Shown here: positions 1 through 64,000 of the stretch, in pieces
Layout of the letters: the number at the start of each line of letters is the position of its first letter
Position numbering within the stretch: the stretch's first letter is position 1
DNA from: Candidatus Rifleibacterium sp.
Lineage (GTDB): Bacteria > Muiribacteriota > Ozemobacteria > Ozemobacterales > Ozemobacteraceae
Length of the DNA stretch: 64,000 bases
Reading direction: 5' to 3'
NCBI GenBank assembly: GCA_035352635.1
Contig: DAOPYA010000009.1
Coordinates: 1,745-65,744, forward strand
Program-made: the position numbers and the translations under genes
The notes under the pieces: generated by a model
Databases searched by the model: none
What the model saw: the letters and a program-made list of their open reading frames with translations, nothing else
Told to the model about the DNA's origin: nothing

Positions 1-440
1 CTGGCTAAGAAGGGTTTCTTTAAAGACCACTGAAATGCCAAAACGCGTTGAATGGACGCTATCGGTGCCATCTGATCTTGAAGATCTGAATTCGACGCCG
101 GCCGACATTAAAAGGTTCTTTTTCAGCGACCAGGTAGAAACCGGCAGCAAGATCCTCAGCAATTACTAAGTGCCTCCTTGAATAATTTTTCTTAATTACA
201 AATACCGCAACAAAATAGAAATTTGCGCGTATTTTGGGAATAATTTGCTGCCAATCTAACTAACGCTAAAATGTCTTCACCCACACTGGAAAAATAAACT
301 TTTTTTATCTTGCCAGAAAATCAGCTTCACAACAGATGTTTGCACGGGATCGCCGCCTTAAGATGTTACTAACAATATACAACTGCACGCTAATTTGATA
401 TTATTTAGAGTGTGGTTGTGTGGTACAGGAGTAAAAGCTT

Positions 441-1034
441 ATGGATTACATAAAAACAATAACAGACATGCTTGAGCGGCAGAGCGGTATTGTTACAACC
501 GCTCAAGTAAGTGCCGCCGGGATTCCACGGCTTTATTTAAGTAAGATGACAGCTAAGAACCTTTTACGAAAGGTTGAACGCGGCATTTATGCTGCACCAG
601 AAGCATGGGAAGATGAAATGTTCCTTTTGCAATACAAATACAGCAAGGGGATCTTTTCACACGAAACAGCGCTTTATATCCACGGTTTTACCGACAGAGC
701 ACCAACAAGGTTTGTAATGACTTTTCCATATGGCTATCACGCTGAATCTATTGCCAGCACAAATATCAGAATGAAAAAGGTCGTTAAAAGCATATATGAA
801 CCTGGAATTGTCGAAGGGAAAACAGCGTTTGGCAACAAAATACGGCTTTATGACCTTGAACGCACTCTTTGCGACATTGTAAAGGGCAATAACAGCTGTG
901 ACATTCAGATTGTGAATCAAGCTATGAAACGATACGCGCTTTCAAAGGGAAAAAACATTTCACGCCTGCTTCAATATGCTGAACAGCTGCGAGTAAAGCC
1001 CAAAATACTTGCTTACATGGAGATCCTGCTGTGA
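441..1034 (+). CDS. AbiEi-family antitoxin (type IV toxin-antitoxin system)
   Basis: 197 aa. The N-terminal SGIVTTAQVSAAGIPRLYLSKM...VERGIYA fits the AbiEi wHTH pattern. The stop overlaps by 4 nt (GTGA) the start of the AbiEii-like frame at 1031. Confidence 0.8.
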   Translation: MDYIKTITDMLERQSGIVTTAQVSAAGIPRLYLSKMTAKNLLRKVERGIYAAPEAWEDEMFLLQYKYSKGIFSHETALYIHGFTDRAPTRFVMTFPYGYHAESIASTNIRMKKVVKSIYEPGIVEGKTAFGNKIRLYDLERTLCDIVKGNNSCDIQIVNQAMKRYALSKGKNISRLLQYAEQLRVKPKILAYMEILL

Positions 1035-2057
1035 TTACAAAGAACCCGATGCAGCTCAAAGCGATTATAAAAAAAAAAGCTGCGGAGAAGCACATTCCAG
1101 AACGCGCCAGAGTTGAGCCGATTCGGTCTAATCCGGGGCGCCTGCCAAGGCGAACCGGCATTAGATCGATTCGGCTCGAACGGGTTGATAGCCAGAGCGC
1201 GAAGCGCGTCGGCTGGCAAGCCGTTCGAGCGTAGCTCAACTCTGGCGCGATAGCGCAGAGCCGCGCTCGCGGTTCTGCGCTATCAACTGGTTATGCAGAA
1301 CTATATGCTTGAACGCCTGGTGGAACGAATTACGTTAACGAAATACCAAAGAAACTTTATTCTAAAGGGCGGCTTTTTAATCGGTGCCATTGTTGGGCTG
1401 GACACAAGAACAACAATGGATCTGGATGCCACGATAAAAGGGATTGAATTGTCGCATACGACCATAAGACTCGTTTTTGAAGAAGTCTGCCAGGTCAGGT
1501 TAGATGACGGTGTGACATTTGAAATCAGCAGCATCGATGACATAAGAGAAACTGATGATTACCCCGGTATTCGTGTGGGTTTGAAAGCCAATTACCCGCC
1601 GATCAGTGTACCGCTGTTCGTGGACGTGACAGCCGGCGATAAAATAACCCCTGAAGCCGTTGATTACAGGCTTAATTTGCTATTTGATGAGCGCAGCATA
1701 CAGGTAATGGCCTATAATCTTGAAACTTTGCTGGCCGAAAAAATTGAGACAGTTATCAGCCGCAACATTGCCAATACCAGGTCAAGAGATTTTTATGACA
1801 TTTACATACTTCATCGGTTGTATAAAAATCGCCTCAGCTCGGCCATTCTCAAGAAAGCAATAGAAGAGACGGCAACGAAACGGGGCAGCCTACCGGCTAT
1901 AAGAGCTTATAGAGATGCGATGCGGGATGTTGCTGCCAACGAAAGAATGAATGGATTCTGGAATAAATACCAGAAAGATTACGGTTATGCTGCAGGCATT
2001 CACTTCAATGAAATTTGCCGGCTAATCATCGACATTCTTAATGGGCTTGGCTTTTAG
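1031..2057 (+). pseudogene. AbiEii/AbiGii-family nucleotidyltransferase toxin, ORF interrupted by a 181-nt insertion
   Basis: The frame from GTG 1031 gives MITKNPMQLKAIIKKKAAEKHIPE and then nonsense. The family sequence resumes at 1284 in another frame (QLVMQNYMLERLVERITLTKYQRNFILKGGFL...) and runs to 2057. Removing 1103-1283 gives one ORF of about 281 aa. Confidence 0.75.
1103..1283. mobile_element. Non-coding nested-hairpin palindromic insertion (MITE/PATE-like), boundaries +/-2 nt
   Basis: Perfect 16-bp inverted repeat at 1103-1118 / 1234-1249. Perfect 10-bp stem at 1174-1183 / 1221-1230. Perfect 11-bp stem at 1249-1259 / 1274-1284. No ORF, and it lies inside a recognisable gene. Confidence 0.55.
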
Positions 2058-2088
2058 GAGGCCCCTGGGATTCGGTAGGGATTGCGCC
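2054..2088 (+). repeat. 35-bp repeat, copy 1 (ttaggaggcccctgggattcggtagggattgcgcc)
   Basis: It overlaps the TAG stop of the AbiEii gene. It recurs in direct orientation at 4753-4843, where it is split by a hairpin. Confidence 0.5.
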
Positions 2089-2333
2089 AAATCAATATCA
2101 GGCTGCCATGGCTTTTAAAACAGCTTCTGGCGCCCATGGCCCCAGTTTTGCATCTTGCCGATGCTGACGTCAGGTTGAAGTATACTCTGCGCCTACACGG
2201 TGTTGGCGAGCTTCCTTGGTGCTTGCAGAGTGTTGATTGACTTTTTTGCCAGGCATCAGGTAATTTTGCTTAGCGCACGTTTGCGGTCAGTTGGACTTCA
2301 AACCCCATATATGGAATTTTTTTTTCGTTAAAG

Positions 2334-2373
2334 TTGTATTGTTTTTATATACTATTGTATTGTTTTTATATAC
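2334..2373 (+). promoter_or_regulatory. Tandem 19-bp direct repeat (ttgtattgtttttatatac x2, 21-bp phasing), candidate operator
   Basis: The two copies at 2334-2352 and 2355-2373 are identical. The second ends 11 nt before ATG 2385 of the wHTH-nucleotidyltransferase gene. A TACAAT -10-like hexamer lies at 2371-2376. Confidence 0.5.
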
Positions 2374-2384
2374 AATATTGTTAG

Positions 2385-2969
2385 ATGAATATTTTAGCAG
2401 ATATATTTTCCTCGAAGACCAGAGCGGAGTTTTTTCGAATTTTATTCGGCTTAGACTCTGCGGAAGTTCATTTGAGGGAAATTGCAAGACAGTCTGGACT
2501 TACCATTGGAACTATCAGACAAGAAGCTGAAAAGTTACAAAGACTATCACTTATTTTAAAGCGCAAAGATGGGAACAGATCTTATTATAGGGCCAATAAG
2601 CAACACCCCCTATGTGATTTGATAAACAAAATGGTTTTACGAACAGTTGGCGTTATTGGCGTTTTAGAGAAGGAACTCAAAAAGTTTGACCTGGAATTTG
2701 CCTTTATTTTTGGTTCTGTCGCATCAGGGAAAAACCGATTAGAGAGCGACATCGATTTGTTTTTAATTGGCAATACAAGTTTAAGAGCAGTCAGTGCGAC
2801 AGTGAGTAAAGTTAGTCTTGAAATCAACAGAGAAATAAATGCTCATGTGATGAAGGCAGAAGAATTCCGGCGAAGGCAACTTGAAGCCGAGCACTTTGTT
2901 ACAAGGGTTCTGGAAACGCCAATCTTAATGATACTTGGAAAAGAAGATGAGCTTAGAAACATGGCTTGA
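2385..2969 (+). CDS. wHTH-fused minimal nucleotidyltransferase (MNT-type antitoxin candidate)
   Basis: 194 aa. The N-terminal ArsR-like wHTH reads LREIARQSGLTIGTIRQEAEKLQRLSLI. It is followed by the FGSVASG...SDIDLFL nucleotidyltransferase motif. Confidence 0.75.
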   Translation: MNILADIFSSKTRAEFFRILFGLDSAEVHLREIARQSGLTIGTIRQEAEKLQRLSLILKRKDGNRSYYRANKQHPLCDLINKMVLRTVGVIGVLEKELKKFDLEFAFIFGSVASGKNRLESDIDLFLIGNTSLRAVSATVSKVSLEINREINAHVMKAEEFRRRQLEAEHFVTRVLETPILMILGKEDELRNMA

Positions 2970-3393
2970 ATTTGGATGGATCAAGGCTCATAGAACCAGC
3001 AAACAAGAGATAGATTCTCTGTTTGCAATGATTGAGCGCGACTTAAAAGATTCCAAAGAAAGTAATGTTTCTGATGATTGGAAATTTGGAATCGCTTACA
3101 ATGCGGCTTTAAAGCTATGCACTGTTTTATTAAACGCTTCTGGCTATCGTGCAAATAGTTCATCTGCGCATCATTACACAATAAAAGCTTTGCCCTTGAT
3201 ATTAGGTGATAGCAGGAAAAAAGATGCAGATTATCTGGATCAGTGTCGGAGACTTCGAAATAAGGTTGAATACGATATGGTTGGTGGAGCAACTATTGAA
3301 GATATTAAAGATCTCATTGATTTTATTGAGGAATTCAGCATTGAAGTAAAGCAATGGCTCAAAGCCAATCATAAAGACATAGTAGATAAATAA
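2947..3393 (+). CDS. HEPN-like helical protein (toxin candidate partnered with MNT)
   Basis: ATG 2947 lies 23 nt inside the upstream gene; the ORF track start at 2935 is TTG. It is an all-helical protein of about 148 aa with CRRLRNKVEYD, resembling the HEPN R-x4-6-H region. It sits directly after an MNT gene. Confidence 0.55.
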   Translation: MSLETWLEFGWIKAHRTSKQEIDSLFAMIERDLKDSKESNVSDDWKFGIAYNAALKLCTVLLNASGYRANSSSAHHYTIKALPLILGDSRKKDADYLDQCRRLRNKVEYDMVGGATIEDIKDLIDFIEEFSIEVKQWLKANHKDIVDK

Positions 3394-3394
3394 T

Positions 3395-3733
3395 ATGATC
3401 CCAACCAGCAATCTGATGAGCGTCAAGTTCCGTGTCCCGGCCAAGAAGCTTGAAGATGAAAAAAATATTATTGCCGCGCTTGGCGGACAAATCGACGAAG
3501 AAGAAACTGATGATAGCATAGCCTGGGAGGAAGTTCTGCTTGACAGCCAACCGGGAAAGATTCTGCGTGCCCTGCGGTATCGCGATGGTAAGTCTCAAAA
3601 ATGGCTTTCAGAACAGCTTGGGATGAAACAGCCAAATGTTTCGGCAATGGAAAAGGGTGAAAGACCTATTGGCAAAAGCATTGCCAAAAAGCTTGGAGAG
3701 CTTTTCAATATTTCGTATAAGGTATTTCTCTAA
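3395..3733 (+). CDS. XRE-family helix-turn-helix protein
   Basis: 112 aa. The C-terminal KSQKWLSEQLGMKQPNVSAMEKGERPIGKSIAKKL is a typical Cro/C1 HTH. The ATG lies 1 nt after the upstream stop. Confidence 0.7.
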   Translation: MIPTSNLMSVKFRVPAKKLEDEKNIIAALGGQIDEEETDDSIAWEEVLLDSQPGKILRALRYRDGKSQKWLSEQLGMKQPNVSAMEKGERPIGKSIAKKLGELFNISYKVFL

Positions 3734-4027
3734 GTTTTCAATCGGCTTAAAACCCTCGTTTGAAAAGCCCAGAATAGTTTCATCACAGGGCATGACGTCG
3801 ACAACAACCGAGTTAATGCGCCAGCGGCAGATGATTGGCGGATCGTCATCGAGGATCTGATGACAGCCGGCTTTTCGCAAAGACTCTTCAAAATGGTGAA
3901 AGTCGCTTCGATTAGATGTTTCAATGATTACATCAACGTCTTTTGTCGGACGAATGCCGGCAAATGCGGTTTCAGTGATCAATAGTGAAACAACGGAACC
4001 GCCAAGAAAGACAACCTGGCTTCTCAA
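3608..4027 (-). pseudogene. Remnant of a nucleotidyltransferase-fold gene, apparently truncated at both ends
   Basis: The core VFLGGSVVSLL...RPTKDVDVIIE...PPIICRW...VVDVMPCDETILGFSN looks like a conserved NTase-fold protein. There is no ATG start: the frame is open upstream into the neighbouring gene. The 3' third is antisense to the XRE gene and reads as junk. Confidence 0.4.
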
Positions 4028-4101
4028 TTCAGGTGGCAGACCATAGCGAGCTGGTTGAAGTTTTTGTTGGCAGAATTGGCCTTGACCGACAGCTAAAAAA
4101 T

Positions 4102-4392
4102 TTATGCTGCCAAAGCTTTTAATACCGCGTCTGGCTGCAACTGAACAACTCGCAACAGTGCTTGAGCTGGCCCTACAGGCTTGCGGCGACCCTGTTCCCA
4201 GTTTTGCAGAGTTGCCAAGCTGACGCCGATCATTCTGGCAAATTCAGATTGAGATTTATGCAGGCTCTTGCGGAGTGCCTTTACATCAAGAGCGGTGAAC
4301 TCAAACACCCTGGAAGGCTTCATTTCGCCGCGTTTGATTTGAACAAACTGCTTTACACCCTCAACAAGTCTGTTAAAGTCTTTGTCTTTCAT
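4102..4392 (-). CDS. HTH (XRE/HigA-like) antitoxin
   Basis: 96 aa from ATG 4392 (MKDKDFNRL...). The HTH reads KSQSEFARMIGVSLATLQNWEQGRRKP. It overlaps the upstream toxin stop by 4 nt. Confidence 0.75.
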   Translation of the reverse strand: MKDKDFNRLVEGVKQFVQIKRGEMKPSRVFEFTALDVKALRKSLHKSQSEFARMIGVSLATLQNWEQGRRKPVGPAQALLRVVQLQPDAVLKALAA

Positions 4393-4706
4393 TTTGTTAC
4401 TCCCTTTACAAGCGATTTCAAGAGTTTTATTTGATCCTGAGTAAGATCTTCCTGGATGGATTTTTTGTATATAAAGACCAAATAAAGCTTTTGTGTCGAT
4501 TTTTCCCAAAAATAGATAACCCTGACCCCACCTCGTTTGCCTTTGCCGCCTTGTTTCCAACGCATTTTTCGGAAACCGCCGCTGCCTTGAATCAGGTCGC
4601 CGGTCTCTGGTTCAAGCAACAGTGTTTTCTGCATTTCCTTGTATTCATCGTCGGAAAGCAGTTCTAGCAAATCTTCGGTAAAGACTGGAATTTCTACAAA
4701 TATCAT
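4389..4706 (-). CDS. RelE/HigB-like type II toxin
   Basis: 105 aa from ATG 4706 (MIFVEIPVFTEDL...GFRKMRWKQGGKGKRGGVRVIYFW...LYLVFIYKK). Toxin-first gene order as in higBA modules. The upstream part of the ORF-track frame is low-complexity and was ignored. Confidence 0.75.
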   Translation of the reverse strand: MIFVEIPVFTEDLLELLSDDEYKEMQKTLLLEPETGDLIQGSGGFRKMRWKQGGKGKRGGVRVIYFWEKSTQKLYLVFIYKKSIQEDLTQDQIKLLKSLVKGVTK

Positions 4707-4712
4707 ACTTAT

Positions 4713-4741
4713 ATTATACGTCAATGACTGATAGACTGCAA
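4713..4741 (-). promoter_or_regulatory. Candidate sigma70 promoter giving a leaderless toxin mRNA
   Basis: On the minus strand: TTGCAG (4741-4736), a 17-nt spacer, then TATAAT (4718-4713), with ATG 4706 only 6 nt downstream. The 9-bp palindrome gtcaatgac (4720-4728) lies in the spacer. Confidence 0.4.
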
Positions 4742-4752
4742 CTGGTTTTGTC

Positions 4753-4843
4753 TTAGGAGGGCCCCTGGGGGCCGGTGGTCGGAAATTTGCCATCTGTGGC
4801 ATTTCCGACACTTGCCCTCCTGGGCTTCGGGAGGGACTGCGCC
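4753..4843 (+). repeat. 35-bp repeat, copy 2, interrupted by a 55-nt hairpin-bearing segment
   Basis: 4753-4769 (ttaggagggcccctggg) plus 4825-4843 (cttcgggagggactgcgcc) align to copy 1 with 3 mismatches and 1 indel. The intervening 4770-4824 contains the hairpin gtcggaaat..atttccgac (4778-4809). Confidence 0.5.
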
Positions 4844-4983
4844 TGCTGCTGATTGCCGGTCTTTTTTTCAGCAACCGGTTACGGGTGCTGGAACCCATGA
4901 CCTGTCACTATTGGCGGTGTATTTTTTGCAATATGGGGCGAGTTTGGTTATAATCAAGGCCGCAAATCAAAGGCCGGTGGGTT

Positions 4984-6225
4984 ATGACAACATTTTTACT
5001 CAGGTCGCTTGGCTGCAAGGTCAGCCAGTATGACGGTGAACGGGTCGCCGAAAAGCTTCGTCAAAACGGCTTGATGCCGGTCGAAGACTGCCCGGATATT
5101 TTTATTCTCAATGGCTGCTCAGTTACCGGCCGGGCTTCTCAGAAAGTCAGGCAGGCTCTGCGGGCTGCCCGGCGCAACTGGCCAGGGTGTCGGCTGGTGC
5201 TTGCCGGTTGTGAGGCACGCCTGGTTACGCAGCGTCACGAAGAATTGCCAGATGTTGACTGGCTGCTCAAAGACGGTGAAGCGGCTTCGATAGATGCGAT
5301 GCTGGCGGCGCTGGGCCTGGATGTAACTTCAGATAGTCGGCCGGCAGGTGGCTCAGGCCCGGTCAGTGCCAGAACCAGAGCTTTTCTGAAGATTCAGGAT
5401 GGTTGCAACCAGTTCTGTTCTTATTGCATTGTCGCGCATCTGCGCGGCGCTGAATGGTCGCGGCCGATCGACCAGGCGGTGGCCGAGGCCCGCGAACTGG
5501 TCGGCGAAGGCCATCGCGAACTTGTTTTGACCGGTATTCATATCGGGCATTTCAGGCCATCACTGCTGCATCTGCTGACGGAACTCGACAAAATCGCCGG
5601 TCTTGAGCGCATCAGGCTCAGCTCAATCGAATCGGTTGAAGTAACTGACGCCCTGATTGACTGGGTTGCCACTTCCCCAAAGGCCTGTAAGCATTTTCAT
5701 CTGCCGCTGCAGTCGGGTTGTGATAAAATTCTGGCCGCCATGCGCCGGCCTTATGGCGTTGCTGATTTTCGCACCGTAGTTGAGCGGATTCGCAGCAGAA
5801 TGCCTCTGGCAGCGCTGACCACCGATCTGATCGTCGGGTTTCCGGGTGAAACTGAAGCAGATTTTGCCGAGACCCTCAAATTTTTAGAAGAAATGCGGTT
5901 TTCACGTATCCATATTTTTCGGTTTTCGCCCCGGGATGGCACCCCAGCGGCAACTATGCCCGACCAGATCGACAATACCACCAAAGCCAGCCGGGCCGAC
6001 CGGGTTGAAAAGATCTGGCAGAACAGCGCGGCGGCTTATCATGGCTCGTTTGTCGGCCAACCGCTCGAGATCCTCTGGGAAACCATCGAGAATGATGAAT
6101 TGTGCGGCTTCTCGCGGGAATATGTGCCCTGCCGCCTTGCCGGCGCCGATGCCGGTCTGTTGAATCAGCTTAGCCTGGTTACTGGCTGCCGCCTGCACAA
6201 CGATTTTCTATATGTCAGCCGTTGA
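4984..6225 (+). CDS. mtaB: MiaB-family radical-SAM methylthiotransferase, MtaB-like
   Basis: 413 aa. N-terminal LGCKVSQYDGE. Radical-SAM motif CNQFCSYC. The TRAM-like C-terminus completes the typical MtaB layout. Confidence 0.8.
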   Translation: MTTFLLRSLGCKVSQYDGERVAEKLRQNGLMPVEDCPDIFILNGCSVTGRASQKVRQALRAARRNWPGCRLVLAGCEARLVTQRHEELPDVDWLLKDGEAASIDAMLAALGLDVTSDSRPAGGSGPVSARTRAFLKIQDGCNQFCSYCIVAHLRGAEWSRPIDQAVAEARELVGEGHRELVLTGIHIGHFRPSLLHLLTELDKIAGLERIRLSSIESVEVTDALIDWVATSPKACKHFHLPLQSGCDKILAAMRRPYGVADFRTVVERIRSRMPLAALTTDLIVGFPGETEADFAETLKFLEEMRFSRIHIFRFSPRDGTPAATMPDQIDNTTKASRADRVEKIWQNSAAAYHGSFVGQPLEILWETIENDELCGFSREYVPCRLAGADAGLLNQLSLVTGCRLHNDFLYVSR

Positions 6226-6369
6226 TCGGTGTTTTGCGGGTTGTCGCCGGTCAGTGAAAAACCTTTCGATGCATTTGCCGTTGTTGAGGTATACTCAGGC
6301 TTAAAAGAGCGACAGCCTGATGCCGCCTTTTGCATAAATTTAAGCTGGATAATCGTGGAGGAATTTCTG

Positions 6370-7341
6370 ATGTTAAAAAAACTCGTTCTCTGCTGCTTAT
6401 TTGCAGGTCTGGCATGCTGTCTGTTCGCTGCTGAACCAGAATCTGTCTATATTTCTGCAACTAATGTGCGCATCAGAGCCACACCCTCGACTGCCGCGCC
6501 TGTGGTGGCTACTCTCAAGCTTGGCACCAGTGGTAAAATAGCAGCAAAGACTCCCGAAAAATTCGACCTGCTCGGCAAGAACGATCACTGGTATCAGATA
6601 ACCACAGATGAAAAGCAGACTGGCTGGGTCTTTGGCGGGCTTGTTGTTCTTTATAATGAACCGGAGCGTTTTCAGAAAGCGATTGAACTGCTGAACAGCC
6701 GCCTGAAAATCGAAGACATCAAGGTTGAAGACGCAGCGCAGGCCTATGAATTCGCACGAAAAATGAAAGAACTGGCGCCGCATTCACCAGACAAAGCCAG
6801 ACTCGAGCTGGCTTTTCTTAAAGCGATTGATGCTTCGGTCAATTCTCTCATGCTGACTGAAAAAGATACCGGCCCCGGGAAAAAGATCATTGAAGCCAAC
6901 CCCGGCCTGGTCTATCAGCACGAGTGTGCCGGCCGCTGTTTTGTTAAACCTGAATCGTACTGGCAGCTATCTGAAAAATACGCAGACCTACCTGAAATGG
7001 CTGATGAAATCGCCTGGGAAGCCACAAAACAACCTCAGCAGGGCGAAACTGAGGGCGACCCCGATATGGTTCTGGCATTTTTTGAAGAATCAACAGCCGT
7101 TTACATCGAAAAGTTTCCGTCGGGGCGTTACATTGGTGAAGCATTTGCCCAGGGTTCAGAGATGTTCAAGTTTATCACCGACACCCTGACTGCTGATTAT
7201 TTTGCCGCCGACGCCGAGCGCCAGAAGTTTATCGCCAGGCTCGAAAAGCTCGAAAAGTCAGCCCGCCAGGCCCCGACCTCGCCTGCCCGGGAATCTTATA
7301 TAAACAACCTGGCTGCGGTGTGCGCCCGCGCCAGTAACTGA
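6370..7341 (+). CDS. Secreted protein with N-terminal SH3b-like domain
   Basis: ATG 6370 is preceded by GGAGGA. Signal peptide MLKKLVLCCLFAGLACCLFAA. The SH3b-like segment reads ATNVRIRATPSTAAPVVATLKLGT...WYQI...GWVFGGLV. Confidence 0.55.
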   Translation: MLKKLVLCCLFAGLACCLFAAEPESVYISATNVRIRATPSTAAPVVATLKLGTSGKIAAKTPEKFDLLGKNDHWYQITTDEKQTGWVFGGLVVLYNEPERFQKAIELLNSRLKIEDIKVEDAAQAYEFARKMKELAPHSPDKARLELAFLKAIDASVNSLMLTEKDTGPGKKIIEANPGLVYQHECAGRCFVKPESYWQLSEKYADLPEMADEIAWEATKQPQQGETEGDPDMVLAFFEESTAVYIEKFPSGRYIGEAFAQGSEMFKFITDTLTADYFAADAERQKFIARLEKLEKSARQAPTSPARESYINNLAAVCARASN

Positions 7342-7410
7342 TTATTCAACAAACCGCCGGCTGCATATCTGGCAAACTCTCGTGTTGGCGACCGCTGTGG
7401 CGAATCGGTC

Positions 7411-7935
7411 TTATTCTGCCGGCTTGCGAAAAGGCTCTTTGACCAGAGCGAAAAGGGCATTGGCAACCGATTCTTTGTGCTCAAGCATCAGTAATTTCGC
7501 GGCTTTGCCCTCGCCAAAGAACAATGGCCCGAGTTTTTCGGAGTCGGCGTCGATGACCAGCCCGAGAACCCGGTCGCCGTGCTCTTTCAATAAGCCTTCG
7601 ACTTTGCGTAAAAACCTTTCGGCACCATCGTTGCTGAGAATCAGCAGCCGGGAAACCCTCGAACCGCGTTGCTCTTTCGACTTTTCATCGACGAGGCCGA
7701 GGCCGTGTGCCTGAATTTCGAGACTGCGTTCAATGCCTTCGAAACCTCTAACCAGGCGCCCGCGCTTGTGTTCGATCTGCAGGGCATTGATAAAATGATC
7801 GTTAAAAGGCAGAAAAACAGCGGTGGCGTTTGATTTCTGCCAGAGTTTTCGCTGATTGGCGGTCATCAGTTTAAGAATTTCAGCGCCCCGGGGGTCGCTT
7901 TCAACCATTCTGGGCAGGCGCAGTTCTGTTTGCAT
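7411..7935 (-). CDS. Hypothetical protein (weak L7Ae/YlxQ-like resemblance)
   Basis: Clean 174-aa ORF with no competing frame. Only a loose similarity (KRGRLVRGFEGIERSLE ... LLILSNDGAERF) supports any family call. Confidence 0.45.
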   Translation of the reverse strand: MQTELRLPRMVESDPRGAEILKLMTANQRKLWQKSNATAVFLPFNDHFINALQIEHKRGRLVRGFEGIERSLEIQAHGLGLVDEKSKEQRGSRVSRLLILSNDGAERFLRKVEGLLKEHGDRVLGLVIDADSEKLGPLFFGEGKAAKLLMLEHKESVANALFALVKEPFRKPAE

Positions 7936-8130
7936 GCTGGGTTCCTTTTATAAACTTTTCTTTGATGATAGCAGAAAAATTTGCTTCGGACTCTTTTATT
8001 AACGCTGAAAAAGTACTACCATAAAAACCTGCCCTCGTGCCCGAAAACTTTGCCGGCAGATTTTGCCGGCCTTTTGAGCCCTTCTGAGCCTGCCCGTCTG
8101 GCATTGCCATCTGAAAACCGGATAATTACA

Positions 8131-9186
8131 ATGAAAAAATTGGTAAAAAAATTAGTCAATGTGCTGCTGATGCTTGCCCTGATTGCCTTGAGTGGCTGTT
8201 CCATACCCGGTTCCACCGGGACCCCGGTCGAAGACGATTCGGTGACGATCAGGGGCACGGTCAACGCCCCTGAAGTTCAAGCCCCTGGCATGCTGGCCGC
8301 GATTGGCGATGCGAATTCCCCAACGGCCTTCGCCAGTTTTTTTGCCAGCTCAAGCTGCCGTATCAATGGTCACGCAGTGGCGTTTTCGTTGAGCAGTGCG
8401 ACCCGCGAACTGATGATCGAAAAAATCCCACCGGCGGCGGCTTATAACGTTGAACTGCAATGCGGCAATCTCGCTCTCAGATCTTTCGCCCCCGGCAATG
8501 GCCGAAACGTTTCGCTGCCGCTGGGTATGTCGCTGCGCAGCACCGCCGACTGGCATCTGCGCGATGCCCTGGCGAGCTCAGCCAATATTGCAATTGACCA
8601 GCTCACCGACTACAGCATTAAAACTACGCTCGTCGATGCGCTGTCGGCCTCGCTTCAGAGCGAACTGAAGAAGGCCGGGGCCTCTTCGCTTTCTTATAAA
8701 AACCTGCTGAAAACTGGTGTCAGCGGCGCGGTGGCCGGCAAAGAACTTGCTGAGTGCCTGACCAGGTCTGGCAACGCCTTTGTATTCAACGGCACCTGGT
8801 CTGGCAAAGTGTATTATTATGCCAGCAACGCGGCTGGCAAGGCGGTGCTTGCCGTTCAGGCCGTGGCAAACCTCACCTGCACGCAGTCGGGCAGCACTGT
8901 TAGCGGTTCATGCAGCATTACGCCAACCGCTGTGGTGCCGCTCGTTGAAAAACCCGGCATTTCTGACCCCTCGAAGACCGCCTTTGCCTTCTCTGGAGCG
9001 GCGGCTGCCTCGTATCTGACCTTTGTGCGCAAGGGTTCGCTCGGGCCGCTGGCGGGCAAAACTCTTGACCGCTGGCTGGTTTTTCCGGTGCGTGGCGGTC
9101 TGGCGGTCAAAGCCGAAAACCTCGATACCAGCTATTTTACAGGGTTGACAACCCGGCCGGGCGAGTTTCTGTTGCAGAAGCAATAG
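8131..9186 (+). CDS. Lipoprotein, unknown function
   Basis: ATG 8131 gives MKKLVKKLVNVLLMLALIALSGC with a lipobox LSGC. The upstream part of the ORF-track frame has no signal peptide. Confidence 0.65.
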   Translation: MKKLVKKLVNVLLMLALIALSGCSIPGSTGTPVEDDSVTIRGTVNAPEVQAPGMLAAIGDANSPTAFASFFASSSCRINGHAVAFSLSSATRELMIEKIPPAAAYNVELQCGNLALRSFAPGNGRNVSLPLGMSLRSTADWHLRDALASSANIAIDQLTDYSIKTTLVDALSASLQSELKKAGASSLSYKNLLKTGVSGAVAGKELAECLTRSGNAFVFNGTWSGKVYYYASNAAGKAVLAVQAVANLTCTQSGSTVSGSCSITPTAVVPLVEKPGISDPSKTAFAFSGAAAASYLTFVRKGSLGPLAGKTLDRWLVFPVRGGLAVKAENLDTSYFTGLTTRPGEFLLQKQ

Positions 9187-9290
9187 AGTTCTCTTCGTCT
9201 CTACGGTTTTGCCTGTTTTTTTCCGATAAGTAACTTGAAGACTCGAACCAGGAAAAAAACATCAACAGAAGGCGAACAATTCTCTGGTTA

Positions 9291-10418
9291 ATGCTGCTTG
9301 CGGCATGGCTGCTGCCTGCTGCCGGTTCGTTATTTGCCTCGACCCGGCCAGAGGGAAGCCTGATGCCCGTGCCCTTCGTCGAGCGCGAAGAGTCGAATAC
9401 AGATACGCCTTTTGGGCCTTATCGCGAGAAGTCTGCGCAGCGTTTCGTCTACACCCGCAAGACCGAAAACCTCGTTACTGAAATGAATTTCCGGCATGTT
9501 CTTTATAAGGATCTTAACGGAACAGCACCTGAGATGAACTGCCTGCATCAGTTTTCGTTCAAGGGCTATAATATGTCAAGCCCTCTTGAATTCAAGGCCG
9601 GCCGTATTGTGACCGGCAACAACCTTCTTCAGACCGTCGATGGTGTCTCGTGGTTTTATCCATCGGGCAATCGGCTGAAAACCACCGTAGATTTTGGCCG
9701 TATCGCGCCGATCGACATGAAAGGCTCTGCCGGCCAGCCTTCGTTTGCCGAAGGGCGCCTGCATTATTCCTTCAATGACAACGCCTATATGGCGATTAAG
9801 TCGGTTAAGCAGTTCGATGATGCCTTTAACGGGGCGATGCTTGGCTATAATGCTGATGAATTCAGGGTCAGCGGTGAGTATCTCAATGGCGGCGCTACTG
9901 ATACGCTGCACCTGGGGTTGCAGTATTTTGAGGCACGCCGTTTCGATCTGACTTCTGATTATCGGCTGTTTATGAATGACACAACCGACTCTGGCAATAT
10001 GCGGCACAGTGTGGGTCTTGAGAGCGGGCAACTTTATGTTGAGGGTGGCATCGGCAGCCAGTTCTGGTTCAATGGCCCCGAGAAGCCCGATTGCTGGTTT
10101 TATGATGGCAATGTAACTTTTACTTCAAAAAAACGTGACAACGCCAGTCTCGGCTACCTGGTCGAAACCGATAACGCCTCGACGAGTCGAACCATTTATG
10201 GTCGTGCCGAGCGGCGCATTTCGCACAAGACCACTTTTGGCATCGGCGTCGAAGACACCCGCTTCGAAAAAAGCGGTGGCACGGTGCAAAATCTCGAAGG
10301 CCGCCTGAATCGCCGTGTTCAATGGGGCTGGGTTGAATTGTCGGGTGCCGTAATCACTGGCGGTGGCGATTCTGACCTGCAAAAAGACATTCGCCTGCGT
10401 GCCGGCTACGAATTTTAA
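9291..10418 (+). CDS. Putative outer-membrane beta-barrel protein
   Basis: 375 aa with an N-terminal hydrophobic signal. It shows alternating beta-strand-like periodicity and a C-terminal ...LRAGYEF with terminal Phe. Confidence 0.5.
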   Translation: MLLAAWLLPAAGSLFASTRPEGSLMPVPFVEREESNTDTPFGPYREKSAQRFVYTRKTENLVTEMNFRHVLYKDLNGTAPEMNCLHQFSFKGYNMSSPLEFKAGRIVTGNNLLQTVDGVSWFYPSGNRLKTTVDFGRIAPIDMKGSAGQPSFAEGRLHYSFNDNAYMAIKSVKQFDDAFNGAMLGYNADEFRVSGEYLNGGATDTLHLGLQYFEARRFDLTSDYRLFMNDTTDSGNMRHSVGLESGQLYVEGGIGSQFWFNGPEKPDCWFYDGNVTFTSKKRDNASLGYLVETDNASTSRTIYGRAERRISHKTTFGIGVEDTRFEKSGGTVQNLEGRLNRRVQWGWVELSGAVITGGGDSDLQKDIRLRAGYEF

Positions 10419-10644
10419 CAAAATTTTCAGGCTTCCCGCATCGCAATTTTATTATAGAGGGTTCTAACGACTCCATCACAAAGAATGCCCATCTAAGTAT
10501 TACTCAACTTGCAAATTCATTACCATGACAGATTTGTAGACCATTAAGATTTGACCGGGAATTGCTGCTTTTCTCAAGCAGAGACGGCGGGTGGCTCAAA
10601 TATCTGTTATAATTCTTCTCATATTGAAAAATGAGGAGTAACTG

Positions 10645-13600
10645 ATGTTTGGTGATACCCTGAAAATCACACTGACCTCTGAATTCGCTAGCAAAGACGC
10701 CATCATTTCTGATGATGCGCACGGCAAATGCGACCGGCTGACCTATCAGCAGTTGACCGATGAGGTGGCCACCATTGCCGGCATGATCAGGGAGGCCGGT
10801 ATCGCCGCCGGTGAGCGGGTTATATTTGTCAGCGAAAATCATTTGTACTGGCTGCCGATTTTTCTTGGTATCACTAATGCCGGTGCCATCGCGGTTCCGA
10901 TTGATGGAAATTGCGCCGTTGAGCGTTTTCATGCCGTCGTTACCGACTGCCGGCCGGCCGGGGTAATCATTTCGCGCAAGTTTGAGAAGCGTTTTGCTGA
11001 ATTCATGCTTTCTGGTTGCGAAGTCAGGGCGACGATCAACCTGTATTTCGACCTTTTCGTCTTCAGCAACGTTTCTGAGACGGCAGTTGCCGCGATTGAA
11101 CCTAAGGCTGATGATACTGCCGCGATTATCTACACCTCTGGCACCACCGGTAAGCCCAAGGGCATCATGCTCAGCCACCGGGCCATCGTTGAATCAATCA
11201 AGCTCGGGCTGGTAATTTCGGGTTACAAGACCGAAGAACGCATGCTGGCGCTCTTGCCATTCACCCATGTTTTTGCCCTGATCGATTCGGGGCTGGTGAT
11301 GCTTGGCTGCCATTCGTCGCTGGTGGTCTGCAACAGCTTCAACCCGGGCGAAATCATGCAGGTGCTCATGAAACACCGTGCCACCTATGTGCTGGCGGTA
11401 CCGCGTCTCGCTGAACTGATGGCCATGGGGTTGATGCAGGCACCCGATATCAAGCTGCCTGGTTTGACCATGATTATCGGAGGGGCCTCGCCTCGCCCTG
11501 AAGTCATGCAATTATTGATCGCCCGTGGCATCAAGACTTTTCAGGGGTTCGGCATGACCGAAACGGCTGCTGGGGTGCTGATTGGCCACGATTGCCCGAT
11601 TGAGTCGGTTGGTCGGCCCCAATGTGGCGTAAGTGTCAGAATCAACGAACCGGTTAACGGAATCGGTGAATTGCTGATTGCCAGCCCGACCTTATTCTCG
11701 GGGGTTTTTGGTCAGCCTGGGCGTGATGAAACCATGTTTATAGACGGTTTTTTCAAAACCGGTGACCTGGCGCAGATGGATGCGGGTGGCAATGTTTATA
11801 TCAAAGGCCGGGCCAAAGAAGTTATTATCTCGGCTTCAGGGTTGAATGTTTACCCTGATGAGCTTGAGCTGCGTCTCGGCGCTCTGCCTTATGCTGAAGA
11901 ATACGTGATTTTCGGTTACTGCGCCGAAGGCCTGGAACTGCCAGCCCTGGCACTGCAGCGCCGCAATGAATTTTTTAAAGACCGCAGTGTCGGCAAGGTG
12001 CGTGATTTTGTCGAAGAAGATATTCGTCAGCGCACGGTCAACTGGCCGACCGCCGAGAAGATTCGCAAGATTTTTATCGTTGATCAGCCGTTGCCGCGTT
12101 CGGCGAGCGCCAAGATCAAACGCTTTGAGGTTGCGGCCATGTTTTGCTCTGAGGCAGCGCCGGTCAAGGCTCAGCCCGAAGAACGGGGCAATGTTCAGCT
12201 TGATGCCAAACTCTTTGAAATGTTTCGTTCTGAAGTAGCGGCTTTTTTGAATGTCGAACCCGGCAAAATCAATCTCAGCACCAGGCTTGATGAATTCATG
12301 ATGCTAGATTCGCTCGGGGTGATTGCTCTGATGATCAGACTCGAGAAACGGTTCACCATCTCTTTTCGAGAGTTGCTGGGCAGCTCGGTGACGACTTTCT
12401 CAGAGGTTTTTTCGTATCTGGCAAAGAGAGTCGATGGCGAAAAGCGCGAACTGGTTCAATCTTCAGAAGCCCCCGGTGGCAGTTTACCGCCGTTGCTTGA
12501 TTTTTCTGAAGCAGCGGTCGAGCGCCGCCAGCAGTTTATTCGCGATCTGACCGGCAATTCTGAATTCAGACTGCCCGTTGCCCCGGCGGTCGATGACTAT
12601 GCCGGTAATATCGAGGGTCTGGTGGGTTTTGCCATGCTGCCGGTCGGTATCTGTGGGCCGCTTAAAGTGGTAGGCCAGAAGGCTGTGGGCGATTTTTATC
12701 TGCCACTCGCTACCACCGAAGGGGCTCTGGTGTCTTCGGTGGCCCGGGGTTGCCAGGTTATCACGCTTTCGGGCGGTGCCGAAGTCAGACTGGTTAATGA
12801 CAGTGTCGTCAGAACGCCGGTTTTTGTTCTTGACTCGCTCGCTGAGCAGGAAAAGTTCTCTCACTGGATAGAAAACAATTTTTCGCGGATCAAGCAGGAA
12901 GCTGAAAAGACTACCAGGCACGGTAAACTCAAAGAAATAGAGCTTTTTCCCATCGGCTGCCAGTTGATTCTGCGCTTCAGCTTCTCGACCGGCGATGCTT
13001 CAGGGCAGAATATGACAACCATCGCGACCCGGGGCGCCGTTGATTATATTCTCAAGTATTATAACGGCCGCATCGATGACTGGTTTCTTGAATCGAACCT
13101 GTCGGGTGACAAGAAGATCAACAGCATTAACTTTACCGGCAATCGCGGCAAAAAGATGGTGGCGGCCTGCACGATACCGGCTTCGCTGGTTAAACAGGTG
13201 CTGCACACCACCCCCGAACGCATGTGCCGCCTGGCCGACCTCTCGATGGTGACTTCAATTCAGTCGCACTCATTTGGTGTGCAGGCGCATTACGCGAACA
13301 CTCTGGCGGCGGTTTATATTGCCACCGGCCAGGACCCGGCCTGCGTAGCAGAGTCGGCGGCTGGCATTACCTATCTGCAGATGCGTGACGGCAATCTGCA
13401 TATCAGCGTTACCCTGCCCGGCATAATGGTTGGTACAGTGGGGGGCGGCACCCGGTTGCCCACCCAGAAGAGTTGCCTTGACCTGATGCAGTGTGCCGGC
13501 TCGGGCAACTCGCAGAAATTCGCCGAAATTCTCGCGGTTGGCGTTCTGGCCGGCGAAATTTCGATCATCGGGGCCATGGCGGCCGATGAATTCACAGATG

Positions 13601-13653
13601 CGCACGCCCGATACGGTCGGGCCGGTGGTTTGAGCACTGGAGCGAAAAGCTGA
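10645..13653 (+). CDS. Tri-domain enzyme: adenylation (ANL) - carrier protein - HMG-CoA-reductase-like reductase
   Basis: 1002 aa with RBS GAGGAG. A-domain motifs: IYTSGTTGKPKG, GFGMTE, GDLAQMDAGGNVYIKGR, SASAKIKR. Carrier Ser in MLDSLGV. The C-terminal ~380 aa carry PLATTEGALV, SGDKKINSINF, IATGQDPACV, TVGGGT and a C-terminal DAH, matching the HMGR E/K/D/H positions. Confidence 0.85.
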   Translation: MFGDTLKITLTSEFASKDAIISDDAHGKCDRLTYQQLTDEVATIAGMIREAGIAAGERVIFVSENHLYWLPIFLGITNAGAIAVPIDGNCAVERFHAVVTDCRPAGVIISRKFEKRFAEFMLSGCEVRATINLYFDLFVFSNVSETAVAAIEPKADDTAAIIYTSGTTGKPKGIMLSHRAIVESIKLGLVISGYKTEERMLALLPFTHVFALIDSGLVMLGCHSSLVVCNSFNPGEIMQVLMKHRATYVLAVPRLAELMAMGLMQAPDIKLPGLTMIIGGASPRPEVMQLLIARGIKTFQGFGMTETAAGVLIGHDCPIESVGRPQCGVSVRINEPVNGIGELLIASPTLFSGVFGQPGRDETMFIDGFFKTGDLAQMDAGGNVYIKGRAKEVIISASGLNVYPDELELRLGALPYAEEYVIFGYCAEGLELPALALQRRNEFFKDRSVGKVRDFVEEDIRQRTVNWPTAEKIRKIFIVDQPLPRSASAKIKRFEVAAMFCSEAAPVKAQPEERGNVQLDAKLFEMFRSEVAAFLNVEPGKINLSTRLDEFMMLDSLGVIALMIRLEKRFTISFRELLGSSVTTFSEVFSYLAKRVDGEKRELVQSSEAPGGSLPPLLDFSEAAVERRQQFIRDLTGNSEFRLPVAPAVDDYAGNIEGLVGFAMLPVGICGPLKVVGQKAVGDFYLPLATTEGALVSSVARGCQVITLSGGAEVRLVNDSVVRTPVFVLDSLAEQEKFSHWIENNFSRIKQEAEKTTRHGKLKEIELFPIGCQLILRFSFSTGDASGQNMTTIATRGAVDYILKYYNGRIDDWFLESNLSGDKKINSINFTGNRGKKMVAACTIPASLVKQVLHTTPERMCRLADLSMVTSIQSHSFGVQAHYANTLAAVYIATGQDPACVAESAAGITYLQMRDGNLHISVTLPGIMVGTVGGGTRLPTQKSCLDLMQCAGSGNSQKFAEILAVGVLAGEISIIGAMAADEFTDAHARYGRAGGLSTGAKS

Positions 13654-13654
13654 T

Positions 13655-14413
13655 ATGAAAACGATTTTTGTGACTTCTGACGTTACCTATGTTAAAGATA
13701 ACTATCTGTCGGTCATTGACCGGGTCACCGACCGGGGCAATCTGCCGGCCGGCATTACCGCGGCCGGAGCCGTAATGATCAAGGTGCCCGAGAAGATACT
13801 TCTGAAAAATATTTTCGGGTTGCTGGCCATCGGTGCCCCGGGGTTCAGCTTTACCCTGTTGCGCAATATGCTGCAGTCGCGGTTAAACGACCCGCGGGTC
13901 AAGCTTCTCAACGAAAGGGGCGTCAGGCTCTTTCGCACCAAGACGGTTAACAGTCAGGCCGCGCTTGAATTTATCGGCGGTCTGGCCCCTGACCTGATAG
14001 TCAATATGCGTACCCGCAACATTTTTCGTAAGCCCGTGCTCGATCTGCCCAAAATCGGTTGTATTAACATTCATCATGGGCTGCTGCCTGACAATCGCGG
14101 CACCATGTGTGACCTGTGGGCCTGGGTCGAAGGCCGGCCCGTAGGTTTCTCAGTGCACTGGATGAACGAAAAGATTGACGACGGGGCGATTATCGAACGC
14201 TGCGAAGTCGATACCAGTGGCTGCCGATCTTATATTGAGATTCCGTATCGTTCAAGTCAACTAGAGGCGCCCTGCCTGCTGAGCTGCCTTGAGCGTATCC
14301 GTCGGCACGGGCGTAATATCGGTTTTCCTAATGTTACGGTTAAAGAAAACTACACCCGCACTCCATCGCCTGCAAAAATAGCCGAGATTCGCCGACGCGG
14401 TCTGAGACTGTAA
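13655..14413 (+). CDS. Formyltransferase-fold protein (Fmt/PurN N-terminal domain-like)
   Basis: 252 aa. NIHHGLLPDNRG matches the H-x-S/G-LLP-x-x-RG motif, followed by IDDGAII. The ATG is 1 nt after the upstream stop. Confidence 0.7.
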   Translation: MKTIFVTSDVTYVKDNYLSVIDRVTDRGNLPAGITAAGAVMIKVPEKILLKNIFGLLAIGAPGFSFTLLRNMLQSRLNDPRVKLLNERGVRLFRTKTVNSQAALEFIGGLAPDLIVNMRTRNIFRKPVLDLPKIGCINIHHGLLPDNRGTMCDLWAWVEGRPVGFSVHWMNEKIDDGAIIERCEVDTSGCRSYIEIPYRSSQLEAPCLLSCLERIRRHGRNIGFPNVTVKENYTRTPSPAKIAEIRRRGLRL

Positions 14414-14527
14414 TAAAACCCGGCCCTCTGGAAGCCTGCCGCTCTGGCCCGGTCTGGCAAACTATCTATTGTCAGTGTGGCGGGTGCGTGGTAACCTGAC
14501 GCTGAGCTTACACTCAGGAGACCATCT

Positions 14528-16231
14528 GTGAATTTATACGACAGGCTTCATAACCAGGCCATCGGTTTTTTTGACGGAAGTGACCCGCGTAATAATGTTG
14601 TTTCTCTGATGCAGCGTCACGTGGTTGAAAGGCCCGATGAGATTGCCTTTATGTTGCCTGAGCGCGATAAACTCCCCAAATGGGGCGATATGGTCGTCAC
14701 CAGTCTGGCACATAAGAAGGTCACTTTTCGGCAGTTTTTCAACCTGGTCTCTCTGGCTGCTTCTGGCCTCAAAAACATCGGCATCGGCCATGGCGACCGG
14801 GTTATTGTTTTTCTGCCCGTGTCGATACCCCTTTATCAGACGATGGCAGCCGTGCAGATGATCGGCGCCAGCGTTGTTTTTCTTGATTCGTGGGCACGCC
14901 GTGACCAGCTTGGGGTAAGTGCCGAAATTGCCGATGCCAGAGCGATGATCAGCTTTGAACAGGCTTTCGACCTTTGCAGGGGTGACCCCCGGTTCGATAA
15001 AATCCCGATCAGGGTCGTTGTCGGCCCGCATCACGGCAAATACACGGCCACTCTCGACCAGCTGCAGAAAAACGAGCCATGCCAGCAGGTCGAAGCGATG
15101 CGAGGCGATGAAACCGCGCTGATCACTTTCGCAACCGGCAGTTCAGGCCGCCCGAAAGGCGCCAGCCGCACCCATGATTTTCTGGCTGCCCAGCACTACG
15201 CTCTGCATGACTGTGTTCCGTACACAGCGGGTGACCTCGACCTGCCCGCTTTCCCGATATTTTCGCTGAATAATCTTGCTGAGGGCGTTATGACAGTAAT
15301 ACCGGTCGTCGATATCGGCCGGCCCTCAGAAAAAGATTCACTGATGCTGGCTAGTCAGATGATTGCGCTCGGCATTACCTGCGCCACTCTATCGCCGTCG
15401 ATGATGGCCGGGCTGGCAAATTTCTGCGAACAGAACAGCGTGGTCATGCCAAAAGTTCGCCGCCTGATCACCGCTGGTGCCCCGATCAGCAACGAAACCC
15501 TTGCCCTGATGAAAAAAGCGGTGCCGGCGGCCGAAATCTGGGTGCTTTATGGCTCGACCGAGGTCGAACCGATCGCCCATATTGAGGCCAACGACATTCT
15601 CAACCCGAAACAGGGTGGTGGCGAGGGGGTTTGTGTCGGCCATTTTGCCGCAGGTCTCGAAACCAGGTTCATTAAAATTCGCAAAGACGCCATAAAGCTG
15701 GTCAACGATGACTGGTCGCAGCTTGAAGTCGCACCGGGTGAGGTTGGCGAACTTCTGGTTGCCGGCCTGCATGTCTGCAAAGGCTATTACAACGATCAAG
15801 AAGCGGTTGAACGCACCAAGGTTGTCGAATCGAACGGCAAGGTCTGGCACCGAACCGGCGATCTGGCTTGTCTTGACAAGGCGCAGAACGTCTGGCTGGT
15901 TGGCCGTGTTCACAACGCCATTGCCCGTGGCGGGCGCCAGCTGTTTCCGGTTCAGGTTGAGATGCTGATGAAGAAAGTGGCTGGCGTTAAGCAGTCAGCT
16001 TTTCTTGGTGTGCCTGACCCTGAACTCGGCGAAAAAGCCTACGCACTCGTTCAGCTGGCTGATGACGCCAAAGCCCGCACCGGCGAGATTCTTAACAATA
16101 TTGCCCGTGAGCTGAAGTCCGCAAAGGTGCCGTTCGACCACCTCAATACCGTTGACGACATCCCCACAGACCCGAGGCATCACAGCAGGGTTGAATATGG
16201 AATTTTGCGTGAGCAGCTTTTTAAGAAATAG
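14528..16231 (+). CDS. ANL-superfamily adenylating enzyme, OleC / fatty-acid-CoA-ligase-family-like
   Basis: 567 aa, GTG start after AGGAGA. Motifs: ITFATGSSGRPKG, YGSTEVEP, TGDLACLD...VWLVGR, and a C-terminal DIPTDPRHHSRVEY. Confidence 0.8.
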   Translation: MNLYDRLHNQAIGFFDGSDPRNNVVSLMQRHVVERPDEIAFMLPERDKLPKWGDMVVTSLAHKKVTFRQFFNLVSLAASGLKNIGIGHGDRVIVFLPVSIPLYQTMAAVQMIGASVVFLDSWARRDQLGVSAEIADARAMISFEQAFDLCRGDPRFDKIPIRVVVGPHHGKYTATLDQLQKNEPCQQVEAMRGDETALITFATGSSGRPKGASRTHDFLAAQHYALHDCVPYTAGDLDLPAFPIFSLNNLAEGVMTVIPVVDIGRPSEKDSLMLASQMIALGITCATLSPSMMAGLANFCEQNSVVMPKVRRLITAGAPISNETLALMKKAVPAAEIWVLYGSTEVEPIAHIEANDILNPKQGGGEGVCVGHFAAGLETRFIKIRKDAIKLVNDDWSQLEVAPGEVGELLVAGLHVCKGYYNDQEAVERTKVVESNGKVWHRTGDLACLDKAQNVWLVGRVHNAIARGGRQLFPVQVEMLMKKVAGVKQSAFLGVPDPELGEKAYALVQLADDAKARTGEILNNIARELKSAKVPFDHLNTVDDIPTDPRHHSRVEYGILREQLFKK

Positions 16232-16297
16232 TTACCCCTCAGCAGCTGCAGCCATCAAGGCTGCAGTTTCATTTTAACCGGTCGACCTGGAGGTTTT

Positions 16298-17218
16298 ATG
16301 GCCTTTATTGCACGCTGGTGGCAGTTTTTAAAAGAGCGTCACGAGCCTTTTGGCATTACATTGATGGTCAGTGCTTTTTTTGCGGCCAGCGCTTTTATGG
16401 CATATCAGCCGGGGCTGCACGCTCCGCCTTGCTGGCGGCGTCTGACAGCCGGTTTTATCGTCGTCTGGCTGGTGTTTCTGCACATGCGCCTGTTCGACGA
16501 GGTAAAAGATTACCATTTTGACCGGGAGCACAACCCGGGGCGGCCCCTGGCACGTGGCCTGATCAGCGTAGGTGAGTTTTCTGCGATGACGCTGGTCTGT
16601 CTGCTGGCTGAACTAGGGCTTTCTGCGATTATGGCCTGGCCGATGCTGCCGGGTCTGGTCATGGTTCTGTGCTTTACCCTGTTGATGCGTATGGAATTTT
16701 TTATAGGCGACTGGCTGCGCCCCCAACTAGAGCTTTACGCGATCACTCACACGTTTTCGGCGGCAATGATCAGCATGCTGATTTACACGGTTGTCTGTTT
16801 TTCTGATTTCGCGGCTGTTGACCGGGGCATGCTGCTCTACGCTCTCGGCAACTGGTTTGTCTTTAATGTTTTTGAATTCGGCCGCAAGACTTTTGCGGTT
16901 GAAGAAGAGCGGGCGGGTGTTGATTCATATTCAGCACGCCTGCGGCCCTGGGGTGCGGTGCTTCTGTTGCTGGTCAACGTCGCTGCCGCCTACGCCGCTT
17001 TCTATTTTGCTGCCACCGCGAAATTTGCCGCCGTGGTTGACTGGCGCCTGCTTGGGCCGGCGGCCGGTGTGACTCTGCTGGTTGCCCTGGCCGGTGCCGT
17101 TTATGCTGCCCAACCAACCAAAGCTTTTGCCAAGCTTTATCGCGGGGTGGTAACCCTGTATCTGCTGGCTTACCCGGCTGCCATTGCCGCGTCGATTTAT
17201 CTGCTCGTTTATCGCTGA
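16298..17218 (+). CDS. UbiA-superfamily-like polytopic membrane protein
   Basis: 306 aa with about 8 hydrophobic segments. The first Asp-rich motif FDEVKDYHFDREHNPGRPLARG (DxxxDxxxD...RPL..G) is present. I could not identify a second Asp-rich motif. Confidence 0.6.
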   Translation: MAFIARWWQFLKERHEPFGITLMVSAFFAASAFMAYQPGLHAPPCWRRLTAGFIVVWLVFLHMRLFDEVKDYHFDREHNPGRPLARGLISVGEFSAMTLVCLLAELGLSAIMAWPMLPGLVMVLCFTLLMRMEFFIGDWLRPQLELYAITHTFSAAMISMLIYTVVCFSDFAAVDRGMLLYALGNWFVFNVFEFGRKTFAVEEERAGVDSYSARLRPWGAVLLLLVNVAAAYAAFYFAATAKFAAVVDWRLLGPAAGVTLLVALAGAVYAAQPTKAFAKLYRGVVTLYLLAYPAAIAASIYLLVYR

Positions 17219-17314
17219 AGGCAGTTGCCGAAAATGTACGGCAAAGATTTGGAGTTTGCGGGTTTGTCGGTTACAATTATTGTCTGATTCAAAGATATTC
17301 AAGAGGAACCTGAC

Positions 17315-20077
17315 ATGTATATAGTTTCATGCGCCAACCGTAATTTTGCAGAGGTAATGCCACTTGTGGGCGGCAAGGGCGGAAACCTGCTCAAGCTCAC
17401 CCAGGCCGGGGCCGATGTGCCGGCTTTCGCAGTGCTGACCCGCGAGTGCTTTGATGAGTTCATCGCCTCATTTCGTGATGAATTCAACCAGAAGCTTCAG
17501 GCTATCGACTGCTCGGCACCAGATAAAATTGCCAGAACTGCCGGCGAACTGCGTGAGTGCATGCTGCGCCACCCGATTCCAGAGCGTATCAGAACCGAGT
17601 TATTCGCAACCATGCGCAGTCTGTTGAAAGCTGACAGCTTTGTGGCGGTGCGCTCTTCGGCTCTTGGTGAAGATTCAAAAGAATTTTCATACGCCGGAAT
17701 GCTTGATACATGCCTTTTCAGACGCACAGACGCTGAAGTCTGTGAAGCGGTGCTGACCTGCTGGTCATCGATTTTTTCTGACCGGGCGGTGGCCTACCGC
17801 AATATGCGCGGCATCGCGCAGAACGATGTGTCGATGGCAGTCGTGGTTCAAGAGATGATCGATGGGGTCGCTTCAGGGGTTACCTTCACGGTTAACCCGA
17901 CCACCAGTTATGAAGACGAGATTCTCATCACTTCGGTTTTCGGGCTGGGTGAGGGGTTGGTGTCTGGTACCCTCGATTCAGACCAGTTTATTTGCCTGAA
18001 ACAGGATACTTACCCGGTGATCGAGACGAAGCTTGCCAATAAAGTTGAAAAGCTGGTTTTCGACCGCAAGAATAATTTTGGAACTCAGACAGTCGCCGTC
18101 GCTGATGATCAGGCCGGCAAGCCGAGTCTCAGTGACGCGCAGTTGCGCAGCGTTGCAACGGTTTGCCATCGTATCGAAGGCTCTTATCACAATGTTCCGC
18201 AGGATATCGAATGGACGATCGACAGCGAGGGCAGGGTACGGATTCTGCAGGCCCGCCCCATCACCACCATCGAGCGCCCGGTTCCGTCAGAGCGCCTGTA
18301 CACCACGATCTGGGATAACTCGAACATCGTCGAAAGCTATTCTGGCGTCACGACTCCATTGACTTTTTCGTTCGCTATCTATGCTTATCATCGCGTCTAT
18401 GTGCAGTTTTGCCAGGTTCTGATGGTGCCAGACGATGAGATTAAGGCCAACGATTTTGCCTTTGCCAACATGCTTGGCTTTTTGAACGGCCGCATCTATT
18501 ACAACCTGAAGAACTGGTATCGGCTGATCTCGGTGCTGCCGGGTTACAGCTATAACAGCCGTTTCATGGAAGGGATGATGGGCGTCAAGGCGAGCTACGA
18601 GAAGACGGTCAAGCAAAAACCGGTTGGCTTTTTTCAGAAATATTTTTACGAACTGCCTCGCCTGGCACTGGTCGGCGCCAATCTCGCCTACCGCTTCTGG
18701 CGCACCGACGCTGAAGTGAAGAATTTCATGGATGTTTATCAGGCGATGTACAACAAATACAAAGACTTTGACTTTGCCAAAGCGCCGGCGCACCGTCTGG
18801 TCGATATTTTTAACGAACTCGACAACACGGTATTGGCGAACTGGAAAGCGCCGATCATCAACGATTTCATGGCGATGATTTTTTATGGCATTCTTGACGC
18901 GTTGATGAAAAAATGGGATCTTAACGCAGACCCGGCCCTGAAGAACGACCTGCTCGCCGGCCAGGGCAATGTTGAAAGCACCCTGCCGCTGCGCACCATT
19001 CAGAAGATCGCCCGGTTCGTCTCGGCTGACGCCGGTCTCAAAGAGCTGTTCAAAACCCGCAGCGCCCCGCAATTAAAGGAAATGTTTATTCCGCTGCCCG
19101 GTAACGACCGACCGGCCGGGCATCAGCAGCTTGGCGCCCAGATTGCCGAATATCTTGAGAAATACGGTTATCGTGCCATGTGTGAGCTGAAGCTTGAAGA
19201 GCCTTCAATGAACGAGCGCCCTGAGTTTCTTTTCGACATGATCAAGAATTACTCCGCCGCCCCCCTGCCAGAAGAAGGCGATACTGGCGACAAGGAACGC
19301 CGGGTGCGCGAGGCCGCCGAACTCAAAGTCAGAACGCTTCTCGGCGACAGTGGCTTATTCTTTGGGCTGTTTAAAAAGCTTGATGTGCTGATGTTCGTTG
19401 CTAACTGGGCGAAGAAGGCCATGGCAGTGCGTGAGTATCAGCGCTTTGCCCGCACCAGAATGTATGGGCTGGTCAGCCGCATCTATAAAGGTTTTGGCCA
19501 GAGATTCGTCGAACGTGGCCTGCTCGACAAGGTTGATGATATTTTTTATCTGACCATGGAAGAAACCCTCGAGTATGTTACCGGCACCGCCCGCAGCCAG
19601 AAACTTCGCGAACTTGCTGCCCTGCGTCGTGCCGAGTTCGATGGCTATCGCAGCATGGATGAATTGCCAGACCGCATCGAGACCACCGGCATCACCTATT
19701 GCAACGATCTGACACGGGGCATGTTGCCCGCCATCGAGGGTGACGACGACCCGAATATTATTCGCGGCATTGGCGGCTGTTCTGGCAAGGTCACCGGCCC
19801 GGTCAAGGTTATTCTCAACCCAGGTGATGACATGTCGCTCAATGGTGAAATTCTGGTGGCGGCCCGCACTGACCCGGGCTGGGTGCCGTTATTTGCCACG
19901 GCTTCGGCCTTGCTGATCGAACGCGGCAGCATGCTGTCGCATTCGGTTATCGTGGCACGCGAACTTGGTTTGCCGGCGGTTGTGGGTGCCACCGGCGTCA
20001 CTAAAAAACTTAAAACAGGCGATGTTGTTGAGCTTGATGGCACGACCGGCATCGTTAAAGTAATTTCACGCGCCTGA
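17315..20077 (+). CDS. PEP-utilising enzyme family protein with rifampin-phosphotransferase-like architecture
   Basis: 920 aa. It has an N-terminal PPDK_N-type ATP-grasp (VGGKGGNLLKLTQAGADVPAF), a long central domain, and a C-terminal swivel His domain (ERGSMLSHSVIVARELGLPAVVG). Confidence 0.85.
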   Translation: MYIVSCANRNFAEVMPLVGGKGGNLLKLTQAGADVPAFAVLTRECFDEFIASFRDEFNQKLQAIDCSAPDKIARTAGELRECMLRHPIPERIRTELFATMRSLLKADSFVAVRSSALGEDSKEFSYAGMLDTCLFRRTDAEVCEAVLTCWSSIFSDRAVAYRNMRGIAQNDVSMAVVVQEMIDGVASGVTFTVNPTTSYEDEILITSVFGLGEGLVSGTLDSDQFICLKQDTYPVIETKLANKVEKLVFDRKNNFGTQTVAVADDQAGKPSLSDAQLRSVATVCHRIEGSYHNVPQDIEWTIDSEGRVRILQARPITTIERPVPSERLYTTIWDNSNIVESYSGVTTPLTFSFAIYAYHRVYVQFCQVLMVPDDEIKANDFAFANMLGFLNGRIYYNLKNWYRLISVLPGYSYNSRFMEGMMGVKASYEKTVKQKPVGFFQKYFYELPRLALVGANLAYRFWRTDAEVKNFMDVYQAMYNKYKDFDFAKAPAHRLVDIFNELDNTVLANWKAPIINDFMAMIFYGILDALMKKWDLNADPALKNDLLAGQGNVESTLPLRTIQKIARFVSADAGLKELFKTRSAPQLKEMFIPLPGNDRPAGHQQLGAQIAEYLEKYGYRAMCELKLEEPSMNERPEFLFDMIKNYSAAPLPEEGDTGDKERRVREAAELKVRTLLGDSGLFFGLFKKLDVLMFVANWAKKAMAVREYQRFARTRMYGLVSRIYKGFGQRFVERGLLDKVDDIFYLTMEETLEYVTGTARSQKLRELAALRRAEFDGYRSMDELPDRIETTGITYCNDLTRGMLPAIEGDDDPNIIRGIGGCSGKVTGPVKVILNPGDDMSLNGEILVAARTDPGWVPLFATASALLIERGSMLSHSVIVARELGLPAVVGATGVTKKLKTGDVVELDGTTGIVKVISRA

Positions 20078-20108
20078 GAGCGCCAAATTCACATCGGAGG
20101 CCTTGATC

Positions 20109-21203
20109 ATGAGTGCATCGGTAGTTTACAGCAATGTCTGGGAAGACCCCGAATTGAACCGGGTTTCCCTGAAAGTCAAACCCGGCCAGAATGTTCTGTC
20201 TATAACTTCGGGCGGTTGTAACTCGCTTAGTCTGCTGCTTGAAGACCCGGCGAAGCTTATTTCGATCGATCTGAACCCGGCCGCCCTTGCCATGCTTGAA
20301 TACAAGCGTGCCGCCATCATTGAACTCGGGTATGACGAATTCATCGACGCGCTGGGCACGCCGTTTCTTTTTAAACCCGAAAAGTCGCCTGAATACCGGG
20401 TCGAACTCTACAACCGCATTCGCAAGCACCTGCCGGCTTCGGCCGCCCAGTTCTGGGATGACCATCTGCACCAGGTCAAGAGCGGCATCATGATGTGCGG
20501 CAAGGTCGAGAAATTCTTCAAGTTCTATCGCACCGTGCTTGGCTGGCTCTACGGCAAAGATGAAATCATGAAACTGTTCAAGGCTGAAACTCTCGAACAG
20601 CAACGAGAGGTCTACGCCGGGTTCCGCAAGCAACGCTGGAATGCTTTGCATCGCCTGTTGCTTAACCGCAGTGTTCTGAGTCTGGTCAAAGGCGCTCATT
20701 CGTTTGCCCAGGTTGACTTTGAAGACTTCGCCGGCAACCTGAACCGCAAACGAACTCTCGGTATGACCCGCTTTTTCAACCCTGACAACTATTTTATGTG
20801 CCTGCTGCTGCTCGGCGGTCACTACCATGAGCGTGGCATGTCGCCCTATCTGCTGCGTGAAAACTACCCGAAACTGAAGAAGAACATCGGCAACCTTGAA
20901 ATCTTTCAGGGAACAATCGGCGATGTGCTCAAAAAAGACGGGCCGGGCAGTTATGACCGCTTCAATCTTTCGAATATCTTTGAATGGATGACCAACGAAG
21001 TGTTCAATGGCATCATCAGAGAGGTGCTTGAACTGTCACGACCGGGTGCCCGCCTGGCCTGGCGTTATACCTTCGCCAGACCCCGCGAACTCGACGCCCA
21101 GAACCTTGATCGCCTTGTTTATGAACCTGAGCTTTCTGAACAACTGTTCAAACAGGATCGGGCGTTTATCTACGAAAGCTTTCACGTCTACCACCTTAAA
21201 TAA
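20109..21203 (+). CDS. DUF3419 / BtaA-like SAM-dependent 3-amino-3-carboxypropyl transferase
   Basis: ATG 20109 lies 8 nt after GGAGG. YSNVWEDPELNRVSL, VLSITSGGCNSLSLLL and SIDLNPAALAMLEYK fit the BtaA-family N-terminal signature. Confidence 0.75.
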   Translation: MSASVVYSNVWEDPELNRVSLKVKPGQNVLSITSGGCNSLSLLLEDPAKLISIDLNPAALAMLEYKRAAIIELGYDEFIDALGTPFLFKPEKSPEYRVELYNRIRKHLPASAAQFWDDHLHQVKSGIMMCGKVEKFFKFYRTVLGWLYGKDEIMKLFKAETLEQQREVYAGFRKQRWNALHRLLLNRSVLSLVKGAHSFAQVDFEDFAGNLNRKRTLGMTRFFNPDNYFMCLLLLGGHYHERGMSPYLLRENYPKLKKNIGNLEIFQGTIGDVLKKDGPGSYDRFNLSNIFEWMTNEVFNGIIREVLELSRPGARLAWRYTFARPRELDAQNLDRLVYEPELSEQLFKQDRAFIYESFHVYHLK

Positions 21204-21228
21204 CCGGTTTTTTTAAACTCTTTTAAAC

Positions 21229-21260
21229 AGCGGTTCTGCATTTATGCAGAACCGCTTTTC
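21229..21260 (+). terminator. Rho-independent terminator after the BtaA-like gene
   Basis: Perfect 12-bp stem agcggttctgca / tgcagaaccgct with loop ttta, followed by tttc. Confidence 0.7.
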
Positions 21261-21329
21261 GCATGACGGGTATTACCCTGTGGGCTGATTTGTGTTACAA
21301 TTAGCTTGAGTGAACGACTTGGAGGCTTT

Positions 21330-22100
21330 ATGCGAACAATCAGACTGATAACTTGCTTGATGGTGATGCTGCTGGCCGGTGCGGTTGCCGCAATGGCACT
21401 AACCGCCCAGGAAGTCCTGCAAAAAGTTGAAGATCGTTATATCGGCAAAACTTCGAAAGCTCAGGTCCAAATGGATCTGATCGATAAATCAGGCGGGGTT
21501 CGCGAGCGCAAGATGGTAATTTCCCGCCGCAAGGTTGATGGCAGCAACAAAGACAACTTTATTCATTTCGTTGCGCCGCCCGACATTCGCAATACCACCT
21601 ATCTGGTCAACGAAAAGAACCGTGAACGCCAGAAATGGATCTACCTCTCAGCTTTCAAGAATACCCGCAGAATTCTTGCCGAAGACTACGCCATGGCTTT
21701 CGTATCGAGTGACTTTACCTACGAAGACATGGATGACATCAGGGCCGACGATTATGTTGCCAGCGACCTCAAAGAAGAAAAGCTCGGTGACAAAGACGTG
21801 TATTCGATTTCGGTGAGCAAAAAAGATGCTAACACGAGCTATGCCAAAGTAATCATGAAGGTGTGCAAGAATACCTTTGTAGTGCTGCGTTCCGAAATGT
21901 ATGACAAAAAAGCCCCCGAAAAAATGGTCAAAGAAATGACTGCGGCAAATCTTGAACAGATCCAGGAAATCTGGACCCCGAAAGAAGTCGTTATGAAAGA
22001 CCTCGTCAAGGGTACGACGACCAGCCTCAAAACAGCCAAAATCGCCTACGATCTTGAATTGACTGATGAAGAGTTCTCACAGCGCAACATGGAAAAGTGA
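21330..22100 (+). CDS. LolA-like outer-membrane lipoprotein-sorting family protein
   Basis: ATG 21330 follows GGAGG. Signal peptide MRTIRLITCLMVMLLAGAVAAMA. AQEVLQKVEDRY...MDLIDKSGGVRERKMVISRRK...FIHFVAPPDIRNTTYLV is typical of this family. Confidence 0.7.
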   Translation: MRTIRLITCLMVMLLAGAVAAMALTAQEVLQKVEDRYIGKTSKAQVQMDLIDKSGGVRERKMVISRRKVDGSNKDNFIHFVAPPDIRNTTYLVNEKNRERQKWIYLSAFKNTRRILAEDYAMAFVSSDFTYEDMDDIRADDYVASDLKEEKLGDKDVYSISVSKKDANTSYAKVIMKVCKNTFVVLRSEMYDKKAPEKMVKEMTAANLEQIQEIWTPKEVVMKDLVKGTTTSLKTAKIAYDLELTDEEFSQRNMEK

Positions 22101-22107
22101 TGGAATC

Positions 22108-22155
22108 ATAAAATCAAGAATCGCAGACCTTCGGGTCTGCGATTCTTGATTTTAT
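22108..22155 (+). terminator. 22-bp perfect-stem hairpin (terminator/attenuator or RNA-processing site)
   Basis: ataaaatcaagaatcgcagacc (22108-22129), loop ttcg, then ggtctgcgattcttgattttat (22134-22155). It lies 7 nt after the LolA-like stop. Confidence 0.6.
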
Positions 22156-22216
22156 GGGCGTAATTATTGCGCGGCCGGGTGCCGATAATTCAGATAAGAA
22201 ATATCAACCCGGAGGC

Positions 22217-23560
22217 ATGCAGATCAGCAGAACTCTGCCGATAAAGCGTTGGCGGCCTGGTAGCGGGCCGGCATTGCAGATCGCACTTGTGGCGATCACT
22301 TTTTTGCTGCTGTTGCCGGCTGTTCTGCCCGTTGGTGCGGCTGACGAATGGGATACCTGGGGCGACAGCGGCGAAAAGACTGGTGAACCTGTAATAAAGC
22401 GCCCATTTATTTCGGGCTGGTGGAACTGGCAGTACAACGAATTTTCTTCGTTTGATCAGGGTCGGGTCAACTTCGAAAAGGAGTTGGGCAACGGCAGTAA
22501 ACTGCTCACCGGCCTCAGAATCAACTATTACACTGAAGATAACAACAAGAAATGGAAGGTTTTTCCGGGGGAAAACTATTACTTCTGCAAGGCCGGCGAT
22601 CTTGATTTCAAGGCCGGCATGCTCATCGAGAACATTGGCAGCGGCGACAAGTTTTCGTTTGTCGACAAGCTCAATTCGCGCTATTTCCATAACGGGCTGG
22701 CCAATGATTATGACCGCGATAAAAAAGAGGTACCCGGCGTCAGGGCAACCTGGTACATTAACCGGCATTTCAAATTTTCGGGGCATTATCTGCCGTATTT
22801 TACCGCCAGTGAGTTCCCGACTATTTACAGTAAATGGGCTTATGCGATTCACAAGTCGCTTGCCAGCGAGCTTTTATTTAAGGGCGGGGTGTACAACGCC
22901 GCGAGTGATGCGAGCTTTGACCCTCAGTTTCACGTGGAACTCAGCTCTGTATACCCTAAGATCGAGATGCGGTTTCATTATCTCAGATTAAAAGAGCGTT
23001 TGCCGGTTATCAGTCAAGACAAGCCGGGAATTTTTAACGGCAGCTACCCCCTCGACGAGACTTTTGCGGTGAATGGCAACCTGACCCTGAGCAAGGAACT
23101 GCTGTTGCGCTACGAGTTGGCCTGGAGTCGTGATCGCACCTGGACAACCTATGAAGAGGGGCATATCGGGCAAAAGTTTGTCAGCGATCATGTTGGCATG
23201 TTGTTTGGCACTGACCGCAACCTGCCGAATAACTTTTACGTTAATGTACAGGGCATGGTGTCGCATGTTCCTGATTTTAAGGCAACCACGCCGTTTCAAC
23301 TTAATGAAACCGAGTATCTCAGTTCGTTGCAGATGCGGCAGAATTTTCGCCAGGATCGCCTGCAGATCGAATTAAACGTCTTGAAGAATTTTTCGTCGGG
23401 CGAGTATGTGCTGACGCCGAAAATTCAGATAATCAAGTCAGACTACCTGACTTTTATGCTTGGTTATCAGATGAACGGCGAGGGTGCAGAAACTCTTGGC
23501 CCGGTAGGCCAATTTTCAGAGAACAACACCGCTGTTTTTGAGACCCGCGTTACTTTTTGA
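22217..23560 (+). CDS. Putative outer-membrane beta-barrel protein
   Basis: The start is uncertain: ATG 22217 gives MQISRTLPIKRWRPGSGPALQIALVAITFLLLLPAVLPVGAA, while ATG 22154 lies inside the hairpin. It is rich in Tyr/Gly/Asn beta-strand repeats and ends ...FETRVTF with terminal Phe. Confidence 0.55.
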   Translation: MQISRTLPIKRWRPGSGPALQIALVAITFLLLLPAVLPVGAADEWDTWGDSGEKTGEPVIKRPFISGWWNWQYNEFSSFDQGRVNFEKELGNGSKLLTGLRINYYTEDNNKKWKVFPGENYYFCKAGDLDFKAGMLIENIGSGDKFSFVDKLNSRYFHNGLANDYDRDKKEVPGVRATWYINRHFKFSGHYLPYFTASEFPTIYSKWAYAIHKSLASELLFKGGVYNAASDASFDPQFHVELSSVYPKIEMRFHYLRLKERLPVISQDKPGIFNGSYPLDETFAVNGNLTLSKELLLRYELAWSRDRTWTTYEEGHIGQKFVSDHVGMLFGTDRNLPNNFYVNVQGMVSHVPDFKATTPFQLNETEYLSSLQMRQNFRQDRLQIELNVLKNFSSGEYVLTPKIQIIKSDYLTFMLGYQMNGEGAETLGPVGQFSENNTAVFETRVTF

Positions 23561-24881
23561 GAATGTTGGCGGGTCTGATGTAATAGTAGTTGTCAGAAAT
23601 CGTTACCAGCGGGTTAATCGAGACCCATTTCTGGCGATAATTTTTCGAGCCGCCTTCAAAAGTAACGTAGATACCGTTGCCATCGTATTCAAGGTCTTCG
23701 GAACCGGCGGCGATATCGACCGTTTTGAGCCAGTTGACGCCGTCTGCCAGTTCCCAGGCGTCGGCGGTGAAGGTTTTTGACTGGCCAGCCGGTTTAAAAG
23801 ATAATTTGGTGGCTGGTTTGCTGAGGGGTGAGTTGTAGAGGGCGAGTTTTGAATTGAGGGCGCCGTAAGAAATGCTGAGCGCGACGTATTTGCCGCAGAC
23901 TGCCATGCCCTGCACCGATTCGCGGCAGAAGATCAGGCTGTCGGGCTTGAAAGCGGTGCGGCTTTTGTCGCCTTCAGTGAAGGTGTATTTGCGGGTGGCG
24001 GTTGGCAGGCCATCGGCATCGACCTTATAACCGGCGATCCAGGTTTTTCGGGAGAACGGATTAGTGGTGTGGTGGGCAATCGGCGCGAAATCTTTGTTTG
24101 AAGACTTGACGAAATCACCGACCCAGATGTGGGTGCCGTCAAAGCTGACAAAGCTGGCTTTGCTGTCTACTTCGAAAGTTTCGGCAGCGGTGAGGTCGAG
24201 AGTCGGTATCTGCAAGCTTTTTGGAATGCCGGTCAGACTGGCAGGGGCTTTGGCCGTTTTGTCGTTGATAAAATCAAGGATTTCCTGCAGACGGAACCCG
24301 TAAATCTTGTAGCCTGACGCTACCCAGACGTATTTGCCGGCCACTGCCACCCCGCCGGCATGGCCGGTGTATGGGCTGTTATTGCTCTGATAGAGTGCAA
24401 AGCGGCGCAGTGGTTTGCCGGTGTAGCGGTTTACAACCACAAGTTGCGAGGGGTGATCGGTGTAATCGGGTTCACAATAATATGAAAGCAGAATATTCTG
24501 GTAATCACTGGCCTTGCTCTGCAGTGATGCAGGGTTGATGACCCTGTTCGGCAGCCAGGCGACTCCCTGGCAGACGAATTCGCGGCTTTCATGGCCCGGA
24601 ATCAGGGCATTACTGCTGACAAATGCTGGTGGGGTATCTTTGGTGACCGCTTTATTGATTGTCGAGGTCAGGCTCTGGTAAGTGCTCTTAACTTTTTTTA
24701 CGAAGCGATCCCAGAGGCTGGGTTTTTCTTTAGTGCTTTCGGTCTGCATCGCTGACTGGGATGCGGATTTTGATATGCTGACCGGCTGACCAGAGAATGG
24801 TGTTTGGGCCACCAATGCAGTGTTCACGCCGCAAATCACAATAAAGGCGAGAGCCAGACGGCTAAGTTTTGCAGTTTTCAT
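23550..24881 (-). CDS. Secreted protein, unknown function (beta-rich, propeller-like)
   Basis: ATG 24881 follows GGAG and gives the signal peptide MKTAKLSRLALAFIVICGVNTALVAQ. The longer ORF-track frame upstream is unlikely. The 3' end overlaps the convergent barrel gene by 11 nt. Confidence 0.6.
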   Translation of the reverse strand: MKTAKLSRLALAFIVICGVNTALVAQTPFSGQPVSISKSASQSAMQTESTKEKPSLWDRFVKKVKSTYQSLTSTINKAVTKDTPPAFVSSNALIPGHESREFVCQGVAWLPNRVINPASLQSKASDYQNILLSYYCEPDYTDHPSQLVVVNRYTGKPLRRFALYQSNNSPYTGHAGGVAVAGKYVWVASGYKIYGFRLQEILDFINDKTAKAPASLTGIPKSLQIPTLDLTAAETFEVDSKASFVSFDGTHIWVGDFVKSSNKDFAPIAHHTTNPFSRKTWIAGYKVDADGLPTATRKYTFTEGDKSRTAFKPDSLIFCRESVQGMAVCGKYVALSISYGALNSKLALYNSPLSKPATKLSFKPAGQSKTFTADAWELADGVNWLKTVDIAAGSEDLEYDGNGIYVTFEGGSKNYRQKWVSINPLVTISDNYYYIRPANILKK

Positions 24882-25035
24882 CTTTTTTGTCTCCGTGAGT
24901 GGCCGGAATCGGGTCAAGAGAAATGCTCTTAGAGTATAATACCATCGGGATGGCACAAATGTTTTAAGAAATTTGCAATTGAGCTGGCGTGGCAAAATAT
25001 TGTATGATGCGGTCAAATCATAGTGGAGCAACTCT

Positions 25036-25857
25036 TTGCGGATATTTCGAGCGCTTCTGGTTCTCTGGTGCTTTTCTTTTGCCTGTTTTATAGGGGCGTC
25101 CGGCTTCAAAACGCAGGCCAACCTGCGTTTTTCGCACAAGACCCACGAAAAAAATTCAGTTCAGTGTACAGTCTGCCACGTTAACCGTGAAGGCGGCGTG
25201 GCGGTTATGCCGGCAGTCGCACCAGGTTGGCAGCCGTTGCGGCCGACGGGAATCGTAGCCTCAGATGTGGGCGGTATTTTCAGGCAAAATCAGGAAGTCA
25301 GCGATACCTTTGGGCGCCCTGGCGAAAAGCGCTGCCTGGAATGTCATTTTAAAACCCGCGAAAAAAGCGATTGCGGGTTGTGTCACCTCGAAAAACCCGG
25401 CGAAACGATTCGTAAGCGGCAACGACTGGGAACCGGTTTCTTTTTTTCCCATAAACGGCATGAAAAGGTTGAATGCAGTCGCTGCCACCCCGGCATCACC
25501 GTCTGGGAAACCCTCGACGGCCACATGATCAAAGCACAGATGGCCGACTGCCTGGCTTGCCACAACGGCAAGGATGCGGTCAAAAATTGTCTGGTCTGCC
25601 ACAAACCTACGCCGCGCCCCGCTGATCATACCCGTAATTACGAGAAGAAGCATGGCATGGCGTATCGCACTGACCCGCAGCGATGCCGAATGTGTCACGA
25701 AGATTCATCATGCCTCGACTGCCATTCGCGCAAGCCAAAAGATCATACCCTGGCCTGGGTGCGTTACCGGCACGGGCTGGCAGCCAAAACCAACCCGCAG
25801 AAGTGCCAGGCTTGTCACTCTGATCCGTGGGTCTGTCGGCGCTGTCACGACTGGTAA
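25036..25857 (+). CDS. Multihaem c-type cytochrome (10 CxxCH motifs)
   Basis: TTG start 7 nt after GGAG, with a signal peptide. Motifs: CTVCH, CLECH, CGLCH, CSRCH, CLACH, CLVCH, CRMCH, CLDCH, CQACH, CRRCH, all within 273 aa. Confidence 0.85.
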   Translation: MRIFRALLVLWCFSFACFIGASGFKTQANLRFSHKTHEKNSVQCTVCHVNREGGVAVMPAVAPGWQPLRPTGIVASDVGGIFRQNQEVSDTFGRPGEKRCLECHFKTREKSDCGLCHLEKPGETIRKRQRLGTGFFFSHKRHEKVECSRCHPGITVWETLDGHMIKAQMADCLACHNGKDAVKNCLVCHKPTPRPADHTRNYEKKHGMAYRTDPQRCRMCHEDSSCLDCHSRKPKDHTLAWVRYRHGLAAKTNPQKCQACHSDPWVCRRCHDW

Positions 25858-25930
25858 GCGCGGCGGTTCACAAGTCGCGAAAATGTAGTATTATGGTTCA
25901 ACGGATTTTTTGAGCACAGGGAGGCAACCG

Positions 25931-27253
25931 ATGGACGGCCTTAACAGAATCATGTTGCAGGATCTGGTCGAAAAGGTTAATGAGCTTTGCGATAATTCTT
26001 ATGAAGCTTGTCTTCAGCTGCTGACCCGTCTGATTGCCTGCAAATCGCTGAGTGGCAACGAGGCTGAATGTGCTGAAGTGCTCGTCAGCTTTTTCAACAA
26101 CCGCAATATGCCATGTCTGGTTGATTCCAGGGGTAGTGTGCTCGCTGTCTCTCTGCCAAGAAGTTTCAATGCCGAGCCCCCGATTGACATGGCTAAAGAT
26201 GGCGGCGCCTGGCTCTTGTCACAGCTTGACAAAGCCCGCGACCAGGGTCTGAAAATTCTTGCCTTCAATGCCCATCTTGATGTGGTGGGGGCTGATAACC
26301 GTGACGAATGGCGCGATGATCCATTCAAAGCCATCAGAAAGTTCGGCCGCATTTTCGGCCGGGGTGCCTGCGACATGAAGGGTGCTCTGGCGGCCATGTC
26401 ATTTGCCATCGCGATCTCTCATGATCTTGATCGTTCGTTTGGCCGGCAATGTGTGCTGCTTGGCTGTTTCTGCACCGAAGAAGAAGTGGCTGAGGGCCTG
26501 GCTTTTAAAGAATTGTGTGAAGAATTCAGTCTTAAACCAGATATGGTTCTGCTGGGCGAACCTTCAAAAATGCAGATTGCCAGAGGGCAGCGCGGCAAGC
26601 TTGAGATGCTCGTCGAAACAACCGGCACCTGCGCTCACACTTCGGTTCCTGAAACCGGAGAAAACGCGGCCTACAAGCTGGCAAAGGCTCTGCTGGCCAT
26701 TGAAAACTTTGACGCTGAAGAGCGCTTTAAACACGGTCTTGAAGCTGAAAACATACTCAAAAGAACCACCATGGTGGCTGCCATGATCGAAAGCTGGCCG
26801 AAGAGCAAAAGCTTCGTGCCTAATCATGCCCGGGCGCATGTTACGGCACGCCTGGCCCTCGATGAAACCCTGGTCACGGTTGGTAAGCGCCTGATTGCCG
26901 ACGAAAACTGGCCCGATGCCACCATCAGACCGATCATTTATGACGGAAAATCATATAAGGGCCGATCCAGCGAATGGAAGTCAGAGCATCCGGCCTGGGA
27001 AACCTCAGCCGATCACCCGTTCTTTCATCGGCTTTCTGGTGCTTTTAAAGAGCTTTTTGATAACGAACCGGTCGATAAGATATGGCCCTTTTCAACCGAT
27101 GGGGTTTACAGCGCCGGCATGGCAGGCATTCCAACCCTTGGTATCGGCCCCGGTAACGAAGAAGTCGCGCACAAAAACGACGAATGGGTCGCTGAAGAAG
27201 AGCTAAAAAATGCGCTTAAACTCTATACTTTTCTGGCTTTTTATAAACCCTGA
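25931..27253 (+). CDS. M20-family metallopeptidase / deacylase (ArgE/DapE/YgeY-like)
   Basis: ATG 25931 follows GGGAGG. AFNAHLDVVGA...WRDDPF...GRIFGRGACDMKGALAAM is the M20 metal-site region. Confidence 0.85.
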   Translation: MDGLNRIMLQDLVEKVNELCDNSYEACLQLLTRLIACKSLSGNEAECAEVLVSFFNNRNMPCLVDSRGSVLAVSLPRSFNAEPPIDMAKDGGAWLLSQLDKARDQGLKILAFNAHLDVVGADNRDEWRDDPFKAIRKFGRIFGRGACDMKGALAAMSFAIAISHDLDRSFGRQCVLLGCFCTEEEVAEGLAFKELCEEFSLKPDMVLLGEPSKMQIARGQRGKLEMLVETTGTCAHTSVPETGENAAYKLAKALLAIENFDAEERFKHGLEAENILKRTTMVAAMIESWPKSKSFVPNHARAHVTARLALDETLVTVGKRLIADENWPDATIRPIIYDGKSYKGRSSEWKSEHPAWETSADHPFFHRLSGAFKELFDNEPVDKIWPFSTDGVYSAGMAGIPTLGIGPGNEEVAHKNDEWVAEEELKNALKLYTFLAFYKP

Positions 27254-27299
27254 ACCGGTTATCGGCCGTCGAAGAGCGAAGAGAGATGGGTGCTAAAAG

Positions 27300-28574
27300 C
27301 TACTCGAGGTTACCCAGCTGGCTGAGAAAGGCGCGATATTCACGGCGTGATGCTTCTTGAGCTTCGATACGAACCAGGTTGATCGCCTCGTGGTTCTTTT
27401 TGACCAGTTCGACTATTTCGGCGTCGAGCTTGATGTTGATGCCCATTTTTTCGAGCACGATGATCGTCTGTTCGTTTGACATGCCCTGGCGATAGGGGCG
27501 ATCTTCGGTCAGGGCCGTAAAAACATCAGCTACGGCCAGCAACCTTGACCCCAGCGGCAGGTCTTTGCGTTTCAGCCTGAACGGGTAGCCGGTGCCATCG
27601 AGGCGCTCGTGGTGATAAGAGCCATATTTATTGATTGCTGCGAGATCTTCGATGGGCTCAAGGGCGCGAAAAGTATAGAAAGTGTGGCCGCGCATCAGAT
27701 TGAATTCGTCGGTGGTCAGCTTGCCAGGTTTTTCGAGAATTTCGGCTGGAATGGCGAGTTTGCCAAGATCGTGCAGATAGCCGGCAACTTTAAGTTCAAA
27801 GCATTCATGCTCGTTGAGGCCGGCAAGAAAACCCAGATGCTCGGCGGTGGCCGAGACGCCACTTGAATGAGTGGCTGTAAAAGGGCTTCTGAAGTCGATC
27901 ATTCTTCTGATCAGGCTCGAAAAAGACAGAAGTTCGCGCTTGTTCATGTGAATGGTTTCGAGGCGCACCGACTGTTCAAGCTGTTTGCTGATCAGGGGCG
28001 ACACCAGATCGAGCCAGAAATATTCCTTTTCGGCCAGTTCATAAAAGGCCTCAAGAAGGCGCGGTTCAAACAGCGTGTCGCCGGTTTCACGAATCTTGTT
28101 TTTAATTTCTTCGATCTGGCCGAGAATACCGCGCTCATGCCTGACGAGCAGGGCGATATGATCTGCTAGAACCAGTATCCGGCTGCCCAGAGGCACGGGC
28201 AGGCCATTGCAGAAACGGCCCTGGCCGCCTGCCCACGGGGTGTGATGAAACCTGATCAGCTCTGCGGCCTTCTGCATTGGCTCAAAGATATTGATCAGCT
28301 GGTAACCCATTTCAGCGTGCGCCTGACCGTTGGCGTATTCGAACTTCATGGTTTCCATGCGTTCAGCAAGCGAAATCGCTCCGACGTCGTGCAGAATGCC
28401 GGCGCAGACGATTTCGTTCTGTTCAACGACTGGCAGTTCAAGGGCGTCGGCAATGCGCAGTGCGATCAGGGCCACCTGTTTGTGGTGATCGTTGAGAACT
28501 GGGCTGATCCAGTCAAGGATATCTGACAGGCAGTTCAGAAAATCGAAAAGTCTGATGCGGTATTGTGGTTTCAT
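27300..28574 (-). CDS. HD-GYP domain phosphodiesterase with an additional N-terminal HD-type domain
   Basis: 424 aa. The first HD reads GILHDVGAI...FHHTPW. The second, canonical one reads YLHDLGKLAIP...HHERLDGTGYPF. Confidence 0.85.
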   Translation of the reverse strand: MKPQYRIRLFDFLNCLSDILDWISPVLNDHHKQVALIALRIADALELPVVEQNEIVCAGILHDVGAISLAERMETMKFEYANGQAHAEMGYQLINIFEPMQKAAELIRFHHTPWAGGQGRFCNGLPVPLGSRILVLADHIALLVRHERGILGQIEEIKNKIRETGDTLFEPRLLEAFYELAEKEYFWLDLVSPLISKQLEQSVRLETIHMNKRELLSFSSLIRRMIDFRSPFTATHSSGVSATAEHLGFLAGLNEHECFELKVAGYLHDLGKLAIPAEILEKPGKLTTDEFNLMRGHTFYTFRALEPIEDLAAINKYGSYHHERLDGTGYPFRLKRKDLPLGSRLLAVADVFTALTEDRPYRQGMSNEQTIIVLEKMGINIKLDAEIVELVKKNHEAINLVRIEAQEASRREYRAFLSQLGNLE

Positions 28575-28790
28575 AATGTGCTTGTTAGAGCATATTATAA
28601 ACGTATCTCTGCAAAATTCATAGCGACAAGCTGCAATGAAAGTAAGCGCTCAAAGAAACCTTTCTTGAAAGATTAGATTTCAGTTCGGGCAGTTTTTCAA
28701 ACAGCATACATAAACCAGAATGGTTCGAGGCCGCTGACTTTGGCTGTTTAAAGTCTGCTCTAAATTGTTGCTGAGGCGGTCTACAGAAGT

Positions 28791-31700
28791 TCACCATTCA
28801 AAATACGCATTTTCACCTGAAACAGAGCGGCTGGTATTCGGTGTAAATATCTGAATGCCAGAACCAGAATAGGCAGTTGGTGCTGTCTGATCGGCAAAAA
28901 AGGCTTTTTCCAGCTGAATGCCGTCGAAATAGGTGGTCGCAGAAGCGGTGTAATAAGCAGGAGAAGAATTCTGCAGCTGAATGATAGTCTCACTCGCCAG
29001 ATTCTGATCGAACTGGTAGTCAAATGCCAGATATACCCGGTACCAGGTCTGATGATCGAGGTTTTCAATCGATGAATCGAGTATCATTTCGCTTTTGCCC
29101 GCGTATGCTACAGGCCCAATTGGCACAAGGGTTCCGTCTGATGCTATCTGAGCGCCAAATGATGACTTCGGCTCGCCATTTGCATCGATCAGAGTAAACT
29201 TTAATTCGGCAGAACCTGTGCCCGGGCTGATAAAAGCCGAAAGTAAATATTTTGAAGGCAACGCAAAGGTCGCAGTAGCAATCTTCTGATAAATCGAATC
29301 TTTGAGATTAAAGCCGGTTGAGACCTTGAACTCGACGAAATCGCCGGCAAGCGGTATGTCTTCGGGCACAACCGAGTATCTTACAGTTGCCGCAACCTGA
29401 TCGTCATAGTCGACCTGCCCCGGCACAATTACCTCTGAGGTATTGAGAAATTCGAGATGCGTGTTGGGGAGGGCATTGAACGAAGAAAGACTCAGAGGGT
29501 CGACATTCTCGACAAGTATGCTCGGGTAAGATGCCAGCAGCGGCCACGGATTGCCAAAGTTGTCAACCGCCCGGACTCTGAGATTGAAGGGTTTGCCCTT
29601 GTAGACGGTGCTGCCGTCTGCCGGCGCAAGAATTTCGAAAGAATCGAATTTCGGCTCTTTTTTAAACCTGAGGTCTGTTGCCGTGTCTGAGAGGCCAAAT
29701 GCGACGCTTGTCGCATCGATATCGAGCAGAGTGGGGCTTTGAGCCGTAGAATAGGTCACTTTCAGATAAAATTCCTGACTGCCCAGACTGTCAGCTTCGA
29801 AAAACTGCGTCACCAGAGCCGGCATAATAGCCGCATCAGCAGCCAGTGAGCCGGTGCCGGGCGTGACAGCAAAATCTATGTCACCCGTAAAATTGGCAAC
29901 CGGGTAACCATTCACATCTTTAATCGTAACCCTGACCTTGAGCCAGCTGTTCCAGAAAAAATCGGCTGCGGCATCAGGCAGTGGCTGTAACACCAGTTTT
30001 ACCGGTGGGCCAAACACCTTGACCGGGCCACCGATGTCACGCATGCCGGTAACATTGTCGATCGCGCTGATAAAGATTTCCTGGCTCTTGTTGTAGGTCT
30101 GGTTGAGAACCTTCGCCTCGCCGTCGATAAAATCCTCCGGGTTGATGAACTGCACCCCGAGATAGCCGGTAGATGTGGCATTCAGCTTCAGCTGAATCGG
30201 GCCATCAGGAATAAAGTCGGTCTTAACCTGCCCGTCTGCTGTAACACCAGCGACCGACATGACAAAATTAGCGTTCAATGGGGCGTAATCCGGCACGGTG
30301 ATCCGCAATGCCGAAGCTGCGCCAGGCTTCACCAGCAGTGGGCTGAAAGCCCCCCCAAAACCGCCAGAATTCACACTGACCGTATATGTTCCAGGTATGG
30401 CAATCTGGGCCGTGGTCGTGGCGTAAACACCATCAACAAAACCGGCAGCAGCTATTGTTGCCGGTATAATATCAGAATTGAAGCCAAGCGTCGCCAGTGC
30501 GCTCAGAGCAGCGTCGGTTGCCGCCCAGGTTTTAACTACGGCACCCGAAGCGTCAACAACCTTAACAAGCATGGGAAATGGCTTTCCGGCCTGCTGCGGC
30601 GAGAAGGTTTCGATGGCAAGCCCGGCAACTGCCAAAGCGCTGGTTCGGTGCAGGCTGACAACCGCCGAACCGGAGGCATCAGGAAAGGTATTGGAAATAA
30701 TTCTGAACCCGAAGTCACCCGGGCTGGCGCCGGCATCGGGCCGGTTCGCAGCCAGCCAGGTGTAGCTTTTCGCTTCTTCCCAAGCCACGGCAGGAGCAGC
30801 CGGGGTCAGCGTAACATCTGTCAGGGGGCCAAGGCTCCATGACAGGCGTTGCGAAGTGACGTTGCCGGTAAAATTCAGCTTTTCCTGGTCATAGATATCT
30901 ATGGCCGTCAACTGAGCCGGGAATGGAGTTTCATCGGTCTGGTGCGTATTTACTGCAATATTGAACCGGTGCAGTGGCCCAAAAAACTGCAGCGTACCGG
31001 AAAACCCGGAACGGTCGAGAATGTTATCGGTGGCGGTAATTCTGATTTTACCCGGCTGATCGTAATAAACGGCAGAAAGGGTTGCCACACCATCGACAAA
31101 AACGACTGTCGAAGATGAAAGTGAACCGGGGCCATTTTCGGAAAGCTGAACAATGCCGCTGTAGTCGGTTTTGACGTTGCCGATTGTGTCGTAAGCTTTT
31201 AAAAACAGAGGAAACGAAGCGTTTACCGTCTGATAATAATTGTTTGCAAAGGGTTCAACCGTTGAGGTACCGGGCACGACAGCGAAGTGCGAGAGGTTAG
31301 TTGGCTTAAAAGTCACCGTCAGCGAGCCAACCTTTCCTGGTATCACCTTGTCGGTTGCCCAGAGAGTGATGTCTCCGGCAACCCAGTTACGGGCGTAAAG
31401 TTCTTTAACGCCATTCGTAAAACCAGACGCCTGAATCGGTGCCATTGGTGGATCAACCAGCTGGCCGAGATCATCTCTGGCTTCGAGAAAAACGCCGGTA
31501 CCGTTATAGTTGGTATAAACTGCGCCATCGAGGCCAACCGCTTTTATAACCAGTTTAAATGAATCCCCGGCGGTTGGCTCGGGCGGGTAGGTCTCCAGGT
31601 CAAAACGGGCAAAGTCAGACGCGGGCGGTAGCAACGTGATATCTTTGTCGCCGGCAACCACACCAAAAGCAGCAGTAATTTTTTTGGTTTCAGGCATGGC

Positions 31701-34700
31701 TCCGCTGTATTTCAGCTCCACCGACGGTATCAGCAGCTGTCCTTGTGAAAAGCCGCCGGCACTTACCGGCAGAACCGAGGTGAAATCTGTCGACAAACCA
31801 ATGGTTTCGCTGAAGTTGGTTTTAAGATTTCCGTAGTCGTCATAAGCCTTGACAATCAGGTTAAAAGGCACGCCTTCTGTCTGTATGCTGCTGCAGCTCA
31901 ACTCAAACCGCTTGGCCGGGCCGGGTAGAACCGTCAGCGGGAACTGGTGCGTCATCGTTGCGTTAACAGTATCCACAACCTGCAGGGTCGCGGCGCCGGG
32001 AGTTATCAATCTGAACGCTGAAACAAAGGTTTTGCGGCCAGCATCTGCCGCAACAAAATGATAATCTGCCGGCAAAATTACATCCGGATGAGTGTCGTTG
32101 ACCGAAAAGCGCACCCAGCCGGCATAATCGTTGGCAACATTGCCATAAATATCAAGAATCGTTACGGTAGCCGAAAAGGGAATGCCAGAATCGGGTGACG
32201 TCGTCGAAACACTTAACAGTAGCGCAGCTGGCGGCGCACTGGTAATGGCGATATCGTTGCTGGTGCCGCTGCGATAGCTGCTTTGCCCGGTGATTTTAAC
32301 CACTTCGGCCTTGGTAAAAAAGCTGCCGGGCAGCAAATTGGCCAAACCAGTCGACCAACTGGCAGCGGGCAGTATTGACGGCGCGTATCCAGCGGTTCCA
32401 CCGCTGTGGGTATCAGTGAAGGTCATATCGCCGCTGTAGTCAGTTTTAACGTTGTTATAGACGTCAAGAGCCGTCAAAGACAAAGGAAAAATCGTGCCGG
32501 CGGCCTGTGGTGATAGCGCCAGGATGGCAAAAGCGCCCAGACGACCAGATTTAACCGTTATCGGCGCAGAAACGGTGGAAAGAGTGCCATCGGTCACGGT
32601 TATGGTATTCGTCGGGCCGTTAAACAGAATCGCAGCATTGAAAAACGTGTGCTGGCCACCGTCAGCCGACGGCACCAGAGTATATGCACCTGGAAGCAGG
32701 CCGGCAAAAGGTTCACCATCAGAGGTCGTAAATGACCAGGTTTTATCGTAGTCGTCGGCAATATTACCGTAGGCGTCGAGAGCCTTAACCGTAAAGGTAA
32801 AGGGCACACCTGCAGTTACTTCACCCGGTGCCGTTATTTCCAGGCTGGCGACAGTGCCGCCAAGAATGGCAACATCGGTCTCGGCCGTAATTGTTGGTGA
32901 GTATGACGCCAGAATAGTTGCCGGCGGGTCGACATTGCGCTCGGCAAACATCGCACCCTGAGTTGCCGGGATGTAGTCGAGTTTAACGCTTCTGACTACC
33001 GGAGTCGCGTCATAAAAATCCTGTCCGCCCCAGCTACCGATAAGATGAGCATTGAGAACCAGGCGATATTGCAGATAGCGCCGGTTGTTAAAAGCAGTCG
33101 GATTGGCGCGGTATTCGCCGGCAGTGAGAGTTAAAGGCAACGCTGTCCAGGCCTGTGCGCCAATCGTGGCCGCGTTGTTACTGCCACGCATGTACAGGGC
33201 AATCGTGCCGGTATTGGCCTCGCCTGCAACCACCATCGGGTTAGTCAGAGTCACGCTAGAAGTGCCTATGTCATAGACTACCGAGATAAATTCGCCACTC
33301 ACCGGGTAGCGATTAACTTTGAAGTCATCGATCCAGGCCATGCCTGGCCTGGACAAGTTATTGGCTCCAACAGTTATGCCCAGTTTGGTATAAACTGTGG
33401 CCGCCACATCCGGTTGCGGAACGGGCGAACTGCCATTCGAGCCGCTGAACTCGCGCCAGCTTTGACCGTCGTGACAGCCCATCGGCCTGAATCTGCCCGG
33501 GTTGGCTCCAGCGTGAGCATCTCGCCAGATGCCGACCGACAGCGGGTGAGTAGTAACTGTCGAGGGGCTGGTGCCGAATTTTCGGCGATATCGCAAATTA
33601 TTTGGTGCATTACGATACACAGACTGGGCCGAAAAAACACCAATATCCTGATTGTTGGTATAAGAGTCATCGACTCGCCGCAGCATGGACGAAACAAAAC
33701 GCGGCCTGGTAGCGTGACTGTCATCTTTCATCATTATGCCGGCATGGCAGAGCGAATAGTCCAACTGCGTATCGAACCACATGCGCCTGATGGCCAAAGT
33801 TGCATTGAAAGCAAAAATATCATTGGCTGGCCAGTCAAAATAGAGGTAATAGTAGCTGTCATCAGCATTCTCCTGCCAACGGTTATTGTCGGCAGTAGTA
33901 TCGCAAAGCAGGTTACAAATACTGCCGTCGCCAAGTGTCCAGATTCTGAGCTGACCATTCTCAACCACAAAGCTCGGGTCAGGTAAATACGGGGTGAACT
34001 TTAAAATGACAACCCCTGAGCCACCATTACCGCCGGCGCGGTTCGTTGCAGCAGTTCTGCTGCCACCACCACCACCGCCACCACGATTGGCTGTTCCTGC
34101 GCCGCCAGCGGAATTATTGCCACCGTTGCCACCAACGCCGCTGCCGCCAGTTCCGGGAGTCGCCCCCGAGCCGCCACCACCACCGGCATACCAGAGATTG
34201 ACTCCGGTAATGTTGCTCTGAATTCCTGTCCCGCCGCCGCCACCGTTACCATTGGAAGGAGAAGGACCTCCAGCTGCCCCGGCACCGCCGCCACCACCAC
34301 CGGCCCTTTGATTTGCCGTAGTACTGCCTCTGCCGGCGCCACCATTGAAGCCCTGGCCTGCTATACCCGTGCCTCCGGCCGGGTTCGTGGCAACAGTATT
34401 GCCACCGCCACCACCGCCAGATGCACCGGGGCGACCGGCAGTTCCATTGCCGCGACCACCACCGCCACCACCTGCTGCGACTATTGCGCCCAAGCTTGAA
34501 TCGCCACCGTCATTGCCAGTGTTGCCAGAAACACCAGTACCACCTGCACCCACGGCTATTGCAATAATCTGGCCTGGAGTAACCGCCATGGTGCCAGCAT
34601 ATACGCCGCCTGCACCGCCACCTGCACCACATTCGCCGTTAGCACCACCGCCGCCGCCGCCACCGCCGCCACCAACCACAAGATATTCAAGCGAAGTCAC

Positions 34701-37700
34701 TCCATCAGGCACGGTAAAACTGTGATTGCCAACTGTTGTATACTGTTGAACAACATCGCCAGAAACGCCATCCTGCCCAAAGCGCAGGACTTTCCAGATG
34801 CCGGATGGGGCCATTAACAGGTCTTCAGAAAAATCTGCGTCATACAGGCCTTTGATCGAAATTTCGCGTTTTTCGTAGTCAACCTTGAGATTGGTTGTAG
34901 AAGAAGCGACGATAAAATCGTCAGTCAGCCATTGACGGTTCTCCTGCTGGTTAAATTTGCCATCGTGCCCGGAAAGCAACAACCGTTGCGGGTCAAGCTC
35001 GCTCAAACCGGCTGCCGCCGCCGACAACGAAATAAGTTCGACCGCTTTGCGGGCATAATTATCACAGGCATCCCACCATTCGAGTTTCCATGGGAATTTC
35101 ACACCGGCTTTTTGCGGGGTATCTGCCTCGATTGTGATTTTTGCCACCGGCCCCGGGTGTGACAAAAATCCGGTTGTTCCGGTAAAGGCTGGTGCAATGT
35201 GCGGTGTCGCGACGACCGACAAAAAACCGGTACGTGTGACTATGGCCCAGAAAGTTACCTCAGACTCGTTGCTTATACTGATCGAGCTGCCATAGTTGAC
35301 ACCATCGCGCGATACCGCAATGCTGCCGTCAGAAACACTGATATCGACAATCGAAGTAACAGGGTAAGCAGTTTCTCGAATCGACAGCGACCGGTAAGTC
35401 AGTTTAAAAGGCTCTGAGGCGGTTACCTGGCGATCAGGCGGCGACAGCCAGCTGCGCAAAAAAGGAAATTCAGGAACGGTACTTCGCGGATTATCGACTC
35501 GCAGATCGTGTGACACGGCGCCGTTGGTAATCGAGCCCAGCGGGTTTGGTGTAAATGTCACCCTGACGTCAGCAGGCGCATAAGTCGGCGCTTCGTTGGG
35601 GTTACCCAGATCCCAGCGGAGATAATAAGTGTGCAGGCCACTATCTGCAGGCGCGAAGGTATACCCGTCTCCCTGAAACGTCTTGTAGTTGCTCGTTAAT
35701 GCGACTGAGGTAACATTGATTGTATTGGTGTATGGTGTCAGATTGTTATAAACATCAACAACCTTGACAATAAAAGGCGTTGTCAGCTCACTCGAGGCGT
35801 AAGCCGGAAAATCGCCGGTAATCCGGTTCGCGGCCGCGGCATTAACTTTAACCGGTATACTGTCAGCCGCTTTTAGCCCGGTAAAAGCCGCCCGCAACTT
35901 CTGCGTGCCGGCAGTGGTAAAAGTCCAGGCGGCGGTTCGGCTTGCCTGGTTGGCAAAATTAAGGGTCTGCGGCGATGTGGTTGAGGTAGCTTTAGAGTCT
36001 GTCGAACTGACAGTGACGCTGCCGGTTATATTGGCGGGGTTGCCAAAAGCGTCGGTTACTTTAACAGTGTAAGAAATTGCCGAACCGGCCGTGGTAGTGT
36101 CAACAGCCGGCTCAATTACCAGCAGACGCGCAGCTGAAGCGACTACCGTTACGTTCATGCTGCCGGAAATCGATGGCTGACTGGTATCAAAAACGTTCAG
36201 GGTATAGGCACCGGCCGTAAAATAACTGGCCTGAAAAGTTCCCAGGCCGTTGACCAGAGTTGAATCTTTCGGTATCTGGGCCAGCGGATCAAGGGTGGCA
36301 AACCTGACCGCGCCGTTATACTGCTCATTGATATCGCCTGCCGAGTTTGAGGCAGTGACGGTATAATAAAAACTCTGACCGGCAAAAAGGCTGATGCTGC
36401 CAGGAGATATGGCAAAATTTGTGGTTTCGCCGCTGACAACACTGATGACGTCTGTGGTATTGCTGTTGCCCGATAAGACATCGACAGCAGTGATGGTAAA
36501 ATCACCGAGGTTGGCCGGGGTTACTTCGTTCAAAAATCGCTTAAAACCGTTTTCAAAATCCTGAAAACTGTAATTGGCCGGGCCTGTCACCGTCGGGTCA
36601 GAGTAACTGAAGTTTATTGTGCCGGTATAACCGTTGAGAGCGTTGTCAAAGCGATCTTTGAGATAAAGATTAAATGAGAGTGAAGTGCCCAGATCTACCG
36701 ACAAAACATCGGGACGCACTTCTATCACCGGGTCGTTCGCAGCCGGCAGAATATTGACAAAATCTGAGATACCGGTTCTGGCTGAGTCTTCAACCTGAAT
36801 TTTAATCTGCTCAGCCTTGGTAAAGTTGGCGCCATTGACACCCGAAAAAGTTTTTTCGCCGGCATCGCCCGCAGTAAAGGTATAAATAGCCGGAATTTTA
36901 ACATTACCGCCAGTAGCCGTATGTGAAATTATGGTAGTGCCAGTGTAGTTGGTCAGCAGATTGCCCTGCTTGTCGCGGGCCCTGATTGTGAAAGTAAAGG
37001 TAGCACCGGCATCGGCTGCCGGCGGAGTATCGACTTCAAAACCCCCAAGACTTGAGGGCCTGACATTAAGCACCAGCAGCCCAAGTTTGGAGTTGTCGTT
37101 AATATCTTCTACCCGCAGAATCATGTTGCTGTCGGCAGCTGTCAGCACAATCGGAATGGCCAGAAAACCATCTAAAAATTTATAGCCGGTTGTCATCGGA
37201 GGCTCACTCAGACCAACACTGGGTATAATGCGGCAGGCACCGTCATAAGAAGTTAAAACTTCTTCGTTGTCATCGCGAGCCTCGATAGTCAGCGTAAAGG
37301 GCACCCCTGCCAGCTGATCATAGCCGGCATCGATCATAAAGCGCTCAAGTTCGGCCGGAGCTTCTGCATGAACGCTGATGCCCAGATCACCTGACAGAGC
37401 CGTTGGGGTATTAGCTGTTACTGTCTGGTTTCCCGTCGTGTCAAGCGCCATACTGTGCTGACATTCCCCGGCAACGATATTGCCATTCGGTATACTGACA
37501 GTGCTCAACGAAGAATTAACAGTGAAATTAGTGTTAACAGTGGTATTAAGATTGCCATAGCTGTCGACCGCCGCTACTTTCATGATGAAAGGAACGTTCT
37601 GATACTGGTCAGGATCAGCACTTAACCGCAGTCTGGCGGCAGCACCAACATTGACGTTGATGTCGGTGCTGACGGTAATGCCACTGGCTGCACCTTTTAC

Positions 37701-39848
37701 CCGGAGAGTTTGTTTCGGGGTCGTATAAAAAGCGCAATTGTTTAGATTTGCAATGCCGTTTGCCATTGCAACAGACACTGGAAAAGAGCCGGGCGCCGGG
37801 TCTGTTGTGTTAATCAGCATTTGTCCGTTATTACCGGTGGCTGTATTGCCATAGCGGTCTCTGGCAATTATCTGCCCCGAAAAAAGAGCACCGGCAGTCA
37901 CTGTTGCCGGAAAGCCCTGCAAAGCCAGAGTTGCGGTTTCGAGCGGGGTGCTTTGTATTGAGTCGGAATCGGAGGCTATGACACCTGATGTGGCTACTAT
38001 TTTAAATGTCTGTGCTATCGGGTTGCGAGCCTGAAAAACCGCAGTGCCCTGATCGAACAAAGTAAAATTATGGCTGCCTCTGGGAAATTCAACCGTGCCC
38101 GAGGTCGCCGACAGATTAACCAGCCCGACAAAAGAAGTGACGGTGGCATTACTGCCGTCAACTGCCGTCACGCTGAAGTCGAAGTATTCGCCGGCAGCAA
38201 CCGTCGCTGGCGCCACTACTTTAAAGCTGGCTACCGGCATGGTATAAAAAATCTCGATTTCGCTGAGGATCGGCGAAACCGCCGTGTCAGCAGTGTTTAG
38301 ATTTGCCTGCACCTGAATGTAGCGACCGGTATTAGTGATACTGCTGCCATTTATGGTGATCGGAGCACTCCAGACAGCAGAACTGATGCCGGCAGCGGTT
38401 GCTGCGGTGCGCACCTGAAAGGAAACCGAGGTTCCGGGTGCGGTTGTGTTGGCTGACCAGGCCAATGAATCATAAACCGGGTTGGCTACCCCGGTGTCGA
38501 AAATCTTTGAAATATAACTGCCGGCAGTCGTATAACCAGCCGCCATTTCCCCGCTCAATGCCAGAGACAGTGGGTATTTCGGCTTTATTTCGACCCAGTC
38601 GACCTGGCTGCGGCGTTCGCGAATCGTGGGTTGACCTGCGACAGAAAGTGTATGCATGCCCAGACCGACAATTGCAATTCTGCTGGCAACATTGGTGGTG
38701 AAGTCGACTGTTGATTCCATCCAGTCAGACATGCCGGCAGCAACATAATAGCGCCGGTCACGACCGGCAGTTCCGGCCTTGATAAACATCAGGGTCGACC
38801 AGCCGGTGTTAAACGAAGCCGAGTTGAAACGCCGCAACGCCGTCAAAACCTGTGTGCCGGTCGAAGGTACGGTAATACTCTGCTGATATGCCCGCCAGGA
38901 ACCTGCCACATAGTCATTGTTAGGCACATTTTCGGGAAAACCCATTGATAAACAGGCATTACTTTTAAAGCCCGAATAGCCGGGTGGAATTACAGAGATC
39001 CCGGTTTCGAGAGCCAGAGTAGGATATGTTCCGTGCGGGTTCGCCACCAGACCAGTGAATCCATCAGCCGAAGTGATGCCTGTACCCGTGCCATTTGGCG
39101 AAAGGGTCCAGTTGTTGAGACCATCTTCAAAATCGTGGTTCAGAATATAAAATTGACTTAAACCCAGGTCTTCGATGCTGGTTGCATCGGGATTGGCGTA
39201 ATAAAGCCAGTAGCTATTGTCTGAGGCGGGTGCCGGGTTGGCGTCAGCCTCAAATAACAGGCGAACCGGTGTATTCTGGTTATCTATCGGCCTTTCGTAA
39301 TCAAGAAGACGAAAAGGGATCTGCACCCCATTCGCGTTTGTCAGGCGCAAATCTGACCAATCATGTTTGGCGTTGCCTATAACATCTATCACGAAGGTGC
39401 ATTTTTCGCCATAACGTCTGATTTTTCCAATATTGGCGCCAGTGTGACTAAAATCGTTGGGGATAGTCACTGCGATCTCTCGCTTTTTAGCCCAGACGCC
39501 ACGGCCTCCGAACTTAGCACCCGGAGAGCCGTCTTCGCCGGGATTGGTATTACGCAGGCGCAAAAAGTCAGCGGCAGCACCATCGGTATCGGCGGCAAGT
39601 ACATCGCTCAACGTCGTACCGGCCGCAGTAAAATCACCATTGGTCTTTATTTTAAAAGAGGCGGCGAATAGCGGGCTGATTCCCCAGAGTAGCAGCAGAA
39701 TAAAGCCAAAAGCGGTCAGGTAAAATCTACGGTGCACTTTTACTTTTTTACCGGTCTGACGAAAGTGTCGGAACTTTGTGAAGCTGAAACCTGGGTAATC
39801 GCCGTTATCGACATGCACACACAAAGATCCGTTCTTTTCACTTTCCAT
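28791..39848 (-). CDS. Giant (3,685 aa) cell-surface protein: N-terminal anchor/signal, DUF2341/LamG-like region, many Ig-like repeats, polyglycine domain, C-terminal jelly-roll-like domain
   Basis: A single 11,058-nt ORF with RBS GAGGAG 5 nt before the ATG. Hydrophobic segment YLTAFGFILLLLWGISPLFAASF. At least 18 repeats carry the signature A-x-D-x-(Y/F)-(G/N)-N...Y-x-G (examples: IIARDRYGNTATGNNG, TVKALDAYGNIADDYD, VTILDIYGNVANDYAG). Confidence 0.85.
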   Translation of the reverse strand: MESEKNGSLCVHVDNGDYPGFSFTKFRHFRQTGKKVKVHRRFYLTAFGFILLLLWGISPLFAASFKIKTNGDFTAAGTTLSDVLAADTDGAAADFLRLRNTNPGEDGSPGAKFGGRGVWAKKREIAVTIPNDFSHTGANIGKIRRYGEKCTFVIDVIGNAKHDWSDLRLTNANGVQIPFRLLDYERPIDNQNTPVRLLFEADANPAPASDNSYWLYYANPDATSIEDLGLSQFYILNHDFEDGLNNWTLSPNGTGTGITSADGFTGLVANPHGTYPTLALETGISVIPPGYSGFKSNACLSMGFPENVPNNDYVAGSWRAYQQSITVPSTGTQVLTALRRFNSASFNTGWSTLMFIKAGTAGRDRRYYVAAGMSDWMESTVDFTTNVASRIAIVGLGMHTLSVAGQPTIRERRSQVDWVEIKPKYPLSLALSGEMAAGYTTAGSYISKIFDTGVANPVYDSLAWSANTTAPGTSVSFQVRTAATAAGISSAVWSAPITINGSSITNTGRYIQVQANLNTADTAVSPILSEIEIFYTMPVASFKVVAPATVAAGEYFDFSVTAVDGSNATVTSFVGLVNLSATSGTVEFPRGSHNFTLFDQGTAVFQARNPIAQTFKIVATSGVIASDSDSIQSTPLETATLALQGFPATVTAGALFSGQIIARDRYGNTATGNNGQMLINTTDPAPGSFPVSVAMANGIANLNNCAFYTTPKQTLRVKGAASGITVSTDINVNVGAAARLRLSADPDQYQNVPFIMKVAAVDSYGNLNTTVNTNFTVNSSLSTVSIPNGNIVAGECQHSMALDTTGNQTVTANTPTALSGDLGISVHAEAPAELERFMIDAGYDQLAGVPFTLTIEARDDNEEVLTSYDGACRIIPSVGLSEPPMTTGYKFLDGFLAIPIVLTAADSNMILRVEDINDNSKLGLLVLNVRPSSLGGFEVDTPPAADAGATFTFTIRARDKQGNLLTNYTGTTIISHTATGGNVKIPAIYTFTAGDAGEKTFSGVNGANFTKAEQIKIQVEDSARTGISDFVNILPAANDPVIEVRPDVLSVDLGTSLSFNLYLKDRFDNALNGYTGTINFSYSDPTVTGPANYSFQDFENGFKRFLNEVTPANLGDFTITAVDVLSGNSNTTDVISVVSGETTNFAISPGSISLFAGQSFYYTVTASNSAGDINEQYNGAVRFATLDPLAQIPKDSTLVNGLGTFQASYFTAGAYTLNVFDTSQPSISGSMNVTVVASAARLLVIEPAVDTTTAGSAISYTVKVTDAFGNPANITGSVTVSSTDSKATSTTSPQTLNFANQASRTAAWTFTTAGTQKLRAAFTGLKAADSIPVKVNAAAANRITGDFPAYASSELTTPFIVKVVDVYNNLTPYTNTINVTSVALTSNYKTFQGDGYTFAPADSGLHTYYLRWDLGNPNEAPTYAPADVRVTFTPNPLGSITNGAVSHDLRVDNPRSTVPEFPFLRSWLSPPDRQVTASEPFKLTYRSLSIRETAYPVTSIVDISVSDGSIAVSRDGVNYGSSISISNESEVTFWAIVTRTGFLSVVATPHIAPAFTGTTGFLSHPGPVAKITIEADTPQKAGVKFPWKLEWWDACDNYARKAVELISLSAAAAGLSELDPQRLLLSGHDGKFNQQENRQWLTDDFIVASSTTNLKVDYEKREISIKGLYDADFSEDLLMAPSGIWKVLRFGQDGVSGDVVQQYTTVGNHSFTVPDGVTSLEYLVVGGGGGGGGGGANGECGAGGGAGGVYAGTMAVTPGQIIAIAVGAGGTGVSGNTGNDGGDSSLGAIVAAGGGGGGRGNGTAGRPGASGGGGGGNTVATNPAGGTGIAGQGFNGGAGRGSTTANQRAGGGGGGAGAAGGPSPSNGNGGGGGTGIQSNITGVNLWYAGGGGGSGATPGTGGSGVGGNGGNNSAGGAGTANRGGGGGGGSRTAATNRAGGNGGSGVVILKFTPYLPDPSFVVENGQLRIWTLGDGSICNLLCDTTADNNRWQENADDSYYYLYFDWPANDIFAFNATLAIRRMWFDTQLDYSLCHAGIMMKDDSHATRPRFVSSMLRRVDDSYTNNQDIGVFSAQSVYRNAPNNLRYRRKFGTSPSTVTTHPLSVGIWRDAHAGANPGRFRPMGCHDGQSWREFSGSNGSSPVPQPDVAATVYTKLGITVGANNLSRPGMAWIDDFKVNRYPVSGEFISVVYDIGTSSVTLTNPMVVAGEANTGTIALYMRGSNNAATIGAQAWTALPLTLTAGEYRANPTAFNNRRYLQYRLVLNAHLIGSWGGQDFYDATPVVRSVKLDYIPATQGAMFAERNVDPPATILASYSPTITAETDVAILGGTVASLEITAPGEVTAGVPFTFTVKALDAYGNIADDYDKTWSFTTSDGEPFAGLLPGAYTLVPSADGGQHTFFNAAILFNGPTNTITVTDGTLSTVSAPITVKSGRLGAFAILALSPQAAGTIFPLSLTALDVYNNVKTDYSGDMTFTDTHSGGTAGYAPSILPAASWSTGLANLLPGSFFTKAEVVKITGQSSYRSGTSNDIAITSAPPAALLLSVSTTSPDSGIPFSATVTILDIYGNVANDYAGWVRFSVNDTHPDVILPADYHFVAADAGRKTFVSAFRLITPGAATLQVVDTVNATMTHQFPLTVLPGPAKRFELSCSSIQTEGVPFNLIVKAYDDYGNLKTNFSETIGLSTDFTSVLPVSAGGFSQGQLLIPSVELKYSGAMPETKKITAAFGVVAGDKDITLLPPASDFARFDLETYPPEPTAGDSFKLVIKAVGLDGAVYTNYNGTGVFLEARDDLGQLVDPPMAPIQASGFTNGVKELYARNWVAGDITLWATDKVIPGKVGSLTVTFKPTNLSHFAVVPGTSTVEPFANNYYQTVNASFPLFLKAYDTIGNVKTDYSGIVQLSENGPGSLSSSTVVFVDGVATLSAVYYDQPGKIRITATDNILDRSGFSGTLQFFGPLHRFNIAVNTHQTDETPFPAQLTAIDIYDQEKLNFTGNVTSQRLSWSLGPLTDVTLTPAAPAVAWEEAKSYTWLAANRPDAGASPGDFGFRIISNTFPDASGSAVVSLHRTSALAVAGLAIETFSPQQAGKPFPMLVKVVDASGAVVKTWAATDAALSALATLGFNSDIIPATIAAAGFVDGVYATTTAQIAIPGTYTVSVNSGGFGGAFSPLLVKPGAASALRITVPDYAPLNANFVMSVAGVTADGQVKTDFIPDGPIQLKLNATSTGYLGVQFINPEDFIDGEAKVLNQTYNKSQEIFISAIDNVTGMRDIGGPVKVFGPPVKLVLQPLPDAAADFFWNSWLKVRVTIKDVNGYPVANFTGDIDFAVTPGTGSLAADAAIMPALVTQFFEADSLGSQEFYLKVTYSTAQSPTLLDIDATSVAFGLSDTATDLRFKKEPKFDSFEILAPADGSTVYKGKPFNLRVRAVDNFGNPWPLLASYPSILVENVDPLSLSSFNALPNTHLEFLNTSEVIVPGQVDYDDQVAATVRYSVVPEDIPLAGDFVEFKVSTGFNLKDSIYQKIATATFALPSKYLLSAFISPGTGSAELKFTLIDANGEPKSSFGAQIASDGTLVPIGPVAYAGKSEMILDSSIENLDHQTWYRVYLAFDYQFDQNLASETIIQLQNSSPAYYTASATTYFDGIQLEKAFFADQTAPTAYSGSGIQIFTPNTSRSVSGENAYFEW
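33994..34730 (-). other. Glycine-rich (polyglycine) domain inside the giant protein
   Basis: HSFTVPDGVTSLEYLVVGGGGGGGGGGANGECGAGGGAGG ... NRAGGNGGSGVVILKF, about 245 aa and mostly Gly/Ala/Asn/Thr/Ser runs. The opposite strand therefore shows artefactual Pro-rich ORFs. Confidence 0.7.
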
Positions 39849-40179
39849 AAAAGCTCCTCAATATTTACCGCCACAAAAAGACATCGGGGTATCTCTCTAC
39901 AAATATATATAACACCTGTATAACCAGTGCGCAACAGGAATCACACCTGGACACTGACCCCATATCGCTGATTATAATTGCGATTCGCCTGAAATTGGCA
40001 TACGTTCGTGTCACCTCTGGCGCTTCATTGTGTCGTCCACACGCAATACGACGCCCTTATATCTATCGAAAAAAAATCAACAAGTGGTATATTTTCGCTT
40101 CCATGGTGATTGCCTGTATAGAACGAAGCAATGTATAATTGTGTACGCGAATAAAATATCTATTGAGAGGGTTCCCCAG

Positions 40180-41004
40180 ATGGCATCGCCAGATCCGGAA
40201 AAATTGACGCAGCTCGCTGAAGAAATTGTTGAAGCGCTCGGCTATCAACTTTTTATCAACGACGAAGAGCCTGAAAATGACCCGGAAAGGAAAAAATACC
40301 GGCAGCTGGTTCAGCTTATCGAAATGGAACTCAGCGCCGAACTTTTCGTAGCCACCGGCAAGTCTGACGATGACTTGCAGCCCCCACCTGACGACCATCA
40401 GCCAACCTCAGCCCCCACTTTGCAACCCCAGCCGCAGATCGCGAAAGTTGTGCCAATAACAAACGATACTGCAGCAAAAGCAAAACCAGGGACACAGTCA
40501 CATTCACAGTCACAGTCACATTCACAGTCACGGCTACAGCCTCTGCCAAAACCAGAAAAAGCTTCTGGCAGCACGCAGATTCGCCTTATCAACCACGAAG
40601 AAGAGCAGGTTTCGACAGGCACCGCCTTATTCAGGTCGCTATCGCTCTCGTCGGCTTCGGTTTTTGGCATAGCGATCGCAACGGTTTTTCTCGCCGGATT
40701 TCTGGTTTCCCAATATCTTTCCGGCGACAGGAATTCAGCGTTCTTTAAAGCGGGCGGCAATAATTCTGGCAAAGCAGCGGCGACACAGAAAGATTCTAAA
40801 CAGCAGCGGGCGGCCAAGGCCTTCTTCATGATGGCAAAAAGCGACCTCGAAAAAAAGAATTATCAGGCGGCCCGCGAGAGTTGTCGCATGGCCATCTCGC
40901 TTGAGCCTGACAACCCGCAATATCAGGAAGCTTTCAAACAAATGGAAATACTCAGCAAAAACAGCAAAAAAAAAGCCAAAACCCTGAAGCAGGGTATTCC
41001 CTAA
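40180..41004 (+). CDS. Membrane-anchored protein with acidic/Pro-rich N-region, SHSQ repeat, one TM segment and a C-terminal TPR-like motif
   Basis: ATG 40180 (MASPDPEKL...). TM segment SVFGIAIATVFLAGFLVSQYL. The C-terminal KKNYQAARESCRMAISLEPDNPQYQEAFKQM is TPR-like. Confidence 0.5.
   Translation: MASPDPEKLTQLAEEIVEALGYQLFINDEEPENDPERKKYRQLVQLIEMELSAELFVATGKSDDDLQPPPDDHQPTSAPTLQPQPQIAKVVPITNDTAAKAKPGTQSHSQSQSHSQSRLQPLPKPEKASGSTQIRLINHEEEQVSTGTALFRSLSLSSASVFGIAIATVFLAGFLVSQYLSGDRNSAFFKAGGNNSGKAAATQKDSKQQRAAKAFFMMAKSDLEKKNYQAARESCRMAISLEPDNPQYQEAFKQMEILSKNSKKKAKTLKQGIP
40495..40530 (+). repeat. In-frame hexanucleotide array (cagtca/cattca, 18-bp unit x2)
   Basis: The array cagtca cattca cagtca cagtca cattca cagtca encodes QSHSQSQSHSQS. 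Confidence 0.6.
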
Positions 41005-41183
41005 AATGTTGACCGGCACCTGATAACAAACCTGCATGCCTCGAACGCCGAAACAACATGTGCCGACAACAGCTACGATGACGGCAATGAAGACTGCTGG
41101 TTCAACCTGATAAACGGCTTTTGGGCTATTCATCGGGCGGGCCGGGAGCGGCAGAAGCCGTCTCCCGGCTGGTTGGTCAATGC

Positions 41184-41558
41184 TCAGATTATCGAAGGCT
41201 CATCCTGGGCGTGGTCTTCATCGCCGGCCGGTTTGCCGAGAAAGGTTACCTGGTCGCCGACTACCTGGGTCATATACTGGGTTTTGCCTTCGCTGTTCTG
41301 ATAACTTCTGGTTTCGAGGCGGCCTTCTACGAGCACCGGGCGGCCCTTTTTTAAATAGCGGTTGCAGATGTCGGCGGTGTTGTTCCAGACGACGATGCGG
41401 AAAAAGGTCGTATCAGTCTTGAGTTCGCCCGCACTGTTGCGCCAGCGCTTGTTGACCGCCACCGAAAAGGTTGCGACGCGGTTGCCATTGCCTGTTTCTT
41501 TGATCTGCGGGTCACGGGCCAAATTTCCTGCCAGAAGCACACGATTGATTCCTACCAT
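41184..41558 (-). CDS. ssb: Single-stranded DNA-binding protein
   Basis: 124 aa. The OB-fold sequence MVGINRVLLAGNLARDPQIKETGNGNRVATFSVAVN...FFRIVVWNNTADICNRYLKKGRPVLVEGRLETRSY is followed by an acidic tail. Confidence 0.9.
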   Translation of the reverse strand: MVGINRVLLAGNLARDPQIKETGNGNRVATFSVAVNKRWRNSAGELKTDTTFFRIVVWNNTADICNRYLKKGRPVLVEGRLETRSYQNSEGKTQYMTQVVGDQVTFLGKPAGDEDHAQDEPSII

Positions 41559-41664
41559 TTTATTTCCTCCAGATTTTTTTATCGCAAACAGGTCTCACTG
41601 ATAAATCAATCTAAAAAGGAAAAAGGGAAAAAATAGTTTATTTTTTTTTTATAATTGCCAGAAC

Positions 41665-42444
41665 CTAGATTCGGCCGAGCAAAGAGTAATAAACCAGGCC
41701 TATCCACTCGTGCAGAGCTGCGTTTATTGAGGTCAGATAATGCTCTGACGCGTAATACACGCCCGAAGCTGTGTGGGTTGGCGCGGGCAGAACCTCAAAA
41801 CCCCGACGGGCAAAGGTCAGCACCGACCGGTAGATGTGGGCATTGCTGGTTACGAGAAGAATTCGGTTAATGCCCGCGGGTTGAAGGATTTTTTGAATGT
41901 ATTCAGCTTCGGTAGCGGTAGTTACTATGTCCTTGCTGATCAGAATGCTTATGCTGGCCTGATCAACCGCAAACATGCTGGTAAAACTTGCCACCCAGGC
42001 AGCCTCAGCGTGCCCGTCGATTCTTGAATACCCGGTGCTGATGAGCAGCAATGGTGCCCGACCTTCCTGCAACAGGCTCAGGCCATGCGTCACTCTTTGA
42101 AAACCGCTGTAGCCTGGTTCGCCATTTTTCATGGCCCCCGAAGCCAGCACTACGATTGCCTGGGCATTTTCTTTCGCGTGTTCCATGACCAGAGGTTCAG
42201 CGAGGTAGCCACCAAGCGGAAAAGCGCTGCCGAGGATCACAAAAACCGCCAGCAGCAGCATGCCGTCTTTCCAGTTCAGGGCGTGGCCACTGCTGAATGT
42301 TTTGGCGGTTTGCCGTGAAGCGAGGTAGTGAATCGCTATAATGGCGACGAACAGACCCGCAAAAAAATGTTGGTGCGGCTGGTTGATCTGCCCCATTGCC
42401 AGGTAGAGAATCGTTGGAAGAATCAGGATCAGGAATCTTTTCAT
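41665..42444 (-). CDS. DUF218 / YdcF-ElyC family protein
   Basis: 259 aa with N-terminal TM segments. AIVVLASG...LLLISTGYS...ILLVTSNAHIYRSVLTFARRGF is typical of DUF218. Confidence 0.75.
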   Translation of the reverse strand: MKRFLILILPTILYLAMGQINQPHQHFFAGLFVAIIAIHYLASRQTAKTFSSGHALNWKDGMLLLAVFVILGSAFPLGGYLAEPLVMEHAKENAQAIVVLASGAMKNGEPGYSGFQRVTHGLSLLQEGRAPLLLISTGYSRIDGHAEAAWVASFTSMFAVDQASISILISKDIVTTATEAEYIQKILQPAGINRILLVTSNAHIYRSVLTFARRGFEVLPAPTHTASGVYYASEHYLTSINAALHEWIGLVYYSLLGRI

Positions 42445-42447
42445 GGT

Positions 42448-44655
42448 TTATTGTTCTGGCCTTATTCTGGAATTTTGTGCCTGACGGCTCTGGTTGTCGA
42501 AGTCTATGAATTCACGGCACCATGCCAGCATATCTTGCCGCAGCGTGAAATGCTGTTCGATTGATTCAGAAAAGTTTTCGCCAGCCAGAATTCGCTCAAG
42601 CTGACGGCGGGCGCGATAAAAGACGGTCTGCCCCCGCGAAATCAGCATCATAAAATTCTCTGACCGCGATCTGCTCAGTATGGCAGAATGCAGAACCAGT
42701 TCGGCGAGGATCGCGGTAGCCAGGTTTCTGTCTTTGACCGGTTGGCCGATGCGAATTTCTCCGGGCTGGGGGGGCGGGTTGAGGTGGGCGCTGATGCGAT
42801 TGAGAATTTCATTGCCGGTCAGTGCCATCAGAAGGATGTGAGATTGCAGAAGCCTCTCTGGCTCGCTGTTGAAGGTCTGACGGTCAAGGTCGATGATCTG
42901 ATGGTATAGGTTCTGGCTGTCGATGCTGAGCAGATGCAAGGGTATCAGGGCATTTTCAACGGATTTTAAGTTTTTGAGCGGCTTGCGCCTGAATTCGCAA
43001 AGCATTTCGTCCATGGCGGCAAGGGTCGGTGCATGTCTGAACGGATTTGCAGCCTTGGGGGCCGCTGCGGGGGCGGGTGGTTTATCGCTGGCAATGGTTT
43101 TCGAGATATTCTGAAGTTGTGCGACCGGTGGGGCTTCGATCCCGGGGGCTTTTTCAGGGGCTGTTTTTTTGGTTTCACTTTTTATGAGGGCGGCGGCGAA
43201 GCGTTTCTGGTTGCTGCGGGCTGCCAGCAGGAGCATACCCGCATATAATACGGCGATCAGAACTCCGGGCAGGTTGCCGACATAAAAGAACTGGCCGGGA
43301 ATAGCCTGGAATCTGCTCATCAGGCCAAGCATGCCATCGAGAACCAGCGAAAGCCCTGGGGCGATAATGATCGAAGCCGATGGCCAGAATATTGCCAGCA
43401 ACGCAGTTATAAACGCCACCGGCAGAATATAACTGAATGACCAGATGATCAGCGGGTTGACCAGCAGGGCAGCCGTCGAAACCGTGCCGAACAGCATTGC
43501 TGTTAAGGGCATGGTTCCAAAGCCTGCGGCCATCGAGACGGCAAAATACCTGGCCAGGGGCGCCGGAAAAAACCATCGTTTCAGGGTTTCTTCGATCGGC
43601 ACCCTGAGAAAAATTATGCTGATCACGGCCGTGAAACTGAGCTGAAACGCCGCGTTGCCTACCAGCTGCGGGTTAGCCAGCAGCAACAGGAAAGCGGCGA
43701 TTGCCACCGGTCGGGTCGGCGATGGGCTGGCCTCGAGATGCAGAACCGCTACCACGCAGATATACATTATGAAAGCTCGCCAGACTGATGGGCTGCCAAC
43801 CGTTGTCATTGAGTAGATCAGCAGAAAAACTGCGATCATGACGCTGCGCGACAGTGGTGGCACCCTGAACCAGTGAAGAATTGCCGCAAGAAAGATTATC
43901 AAAACCATTATGTGCTGCCCTGAGACTGCCAGAATATGGCTCACACCGGTTTCCCTGAAAAGTACGCGGTCTTCCAGGCTGATCTGGCTGGTGTCGCCGA
44001 GTATCAGCCCGATAACTATGCCGGCATGCCGTGCCGGCAATACGCTGTGCAAGCTGTCGCGCAATTTTCGTTGAATCTTGCCGGTCAGATTCGATACTGA
44101 AAGGTTTCCCGTTATATTTTCAAGGGTTTTACCATGAAAAACCGGCGGAACACCGGGTGAACCCACTGAAAAATGGCCGGTCAACGAGTAACTCTGCTCG
44201 GGTTCAGGCATGGTTTCGGGGGCTTTAATGCTGCAGTCAACGAACCCGGGCACCGCAATCTTCTGGTCGTTTGCACTGTATAAAGTATCGCTCATCTTGA
44301 ATCTGACGTTTCCGGCACGACTCAAGCTGAGTTCTCCCTTGAATCTGCCTGTCAGGGTGCCTTGTGATCCATCGAGAGCCAGAAAATGAGAGTAATCCGC
44401 GGGCGGTACCATCAGCAGATTGCCATAAAAAGCCGCTGAAGATAGAGCCGCCAGCGCCAGAAAAATGAATTGCCATGGCTGAAGCGCCCGGGGAAAAGTC
44501 AGCAGCAGGCTGACGACAGCGGCAACCAGCAGGGCAGAGTGCATTCCGGCTGGCAGCGCCGCTGCGAGCAACAGCCCGACCACAAACAGTGCCACAAAGA
44601 GCACCAGCATGTCTGGTGAGGCGATTGTGATGCGGTTGCCTGCGTGTTTAGTCAT
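42448..44655 (-). CDS. comEC: ComEC/Rec2 DNA internalisation channel family protein
   Basis: 735 aa, polytopic. The competence-domain motif reads FRETGVSHILAVSGQHIMVLIIFL. It lies directly downstream of comEA. Confidence 0.85.
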   Translation of the reverse strand: MTKHAGNRITIASPDMLVLFVALFVVGLLLAAALPAGMHSALLVAAVVSLLLTFPRALQPWQFIFLALAALSSAAFYGNLLMVPPADYSHFLALDGSQGTLTGRFKGELSLSRAGNVRFKMSDTLYSANDQKIAVPGFVDCSIKAPETMPEPEQSYSLTGHFSVGSPGVPPVFHGKTLENITGNLSVSNLTGKIQRKLRDSLHSVLPARHAGIVIGLILGDTSQISLEDRVLFRETGVSHILAVSGQHIMVLIIFLAAILHWFRVPPLSRSVMIAVFLLIYSMTTVGSPSVWRAFIMYICVVAVLHLEASPSPTRPVAIAAFLLLLANPQLVGNAAFQLSFTAVISIIFLRVPIEETLKRWFFPAPLARYFAVSMAAGFGTMPLTAMLFGTVSTAALLVNPLIIWSFSYILPVAFITALLAIFWPSASIIIAPGLSLVLDGMLGLMSRFQAIPGQFFYVGNLPGVLIAVLYAGMLLLAARSNQKRFAAALIKSETKKTAPEKAPGIEAPPVAQLQNISKTIASDKPPAPAAAPKAANPFRHAPTLAAMDEMLCEFRRKPLKNLKSVENALIPLHLLSIDSQNLYHQIIDLDRQTFNSEPERLLQSHILLMALTGNEILNRISAHLNPPPQPGEIRIGQPVKDRNLATAILAELVLHSAILSRSRSENFMMLISRGQTVFYRARRQLERILAGENFSESIEQHFTLRQDMLAWCREFIDFDNQSRQAQNSRIRPEQ

Positions 44656-45076
44656 TACTATTCAGTTTTACGCCTGCTTCTTTGAGATTTTTGATTTTAG
44701 CCGGCCCGATGCTTTTAACCCGGTCGTCGAAGTCGCGCCAGTCAAAAAACTTGCCGGCTTTCCGTTCTTCAATGATCAGGGATGCTGTTTTTGAGCCGAT
44801 GCCCGGCAAGCCGCGCAGATCTTCAAAAGTGGCTTCGTTGATAATCACGTGGTCGGGTGCCGCGACGCCTGACTGGCGAATTTCGACGGATACCGGGATT
44901 CTGTTGTTCAGGTCAACGCTGAGTTGGTGCGAACCCGCTGCGATGAACTTCTGTAATGAAACCGTGTCTGAGCCGGTCAGCATGAAACCAAGGCCGAGCA
45001 ACAGTGGCACCATGCAGAGAGCGCGAAAGCTCCAGATTTCAATGGGGTTCAGAGGAAACAAATTTTTAACCCCCAT
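44648..45076 (-). CDS. comEA: ComEA-like helix-hairpin-helix DNA-binding protein
   Basis: INEATFEDLRGLPGIGSKTASLIIEERKAGKFFDWRDFDDRVKSIGPAKIKNL contains two HhH motifs. An N-terminal TM segment is present. The exact start is uncertain. Confidence 0.8.
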   Translation of the reverse strand: MGVKNLFPLNPIEIWSFRALCMVPLLLGLGFMLTGSDTVSLQKFIAAGSHQLSVDLNNRIPVSVEIRQSGVAAPDHVIINEATFEDLRGLPGIGSKTASLIIEERKAGKFFDWRDFDDRVKSIGPAKIKNLKEAGVKLNSND

Positions 45077-45801
45077 TCTGTCTGGGAAATGCTGGCCGGC
45101 CTCGCGCCGATGGCTTTTCTAACCTGTTTCAGGCTTTTCAGTTCGCGAAGTGGGTCTGCGGCAAACTGCTGCCGGTTAAAAACTTTCTGTTGCCAGCCCC
45201 CGTTTTCGAGGGCATACCTTACGCAGACCAGGTTGGCAAAGCTTTCAGAAACCAGGGCGAGATTCTGCCATGCAAAATTGGCCGCCCGGGCGATATGTGC
45301 CGCCAGCAAGGGCGCGAATGGGTAAAGGCAGGCGGCAACCAGCGCGTTTTCGTGATCGGCAAGGTTGATGCCCGGTGGGGCAAGCCTGACGGCGTGCTTG
45401 AGTTCGGTCAGGGCAGCCATGGCGTTCTCGCGGTGCCTGACGTGGTCGCCGGCCCGGTAGGCGGCTTCGAGCCATGGGGCGGCCGCGAAAGCACTTACCG
45501 GGCGGTTCAGTTGCTGATATAGCCTGGCGAGCCATTTAAATGCGGGTTCGAGTTCTTGCTGGCGTGGCAGGCCGCTCTGACTGAGGCAGGCGATTCGGCA
45601 GGCATCAGTGCCATATTCGCGTTGCAGGTCTTCGGTGAAAGGCATCTCACAGGCAAATGGCGAGATAAAGCCGGGCGTCTGTTCCTGCCATAACTGCGCG
45701 AACCTGTTTCTGATATCGTTATCGAGTGAAGAACAAGATAACAAAACAGGCCATTGCCTGGCCTGTTTCTCGATGCTGTGTGGGTTATACCGCGCGGTCA
45801 A
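45049..45801 (-). CDS. LeuRS-derived protein lacking the catalytic core (N-terminal peptide fused to C-terminal anticodon-binding-type region)
   Basis: MTARYNPHSIEKQARQW resembles a LeuRS N-terminus. EYGTDACRIACLSQSG...FKWLARLYQQL and CLYPFAPLLAAHI resemble the post-KMSKS and anticodon-binding regions. There is no HIGH or KMSKS motif and no editing domain. Confidence 0.55.
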   Translation of the reverse strand: MTARYNPHSIEKQARQWPVLLSCSSLDNDIRNRFAQLWQEQTPGFISPFACEMPFTEDLQREYGTDACRIACLSQSGLPRQQELEPAFKWLARLYQQLNRPVSAFAAAPWLEAAYRAGDHVRHRENAMAALTELKHAVRLAPPGINLADHENALVAACLYPFAPLLAAHIARAANFAWQNLALVSESFANLVCVRYALENGGWQQKVFNRQQFAADPLRELKSLKQVRKAIGARPASISQTEWGLKICFL

Positions 45802-46493
45802 CGGGTGAGCAGACCCCAGAGCTGCCTGGTTTTTTCGTTTTCGATGCCGGCATCGGTTGTGGCAAAAAAGAGCAGCTCACGCGCCTGATTGATGATAGCT
45901 GGTTCCTGGAGCGCTTTGCCGCAGGCAATCAGAAATCTGATTTCGAAAACAAAGAAATCCTGGTCGGTTTCTGAGGCTTTCTTTTCGACTTCAAGAAGGT
46001 CTTTCATCGCTTTTTCATAGTCGCCGGCCTGGTAAAGTTGCAGTAACTTGACTATTTCGCCGGCGGTGCTGATATTCTGGTTGTTTTCCTGGCGGCGGGC
46101 GGCGTCAGACAGCAACTTAACCGCCTCTTCGGCCTTTTTAACCCAGACCGTGTCTGCCTTAAGCTCAAAAAAGTTTTCGTGAGCTATCGACAGGCAGAGA
46201 CCGATGATGACTTCATTGACTTCGTCAGGGGTATAAAAGGTGCCCGAGGCAACCTTGCGATAAAAATCAATGCTTGGCGAAAAGGTTTCGCGGGCCGCCG
46301 CAAAATTTTTGTAGGCTTCTTCAAGATTACCTTTGTTGAAGTCAAGAAAGCCAGTGGCCATCAACTGCGTCTGCTTTTTCTGCTGGCGATTGCCGTGAAA
46401 AATAAACCCCCCGGCGGCAACAAGGCCGACCAGAATCAGCAAAATCAGTATCAGGGCTATGTAGCCGCGTGGGCGACTATTCAAGATCTTCAT
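45798..46493 (-). CDS. Membrane-anchored hypothetical protein (TPR-like helices)
   Basis: I prefer ATG 46493 (MKILNSRPRGYIALILILLILVGLVAAGGFIF). The ORF-track start at 46655 would overlap the upstream gene by 179 nt. Confidence 0.45.
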   Translation of the reverse strand: MKILNSRPRGYIALILILLILVGLVAAGGFIFHGNRQQKKQTQLMATGFLDFNKGNLEEAYKNFAAARETFSPSIDFYRKVASGTFYTPDEVNEVIIGLCLSIAHENFFELKADTVWVKKAEEAVKLLSDAARRQENNQNISTAGEIVKLLQLYQAGDYEKAMKDLLEVEKKASETDQDFFVFEIRFLIACGKALQEPAIINQARELLFFATTDAGIENEKTRQLWGLLTR

Positions 46494-47475
46494 CGGGGCT
46501 GTCACCATCGGGTTCATCCTGCGGGATTGGCAAATTGGGAACGGTATTCGTTTCGTGGCGCATTTCACGGGCCTGATTGACAAACCAGAGAATAATGCCC
46601 TGGGCGCTTTGACTGCCGTAAATAATCTGTTCAAGAAATTTGTTGCTGTGCTCAATATCGCCCATCAGACGATTGGCACCGGCCAGAATATACATAATTT
46701 CGAATACCCGCGACTGCGGAATGTTTTCTTTGGGTATTCTGCTGCCATCAGGCATAAAGGCATCGTCAACACCGCTGGCAGCATTGGTGATGGTCAGAAA
46801 ACTGATTGCCTCTTTGAGATACGCCTGTTCAAAATCGCGGTAATGCTTTTGCAGCGCCGGATCAGGGGTACTTTCCGCGGCATCGCGGGCTGTCCAGGCA
46901 CCATTGAGGTAAGTATAGCCCAACAGGCGATGATTGGCCTTGCGGGCCTTGCAACAGATGGCTGCCAGTTCCCACGAACGAATGGCGGCTTCGAGATCGC
47001 CATCTCTTTGCAGTTCGTTAAAAGGCTTGCCCTTGGCCAGCAGGCTGCCGGCGACTCTTTCGAGCAGCGGCTTGATCTGCCTGAGAATGGCAATATTGGT
47101 CGGAGTCAGTTCACGCAGCTTCTCAGCTTCGAGGTCTTTCCAGATCTGCTGCCCGGAAGATGCGGCTTTAACCCGGTTGGCGGCTTCCCATTGGGATTTG
47201 TGGTTGTCAAGAAAAGCCTTGCGTCGAGCGTCTTCCTGGTTCATCAGCGGGCAGAAAAATTTATCTTCGGCGGCATAAAGGCAGTGGGGGCAGACGCAGA
47301 CATTAAAATAACGTGGGTTGATAGTGCCGAGGTAGACCGGGCGATAATCTATATCGCGTTTGTCTAGACTGAACTGTTTCTTTTTTAGCAGGTAACGTTT
47401 GAATTCTTTGTTGCAAACAGGGCAGGTTATGTCTTTCGCCACAAAAAGTTTATCGTTCAGAGCCATAAATTCCAC
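46477..47475 (-). CDS. DUF2225-family zinc-ribbon/TPR-like protein
   Basis: CPVCNKEFKRYLLKKKQFSLDKRDIDYRPVY...NPRYFNVCVCPHCLYAA is the DUF2225 signature. Confidence 0.7.
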   Translation of the reverse strand: MEFMALNDKLFVAKDITCPVCNKEFKRYLLKKKQFSLDKRDIDYRPVYLGTINPRYFNVCVCPHCLYAAEDKFFCPLMNQEDARRKAFLDNHKSQWEAANRVKAASSGQQIWKDLEAEKLRELTPTNIAILRQIKPLLERVAGSLLAKGKPFNELQRDGDLEAAIRSWELAAICCKARKANHRLLGYTYLNGAWTARDAAESTPDPALQKHYRDFEQAYLKEAISFLTITNAASGVDDAFMPDGSRIPKENIPQSRVFEIMYILAGANRLMGDIEHSNKFLEQIIYGSQSAQGIILWFVNQAREMRHETNTVPNLPIPQDEPDGDSPDEDLE

Positions 47476-47528
47476 CGTCGTTTCTTGGGTAGGTTTAACT
47501 GATAAATTGTTATTACCATAACTTAAAA

Positions 47529-48257
47529 CTAGAGAATTCGCAACAGTTTATGCACTTGAGGTATCCATCTGACCTCAAAAAAGTGGGGCCGGAAAAGCTG
47601 AATCCAGCTGGTAATTGTTCCTGTGTCCCAGTCGCTGATGTGTGCTGGAAAAAGCGCGCATGGCTGCAAAACCAGAGTGAACTTCCCTGGCTCGAGTTCC
47701 CCGATCATTTTGAGCAGCCTGGCGGGGGCGTCGTCAACATCAATGGCCAGCCGGAAATAAGTGCTGCAAGGGTCTGCGTGCCCGATTATTTTTGCCAGCG
47801 CCCGACTGCTGCGCAGCTGACTCAGGCCTGAACCACAGGTGAGATCGATGCACCAGCGGTTAACCAGCGGGGCCAGGCGCAGGTATTCTTTAACCGGCGT
47901 GCCAGCGGTCTGCATGAACGTGGCAATATTGTGGTTTCGCAATATCTGCAGCATGTCTGCCAGAAAATCAGGCTGGTGCAGAGGGTCGTCACCGATAAAA
48001 GCCACGCTGAAAAACTCTTCGAGCGGGTAGGTATCGGCAAGTAATTGAAAGAGTCGCGAAGGTGATACCGGGTTGCGGGCATAGTGGTTTCTCGCGCCCG
48101 GCAGGGTTCTCAGCACAAAAGTATCATCATCAGCTGATTGCCCGGGTGCTGCAAGCCTGACAAAAAGCTGCATGGTGCCGACCAGCAACCCTTCACCCTG
48201 AATTGAAGCGAAAACTTCGCTGATGTTACCTCTTGGTGTTTTCAATGTCTTTTCCAA
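47529..48257 (-). CDS. QueE-like (7-carboxy-7-deazaguanine synthase fold) protein lacking the radical-SAM cysteine triad
   Basis: NISEVFASIQGEGLLVGTMQLFVRLA and the C-terminal VRWIPQVHKLL match QueE ends. The expected CxxxCxxC position reads AAPGQSADDD. Confidence 0.6.
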   Translation of the reverse strand: MEKTLKTPRGNISEVFASIQGEGLLVGTMQLFVRLAAPGQSADDDTFVLRTLPGARNHYARNPVSPSRLFQLLADTYPLEEFFSVAFIGDDPLHQPDFLADMLQILRNHNIATFMQTAGTPVKEYLRLAPLVNRWCIDLTCGSGLSQLRSSRALAKIIGHADPCSTYFRLAIDVDDAPARLLKMIGELEPGKFTLVLQPCALFPAHISDWDTGTITSWIQLFRPHFFEVRWIPQVHKLLRIL

Positions 48258-50259
48258 GCATTACAAAAAGATTCTGTTCGTTGATAATCGGAACCCTGTG
48301 CTGCGTGGCTTTGCTCTTTTTGGTCGAAACATAGTCTTCGCCTTCAAGTGAGCCGATGAGCAGATAATCAGTTTTTGCTGAAACCGACGATTTGACCTGG
48401 CCGCCGTGCGCCTTGATCAATTCTTCAAGTTCGCGGCGCGGCACCACTGCTTCACCGGTGACGACAAAAGACTTGCCGTTCAGCTGACTGCCAGCTCTCT
48501 GACTGGCGATTTCTGCGGCAGAAGGGCCATGCCACCAGACTTTGAGCGCCGCAATGAACTGGTGGTTACGAGGGTTCTCAAGATAATCTCTGATACTCTG
48601 CGCTACCCGTTCCTTGATGCCTTCAATTTTGACCAGCGTGGCAATATCAGCACCAAGAAAGGCCTCAAGAGACTGATTGCAATGCTCGGCAATTTTTTCA
48701 CTGACCACGATGCCAACGTTGTTGATGCCAAGAGCAGAAATCAGCCTGAAAAGAGGCTTTCCGGCGGCCGCCGCGATGCTGGCCGTAATTTTAACTGCCG
48801 ACTTTTCACCCATTCTTTCAATACCGGCCAGAGAAGCAGCCTGCATCGAAAGAACATCTTCGATTTCTTTGATCATGCCGGCTTCGAGCAGGCGATCAAC
48901 CAGTTGCGGCCCGAAATTCTCGATTTCCATCTGGGTGATAAAATGAATGACGCGTCTGGCTATCACCCCCCGACAGTCGGGGTTCTCACAGCGCACCGTA
49001 GTGGCGGTTTCGGCGTCAGCGCTTTTAAAAATAGTTATTTTTTGCCGGCAAACCGGGCATTCTGACGGCGGCTCAATCATTTTTTCATCGCCGGTGCGCT
49101 TTTCAGGCAGTGATTCAACGATATATGGAATAATATAACCGGCCTTCTCGACGACTACCTGATCACCGATGCGAATGTCTTTTTCGGTTATCTGGTCAAG
49201 GTTATGCAGCGAAGCCCGCGCTACGGTCGTGCCACCGAGTTCAACCGGTTCAAGGCAGGCAACCGGCGTCAGTTGCGATCTGCCGATCTGCCATTCCACA
49301 GAGAGCAACCGCGAAATAGCCCGTTCCTGGGGGTATTTGTAAGCAATAACCCAGCGGGGCGCCTTGGCCGTGTTGCCGAGTTCCTGCTGCTGGGCCAGGC
49401 TGTCGATCTTGATTACCACTCCATCGATATCAAAAGAAAATTCGTGGCGGCGGTGGGCGATACTCTCGATAAACCCCGCAATTTCTGCAGGACTGTTGCA
49501 GACCTGCCAGGCCTGATTGAGCTTAAAACCCTGCTCTTCAAGAAAAGCCAGCACCTCTGAATGCCTTTTAAAGCCAAGCTCGTGGGCCTGCGCGATGCCG
49601 TAGACCATGACCTGCAGGCCGCGCCCGGCCGCAACTGAGGGGTCAAGTGATTTTATGGTTCCGGAGGTCAGATTGCGGCAATTCTTGAACGGCTCCTCAC
49701 CGGCTTCAATTCTTGCCTGATTCAGCTTCTCGAGAACCGGGCGAGGCGTGTAAATCTCACCTCTGACGTCCATGTCAAAGTGACTCGCTACAGTCAGCGG
49801 CAATGAACGAATGGTTTTGACATTGCCGGTAACCAGGTCGCCTTCAAGGCCGCTTCCACGAGTGGCACCCATTTTAAAAAAACCGTTCTGATAATTAAAG
49901 GTTCCTGAGACACCATCGATTTTAAGCTCGGCAACCACCGGAAACGGGCTTTGCCCGAGCAGTTTCTCACAGCGCAGCAACCAGTCGTTGATGTCGCCGG
50001 CCGAGTATGAATTTTCGATACTCATCATCGGAACACGATGCTTAACCGAAGAAAACGAAGTGACAGACTCGCCGACCCGCTGAGTAGGCGAGTCTGGCGT
50101 GATCAGTTCCGGGTTGGCTTCTTCGAGCGCCTTCAGTTGCTCAAGCAGTCGGTCAAATTCGCCGTCAGATATTTCAGGGTCGGCCTCGACATAATACAGA
50201 TGCTCGTGCCGCCTGATTTGGGTTCTAAGTTTTTCGATCTGGTTCTTGAGATCGCTCAT
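48226..50259 (-). CDS. ligA: NAD-dependent DNA ligase
   Basis: 677 aa. N-terminal LRTQIRRHEHLYYVEADPEISDGEFDRL. Adenylation motif ELKIDG. It also has a Zn finger (CPVC...C..C), HhH repeats and a BRCT-type C-terminus. Confidence 0.95.
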   Translation of the reverse strand: MSDLKNQIEKLRTQIRRHEHLYYVEADPEISDGEFDRLLEQLKALEEANPELITPDSPTQRVGESVTSFSSVKHRVPMMSIENSYSAGDINDWLLRCEKLLGQSPFPVVAELKIDGVSGTFNYQNGFFKMGATRGSGLEGDLVTGNVKTIRSLPLTVASHFDMDVRGEIYTPRPVLEKLNQARIEAGEEPFKNCRNLTSGTIKSLDPSVAAGRGLQVMVYGIAQAHELGFKRHSEVLAFLEEQGFKLNQAWQVCNSPAEIAGFIESIAHRRHEFSFDIDGVVIKIDSLAQQQELGNTAKAPRWVIAYKYPQERAISRLLSVEWQIGRSQLTPVACLEPVELGGTTVARASLHNLDQITEKDIRIGDQVVVEKAGYIIPYIVESLPEKRTGDEKMIEPPSECPVCRQKITIFKSADAETATTVRCENPDCRGVIARRVIHFITQMEIENFGPQLVDRLLEAGMIKEIEDVLSMQAASLAGIERMGEKSAVKITASIAAAAGKPLFRLISALGINNVGIVVSEKIAEHCNQSLEAFLGADIATLVKIEGIKERVAQSIRDYLENPRNHQFIAALKVWWHGPSAAEIASQRAGSQLNGKSFVVTGEAVVPRRELEELIKAHGGQVKSSVSAKTDYLLIGSLEGEDYVSTKKSKATQHRVPIINEQNLFVMLGKDIENTKR

Positions 50260-50260
50260 G

Positions 50261-51409
50261 TCAGTCTACCATCGCTGTATTGATGAATTGTAATCCCTTG
50301 TCGGTGCCAATCCAGAGGATATCGCCGCTGGCGGCCAGTTTGCGTATTCGGGGTGAGAATTCACCCGAACTGGCGGTAATCAAATTAATCCGCTCATTCT
50401 TGATGCGGGCCAGACCCTCATCGGTGCCGGTCCAGATTGCTTCGCGGTGCGCGATAATCGTGTTGACGCGATTGTCGGGCAAGCCGTGAATCCGTGAAAA
50501 ACTGACCATATTCGGCATAAAATTGTTAAAAAAGCTTTCAGCAGGCGTCGAAAGCATCAGCACCCCACGGGCGCTGCTCAGCCACAGATGCTTGCCATCA
50601 AAGGCCATGTCGGTGATTGGCCGCGAAATGACTGATCTGGCATGATCGACATTTTTCCACAGCTCGGGATTTGAAGCGGGAAAATTGATGTTCCAGATAC
50701 TCAAACCACGATCATGAGCGGCGACGAACCAGGTCGAAAACCGGGCGATGTGCTGGCACCAGTTATTGCGCAGACCACCGTTGGTGTTGTGTTCGTTAAT
50801 TGTCTGAAACTGATTGCCAGGCTTCATAAAGGCAGTGCCATTCTGGGTGCCTGCCCAGAGGGTTGCGCCATCCCACTTCAGGCTCCAGATGACTTGAGAG
50901 GGCAGAGAATCTGATTGATCAGCCCTGACGAACCTTCCTGATTCGTTCTGGCGGCAAAGACCGGCGAAGGTGCCAACCCAGACGGTTTTGCCGTCAAAAG
51001 CGAGACTGCCGGCCTGAGCATAAGGAAAGCTGCCTTCATTGATCGAGTAATGCTGAACCTGGTCTTCGATTATCGAGCTGACGCCACCTTCGTGGGCAAC
51101 CCAGACCCGGCCTTTCGGGTCGATGAGAATATCATTCACTGCCGGTGTTCGAAAAATGCGGCTGAACGGCACTGCAAGATTGCCGGTATTCTCTTTGCTG
51201 TCTGATATCAGTTTGGTGGCTTCACTGATGCCCGTAGCCGGTTCAGCCTGCTCGGGTATCTGCCCGGCATTGTCGCCGCCATCTGGTGCCGCCTGCTCTT
51301 CATGGAGGCCCGATTCCTGAATTGCCAGAAAGATGACCGCGATCAGCAGAACAACAGCCCAGAACAGCCAGGCGAAACTGCGTGATTTCTTGCCCGGAAC
51401 GCTGGTCAA
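50261..51409 (-). CDS. Membrane-anchored beta-propeller protein (Reg_prop-type repeats)
   Basis: It has an N-terminal TM segment. The repeated W-x-G-T-x-x-G-L signature appears as TVWVGTFAGL, TLWAGTQNGT, AIWTGTDEGL and ILWIGTDKGL. Confidence 0.65.
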   Translation of the reverse strand: MTSVPGKKSRSFAWLFWAVVLLIAVIFLAIQESGLHEEQAAPDGGDNAGQIPEQAEPATGISEATKLISDSKENTGNLAVPFSRIFRTPAVNDILIDPKGRVWVAHEGGVSSIIEDQVQHYSINEGSFPYAQAGSLAFDGKTVWVGTFAGLCRQNESGRFVRADQSDSLPSQVIWSLKWDGATLWAGTQNGTAFMKPGNQFQTINEHNTNGGLRNNWCQHIARFSTWFVAAHDRGLSIWNINFPASNPELWKNVDHARSVISRPITDMAFDGKHLWLSSARGVLMLSTPAESFFNNFMPNMVSFSRIHGLPDNRVNTIIAHREAIWTGTDEGLARIKNERINLITASSGEFSPRIRKLAASGDILWIGTDKGLQFINTAMVD

Positions 51410-52581
51410 AACAGTTCCTCCATCGTAACCGGAATTTTCTGTCGATCTTTAATTATTGCTATTTCAGCTGGTCTTACCTGGTTGCCATCATCGTCAAAGC
51501 CGCCAGAACCGGCGACGCTTTCCCAGCCATGCAGGGCGGCGAGGGCGTTACGCACGGTCACACGGTCAGTATCGCCTGATTTAAGAGCCAGAGCAAGCAA
51601 CATCATGGCTTCATAACCCATGGCCGCGTCGGCATCGGCCGGCTGATCGAAGATTTCGGCGTATTCGCTGAGGAAATAATCGGCCCTTTGCCCGCCAGCC
51701 CGGGGGTTGAAGGGCAGGGTAGTGACTATGGCTTCAGAGTAGACACCGGCAAGGTTCATAAATTCACTGGCGGCCAGCTGGTTGCCACCGAAAATTGGCT
51801 GCGAAAAGCGGGCTTCCCTGAATTGACGTAGAATCATGGCCGAATCGTCGGCAGGGGCAAGTATGGTCAGAGAATCAGGGTTGGCGGCCATAATGGTTTC
51901 GATCTGCCTGCGAAAATTCAAGGTGCCGCGTCGAAACGATATGGCGGCGCACACCTGCTGGCCAAGCCTGCTGCAAATTTCGATGAATTTCTGGGCGCTG
52001 TCAGGGCTGTATAGCTCAAGATCGTAGATAAGGGCCGGTTTTCGGCTGTTGAAGCGCTTAACAGCATATTCTGCCAGGGCCTCAAACTGCCGGCGATCAT
52101 CGGTGACGCTGCGAAAGGTGAAGCGACTGCCGCTGGTGGTAACCTCAAAGTGCGTGCAGATAGCCGTTATGAAGGGTATTTGAGCTTTTTCAGCCATTTC
52201 TTGAATTATTCGCGTGTTTGCCGGGCTGAAACCACCAATCAATGCTGTTACTGAAAGATCGTAAATCAGGTCACGCGTAACTTCTGCGGTTTGCTCGGCC
52301 TGACCCCTGGTGTCACGCAACTCCAGGCTGATCTGGTGACCGTTGATGCCGCCGAGTTCATTTATATGCCTTGCCGCCAGAGTTAAACCGTTCAAATGGT
52401 TCTGGGCGCGTTGCGAATAGGCGCCGCTGACTGGCAGTATCACGCCGATTTTCAGGCTTGCTGAATCAAAATCGATAGAAAAGAGAACAATCGCCAGCAG
52501 CACCGGAACCGCAAGAATCTGGTAGATGTCAAAGCGCTTGAAAAAGCTTGCTGCTCTGGTTATAAAGGCAGGCATTTTCAT
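51406..52581 (-). CDS. LivJ-type periplasmic solute-binding protein (ABC transporter substrate-binding family)
   Basis: 391 aa. LKIGVILPVSGAYSQRAQNHLNGLTLAARHINELGGINGHQISLELRDT is typical of the Leu/Ile/Val-binding fold. It overlaps both neighbours by 4 nt. Confidence 0.75.
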   Translation of the reverse strand: MKMPAFITRAASFFKRFDIYQILAVPVLLAIVLFSIDFDSASLKIGVILPVSGAYSQRAQNHLNGLTLAARHINELGGINGHQISLELRDTRGQAEQTAEVTRDLIYDLSVTALIGGFSPANTRIIQEMAEKAQIPFITAICTHFEVTTSGSRFTFRSVTDDRRQFEALAEYAVKRFNSRKPALIYDLELYSPDSAQKFIEICSRLGQQVCAAISFRRGTLNFRRQIETIMAANPDSLTILAPADDSAMILRQFREARFSQPIFGGNQLAASEFMNLAGVYSEAIVTTLPFNPRAGGQRADYFLSEYAEIFDQPADADAAMGYEAMMLLALALKSGDTDRVTVRNALAALHGWESVAGSGGFDDDGNQVRPAEIAIIKDRQKIPVTMEELF

Positions 52582-52943
52582 GCGAAACTGTTTCTGATGA
52601 AGGTCATGACCAGAAGAAACAGACCCATATAGATAGCCATGGCAAAGAAATAGAGCATGGCAAAAAAGAAAAACGGCATTTCTTTAATGACCTTATTGAA
52701 AAACTCGTTCTCAACCTCTTTAAAAATCGGGTTCTTCGTCGAAAACCGGTCAAAAACAAAAACCAGCAGCGCACCCAGGCCAAAAAAGCCGAGGGCGCTG
52801 CCGAAGCCAAAGGCAAACACCGGGGTGTAGATATTCTGCGGTGAGGTCGAATAAAGAAGGTAGGCAATGCCCATACTGAACGCCAGCAGGCCGCAAAAGA
52901 CCACCGATGCCCAGAATATCCATGCCCAGACGAATTCTTTCAT
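52578..52943 (-). CDS. Small integral membrane protein, unknown function
   Basis: 121 aa with about 4 hydrophobic segments. It is translationally coupled to the downstream gene. Confidence 0.5.
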   Translation of the reverse strand: MKEFVWAWIFWASVVFCGLLAFSMGIAYLLYSTSPQNIYTPVFAFGFGSALGFFGLGALLVFVFDRFSTKNPIFKEVENEFFNKVIKEMPFFFFAMLYFFAMAIYMGLFLLVMTFIRNSFA

Positions 52944-52951
52944 AGAAGGGT

Positions 52952-53338
52952 TTATGCCTTGACTTTTTTCCAGGTGCCGAGATTCGCGTCTGTCGGGTAC
53001 TTCTTGCGGTTTTTCTGCATCTTCGCCCGCATCGAAGAAGCAATGTCGATCTTCAGAACATTGGCCAGGCTGATCAGATAAGCCATGACATCAGAGAGCT
53101 CTTCAGAAATCTCATGCAACTTCTCTGCGTCGATAGCTTCGTCACCCGGCGGCGCCCATTGAAAATGCTCAAGCAGCTCGGCGGCCTCAAGGGTCACCGA
53201 AACTGCCAGATTGCGCGGGGTGTGGTAGGGTTCCCATTTTCGTTCTGAGACGAAATCATTAACCAGTTCTTTCAGATCGTTGACACTGGTTGTGGCATCT
53301 GAACGGTCTATCATCGATTCATGCTGCGGCTTGTGCAT
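52952..53338 (-). CDS. MazG-like nucleotide pyrophosphohydrolase
   Basis: Start taken at ATG 53338, just after the upstream stop. FVSERKWEPYHTPRNLAVSVTLEAAELLEHFQW...ISEELSDVMAYL is the MazG-type motif. Confidence 0.75.
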   Translation of the reverse strand: MHKPQHESMIDRSDATTSVNDLKELVNDFVSERKWEPYHTPRNLAVSVTLEAAELLEHFQWAPPGDEAIDAEKLHEISEELSDVMAYLISLANVLKIDIASSMRAKMQKNRKKYPTDANLGTWKKVKA

Positions 53339-53349
53339 TGGTTTTGCGC

Positions 53350-54675
53350 TCAGCGGGTTCCTTCCGGGGTGATGCCATAGACATACATGGCGGCAGCATT
53401 CATTCTGAGAATGTTGCGGCAAAGGTTTTCGTTGACGATGGCCATCGTGTCGGTGACCTGATGATAATTCGGGTTGCTGTCGAATTCTGATTGAATAGTC
53501 AGCACGGCCGGAATCTTCTGGGTCAGAAAGGGCGCGTGGTCTGAGCCATGCGGGCTGTAACTGGTAGTGATGCTGAAATTGGCGTAGTTTTTCGCCAACT
53601 CGGTGAGCTTGCCTACCAGCGGCTTGTATTGCGAACTCGTTTCAATCATCACCGAAAGCGGTGCTACTGCATCAAAAGCTATCATGTCAAGGTTAAAAAC
53701 CGCCCGGATTGCTGATTTCTCTTCGGTGCTCAGGCTCTTAACGTAAGCCTTTGAGCCATACAGGCCCTGCTCTTCGCCCATGAATAAAACGAATCTGATA
53801 GTAGCAGCGGGCTTGACACCAGTGTCTTTAATCAGTCTGGCCATGGAAATGGCACCCGCGGCACCACTGCCGTTATCGTCAGCGCCCGGCGCGTTGTTGC
53901 TCGGCTGACGCGAAGTGCTGTCGAGGTGGCCGCACATGATGACCTGGCCGTATCTGGCTTCGTCGCTGCCTTTGATCTCGGCAATCAGATTGTTGGCCAT
54001 ACTGCCGCCCAAATTGAACTGGGCCTGCCAAACCTTGCAGCCGAGGTCTTCTAGAATCTTCTGGCAGTAGTTGACCGACTGCTGGGCCGGTTCAACATAG
54101 GTATATCTGGTCTTAAAATTGACCAGACCGTTAAGATCGTTCATAAAAGCCGGCATATCAAGCTTGTCGATGAAGTCGGCAATTGCATCGTTGGTCTTAA
54201 AAGTCGATTTGTCGCCCATTTCGGGGGTGGTCAGCACTACCTGGTTTTCGGGCAGAAGGTCGACCCGCGTAAAATCAGAAGACTTGGCCATGATATTCAT
54301 GCCTGCCGTCTCGCCGGCAAGCAGAACGATAAAGCCATGACCCTTGAAAACTACCCTGGCACCCGGAAAAGTCGCCGATAAAATGGCCGGGTCTTTGGTG
54401 GTTACCATATAAAGCTTTTCGCCGGGCCGCACCGGAGTTGAAGTGCCCTGCGGCGCTTTGCTGGCTGCATCGTTAAAAATTTCACCGCCCCGGATAATGA
54501 TGGTTTCGCCAAGCTGCGTGTATTTCTCGGTGCCGGAACCCGACTTTTTTATCAGGGCATAGCCCTCGGCAGTTGGCAGAGTCTGAACCCAGTCGGCAGC
54601 AAAAGCCGCACTGCAACCCATGAATGCCATCGCCATACCAAACTTTGCAAAGCCGGATCTTGCGAAAAATTTCAT
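53350..54675 (-). CDS. M28-family aminopeptidase
   Basis: It has a signal peptide. The M28 zinc-site motifs are VIMCGHLDS...APGADDNGSGAAGAISMARL...FVLFMGEEQGLYGSKAY. Confidence 0.8.
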   Translation of the reverse strand: MKFFARSGFAKFGMAMAFMGCSAAFAADWVQTLPTAEGYALIKKSGSGTEKYTQLGETIIIRGGEIFNDAASKAPQGTSTPVRPGEKLYMVTTKDPAILSATFPGARVVFKGHGFIVLLAGETAGMNIMAKSSDFTRVDLLPENQVVLTTPEMGDKSTFKTNDAIADFIDKLDMPAFMNDLNGLVNFKTRYTYVEPAQQSVNYCQKILEDLGCKVWQAQFNLGGSMANNLIAEIKGSDEARYGQVIMCGHLDSTSRQPSNNAPGADDNGSGAAGAISMARLIKDTGVKPAATIRFVLFMGEEQGLYGSKAYVKSLSTEEKSAIRAVFNLDMIAFDAVAPLSVMIETSSQYKPLVGKLTELAKNYANFSITTSYSPHGSDHAPFLTQKIPAVLTIQSEFDSNPNYHQVTDTMAIVNENLCRNILRMNAAAMYVYGITPEGTR

Positions 54676-54747
54676 CTCAATACTCCTTGCCTGTTTACGC
54701 AGATACTTCTTTAATGATAACTTATTAAATAGAGAATCTCAAAAGTT

Positions 54748-55281
54748 TTGTTAATATTTCAGGATGTAAAAATTACGGCAATCAAAACAGTGCCCGACAG
54801 CCACAGACCTTCATATTCTGGAAACCGCCCGGCGACGCCAGGTGGTTACACCATGCCCGAACTGCTGATCACCATTCTGCTGCTCGCGATTCTTTTCACC
54901 CTGACTATTATCTTTTCAAGTGGTATGAACCAGTCAAAGAAACTGCGCGATTACAGCGTTGCCGTTGCCCTGGGCCAGCAGGCCATCGAAATTGCACGCT
55001 CTGCACCATTTACACTTCTAGACGACGCCGATGCCGGCAAAAATAGCGTTGAGACCGACTTGAATACGGCTGCGAACCCCGCCGACCAGTTGTCGCCTGA
55101 TTATGAATCAGGCGGAATCAAATACCGCCGTGAGGTTGAGATTACCGACATCATGGCTGCCGAAGACAAGAACCGCCCGATTGGTCTGAAGCTTATCAAG
55201 GTAACCGTCAACTGGAAACCCCTCGACGGCGGGAAACCAGAGCCATTTATCATCACTTCGACGATTGCCAATATGAATTAG
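54748..55281 (+). CDS. Pilin/pseudopilin-like protein with atypical N-terminus
   Basis: GG-YTMPELLITILLLAILFTL resembles the class III signal (G / x4 / E5 followed by a hydrophobic helix). The only SD-supported start is ATG 54853 (AGGTGG 7 nt upstream), which would remove the Gly cleavage site. The TTG 54748 start is unsupported. Confidence 0.5.
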   Translation: MLIFQDVKITAIKTVPDSHRPSYSGNRPATPGGYTMPELLITILLLAILFTLTIIFSSGMNQSKKLRDYSVAVALGQQAIEIARSAPFTLLDDADAGKNSVETDLNTAANPADQLSPDYESGGIKYRREVEITDIMAAEDKNRPIGLKLIKVTVNWKPLDGGKPEPFIITSTIANMN

Positions 55282-55283
55282 CC

Positions 55284-56039
55284 ATGAAAATCATCTGCCA
55301 TAATTCAAAAGCACCAGTTCGCCGAAAAGCAGCCGGCTTCACCCTTGTTGAAGCCCTGGTGGCGGTTGCTATCTCGACCCTCATTCTTATGTTCGCCTAC
55401 CGGGTGTTCTTTTCCCAGACCGAAATGGTCACCAGATCAATCGAGTTTCTGCACGTCAACGAAGGCTTTCGTAAGGTTGTCACCTTTATGGGTGATGATA
55501 TTCGCGAATCCACCACCATTCTCAAACCGATCCCGATTTTCAGCGACCGGGTAGCCTCAATGGCCACGATTCCCGGGGTTATTCTGCACCTGCAAAGCTC
55601 AGAACTCGACCCGCAGATCGCTTTTAACAGCCAACTAGGCGGTCAGGTGGCGGTGCGCCGCCAGGTGATTTATGAACTCGAAAAAATCCCTAATCCTGAA
55701 TCGCAGACCGTGCCTCGCTATCGCCTGATTCGCACCGCTACCATCGAAGAGAAGCCCGGCCAGCAGAGCACCCAACGTCAGGTGCTCGTCGAGAATATTC
55801 GCGATATGGTTATTTATCGAACGGTGCGCAAGCCGTTCAAACCGGCCAATATAAGTTCTTCAGGCGACAGTCTGCTGCTGGCGCAACCCCTGAGCCAGTC
55901 CGGCACCGGCAATAACCTTGTGCACGTCCGGATGATCCTCGAAAGAACCCGCAAAGAGACCGAGACCGGGCAGGTTTACAGCATCGCCATGAATACCAGC
56001 TTTTACAAGCGCGGAAAAGAGATTTTTAAGAACCCATGA
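55284..56039 (+). CDS. Prepilin-type N-terminal cleavage/methylation domain protein (minor pseudopilin-like)
   Basis: MKIICHNSKAPVRRKAAG/FTLVEALVAVAISTLILMFAY is a canonical class III signal. Confidence 0.75.
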   Translation: MKIICHNSKAPVRRKAAGFTLVEALVAVAISTLILMFAYRVFFSQTEMVTRSIEFLHVNEGFRKVVTFMGDDIRESTTILKPIPIFSDRVASMATIPGVILHLQSSELDPQIAFNSQLGGQVAVRRQVIYELEKIPNPESQTVPRYRLIRTATIEEKPGQQSTQRQVLVENIRDMVIYRTVRKPFKPANISSSGDSLLLAQPLSQSGTGNNLVHVRMILERTRKETETGQVYSIAMNTSFYKRGKEIFKNP

Positions 56040-58378
56040 GTATTAATAAGCTTAACGGCAGGCGTGGTTCGGGCTACCTCATTGTTCTGGGGTTTGCCGG
56101 GTTGCTGCTCATATTTTTCGGTATTTTTTTCCAGTTCAAGTCTGGGCATCAGCAACTGCAGTCAAAAGATGTGCGCCGCTTTGTTGCTTCAAACCTGGGT
56201 GAAGCAGCTCTGAACTGCATCATCGCCGAGTTGAATGCTAATCGCGCTTTCAATACCCATCGTTATTTTCGCGACAAAGAAAAATACTACTGGACCGGCC
56301 CAATCAAAAAACGTGAATCATTGATCGGCAAAATCGATGGAATCGGTCTCGATGGTGTAAATGCCGGCATTTACAGTGGTTCTTCCCCGGCGGGTGAATT
56401 CAAGGCCAGATTTGCCAACGTCTGGGGTGCCCGTGAAAATTCAAAGACTGAGACCCTCAAAGAAGCCGAAATGTACACCCGGGCCGAAATCGTCGTCAAG
56501 GTCGGCGCCGGCTGGGGCATCAAAGAACAAACCTGCCGCAAAATCACCGCCCTGATCGAAAGACGCTACCCTGCCACCGAAAGCCTTCTTTTTGACGGCG
56601 AATTTCTTGACCTCGGCAGTCTCGGCCCTTACCCCGGCCGCGAAAACCAGTTGCGCACCGGTCGATTGTACGGCTACCACTGGATCACCTTCAACACCGC
56701 AGGTGGTGCCTGCCGAGGCTCAGAACTCCTTGACATGGAAAAGATCGAAACCCCGGGCCTGATCAGGGCCTTAAAAGATACGCGCCTGAGCTTTGCCGAC
56801 AACTCAGACATGAAGCTGAATTCAACCAACGATTCAATTCAGGTCAATAAATTCGAAACCCACGACGGGTTCCTGCTCGACGGTGCCCATGGCGCACATC
56901 CGATCAAACTCGCAAGACTGCCCCGCGAGCGTATAAAGGCTACGGCCGAGCGCTATCGAAAATCTTACGGCCTGGTAATCGATGAGAAGACCTTGCCAGC
57001 CGGCAATTACAAAAACCCTTACGATACGAAGAGCCAGTATGTCGATCTCGACTTTGGCGATTTCAAGGTGACCAAGGCCGTTACTGCCAGCGGTTCTGCT
57101 GATACAGCCAGTGGCTCTGCCGATACTGACTCCGGCAACGGTGGCGATGAAAACGAAGAAGAAGTCGACGAAACCGATTACAACCTGACTTCTGATGAAC
57201 CCGAAATTATCCGCAAGCTTAAAGGCGACAAAATTCTCATTTATGCCGAGGTGCCACTGCGCATCTGGGGCTGCCCTGACCGCACTGTCACCATTTACAG
57301 CACAAAAGACATCGTAATCGGCGGTGATTTTAACCAGAACCCCCGCACCGTGCAGGTTTATAAAGATGATTCTTTAACGAACTACAAGTTTTCGATAGTC
57401 AACGGCAAGGGAAACCACAAGGTCGGAGCCTTGATAATGTCTGAAGGTCGCGTGCTCATCGATGTCTCGCGCCCAACGCTCTTCGCCCGCAATGAAATCA
57501 AGCCATTCTTTCTTTATTCTCTGGCAATGGCCATGAACCCCTCGACCACTGACATAGAAGCCGAAATCAAAACACTGCTCTGCCCCTTCGACCCTGACAA
57601 CCGCAAGTCGTTGATCGGTCTCGGTGAACTTGGCGCTGATGGCAACTTTGAGGCAAGATTCGGCGCCATGGCCTTTCTGTATAACAACAAGGAACTCAAT
57701 GGCGGCGGCCTGTACCAGTCGAAAATGGAAGACGTCATCAATTTCTTCACCCCCGGCGCCAGCGATCGCCCCCGCTTTGCCATCAAAGACGAAAAAGCAC
57801 GTAATGCGGTGATTGAAACCCTGAAGAACCTGGTTAGAGTTTCTGGCGACCTGACCATGAGCGAACAAGACCAGGTTTTCGACCAGGCCTGGCAGCAGGC
57901 CGTCATCGAAGAAAACACGGCACCGATGCCGAATTCAGGGGCAATGGGCCTGATGCGGCATCTGTTCGAAGAAGCAAAAAAAGATCCTAACGATGCTATT
58001 TATCTGCCCGAAATCACCATAAATGCCGCACTCGTCAGTTCGGCCTGCCGGTCATCACGCTGGCAGATCGGTAATTCGCCCGACAAGGTTGATGACGAGA
58101 TCGGCAATGCCGGCAGCCTTGAATATATGCGCGAACCCGGTTTCATTATTCAGAGAGTCTACGGCGGGGTTATCCGTCTGGCTGCAAAAAAACCTGAATA
58201 CTTCATGTCGGGTGCCCATACCGGCAAGAATATCTTGCGCCGCCGCCTCTGGGACCCAACAAACCTGCGTAACCGTCATTTTAAGCCACTCGAAGCCCCG
58301 GCGGTCCACAATCTTCTCACCTTCTCAGAAGAATCAATCAGCGTCAAAGAATACGATAACTTTTCTGGCAAAAACTGA
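56036..58378 (+). CDS. Large (780 aa) GspK/PilX-like anchored protein, unknown function
   Basis: 4-nt overlap with the upstream pseudopilin gene. N-terminal RRGSGYLIVLGFAGLLLIFFGIFF. An internal 21-bp tandem repeat (57086-57127) encodes ASGSADT x2. Confidence 0.55.
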   Translation: MSINKLNGRRGSGYLIVLGFAGLLLIFFGIFFQFKSGHQQLQSKDVRRFVASNLGEAALNCIIAELNANRAFNTHRYFRDKEKYYWTGPIKKRESLIGKIDGIGLDGVNAGIYSGSSPAGEFKARFANVWGARENSKTETLKEAEMYTRAEIVVKVGAGWGIKEQTCRKITALIERRYPATESLLFDGEFLDLGSLGPYPGRENQLRTGRLYGYHWITFNTAGGACRGSELLDMEKIETPGLIRALKDTRLSFADNSDMKLNSTNDSIQVNKFETHDGFLLDGAHGAHPIKLARLPRERIKATAERYRKSYGLVIDEKTLPAGNYKNPYDTKSQYVDLDFGDFKVTKAVTASGSADTASGSADTDSGNGGDENEEEVDETDYNLTSDEPEIIRKLKGDKILIYAEVPLRIWGCPDRTVTIYSTKDIVIGGDFNQNPRTVQVYKDDSLTNYKFSIVNGKGNHKVGALIMSEGRVLIDVSRPTLFARNEIKPFFLYSLAMAMNPSTTDIEAEIKTLLCPFDPDNRKSLIGLGELGADGNFEARFGAMAFLYNNKELNGGGLYQSKMEDVINFFTPGASDRPRFAIKDEKARNAVIETLKNLVRVSGDLTMSEQDQVFDQAWQQAVIEENTAPMPNSGAMGLMRHLFEEAKKDPNDAIYLPEITINAALVSSACRSSRWQIGNSPDKVDDEIGNAGSLEYMREPGFIIQRVYGGVIRLAAKKPEYFMSGAHTGKNILRRRLWDPTNLRNRHFKPLEAPAVHNLLTFSEESISVKEYDNFSGKN

Positions 58379-58533
58379 CCACGCACACCGCTGCCACCCT
58401 TCGCGTCAGCAGCAATTCCCGGTCAAAAACCAGCCCTGCTGACAGGCTGCAGCTGCAACTTTTAAAAGACAACAAGTTAAACACAAGTGACTTTTGATGA
58501 GAGTTTTAAAACTCACCGAGAATTACTTTTGCG

Positions 58534-59580
58534 TCAGTAAGAGGTTTTGCCGCCGGCGCCTGCTACTGTGAACAGCCAGCCGTGCTGGGCGGTTACCCCG
58601 GTGCCACGGTCGCGCAGATAGATGTCGATAAAATAATTGCCCGGCCCGAACGGGGTTTCGAGGCTGGCATAAAGCATTCTTGTGGCATTATCAAAGCGAA
58701 AGCTGACCTTTTTGCCGGTGGCTTTGGCATTCAATACATATTTTTCGGGCGAGTAGTCGCCGAGGTTGTCGAGACGGCAGCTGAAGGTTGCCAGCTGATC
58801 GACCACCTGCCCGGGGGCAGGGTAGCACTCTGAAACCGGCAGGCCGGCCATACCAAACCGGATCAAAAACTTGTTCATGTCGTCGGTTGAATAAATGACC
58901 TGACGCTTAATCAGCCAGGGCGACAGGCCCGGGTAATTCGCGCCGCCATCAACGGTCATCGCTCCGGCAAAGCCGGCTTCCCGGGCCAGGGCCATTGTCC
59001 GGTCGCTGTAGACGCCATAAGGCCAGACCATTAACTTGACTTTATTGCCCAGTTTGCTTTCGATCAACTGTCGTGACGAAATTATCTCGTTTTTAAGAAA
59101 AGCTTTTTCTTCTTCGGGGTGGGCGTAGCGGGCGGCGAGGTTGCCGTGGCTCATCGAGTGGCATTCGACACTCCAGCCGGCCTTGAGCAGTTCCCCGAGT
59201 TGCTGCCAGCTCATCGCCTGCGATGAACCGATAAACGCCGGGTAAATGCAGACAATACCCTTGAAACCGTATTCTTGCATCGCCGGAAATGCATAATCGT
59301 AGACAGTTCGGTAACCATCGTCGAAAGTGAATACAGCCTGGTTGCCACCCCTGGGGGCGTCTGCCGCAATCGCTGCAAGCAGTTCTTCAGAGTTCAAACT
59401 CTTGTAATTGCGATCTTTTAAATACTTCAGCTGGCTTTTGAAGCGCTCAAGAGAAAGCGAAAACTTGTTGGCAGCCACAGGCTGAACCTGATGGTAGCAG
59501 AAGGCGACAATGCTGTTGGCCGACCAGGCCGGCACCGCCAGCAGAAGAACCAGAAGAAAGGTAGTAATAGCTTGTTTCAT
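58534..59580 (-). CDS. Polysaccharide deacetylase (NodB-homology) family protein
   Basis: It has a signal peptide. VAFCYHQV...AVFTFDDGYRTVYDYAFPAMQEYGFKG is the NodB motif-1 region. Confidence 0.75.
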   Translation of the reverse strand: MKQAITTFLLVLLLAVPAWSANSIVAFCYHQVQPVAANKFSLSLERFKSQLKYLKDRNYKSLNSEELLAAIAADAPRGGNQAVFTFDDGYRTVYDYAFPAMQEYGFKGIVCIYPAFIGSSQAMSWQQLGELLKAGWSVECHSMSHGNLAARYAHPEEEKAFLKNEIISSRQLIESKLGNKVKLMVWPYGVYSDRTMALAREAGFAGAMTVDGGANYPGLSPWLIKRQVIYSTDDMNKFLIRFGMAGLPVSECYPAPGQVVDQLATFSCRLDNLGDYSPEKYVLNAKATGKKVSFRFDNATRMLYASLETPFGPGNYFIDIYLRDRGTGVTAQHGWLFTVAGAGGKTSY

Positions 59581-59891
59581 GGGTTTGTCCTGAATTATTT
59601 CGTTGATACCAAAAGAATATAACAGTTTCAGGGCAAAAAAAAAAGGCCACCTAGGCAGCCTTGATCAAGGAAAGGAATGATTGAAGACAACTGACGAACA
59701 AGTCGTGCAGTGTTATTCATATATATGCAATTCGCGTGCCAACTTTTTTTAGCCGCTAATGGTGCGATTTTGCACAGATTAGTCGTGGCAAGCCCCTTGT
59801 TGCTTATTATTTATACAGCCTGGGATGCTTATCTGTGTATAATTTGCACAGAACGTCTGTTTAATCTTCATGCAGAAGTTGCTCAACATGC

Positions 59892-59922
59892 AAAAAAAAA
59901 GACCACCCGTCGGGTGGTCTTC
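59892..59922 (-). terminator. Rho-independent terminator of hfq
   Basis: The minus strand reads aagaccaccc-gac-gggtggtctt followed by a run of 9 T. It lies 17 nt after the hfq stop. Confidence 0.8.
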
Positions 59923-59938
59923 TTGTTAAGACTCAGCT

Positions 59939-60157
59939 TCAGCCAGGAAGATTAAAATTGTCGGGTAACTGAATAGTAGAAATAGCATGCTTGTAAATCA
60001 ACTGTTTTTTGCCTTCGGATTCAAGAAGAATCACGAAAGTGTCAAAATCAAGGATGGTGCCCTGAATCTGGAAACCTTTCATAAGAAAGATTTTAACAGA
60101 TTCCTTTTCGTCTTTCAGATACTGAAGGATGTTGTCTTGAATGTTTACAGCAGGCAT
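59939..60157 (-). CDS. hfq: RNA chaperone Hfq
   Basis: ATG 60157 lies 8 nt after GGAGG. The Sm1/Sm2 core reads VKIFLMKGFQIQGTILDFDTFVILLESEGKKQLIYKHAISTI. Confidence 0.9.
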   Translation of the reverse strand: MPAVNIQDNILQYLKDEKESVKIFLMKGFQIQGTILDFDTFVILLESEGKKQLIYKHAISTIQLPDNFNLPG

Positions 60158-60214
60158 ATATCTTACCTCCAATTAGTGTCTTATTTAGATAGACTATTTT
60201 TAGAAAAAAAGCAA

Positions 60215-63200
60215 TCAATTTTCATGCTCATTGCATTTGATGCCTTTTTCATCGATAGTCCAGTTGCCAGAGGTCGGGCAGCGCGGCAAGGCATCTTCTT
60301 CGGTCGCCTGATCGAGAATGGTCGGGGTGCCGCTTGCGGTCGGCTGTTTGCTGTTTTGCAGCTGCTTGAACAATCGGGCGCGATTATAAGCGCAACAGGC
60401 GTGTTCATCAAATATCAACGGAATTGCCGGAATATCGCGGTGCTGGCTGCACTGAATAAGGCCGCTGAATGCGTCGGTGGTGATTTTGCCGCCCGCCGGG
60501 CAGCACTTTGCCAGGTCAGGGGCATAAAACATGCGGTTTATAAAGCAGATCGTTCTTGCCAGGTAGTGATCGAGCGCCTTTTTGAGGAGCGGGTTGTCGA
60601 GTCTGAATCTGGCCACCAGCCAGTCGGCGATCTTCTCGAAGTCTGTGGAAACATAGATCAGGTCTTTGTCGCCACGAACCTTTATGGTGGTGTCAATGCC
60701 GAGTCGCTGCGTTTGAAGCTTGAAGGCAAAGAGTTCGCGGGCGAATTTTTTCATGAAGTCTTCGTTTTCTGCTTTTCCGGTGGTGGCGGTCGAAAATTCA
60801 TTTAAATTACCGTTTTTGAAGGTATAACGGGTATAAATTCTGACGAACGGGGCGAGCGGGTTAGCGATAAAGGGCTTGAAAAATTGCGGAATCAGTGCGT
60901 GGAAGTTGTTCCAGTCGTAAATGATTTCGAGAAAACTCTCGGGGTTGAAAGGTATGATCTGCCCGAGCAGTTCGGGTGTGTCGCTGGCTTCAAGGCTGCG
61001 GGCGCTGAGATAGACCGAGTTGCGATCGGCCACGGCATTGAGGCGCTTGTTGCCGAAGCTGAAAACACAACGGTCAGGAGTTTCGCTGAGTTGTTGTTTA
61101 ACGTTCAACTGTGCAAAATAGTTGTTAAGCAGTGCCAGCAGGGTTGACCCTGAAGTTGCTTCGCTGTCGATGCGCACGATCACCGATTTTTTTATGCGGA
61201 TCGGTTGCCTGACAAAAATAGTTACAGATTTGTCAGAAAAATTAGCGGCGGCCGGAAGAACGGTTTCGAGCATTTTAAAGAAGAGGGGCCCGAATGAAAC
61301 AATCAGTGGGTGCTGACTGCCGGGAGGTAAGCCGACGAAGAGCTTATCGACCGGCTTTTCTGTTTTATCGGTGGCCGGCAGAGGGGCATTGTTTGAGTCT
61401 GCCGGGGTTTCGGCGGGGGGTTCGGCCGCGGTTTCGGCTGGCTGACCTTCGAGTTCAACGTTCGGTGCGGTTGGGTTTTCATCTTCGGCGGCGGCCGGCG
61501 GCTCTGCTTTGTTCGCGAGTTTGTAACTGTCGAAAACCGGTTCATTCAGGGAGCGAACCCCAGACTTGATGTCAGAGCAGAGTTTGGTCATGTCGATTGC
61601 CTGGTCGTAGAGCTTTTCTTCCTGATACAGGCGGGCAATGCTCATGAGAATATTGGTGACTTTTTCTTTGTCGGCACGCTCGCCCATAAGGCTGTGGTAA
61701 TCAGCCATGGCGCTGTGATATGACTTGAGTCGTACCGCCAGATAAAGGCTGTTGTCGGGGTCTTTGAGTTTTGGATCGGCCTTGAATGCTTCACGCAGGT
61801 AAGTGATCGCCGAAGCAAAATCATTCTTGTCAAGATAAACCCGGCCGATGTGCAGAAGCACCTCACCCTGGCCCGGCACCAGCTGATTTGCTTTGAGCAG
61901 CAGGTTCAGAGCTTTTTCATGGTCGCCGTTGCGGTAGTATGCCCAACCAAGCGTGTCAATATAGGAAGCGTTGTTTTTATCAAGTTGAACAGCTGCTTCA
62001 GCCATGGTGATGGCTTTGTCGATGTTGCTGTTCTTCTCGGTGTAGAGATAGGCGAGGTTATTGAGTGCCTCAGCGGAATCGGGCCTGATCTTGATGGCAT
62101 TATCATAATGTTCCGCGGCGCTTTCAAAGTTCCCCTGGGCGTAATAAACGGTGGCCAGGTGATAATGAGGCTCATAGACATTCATTTTTATCGAAAGCGA
62201 CTTCTTCAGCTCTTCTTCAGCTTTCCGGTAATCATGGTTTTTAAAAGCCGCCCAGCCCAGGCTGTCTCTGAAGCCAGGGCTTTCAGGTTCAAGATCAACC
62301 GCCCGCTGGCAGAGTTCTTGTGATATCTGGGTGTTAACGCCATATTCGGCATACAGATAGCCCAGATTATTTAGAGCGTGCGGGTTGTTTGGTGAGAGTT
62401 CAAGAATTTTCTTGTAAACCGCCTCTTCGAGCCAGAAAGGTTCGGGCTTGTTGCGTGTCTGGTAGTCTTCATGCAGGCCCATGTAAATGCCGAGCAGTGA
62501 GTTTTGCAGTTTCGGGTTGCGCGGGTCGAGAGAAGAGGCCTTTTCGTATGAAGCGATCGATAAAAACAGCGATGAATCCATTGAACCCAGAAATCTGAAA
62601 GCCTGACCCATGACGTAATAATAGTGGGCAGTGCGCGGAATGAGGGTCAGCGCGCGTTTTAAATCTTCTTCGGGTTTCATCGGTTCGAAATAGCCGTTGG
62701 GCCGGTTGCGCAGTTCCTGGAAGACGATACCCTTGACCAGCCAGTAGTCAGGGTTTTTGGCCAGCTTTTCTTCTGAATCGATCAGCAGGTCTTCAAATTC
62801 GCGGTCTTTGCCGTTGGTCTGGTCAACGTCTTTGTTAATGCTCAAAAGCAGGCCGTTGAAGAAGATGTCACGCAGTCGCTCACCCTCGGTGAAGCTCTTC
62901 TTGCCGCTGCTTGCAAAAAAAACGCTGCTGAGTTTGATCAATTCGTCGCGCCGTGGCGTATCTGAAAGCTTGATCAGGCTGAACCATCTCGTAATAGCGT
63001 GCAGCTGCGCCAGCGTGTTTCCCTGTTGCTCGGTCAGATACTTCTTGAAAAGCTGCAGGTTGAAGTCACTCGGCTTGGTTTTTTCGAAACGAATCTCTTC
63101 GTTGCCGAAAAGCGGCAGCCCGAAATCAAAGTTGATCTCAGCGCAAACCGCACCTGACATGGCAGCGACCATAAAAATAGCCAGACAGACAAATCGATAA

Positions 63201-63217
63201 AGGGATTTATTCAGCAT
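60215..63217 (-). CDS. Secreted 1,000-aa TPR-repeat protein with Cys-rich C-terminal region
   Basis: It has a signal peptide. It contains many TPR units (for example ALNNLGYLYAEYG, ALNNLAYLYTEKN, YHLATVYYAQGNFESAAEHYDNAI). The C-terminal ~110 aa contain 9 Cys. Confidence 0.8.
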   Translation of the reverse strand: MLNKSLYRFVCLAIFMVAAMSGAVCAEINFDFGLPLFGNEEIRFEKTKPSDFNLQLFKKYLTEQQGNTLAQLHAITRWFSLIKLSDTPRRDELIKLSSVFFASSGKKSFTEGERLRDIFFNGLLLSINKDVDQTNGKDREFEDLLIDSEEKLAKNPDYWLVKGIVFQELRNRPNGYFEPMKPEEDLKRALTLIPRTAHYYYVMGQAFRFLGSMDSSLFLSIASYEKASSLDPRNPKLQNSLLGIYMGLHEDYQTRNKPEPFWLEEAVYKKILELSPNNPHALNNLGYLYAEYGVNTQISQELCQRAVDLEPESPGFRDSLGWAAFKNHDYRKAEEELKKSLSIKMNVYEPHYHLATVYYAQGNFESAAEHYDNAIKIRPDSAEALNNLAYLYTEKNSNIDKAITMAEAAVQLDKNNASYIDTLGWAYYRNGDHEKALNLLLKANQLVPGQGEVLLHIGRVYLDKNDFASAITYLREAFKADPKLKDPDNSLYLAVRLKSYHSAMADYHSLMGERADKEKVTNILMSIARLYQEEKLYDQAIDMTKLCSDIKSGVRSLNEPVFDSYKLANKAEPPAAAEDENPTAPNVELEGQPAETAAEPPAETPADSNNAPLPATDKTEKPVDKLFVGLPPGSQHPLIVSFGPLFFKMLETVLPAAANFSDKSVTIFVRQPIRIKKSVIVRIDSEATSGSTLLALLNNYFAQLNVKQQLSETPDRCVFSFGNKRLNAVADRNSVYLSARSLEASDTPELLGQIIPFNPESFLEIIYDWNNFHALIPQFFKPFIANPLAPFVRIYTRYTFKNGNLNEFSTATTGKAENEDFMKKFARELFAFKLQTQRLGIDTTIKVRGDKDLIYVSTDFEKIADWLVARFRLDNPLLKKALDHYLARTICFINRMFYAPDLAKCCPAGGKITTDAFSGLIQCSQHRDIPAIPLIFDEHACCAYNRARLFKQLQNSKQPTASGTPTILDQATEEDALPRCPTSGNWTIDEKGIKCNEHEN

Positions 63218-63244
63218 TGCATGCCTCCGTGGTGGCGCAGTTTT

Positions 63245-64000
63245 TTATTTCCAGGTGCGGGTTCGGGTGAGCTTCTGCCCACCCTCGTTGACGGTCAGTT
63301 CGATGAAACCAGGTTCATTGATGTCGCTGGCGACCGAAAACTCGACCACCTGCACATTGTTGATGATCTGCCCGAGTTTTTTAAACCAGTCAGCCAGTTT
63401 GCTGCTGTCGGGAACATAGGAATAGAAGCCGTCGGTACTGTTCGAAAGGTTGCGCAGGTTCGTAACTTCGAGCCAGCCAAAACCAAAGACGAAAACCGAG
63501 ACATTGTGCATCTGGCAACGTCTGATTACGTCATCAATGCTGGCTAGCGAAGCGTTGTCGTTGCCGTCGGTATTCAAAATAACAAACCTGAAGTGCGGCC
63601 GAGCCTGGATCTTGTCGACACCGGTGTCGATACCATCAAAAAGAGAGGTGTTCTGAAGGGGTATGCGCTTCTTAATCGCGGCTTCTAGTATGGCTTTGTC
63701 AGTGGTCAGCGTCTGAACCTCATGAACCTTGTTATTGAACTTGATAACCCCCGCTGAGAACGGAATCAGTATTTGCCCGATCAGCGCCGATAAATTGGTT
63801 TCGATGGCTGTCAGGTCTTCAGGGAACATGCTGCCGGAATAGTCCATGACGCTGGAAAAGCTTATCGGATCAGCCATATCGGTGTAAACGTGCAGTGGCC
63901 TGACCCGATCGACAACAATACTGAGACTGGCCCCGGCTTTATCTTTGCCGCTGATAGTCACATTGGCAGCATTAATGACCTTGACAGGGCTTGCATCTTT
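63245..64000 (-). CDS. von Willebrand factor A domain protein, 5' end outside the window
   Basis: The frame stays open to the window edge. FRFVILNTDGNDNAS...VSVFVFGFG is the vWA beta-strand/MIDAS-adjacent pattern. Confidence 0.7.
   Translation of the reverse strand, partial: KDASPVKVINAANVTISGKDKAGASLSIVVDRVRPLHVYTDMADPISFSSVMDYSGSMFPEDLTAIETNLSALIGQILIPFSAGVIKFNNKVHEVQTLTTDKAILEAAIKKRIPLQNTSLFDGIDTGVDKIQARPHFRFVILNTDGNDNASLASIDDVIRRCQMHNVSVFVFGFGWLEVTNLRNLSNSTDGFYSYVPDSSKLADWFKKLGQIINNVQVVEFSVASDINEPGFIELTVNEGGQKLTRTRTWK

Follow-up and report, generated by a model that had tools for sequence, protein, structure and literature searches.

Within the 64,000-nucleotide stretch of DNA that we analyzed (the window), eight open reading frames, all on the + strand, span positions 10645 to 23560. 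The original prediction had described six head-to-tail enzyme genes with defined gaps, then a LolA-like carrier and a beta-barrel, and recomputed coordinates and gaps agree with it. Independent gene calls on ENA contigs carrying an identical protein likewise give the same genes. Together with two upstream genes and two hairpins, the features are as follows.

8131..9186, + strand: predicted lipoprotein, a peripheral cluster member, with a signal peptide and an LSG-C lipobox
9291..10418, + strand: putative outer-membrane beta-barrel orf9291 (C-terminal ...RLRAGYEF, 12.5% aromatic residues)
10645..13653, + strand: tri-domain enzyme A-T-HMGR (Pfam and NCBIfam profile matches)
13655..14413, + strand: single-domain formyltransferase, FT (Formyl_trans_N, E 6.5e-15)
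14528..16231, + strand: stand-alone adenylate-forming ligase AMP2 (AMP-binding and AMP-binding_C matches)
16244..16268, + strand: terminator-like or attenuator-like hairpin between the AMP2 and UbiA-like genes
16298..17218, + strand: UbiA-superfamily intramembrane transferase, 306 aa (PF01040 in orthologues, NCBIfam, predicted fold)
17315..20077, + strand: Rph/PigC-type PEP-utilising dikinase (PPDK_N and PEP-utilizers)
20103 (TTG) or 20109 (ATG)..21203, + strand: DUF3419 (BtaA-like) SAM-dependent transferase (PF11899, E 5e-65)
21229..21256, + strand: strong hairpin 3' of DUF3419, AGCGGTTCTGCA-TTTA-TGCAGAACCGCT, read directly from the sequence
21306..22100, + strand: LolA-like periplasmic lipid or lipoprotein carrier (PF17131, E 3e-44; signal peptide)
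22154..23560, + strand: putative outer-membrane beta-barrel paired with the LolA-like carrier (14% aromatic residues, ending in ...ETRVTF)

The first five intergenic gaps are 1, 114, 66, 96, and 25 nt, the last becoming 31 nt if DUF3419 begins at ATG 20109, its likely start codon; gaps of 102 nt and then 53 nt follow this gene. The hairpin at 21229 has a stem of 12 bp followed by a short T tail, and a consensus terminator scan passed over it because this tail has fewer than 5 T. The hairpin is real, but the earlier description of it as the first strong terminator is not strictly right, since a terminator-like hairpin already lies at 16244-16268 (10-bp stem with 6 GC pairs, then TCATTTTAAC), where the transcript may be split.

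A-T-HMGR comprises an adenylation domain (aa 1-505; AMP-binding, E 7e-61), a carrier domain (aa 528-578; PP-binding, E 8e-5) with Ser556 within LDSLG, and a class-I HMG-CoA-reductase domain (aa 624-992; HMG-CoA_red, E 1e-108). The P-loop, A10 Lys490, Ser556, and the HMGR motifs are invariant among 10 homologues. The reductase domain matches archaeal HMGR 6hr7 at 303 bits with every catalytic and HMG-site motif retained; the HMGRs of these clusters form a distinct bacterial subfamily, in which all catalytic and HMG-contacting motifs are likewise kept. Full-length A-T-HMGR falls into about 55 clusters at 90% identity, those with a name being Riflebacteria/Ozemobacter; a set of 1.84 billion proteins contains only about 4 representative clusters of it. 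Fusion to an A-T module is specific to the lineage, and in other phyla HMGR is free-standing. A fatty acid had been suggested as a substrate; the retained HMG-contacting motifs and the dicarboxylate ligases among the nearest solved relatives of the A domain instead make a small HMG-like acid more likely. Such a hydrophilic substrate leaves the origin of any hydrophobic part unexplained and the role of the UbiA-like protein uncertain.

Around stand-alone HMGRs, a wider set of families recurs, consisting of class-I HMGR, a UbiA-like protein, an Rph-like dikinase, DUF3419, and an AMP ligase. Among 29 such loci (Vibrionaceae left out), 26 have at least one partner family within 10 kb of HMGR, 22 have at least three, and 18 have all four. 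Loci with the five families within 10 kb come from at least 8 phyla, the carriers including Bacteroidota, Planctomycetota, Verrucomicrobiota, Acidobacteriota, Chlamydiota, and Geobacter, among others, with full operons in loci L086, L087, L089, and L090. Dyadobacter psychrotolerans, D. soli, and Luteolibacter sp. AS25 are among the carriers in culture. Two cluster architectures are seen, and the window holds the Riflebacteria version, Type II. Across phyla, DUF3419 and its partner genes often have overlapping reading frames, and two fusions join cluster members (HMGR::DUF3419 and hydrolase::ligase). A YegS-type lipid kinase or a membrane protein, OG5 (weak CTP_transf_1 match), is a recurrent accessory; neither a lipid kinase nor a hydrolase is encoded in the window, which counts against a lipid pathway. 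So does the finding that, among distant Riflebacteria, the A-T-HMGR/FT pair is all that remains together. In favor of such a pathway, the two cluster halves co-occur in one metagenome-assembled genome even though they are unlinked, on separate contigs.

Some of the gaps are close to 100 nt, two hairpins are internal, and L005, L009, L010, and L016 carry unrelated genes within the cluster, all of which would fit a chance adjacency of genes with no common pathway. We regard this as extremely improbable, as all genes are co-directional, fusions link members, and in 22-26 of the 29 loci these 4-5 families are no more than 10 kb from HMGR. Chance adjacency is effectively refuted by this recurrent multi-phylum linkage. 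The gene content is kept far outside the host phylum, and the genes form a conserved functional unit.

FT is probably translationally coupled to A-T-HMGR, given the single nucleotide between them, and it adjoins A-T-HMGR in 17 of 18 related loci. Its Asn138, His140, and Asp175-176 are conserved among 18 orthologues. FT and a GNAT are mutually exclusive in clusters whose remaining genes are equivalent, and in L091 FT stands alongside the Type I membrane protein OG5. This interchange would be expected if either enzyme caps an amine introduced by DUF3419, and it supports the N-formylation or N-acylation of an amine in the original prediction.

The nearest NCBIfam model to AMP2 is PRK09274 (349 bits), followed by OleC (233 bits, against a cut-off of 900); both scores are below cut-off. 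The family assignments made earlier were each upheld by profile or fold searches, and AMP2 is indeed an adenylating relative of OleC, but PRK09274 fits it better and the OleC label is only second-best. AMP2 occurs in 26 cluster loci, and its P-loop, YGSTE, GD, and GR motifs are conserved in 26 orthologues. The closest relatives, L005, L006, and L010, lack AMP2, and L090 and L091 have no HMGR within 10 kb; both observations speak against a lipid pathway.

OleC is a beta-lactone synthetase that acts on beta-hydroxy acids. Mevalonate is such an acid, and the retention of every HMG-site motif in HMGR would also suit a noncanonical mevalonate-to-isoprenoid route. Here HMGR would yield mevalonate for phosphorylation by the Rph-like dikinase, alone or together with the lipid kinase, and the OleC-like ligase, with or without an alpha/beta-hydrolase, would decarboxylate it via a beta-lactone to isopentenyl phosphate or alcohol, as OleC/OleB do; this would be the prenyl donor to the UbiA-like protein, with an acceptor decorated by DUF3419 and FT. 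In many loci the gene just 5' of the ligase encodes an alpha/beta-hydrolase, and in L090 the hydrolase and AMP2 are fused, an order that matches OleB-OleC fusions. In most carrier phyla the MEP pathway is used, which would otherwise leave HMGR an orphan. We nevertheless consider this route unlikely. Beyond the low OleC score of AMP2, the hydrolase is generic and gives no OleB-specific signal, the SDR of L086 and L087 belongs with the thioester reductases rather than with OleD, and Type I clusters and the window lack the hydrolase. Further, neither HMG-CoA synthase nor an isomerase is present in any cluster, no role is left for SAM or amine capping, and the need for an A-T module to load free HMG is unexplained.

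The UbiA-like protein itself has no Pfam match; its orthologues do carry PF01040, and the NCBIfam prenyltransferase model PRK13592 matches at E 3e-10. Its AlphaFold (AF2) model has a pLDDT of 91 and matches structures of DGGGP synthase and UbiA (TM 0.6-0.7). The motifs D67xxxD71xxxD75 and RPLxRG do not vary. In place of a second DxxxD the protein has ExxRK, which counts against a lipid pathway. The dikinase (PPDK_N, E 1e-82; PEP-utilizers, E 2e-23) consists of an ATP-grasp domain, a substrate domain, and a C-terminal swivel domain with His876; the Rph_4th domain is annotated on the identical protein and on orthologues. Both His876 and the middle domain are highly conserved among 32 orthologues.

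DUF3419 keeps the SAM motif SIxSGGxN and Asp56. Its AF2 model (pLDDT 93.7) matched class-I SAM methyltransferases only weakly, and the structure comparison gave no solved relative; because the fold is methyltransferase-like, the protein may transfer a methyl rather than an aminocarboxypropyl group. The gene lies directly 3' of the Rph-like gene in the window and in L005, L006, L010, L085, and L086, and elsewhere within the same cluster in other loci. A natural HMGR::DUF3419 fusion (P0381, from a single 2.5-kb contig) ties reduction to the SAM-dependent step. As DUF3419 is the BtaA family, and some sources name homologues SAM:diacylglycerol aminocarboxypropyl transferase, the protein could be a classical betaine/homoserine lipid synthase acting on ordinary diacylglycerol beside unrelated A-T-HMGR/FT and UbiA/kinase operons; the A-T-HMGR/FT pair can indeed lie apart from the UbiA/kinase/DUF3419 trio in distant Riflebacteria. 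This is quite improbable given an identity of only about 30-35% to generic BtaA-like proteins, the P0381 fusion, and multi-phylum co-occurrence with HMGR, UbiA, the Rph-like kinase, and the AMP ligase, often in overlapping frames. In addition, the window contains no BtaB-type methyltransferase, as had been noted.

The lipoprotein frame is open from TTG 7981, with a likely start at ATG 8131 that is also called on the ENA contigs; the protein has no HMM match, and homologues lie upstream of the cluster in L009 and L010 only. The two putative barrels also have no HMM match. Orthologues of orf9291 are immediately upstream of A-T-HMGR in 8 loci, making it the usual neighbor in Riflebacteria. The LolA-like protein, which also has a weak DUF1329 match, is encoded beside the cluster in L005, L006, L010, L012, L086, L087, and L090. 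Orthologues of the putative 22154-23560 barrel occur in L006 and L012, and remote profile matches connect it to the genes 3' of the LolA-like gene in two more loci (L087 at E 7e-8, L090 at E 2e-5), whose products likewise end in an aromatic residue. The recurrence of export modules (LolA-like with an outer-membrane barrel, MMPL, or ABC/FtsX) supports the outer-membrane delivery of the original prediction.

These modules could instead serve export or uptake of a secreted or periplasmic small molecule, such as a signal or a metallophore resembling opines or nicotianamine, with aminocarboxypropyl transfer and carboxylate activation building a polar scaffold. HMGR is predicted to act on a small, polar substrate, aminocarboxypropyl transfer from SAM also serves metallophore biosynthesis, siderophore pathways often use AMP ligases to form amide bonds, and a TonB-dependent receptor adjoins the cluster in L005, L006, and L010. 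We think such a product improbable, because the integral-membrane UbiA-like and OG5 proteins and YegS-type lipid kinases recur, lipids or lipoproteins are the typical cargo of LolA-like and MMPL/Lol-type ABC-FtsX modules, and the only characterized relatives of DUF3419 act on diacylglycerol.

The original prediction stands in large part. We take the cluster to be one version of an uncharacterized multi-phylum pathway around an unusual HMGR subfamily, and its product is probably a new amino-acid-headed envelope lipid that is made and exported. That the region from about 8131 to 23560 builds and exports an envelope amphiphile by the steps below has, in our estimate, an even chance of being correct. 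What is observed is which domains are present, that their catalytic motifs are intact, that the linkage is conserved, and that genes are swapped or fused; from this we infer the substrate, step order, and product. The A domain would adenylate a small HMG-like carboxylic acid and load it as a thioester onto the Ser556 phosphopantetheine, and the fused HMGR domain would reduce this to a primary alcohol with two NAD(P)H; in other phyla the free-standing HMGR would reduce a CoA thioester. DUF3419 would transfer the SAM-derived 3-amino-3-carboxypropyl (homoserine) group to a hydroxyl of the intermediate, and FT would cap the resulting alpha-amine, taking formate from N10-formyl-THF, with GNAT acylating it in other phyla. 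The dikinase would phosphorylate a hydroxyl via His876, the UbiA-like enzyme would join a (di)phosphate-activated partner to a hydrophobic anchor, and AMP2 would activate a further carboxylate. The LolA-like carrier and barrels would take the product to the outer membrane. The amphiphile most likely combines an HMGR-made alcohol, an N-capped aminocarboxypropyl group, and a UbiA-installed anchor.

The literature searched contained no characterized pathway with this combination, as the original prediction had supposed. The closest solved relatives of FT are the sugar N-formyltransferases WbkC (5vys), Rv3404c, and VioF, and also ArnA and Fmt. Among solved structures the dikinase is nearest to Listeria Rph (5fbs/5hv1, 248 bits), and its NCBIfam scores are 393 bits for RedH, 340 for PigC, and 328 for Rph. 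The top Foldseek matches of the UbiA-like model are DGGGP synthase (6m31/7bpu), ApUbiA, AfUbiA, UBIAD1, and Rv3806c.

An ORF list of the window reproduced all eight genes of the cluster on the + strand, as the original prediction had placed them. Its family assignments were confirmed by Pfam and NCBIfam searches, and for the UbiA-like protein by PF01040 matches on orthologues and an AlphaFold model. The genes are as follows.

10645-13653, + strand: A-T-HMGR, a tri-domain protein with adenylation (A), carrier (T) and HMGR domains (ORF list)
13655-14413, + strand: formyltransferase, FT (ORF list; Formyl_trans_N)
14528-16231, + strand: second AMP-binding ligase, AMP2 (ORF list; AMP-binding)
16298-17218, + strand: UbiA-like protein, 306 aa (ORF list)
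17315-20077, + strand: Rph-like dikinase (ORF list; PPDK_N and PEP-utilizers)
20103-21203, ATG at 20109, + strand: DUF3419 protein (ORF list; PF11899)
21306-22100, + strand: LolA-like protein (ORF list; PF17131)
22154-23560, + strand: putative barrel, ending ...RVTF (ORF list)

The gaps between these ORFs are 1, 114, 66, 96, 25, 102 and 53 nt; that between the Rph-like and DUF3419 genes becomes 31 nt with the DUF3419 start at ATG 20109, which public gene calls use. The 12-bp hairpin at 21229-21256, originally taken as the first strong terminator, is real, but a terminator-like hairpin precedes it at 16244-16268. The GC content of the cluster (0.528) is similar to that of the window (0.514), and an Rfam search for regulatory RNAs or riboswitches found none in the window or in seven representative loci. 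Upstream lie a lipoprotein gene (8131-9186), with an LSG-C lipobox following Met 8131, and orf9291 (9291-10418), a putative barrel. The two putative barrels (ends ...GYEF and ...RVTF) have no HMM match and were tentatively recognized by a C-terminal aromatic signature and composition. A hydrolase and a lipid kinase were sought in the remaining window, where only housekeeping genes were found.

The flanks of the cluster hold several other features. Positions 1-4000 form a low-GC patch (0.41-0.44 versus 0.51 window-wide) crowded with toxin-antitoxin-type genes, among them AbiEi/AbiEii (1293-2057), NTP_transf_2/Polbeta and HTH/RelE-like genes, upstream of a MiaB-like radical-SAM gene; the patch could represent a small islet with a mobile or defence role. 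Close to the downstream side of the cluster, a multihaem cytochrome of the c7/c3 type (25036-25857) adjoins an M20 peptidase; it probably has no link to the cluster. The - strand encodes, at 23550-25139, a secreted protein of 529 aa that no HMM matches and whose gene shares 11 nt with the barrel gene's end. Among the loci that we compared with the window (numbered with the prefix L), the protein's homologue adjoins the barrel in L006; in L008, the sole locus without FT, it comes immediately after A-T-HMGR. Also on the - strand, a giant 3685-aa ORF (28791-39848) has Gly_rich_2 (aa 1704-1951) as its sole Pfam match.

Pfam divides A-T-HMGR into AMP-binding, PP-binding (E 8e-5) and HMG-CoA_red (E 1e-108) domains. 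Ten diverse homologues keep, without exception, the TSGTTGxPKG P-loop, the A10 lysine (Lys490), Ser556 in LDSLG and every HMGR motif. At 90% identity, full-length homologues group into about 55 clusters, with 41-83% identity to the query; those with names all belong to Candidatus Riflebacteria, Rifleibacteriota or Ozemobacter. Beyond this tri-domain family, scores drop sharply to ElbD-like A-ACP-acyltransferase proteins, in which the match is confined to the A domain. An exhaustive search of 1.84 billion representative proteins returned only about four full-length representative clusters and a few longer A-T-HMGR-like fusions (1043-1498 aa) with an 'LGLDSI' carrier motif. In these longer proteins (P0362, P0364, P0366, P0379 and P0397), the A domains are 22-26% identical to that of the window; a 'G(L/I)DSI' carrier motif is present in four of the five, with none seen in P0362, and two have an extra ~400 aa C-terminal to HMGR. 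The A-T fusion is lineage-specific.

Among the nearest solved relatives of the A domain are feruloyl- and fatty-acyl-CoA synthetases, along with several dicarboxylate ligases (for malonyl-CoA, oxalyl-CoA and o-succinylbenzoate). Its dicarboxylate-ligase relatives, together with the retained HMG-site motifs, favor a small HMG-like acid over a long fatty acid, which we judge less likely. Since it forms one protein with the A and T domains, the HMGR domain is expected to use a protein-bound thioester, not HMG-CoA, as substrate. Like the A-T-R carboxylic acid reductases (CAR, fungal ATRR and myxobacterial ElbD), the enzyme would adenylate an acid, tether it to phosphopantetheine and reduce the thioester. 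It differs in that an HMGR-fold four-electron thioester-to-alcohol reductase replaces the SDR-type R domain; indeed, A-T-HMGR has no NAD_binding_4 match and its C-terminal domain has the HMGR fold. Our literature search found no precedent for an HMGR-fold terminal reductase on a carrier-protein line.

The HMGR domain scores 303 bits against archaeal class-I HMGR (6hr7) and keeps TTEG, RG(C/A), (S)GDKK, RGK, (A/G)HxxN, GQD and the C-terminal His. In human HMGR, these motifs supply the catalytic Glu/Lys/Asp/His and the residues that bind HMG through its carboxylate and hydroxyl. The four catalytic residues, Glu (TTEG), Lys (DKK), Asp (GQD) and the C-terminal His, are kept in 15-16 fused and 27 stand-alone homologues. 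Against TIGR00533, the HMG-CoA reductase NADPH equivalog, A-T-HMGR reaches 348.6 bits, below the cut-off of 441.8, and the stand-alone HMGR of locus L087 reaches 359 bits. Neither HMG-CoA synthase nor mevalonate kinase was found among the ORFs scanned in the 64-kb window, and no other mevalonate-pathway gene was found in the cluster loci with scanned genes or precomputed Pfam calls.

GDASGQNM (versus GDAMGMNM), NxSGDKK, RGKK and GQDxAC are common to the fused, cluster-linked and Vibrionaceae HMGRs and absent from archaeal and plant enzymes. By these sequence signatures, the three groups form a separate bacterial subfamily. An unbootstrapped neighbor-joining tree gathers the fused HMGR domains in a clade of their own, with all the stand-alone bacterial enzymes as its sister group, and places the Vibrionaceae proteins within the cluster-linked clade; seven sites separate fused from free HMGRs, with no clear interpretation. 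Vibrio and similar MEP-pathway bacteria have long been known to carry puzzling "orphan" HMGRs. In the 36 Vibrionaceae/Colwelliaceae loci of our set (within L022-L084; HMGRs of Vibrio, Photobacterium and Aliivibrio), every partner gene is absent within 10 kb (0/36). The Vibrionaceae class-I HMGRs may be remnants of this cluster.

These 36 loci came from a genome scan seeded with the tri-domain alignment, which recovered 65 stand-alone class-I HMGR loci, the other 29 lying outside Vibrionaceae/Colwelliaceae. At least one of the UbiA-like, Rph-like, DUF3419 and AMP ligase genes occurs within 10 kb of HMGR in 26 of these 29 loci, at least three occur in 22, and all four in 18. The carriers include Dyadobacter, Spirosomataceae, Chitinophagaceae, Flavobacteriales, Mariniblastus, Pirellulaceae, Luteolibacter, Victivallales, Acidobacteriaceae, Parachlamydiales, Geobacter, Fibrobacterota, "Muproteobacteria" and "Tritonobacter." Similarly, full co-directional operons that include a stand-alone HMGR surround more distant homologues of the DUF3419 and UbiA-like proteins. 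L087, for example, reads HMGR–Rph-like–MMPL–DUF3419–thioester-reductase-type SDR–lipid kinase–FT–hydrolase–AMP ligase–UbiA–LolA-like–barrel-like–WbqC–methyltransferase. L086 and L090 resemble it, the latter with a hydrolase::ligase fusion and an ABC/FtsX–LolA-like module. The L090 fusion (7594-10008) is an 804-aa protein with an alpha/beta-hydrolase at aa 9-225 and an AMP ligase at aa 225-796; its cluster holds DUF3419, FT, UbiA, Rph-like, ABC/FtsX and LolA-like genes, with no HMGR within 10 kb.

Sorting the genes of 44 loci into orthogroups resolved two architectures. Type I is HMGR–UbiA–Rph-like–DUF3419–OG5–OG6–AMP ligase, where OG5 and OG6 are orthogroups. In Type II (Riflebacteria, L086, L087 and L090), FT, lipid kinase, hydrolase and export genes are variable accessories, OG5 and OG6 are missing, and the A-T fusion occurs in Riflebacteria. 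OG6 is a GNAT in six of eight members. OG5 comprises polytopic membrane proteins; its one weak match is to CTP_transf_1, and profile searches of PDB and NCBIfam gave none. The OG5 consensus (TRKxVH…, DAxAAxxGxxYG…KSLEGS and DNLxIP) presumably resembles the dolichol/phytol-kinase branch of the CTP_transf_1 family. OG5 occurs together with FT in L091, which indicates that FT and GNAT swap independently of the remaining cluster.

Within the host lineage, we mapped the window proteins by tblastn onto 18 distinct tri-domain loci (L019 duplicates L001). A-T-HMGR and FT are adjacent in 17 of the 18, and orf9291 lies upstream of A-T-HMGR in eight; the UbiA-like, AMP2, Rph-like, DUF3419 and LolA-like genes are patchy. 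They nevertheless recur in L012, a relative with just 44% identity in the tri-domain protein. L012 encodes, in addition, a lipid kinase of the YegS type, an alpha/beta-hydrolase placed between FT and AMP2, a transporter of the MMPL family and a LolA-like/barrel pair. In one MAG, A-T-HMGR–FT–hydrolase and UbiA–kinase–DUF3419 lie on separate contigs, so the two halves co-occur even when unlinked. A Riflebacterium locus (L088, 5800-12700) carries a second, divergent set with a DUF3419 protein 36% identical, an HMGR of 531 aa encoded on the other strand, and genes for a lipid kinase, a hydrolase and MMPL, which suggests paralogous systems within the phylum.

A further link comes from P0381 (L094, 1-2563), a natural HMGR::DUF3419 fusion of 805 aa with both Pfam domains and a linker of about 40 aa, which ties the reductase to the SAM-dependent step. 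P0381 is known from a single 2.5-kb contig and is possibly an assembly artefact. Conservation of gene order had been raised as a check on the original prediction; recurrence across phyla and the A-T-HMGR–FT adjacency contradict random adjacency. The same multi-phylum co-occurrence and the HMGR::DUF3419 fusion contradict both the idea that the genes came together by chance and the idea of a plain DGTS-type lipid synthase beside unrelated operons.

The DUF3419 protein matches PF11899 (E 5e-65), conserves the SAM-binding SIxSGGxN and Asp56, and has a predicted model (pLDDT 93.7) with a class-I SAM-binding core and a large helical insertion; our search found no solved relative. BtaA is the DUF3419-family enzyme that puts a 3-amino-3-carboxypropyl group on a lipid hydroxyl, after which a second enzyme modifies the amine. 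The window protein shares only about 30-35% identity with generic BtaA-like proteins, and its acceptor is probably not ordinary diacylglycerol. As the original prediction stated, the window holds no BtaB-type N-methyltransferase, nor does the cluster have a fused methyltransferase domain; PEMT fusions are seen solely in distant DUF3419 homologues (30-35% identity). Methyl transfer instead of aminocarboxypropyl transfer is a possible alternative activity for this enzyme. FT (Formyl_trans_N) conserves the Asn-His-Asp triad (N138, H140 and D175/176) in 18 orthologues and is closest to the sugar N-formyltransferases WbkC, Rv3404c and VioF. Given this kinship and triad, a real amine acceptor is expected.

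The Rph-like protein has a PPDK_N ATP-grasp domain, Rph_4th (found on an identical protein) and a C-terminal swivel His876 in ERGSxLSHS, conserved in 32 orthologues. Its best solved relative is Listeria rifampin phosphotransferase, and its middle (substrate) domain is strongly conserved within the orthogroup. All NCBIfam scores are under cut-off (NF004881, 798/883 bits; RedH, 393/1350; PigC, 340/1300; Rph, 328/999). The UbiA-like protein itself has a weak NCBIfam prenyltransferase match alone. Its AlphaFold model (pLDDT 91) matches 6m31, 7bpu, 4od4 and 4tq4 with Foldseek probability 1.0 and TM 0.6-0.7, and TM is 0.5-0.7 across DGGGP synthase, ApUbiA, AfUbiA, UBIAD1 and the Rv3806c phosphoribosyltransferase; sequence similarity to 6m31 is very low (phmmer E 0.012). 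A first Asp-rich motif, D67ExxD71xxxD75, is followed by RPLxRG, and where a second DxxxD is expected there are conserved E193xxR196K197 and E203E204.

AMP2, originally called OleC-like, is OleC-related, but PRK09274 is its nearest NCBIfam model and OleC the second-best, both under cut-off (OleC models, 233 and 178 bits versus 900 and 850). An Ole-like, non-canonical decarboxylation of mevalonate to isoprenoid units would draw on mevalonate being a beta-hydroxy acid and on the pairing and fusion of hydrolase and ligase. The low OleC scores and generic hydrolase speak against it, and it gives no role to SAM or amine capping; we keep it only as a rival. Ole-type identity of the accessories was rejected, the alpha/beta-hydrolase and SDR being not specifically OleB-like or OleD-like. 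The window has no thiolase, hydrolase or SDR.

The LolA-like protein matches PF17131 (E 3e-44) and has an N-terminal hydrophobic signal sequence; it scores only 17-20 bits against NCBIfam LolA models and is no LolA orthologue. In L087 and L090, the gene following its counterpart encodes a protein remotely homologous to the putative barrel of the window. In the three closest relatives of the window locus (L005, 23-1648; L006, 7738-9609; L010, 8019-9890), a TonB-dependent receptor lies between orf9291 and A-T-HMGR, where the window has a 226-nt gap. A secreted small molecule, such as a metallophore, fits the data in part: the polar substrate and the adjoining TonB-dependent receptor agree with it, whereas the two membrane enzymes, the lipid kinases and the Lol/MMPL-type modules are at odds with it.

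The most likely scheme is an envelope-lipid pathway that would run as follows, in a predicted order and from a predicted substrate to a predicted product. After adenylation of an HMG-like acid and its attachment to Ser556, the HMGR domain would reduce it to a primary alcohol; in other phyla, the substrate would be a CoA thioester and the enzyme a free-standing HMGR. The DUF3419 enzyme would put the SAM-derived 3-amino-3-carboxypropyl group on a hydroxyl of the intermediate, and the new amine would be capped by FT here and by GNAT elsewhere. The Rph-type dikinase, with the lipid kinase where present, would provide a phosphate-activated partner for the UbiA-like membrane enzyme, which would install a hydrophobic anchor, and AMP2, with the hydrolase where present, would activate a further carboxylate. 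Transport of the product to the outer membrane would fall to the LolA-like protein and the barrels here, and to MMPL or ABC-FtsX in sister clusters. Several points count against this mechanism: a polar substrate does not account for the origin of the lipid anchor, the UbiA-like protein is without the second DxxxD, the DUF3419 enzyme may transfer methyl groups instead, AMP2 is missing from the closest relatives, and L090 and L091 have no HMGR nearby.

Tentatively, and with rather more doubt than confidence, we propose that a bacterial class-I HMGR clade outside the mevalonate pathway makes the alcohol acceptor for a BtaA-like transferase in a multi-phylum pathway of at least seven genes. Its products would be new N-formyl/N-acyl homoserine-ether envelope lipids with a UbiA-installed anchor, A-T-HMGR would be a new type of carboxylic acid reductase with the HMGR fold as terminal four-electron reductase, and the Vibrio-type orphan HMGRs would be remnants. 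The original interpretation is largely upheld, with corrections for the substrate class, the lineage-specific A-T fusion and the earlier hairpin. If the proposal is true, it gives bacterial class-I HMGRs a defined pathway in organisms without the mevalonate pathway, and an HMGR-fold terminal reductase joins the carrier-protein-dependent acid reductases, of interest to biocatalysis as acid to alcohol in one enzyme. At least eight phyla, with Dyadobacter, Luteolibacter and Geobacter among the cultured carriers, may make an unrecognized envelope lipid or amphiphile, and the hypothesis is testable directly in available strains. The many phyla, the context for orphan class-I HMGRs and the unprecedented HMGR-type terminal reductase on a carrier-protein line make the cluster of high interest.

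A literature search found no description of this cluster and no characterized pathway that matches it, and in the Lipocone paper the only neighborhoods in which HMGR and UbiA appear are unrelated ones. With the BtaA/BtaB DGTS pathway (Rhodobacter sphaeroides; BTA1 in algae and fungi), the cluster shares a DUF3419-family SAM-dependent enzyme; it differs in having no BtaB, in having a formyltransferase (GNAT in other phyla) as amine-modifying partner, and in embedding DUF3419 with HMGR, UbiA-like, Rph-like and AMP-ligase genes that are superfluous for DGTS. Mevalonate-pathway class-I HMGRs have the same fold and all the catalytic and HMG-site motifs, whereas the cluster HMGR has its own signatures, is fused to A-T here and has no mevalonate gene in the window or the clusters scanned.

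The UbiA-like protein resembles the UbiA superfamily, including archaeal DGGGP synthase, in fold and first Asp-rich motif, but ExxRK replaces the second; unlike archaeal ether-lipid synthesis, the cluster is without GGGP synthase and G1P dehydrogenase. In phytol salvage, the VTE5/VTE6 kinases feed UbiA-type transferases, from alcohol to phosphate to diphosphate to transfer, and alcohol or lipid kinases grouped with a UbiA-type enzyme recall the same logic. The three-part architecture of Rph and the prodiginine ligases PigC/RedH (ATP-grasp, Rph_4th and swivel His) is matched, but the middle domain is orthogroup-specific and the context is biosynthetic, neither resistance nor pigment synthesis. 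As in the OleBCD olefin/beta-lactone system, an OleC-related ligase follows an alpha/beta-hydrolase in many loci and is fused to it in one; however, there is no OleA thiolase, the hydrolase is not OleB-specific, the SDR is of the thioester-reductase type and the window has no hydrolase. A LolA_like protein followed by a putative outer-membrane barrel recalls Lol/LolA-type and MMPL export modules (including DUF1329/DUF1302-like pairs), and sister clusters also have MMPL, or ABC plus a permease of the MacB/FtsX type. The defining features of the known systems (BtaB, other mevalonate genes, an SDR-type R domain, OleA/OleB/OleD and GGGP synthase) are all missing, and the cluster has one component each in common with DGTS synthesis, the mevalonate pathway, archaeal ether-lipid synthesis, Rph/PigC and OleC, as a specialized envelope-lipid or metabolite gene cluster assembled from known enzyme families.

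Follow-up and report, generated by a model that had tools for sequence, protein, structure and literature searches.

Which reductase can complete an enzyme that activates a carboxylic acid and loads it on a carrier domain? Enzymes with the order adenylation-carrier-reductase (A-T-R) do much of the work in natural-product release and in the biocatalytic reduction of acids. Those known to us as characterised all have an SDR-type reductase and in most cases go no further than the aldehyde. The stretch of 64,000 nucleotides from Candidatus Rifleibacterium sp. analysed here (the window) raises this question with a single open reading frame (ORF), for which a preliminary description had proposed a complete adenylation domain and a carrier domain, followed by a reductase with the fold of class I HMG-CoA reductase (HMGR) and all four of its catalytic positions. 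We consider it fairly probable that this ORF encodes a carrier-dependent carboxylic acid reductase with an HMGR-fold reducing module, which would perform the four-electron reduction of an acid to an alcohol and feed a probable envelope-lipid pathway.

Domain organization of the fused protein

The ORF is located exactly where it had been placed, at 10645..13653 on the + strand, with an ATG start and a length of 1002 aa. The three Pfam families named in advance (AMP-binding, PP-binding and HMG-CoA_red) all match on this one chain, and the preliminary motifs were retrieved within it. No match to the SDR-type families PF07993 (NAD_binding_4) or PF01370 was obtained in the Pfam scan of the 1002-aa protein, whose C-terminus is HMG-CoA_red. 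The AlphaFold2 model of the fused protein has a mean pLDDT of 78 and is a monomer, while HMGR active sites lie at a dimer interface and carrier docking is outside its reach. In Foldseek searches, its N-terminal part resembles ANL ligases and the EntE-EntB A-PCP, and its C-terminal part archaeal HMGR (6hr7/6hr8; TM 0.76, about 40% identity).

The ANL adenylation domain (residues 1-505; 10645..12159, + strand) contains an AMP-binding match at residues 16-353 (E 7e-61) and the ANL core motifs A3, A5, A7, A8 and A10. Its P-loop is IYTSGTTGKPKG (residues 163-173, with K172), the A10 Lys490 lies within SASAKIKR, and further key residues are H208, T305/E306, D374 and R389, all these motif residues being invariant in 52 full-length sequences. 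The top PDB matches are feruloyl/fatty-acyl-CoA synthetase (8wev/8weu), MatB and FadD13, and oxalyl-CoA synthetase 6qjz was matched by Foldseek (TM 0.83). The A4 motif reads FTHVF, with the invariant H208, which we take to be the acyl/aryl-CoA-ligase type as opposed to the FDxS type, with its Asp, of amino-acid A domains.

The carrier (T/ACP) domain follows at residues about 519-596 (12199..12432, + strand). Its PP-binding match covers residues 528-578 with 23.3 bits (gathering cut-off of 20.8), and the same family matches 16 of 17 family members when the carrier region is scanned alone. The predicted phosphopantetheine-bearing residue is Ser556 in LDSLG (codon 12310-12312); S556, L557 and G558 are invariant in the 52 sequences. 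Besides, a carrier-region profile searched against PDB matched acyl carrier proteins of type II FAS with the serine aligned (2ehs, E 2.6e-10).

The fusion is genuine

About 55 homologue clusters (at 90% identity) were found, 41-83% identical to the query, among which 52 sequences are full length (at least 950 aa). These full-length homologues (about 52, from independent assemblies) include 15 species-level Candidatus Riflebacteria/Ozemobacteraceae genomes and one Wallbacteria genome, and the genome scan likewise retrieved the fusion in 15 species-level genomes. Across the 52 full-length sequences, all catalytic and carrier residues vary hardly or not at all. That assembly or gene calling joined separate genes, for which the related contig L008 could plead since its A part and T-HMGR part are called as two genes, has practically no chance of being correct. 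Indeed, the fused form recurs across many independent assemblies, and the L008 split results from a frameshift in an A8 homopolymer of the inter-domain linker, on a contig where the dikinase gene is also split; this frameshift likewise rules out L008 as a natural separation of A from T-HMGR. The fusion is genuine and the artefact reading is refuted. Of the two outcomes that would have overturned the preliminary description, a C-terminal domain failing to score as HMG-CoA_red and a fusion created by assembly, neither was observed, and its parts that are accessible to sequence analysis were all borne out. Moreover, the A-T-HMGR architecture extends beyond the window gene to Wallbacteria, Woesearchaeota and bacterial A-T-HMGR-kinase proteins.

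An HMGR-like reductase with an altered HMG pocket

The HMGR-like reductase domain (residues 620-992; 12502..13620, + strand) matches HMG-CoA_red at residues 624-992, over positions 1-368 of the 368 of the profile (E 1.1e-108, 364 bits), and archaeal HMGR 6hr7 with 302 bits, which agrees with the class I fold proposed earlier. The four catalytic positions could also be assigned in human HMGR numbering: E692, carried by ATTEG, is equivalent to E559; D822-K823-K824, the DKK motif, to D690/K691/K692; D897, carried by GQD, to D767; and the C-terminal H987 to H866. In addition, N885 is equivalent to N755. The equivalents of E559, K691, D767, H866 and N755 are 98-100% conserved in the 52 fused proteins.

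The pocket differs from that of canonical HMGR. In class I enzymes, Ser684 and Lys735 recognize the HMG carboxylate, K735 through a salt bridge (PMC9500038). The position of human K735 is occupied by L866 in the window protein and by L, V, M or T across the fused family, never by Lys, and that of S684 is E816, a glutamate in 100% of the family; DASGQN is found where canonical HMGR has DAMGMN. As judged from these alignments, the HMG-specific carboxylate contacts K735 and S684 are lost. R590, D690, K691, K692, H752 and N755 (human numbering) are kept, and since R590, D690 and K692 also contact HMG, a short polar 3-hydroxy acid may still be accepted as substrate.

In this analysis, we defined an HMGR-like clade, which is not a named family, by E/D at human position 684, a residue other than Lys at 735 and the motif DA[SAG]GQN. 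The window reductase carries this signature (E816, L866, DASGQN), scores 348.6 bits against the NCBIfam HMGR equivalog TIGR00533, under its cut-off of 441.8, and clusters with non-canonical HMGR-like proteins, apart from the S684/K735 enzymes, in a neighbour-joining tree computed without branch support. Identity is similar whether the domain is compared with a genuine archaeal HMGR (45%) or with its HMGR-like relatives (45-53%), so that the non-HMG assignment rests on a few pocket positions and on gene context. By these signature residues, the domain is a member of this large clade and not a canonical HMGR.

A large share of the bacterial proteins annotated as HMG-CoA reductase lack Lys735 and, in nearly all of those examined, Ser684. 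They occur in Vibrionaceae, Bacteroidota, PVC phyla, Acidobacteriota and Geobacter, the non-Vibrionaceae ones in a conserved operon. Such annotations affect the inference of isoprenoid pathways from genomes.

The gene cluster and its stand-alone counterparts

The neighbouring genes described here are all encoded on the + strand. Just upstream, a conserved 375-aa secreted or outer-membrane-like protein (9291..10418) gave no Pfam or other family match; homologues with 40-85% identity occupy the same upstream position in L001, L002, L013, L016-L018 and L024-L026. Downstream, 1 nt separates the end of the fused gene from the start of the gene for an N-formyltransferase-like protein of 252 aa (13655..14413; Pfam Formyl_trans_N, 6.5e-15). 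Its nearest PDB relatives are sugar N-formyltransferases, FMT and ArnA, its N-x-H...D motif is intact, and in 14 of the 15 genomes with the fusion its gene directly follows the fused one. It is followed by a second ANL ligase of 567 aa, PRK09274/OleC-like and named AMP2 here (14528..16231), with orthologues of 33-60% identity in stand-alone HMGR-like operons, and by a UbiA-like membrane transferase of 306 aa (16298..17218). The latter was assigned from weak NCBIfam prenyltransferase matches and operon conservation, and the Pfam UbiA family matches its orthologues. The next gene encodes a 920-aa dikinase resembling PEP synthase and rifampicin phosphotransferase (17315..20077; Pfam PPDK_N and PEP-utilizers). 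In NCBIfam, it matches PRK06241.2-2 (798 bits), RedH (393 bits), PigC (340 bits) and also Rph, and its orthologues contain an Rph_4th domain. A protein of 366 aa (20103..21203; Pfam 5.4e-65) from DUF3419, the family to which the betaine-lipid enzyme BtaA belongs, comes next; its gene adjoins HMGR-like genes in most operons. Finally, a LolA-like outer-membrane lipoprotein-sorting protein (21306..22100; Pfam LolA_like, 2.7e-44), conserved in L012, L013, L017 and L019, is flanked by a 468-aa protein (22154..23560) with homologues in L013 and L019 and no Pfam or NCBIfam match. Among the scanned window genes and in related loci, we detected no gene of the mevalonate pathway.

The genes at 13655-21203 are the same as those of the stand-alone HMGR-like operon, and 14528-21203 is orthologous to loci L006 and L007 at 28-40% identity. 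Stand-alone clade members are surrounded by this syntenic operon in at least 8 phyla; besides DUF3419, it encodes an ANL ligase, a UbiA-like transferase, a dikinase resembling rifampicin phosphotransferase, and either a GNAT-like protein or a formyltransferase. At least 3 of 4 genes (UbiA-like, PPDK/Rph-like, DUF3419 and AMP2) are present in 22 of 29 non-Vibrionaceae stand-alone loci. Judged by this synteny, the fused gene belongs to a pathway of several conserved genes (13655-21203 and flanks). Nearly all stand-alone operons contain AMP2. It is absent beside the fused gene in the closest relatives of the window (L012, L013, L017 and L022), where the fused A-T part apparently stands in for the free ligase; the window itself carries both. 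The stand-alone operons also encode a 452-aa membrane protein that gave no Pfam and no PDB profile match and whose DAxAAxxGxxYG...KSLEGS motif is, in our estimation, reminiscent of CTP-dependent polyprenol/phytol kinases. As a carrier-specific partner, the formyltransferase is a weakened candidate: its homologues are also present in carrier-less stand-alone operons (L028 and L067), where they substitute for the 369-aa GNAT-like gene.

The HMGR-like domain also has other fusion partners. It is combined with kinases of APH/EcKL/choline-kinase type (P0289, P0291, P0342, P0372 and P0384), with both A-T and a kinase (P0259 and P0277), with an acyl-CoA-binding ACBP domain (P0315) and with DUF3419 (P0261). 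An N-terminal carrier domain in the HMGR-kinase proteins of ~900 aa was unsupported by the carrier-region HMM search. In Woesearchaeota, the neighbours of A-T-HMGR are GpsA, PlsC-like, GPAT and DAG-kinase-like genes, and genes for the DUF3419/BtaA family, PS-decarboxylase, MMPL and LolA-like proteins occur in clusters.

Proposed reaction and alternatives

We infer the direction of the reaction, the number of electrons transferred (four), the kind of substrate and the sequence in which the later steps occur as follows. The ANL domain would adenylate a carboxylic acid other than HMG, most likely a lipid-like and possibly 3-hydroxylated acyl chain, and then move the acyl group onto the phosphopantetheine arm of Ser556. 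The arm would bring the thioester into the site equivalent to the CoA site of HMGR, where the Glu/Lys/Asp/His/Asn set would support two NAD(P)H-dependent hydride transfers, from thioester through hemithioacetal/aldehyde to primary alcohol, His987 protonating the departing pantetheine thiolate. The alcohol would be handed to the co-encoded pathway, in which the Rph-like dikinase may phosphorylate the new hydroxyl and the UbiA-like membrane transferase, the BtaA-family DUF3419 enzyme and the N-formyltransferase would act. An envelope lipid is the probable product, and the LolA-like and outer-membrane proteins (and an MMPL transporter in relatives) would handle it. A lipid-like substrate is suggested by the ACBP fusion, by the ElbD-like and A-T-PlsC acyltransferase proteins being the nearest A-T relatives, by the Woesearchaeota neighbourhood and by the DUF3419/BtaA, PS-decarboxylase, MMPL and LolA-like genes of the clusters.

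How far the reduction proceeds is the point on which the nearest alternative turns. The predicted four-electron reduction on the pantetheine arm appears well motivated, and an alcohol is the likely product because the HMGR-like domain is fused to kinases in several lineages and the operon encodes an Rph-like phosphotransferase. A two-electron reduction stopping at the aldehyde, as in CAR and NRPS R domains, would instead pass an aldehyde to the dikinase or another enzyme. Classical A-T-R enzymes release aldehydes, and the relationship of the dikinase to RedH and PigC, which are regarded as acting on an aldehyde, makes such an end-product possible. We nevertheless hold it to be unlikely, since the residues for both hydride transfers are all conserved, HMGR retains its aldehyde intermediate and reduces it further, and the recurrent kinase fusions point to a hydroxyl product. 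Slightly less probable again is an amino or other small polar acid, which the adjacent formyltransferase would N-formylate while it is bound to the carrier (compare the F-A-PCP of LgrA) and which would be released reductively as an N-formyl amino alcohol. The translational coupling of the formyltransferase, its persistence behind the fused gene and its intact motif would fit, as would the invariant E816, which could pair in the pocket with a cationic or hydrogen-bond-donating group. However, the A domain has the H208 type of A4 motif and lacks the Asp of amino-acid-activating domains, and the formyltransferases of carrier-less operons suggest the capping of an amine that another step of the pathway produces, for instance that of the BtaA-family enzyme.

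Finally, the protein might be a genuine HMGR of the mevalonate pathway, fused by chance to an acyl-CoA ligase and a carrier (e.g. a ligase channelling HMG or acetoacetate). The full-length, high-scoring HMG-CoA_red match, the 45% identity to a solved archaeal HMGR and the six kept residues listed above speak for it. This explanation is nonetheless very improbable given the K735 to L and S684 to E changes, the TIGR00533 score, the placement in the tree and a neighbourhood of UbiA-like, Rph-like, DUF3419 and formyltransferase genes devoid of mevalonate genes. The carrier-dependent reduction of a lipid-like acid to its alcohol is the reading that we prefer.

Relation to known systems and significance

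Like CAR and the terminal R domains of NRPS/PKS, the fused protein would load an acid on a phosphopantetheinyl carrier by means of an ANL domain and release it reductively by means of an NAD(P)H-dependent domain at the C-terminus; there, however, the reductase is an SDR/NAD_binding_4 Rossmann domain, whereas here it has the non-homologous HMGR fold. CAR stops at the aldehyde, while HMGR chemistry is intrinsically four-electron and proceeds to the alcohol. With class I HMGR (human 1dq8 and M. thermolithotrophicus 6hr7), the window protein shares the fold, the Glu/Lys/Asp/His/Asn set, GTVGGGT and the cis-loop DKK at 36-45% identity. It differs by its lack of K735 and S684, DASGQN, A-T fusion, non-mevalonate context and sub-threshold NCBIfam score, and its substrate is presumably borne on a protein-bound pantetheine instead of CoA. 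The nearest A-T relatives, the myxobacterial ElbD-type and the A-T-PlsC-type enzymes (27-30% identical to the window protein and 36-39% to the Woesearchaeota version), have fatty-acid-loading roles in lipid biosynthesis but carry SDR-type reductase (PF07993/PF03015) and/or PlsC domains, never HMG-CoA_red. In phytol salvage, the kinases VTE5 and VTE6 phosphorylate a lipid alcohol and the UbiA-family phytyltransferase VTE2 uses the product. By analogy only, the cluster would likewise combine a reductase that forms an alcohol with a phosphotransferase and a UbiA-like protein, although its kinase is Rph/PEP-synthase-like rather than VTE5/VTE6-like and its alcohol would come de novo from an acid. 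No description of the A-T-HMGR architecture or operon was found in full-text literature searches, whose coverage is incomplete and whose silence is absence of evidence only.

If the proposed reaction is true, an HMGR-fold module that acts on thioesters tethered to a carrier would represent a non-homologous replacement of the SDR reductase, and the fused protein a natural self-contained acid-to-alcohol catalyst. A broader and rather doubtful proposal is that the HMGR-like clade and its partners form an unrecognized, widespread lipid pathway, in which acids are reduced by an HMGR-fold enzyme, phosphorylated and transferred as prenyl groups are, so that envelope lipids of ether or diol type would be made by a new route in at least 8 bacterial phyla. 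The partners may be an ANL ligase or fused A-T, an Rph-like/APH-like kinase, a UbiA-like transferase, a BtaA-family enzyme and an N-acyl/formyl transferase. Were this correct, the pathway would reach DPANN archaea through the A-T-HMGR variant beside GpsA/PlsC/GPAT genes, and the long-standing orphan archaeal-type HMGR of Vibrio would be explained as a non-HMG reductase. The conserved operon points to an undescribed lipid pathway that is accessible in cultured strains, with Dyadobacter and Luteolibacter sp. AS25 as examples of those that carry it.

Domain organization and conservation of the fused protein

The fused gene at 10645..13653 (+) has an ATG start and a product of 1002 aa, in which Pfam recognizes an AMP-binding domain (residues 16-353, E 7e-61), a PP-binding domain (residues 528-578, 23.3 bits for a cut-off of 20.8) and, over its entire 368-position profile, an HMG-CoA_red domain (residues 624-992, E 1.1e-108). 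The preliminary description had proposed, by eye, an adenylation (A)-carrier (T)-reductase enzyme whose reductase has the fold of HMG-CoA reductase (HMGR); every motif that it quoted was found at its place, and the profile scans agree with its three domains. The carrier call is weak from the single sequence but solid with a family profile, which matches type II FAS acyl carrier proteins of the PDB (2.6e-10) with the DSL serine aligned; PP-binding is matched by 16 of 17 family members. An AlphaFold2 model from 52 homologues (mean pLDDT 78) was compared with Foldseek, which returned the ANL enzymes oxalyl-CoA synthetase 6qjz (TM 0.83), MatB, 4CL and MenE as well as the EntE-EntB A-PCP didomain. 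For the C-terminal part, the match to archaeal class I HMGR 6hr7/6hr8 (TM 0.76, ∼40% identity) corroborates the anticipated fold. We regard the tri-domain architecture as practically certain.

That separate genes had been joined by assembly, a possibility raised at the outset, is refuted by the breadth of the family. A search of 5.8 billion proteins gave ∼55 same-family clusters (identity 41-83%), 52 of them full-length (at least 950 aa), and all named members belong to Candidatus Riflebacteria/Rifleibacteriota/Ozemobacter(aceae). Scanning one genome per GTDB species revealed the full-length fusion in 15 genomes, from Riflebacteria/Ozemobacteraceae and Candidatus Wallbacteria GWC2_49_35. In the 52-sequence alignment, positions that are invariant or >90% conserved include the P-loop 163-173, H208, T305/E306, D374, R389 and the A10 lysine K490 in the A domain, S556-L557-G558 in the carrier, and E692, D822-K823-K824, H882, N885, D897 and H987 in the HMGR domain. 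In one locus, L008, on a Riflebacteria-like contig, A and T-HMGR are called as two genes; the break is a frameshift in an A8 homopolymer of the inter-domain linker (9935-9943), the dikinase is likewise split on this contig, and the gene split is probably a sequencing error. The sequences thus compared indicate a real fusion under selection.

Divergence of the reductase domain from canonical HMGR

With human residue numbering transferred via PDB alignments, the catalytic E559, K691, D767, H866 and N755 are kept, and likewise R590, D690, K692 and H752. Lysine 735, which binds HMG's terminal carboxylate through a salt bridge (PMC9500038), is replaced by L866 in the window protein and by L, V, M or T family-wide. 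The S684 position is occupied by E816 in all family members, DAMGMN has become DASGQN, and K722 is a histidine in the window protein's domain. The divergence from HMGR is concentrated in the acyl pocket. The same substitutions are common to the ∼100 nearest stand-alone "HMG-CoA reductases" (420-430 aa, identity 45-52%), which have no A-T part, and the canonical S684/K735/MM combination is present in only 3 of the 86 checked representatives with an HMGR-type domain from an exhaustive HMMER search. A neighbour-joining tree, tentative as it carries no branch support, separates the non-canonical proteins from the S684/K735 enzymes; identity to genuine archaeal HMGR (45%) is similar to that inside the divergent group. 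We therefore class the domain, on its residues, as HMGR-like and not as canonical HMGR.

Vibrio, Photobacterium and Aliivibrio encode an "HMG-CoA reductase" with D684, M735 and DASGQN (loci L029, L030, L032 and L057, the last from Vibrio cholerae ATCC 14035, plus a further 32 loci of Vibrionaceae/Colwelliaceae). The HMG-carboxylate contacts are therefore missing, and this enzyme may not be an HMG-CoA reductase. In the genomes recovered, from 35 Vibrionaceae species and one member of Colwelliaceae, its gene is solitary.

Gene neighbourhood and a related operon in other phyla

Downstream of the fused gene, genes share one strand with gaps of 1-114 nt. One nucleotide after it lies a formyltransferase gene (13655-14413, +; 252 aa), whose product has sugar N-formyltransferases, FMT and ArnA as nearest solved relatives and an intact N-x-H...D motif. 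It is followed by genes for AMP2, a second ANL ligase of PRK09274/OleC-like type (14528-16231, +), a UbiA-like membrane protein (16298-17218, +), a 920-aa dikinase similar to PEP synthase/rifampicin phosphotransferase (PPDK/Rph-like; 17315-20077, +), a BtaA-family (betaine-lipid) DUF3419 protein (20103-21203, +), a LolA-like protein (21306-22100, +) and a protein without family match (22154-23560, +). Upstream, a conserved 375-aa protein is also without family match (9291-10418).

Outside Vibrionaceae, the stand-alone HMGR-like genes are members of a syntenic seven-gene operon found in at least eight phyla, in the order HMGR-like, UbiA-like, PPDK/Rph-like, DUF3419, a 452-aa membrane protein, a 369-aa GNAT-like protein and AMP2, with 28-62% identity to the window proteins (stand-alone loci L027-L091; for example L041 10001-19584, L085 10001-19121 and L081 10001-19836). 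At least three of AMP2, UbiA, PPDK and DUF3419 accompany the gene in 22 of 29 such loci, the others being mostly truncated contigs. Carriers include Planctomycetota and Verrucomicrobiota (among them Luteolibacter sp. AS25 and Victivallales); in Bacteroidota, several Dyadobacter, Spirosomataceae, Chitinophagaceae and Flavobacteriales; and Acidobacteriaceae, Geobacter, Parachlamydiales, Fibrobacteres, Muproteobacteria and Tritonobacter. Cultured strains exist for Dyadobacter spp., such as D. psychrotolerans and D. soli, and for Luteolibacter sp. AS25. The operon appears uncharacterized, and may lead to something more novel than the fused gene itself.

The formyltransferase, directly 3' of the fused gene in 14 of 15 fused loci, substitutes for the 369-aa gene in Tritonobacter (L028 19372-19914), Verrucomicrobium (L067 3683-4420) and Riflebacteria, while the GNAT-like gene is present in L027, L031 and L035, among others. 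This mutual exclusivity suggests two routes to N-capping of the same amine. AMP2 is near-universal beside stand-alone genes; beside the fused gene it is restricted to certain lineages (the window, L003, L019-L021) and is absent from the window's closest relatives (L012, L013, L017, L022), which fits a takeover of acid activation by the fused A-T part. The clusters also repeatedly contain genes for lipid handling: an MMPL transporter (L008, L019, L075), a PS-decarboxylase homologue (L009) and LolA-like genes. The 452-aa multi-pass membrane protein (L031 12362-13717 and homologues) has an invariant D...G...G...Y...K..EGS motif; Pfam and PDB searches gave no match for it, and the Riflebacteria loci with fused genes showed no neighbouring homologue. 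Its motif is, we presume, reminiscent of CTP-dependent polyprenol/phytol kinases.

Other fusions of the HMGR-like domain

To survey fusions, 1.84 billion representatives were searched exhaustively with HMMER and the matches scanned with Pfam (proteins numbered P). Additional A-T-HMGR lineages were found (P0244/P0388, P0246, P0247, P0405), as were A-T-HMGR-kinase proteins whose C-terminus is APH/EcKL/choline-kinase-like (P0259 and P0277, the latter in a bacterial context, L011 6767-11263), HMGR-kinase (P0289, P0291, P0342, P0372, P0384), HMGR-DUF3419 (P0261), HMGR-ACBP (acyl-CoA-binding protein; P0315), PilZ-HMGR (P0256, P0268) and, from Enterobacter kobei, A-HMGR without carrier (P0297, WP_318374512.1). 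K735 is absent from every fusion protein checked, and S684 from nearly every one.

The P0388 family comes from Candidatus Woesearchaeota (DPANN archaea). On an archaeal contig (L010 10001-13132), its A-T-HMGR gene lies between genes for a GpsA-type glycerol-3-phosphate dehydrogenase, PlsC-like and GPAT acyltransferases, a DAG-kinase-like protein, a Zn-ADH and a Lar_N protein. This glycerolipid gene set is of bacterial type, here in an archaeon. Bacterial A-T-PlsC proteins share 36-39% identity with the Woesearchaeota A-T part but only ∼27% with the window A-T, so the carrier-linked forms may have more than one origin.

Proposed pathway and alternatives

Catalytic sets are complete in all three domains, the match to an HMG-type pocket is gone, and the companion genes are conserved. 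In the pathway that we propose, the A domain would adenylate a non-HMG acid and load it on Ser556-phosphopantetheine, the HMGR-like domain would accept this pantetheine thioester in place of CoA's, and two HMGR-type hydride transfers would yield a primary alcohol. The alcohol would then be phosphorylated by the Rph-like dikinase, or elsewhere by the fused APH-type kinase, and further processed by the UbiA-like transferase, the BtaA-family enzyme and the formyltransferase, which would probably cap the aminocarboxypropyl amine. Reduction to the alcohol on the carrier seems reasonably probable. We favour a lipid-like acyl substrate and an envelope lipid as product, on the basis of the ACBP fusion, the A-T relatives, the glycerolipid genes around the Woesearchaeota fusion and the transport genes; a specifically long-chain or lipid substrate is a tentative assignment. 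The retained R590, D690 and K692 and the OleC-like AMP2 leave room for a 3-hydroxy acid giving a 1,3-diol.

With HMGR, the window protein shares fold and catalytic set, while HMG recognition is lost and the 348.6 bits that it reaches with the NCBIfam HMGR equivalog model fall short of the 441.8 cut-off; altered pocket, low score and genomic context together disfavour a canonical HMGR. The kinship of the dikinase with PigC and RedH makes a reduction ending at the aldehyde possible, although the kinase fusions of the HMGR-like domain argue for an alcohol. The tight coupling of formyltransferase and fused gene could point to an N-formyl amino alcohol made on the carrier, but this scheme is weakened by formyltransferases in operons without carrier and by the A4 motif of the A domain, whose H208 we infer to be of acyl-CoA-ligase type, without the amino-acid-type Asp. 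The proposed carrier-bound reduction of a non-HMG acid would resemble CAR and NRPS A-T-R systems in its working logic, but the SDR reductase that defines them is missing. Since our full-text literature search, of incomplete coverage, found no publication on the A-T-HMGR architecture or the operon, we rate the protein a putative variant of carrier-dependent reductive release via a non-homologous reductase.

Carrier helix II is unusually basic (SLGVIALMIRLEKRF; residues 556-570, nt 12310-12354), and the C-terminal flap of fused-family members carries the acidic pair D981/E982 (nt 13585-13590), where stand-alone relatives mostly show G at the first position and vary at the second (D, H, Q or E). 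Both elements could form a docking interface.

Elsewhere in the window, the region 1-4900 begins with ∼4 kb of low GC (0.41-0.44 versus ∼0.52 elsewhere). Toxin-antitoxin-type genes occupy 441-4898: AbiEi/AbiEii (441-2057), a nucleotidyltransferase and an overlapping 152-aa ORF without Pfam match (2385-3393), and RelE-like and HTH/MqsA-like genes (4102-4898, -). A giant ORF of 3685 aa (28791-39848, -) is rich in repeated segments and includes a long Gly-rich stretch.
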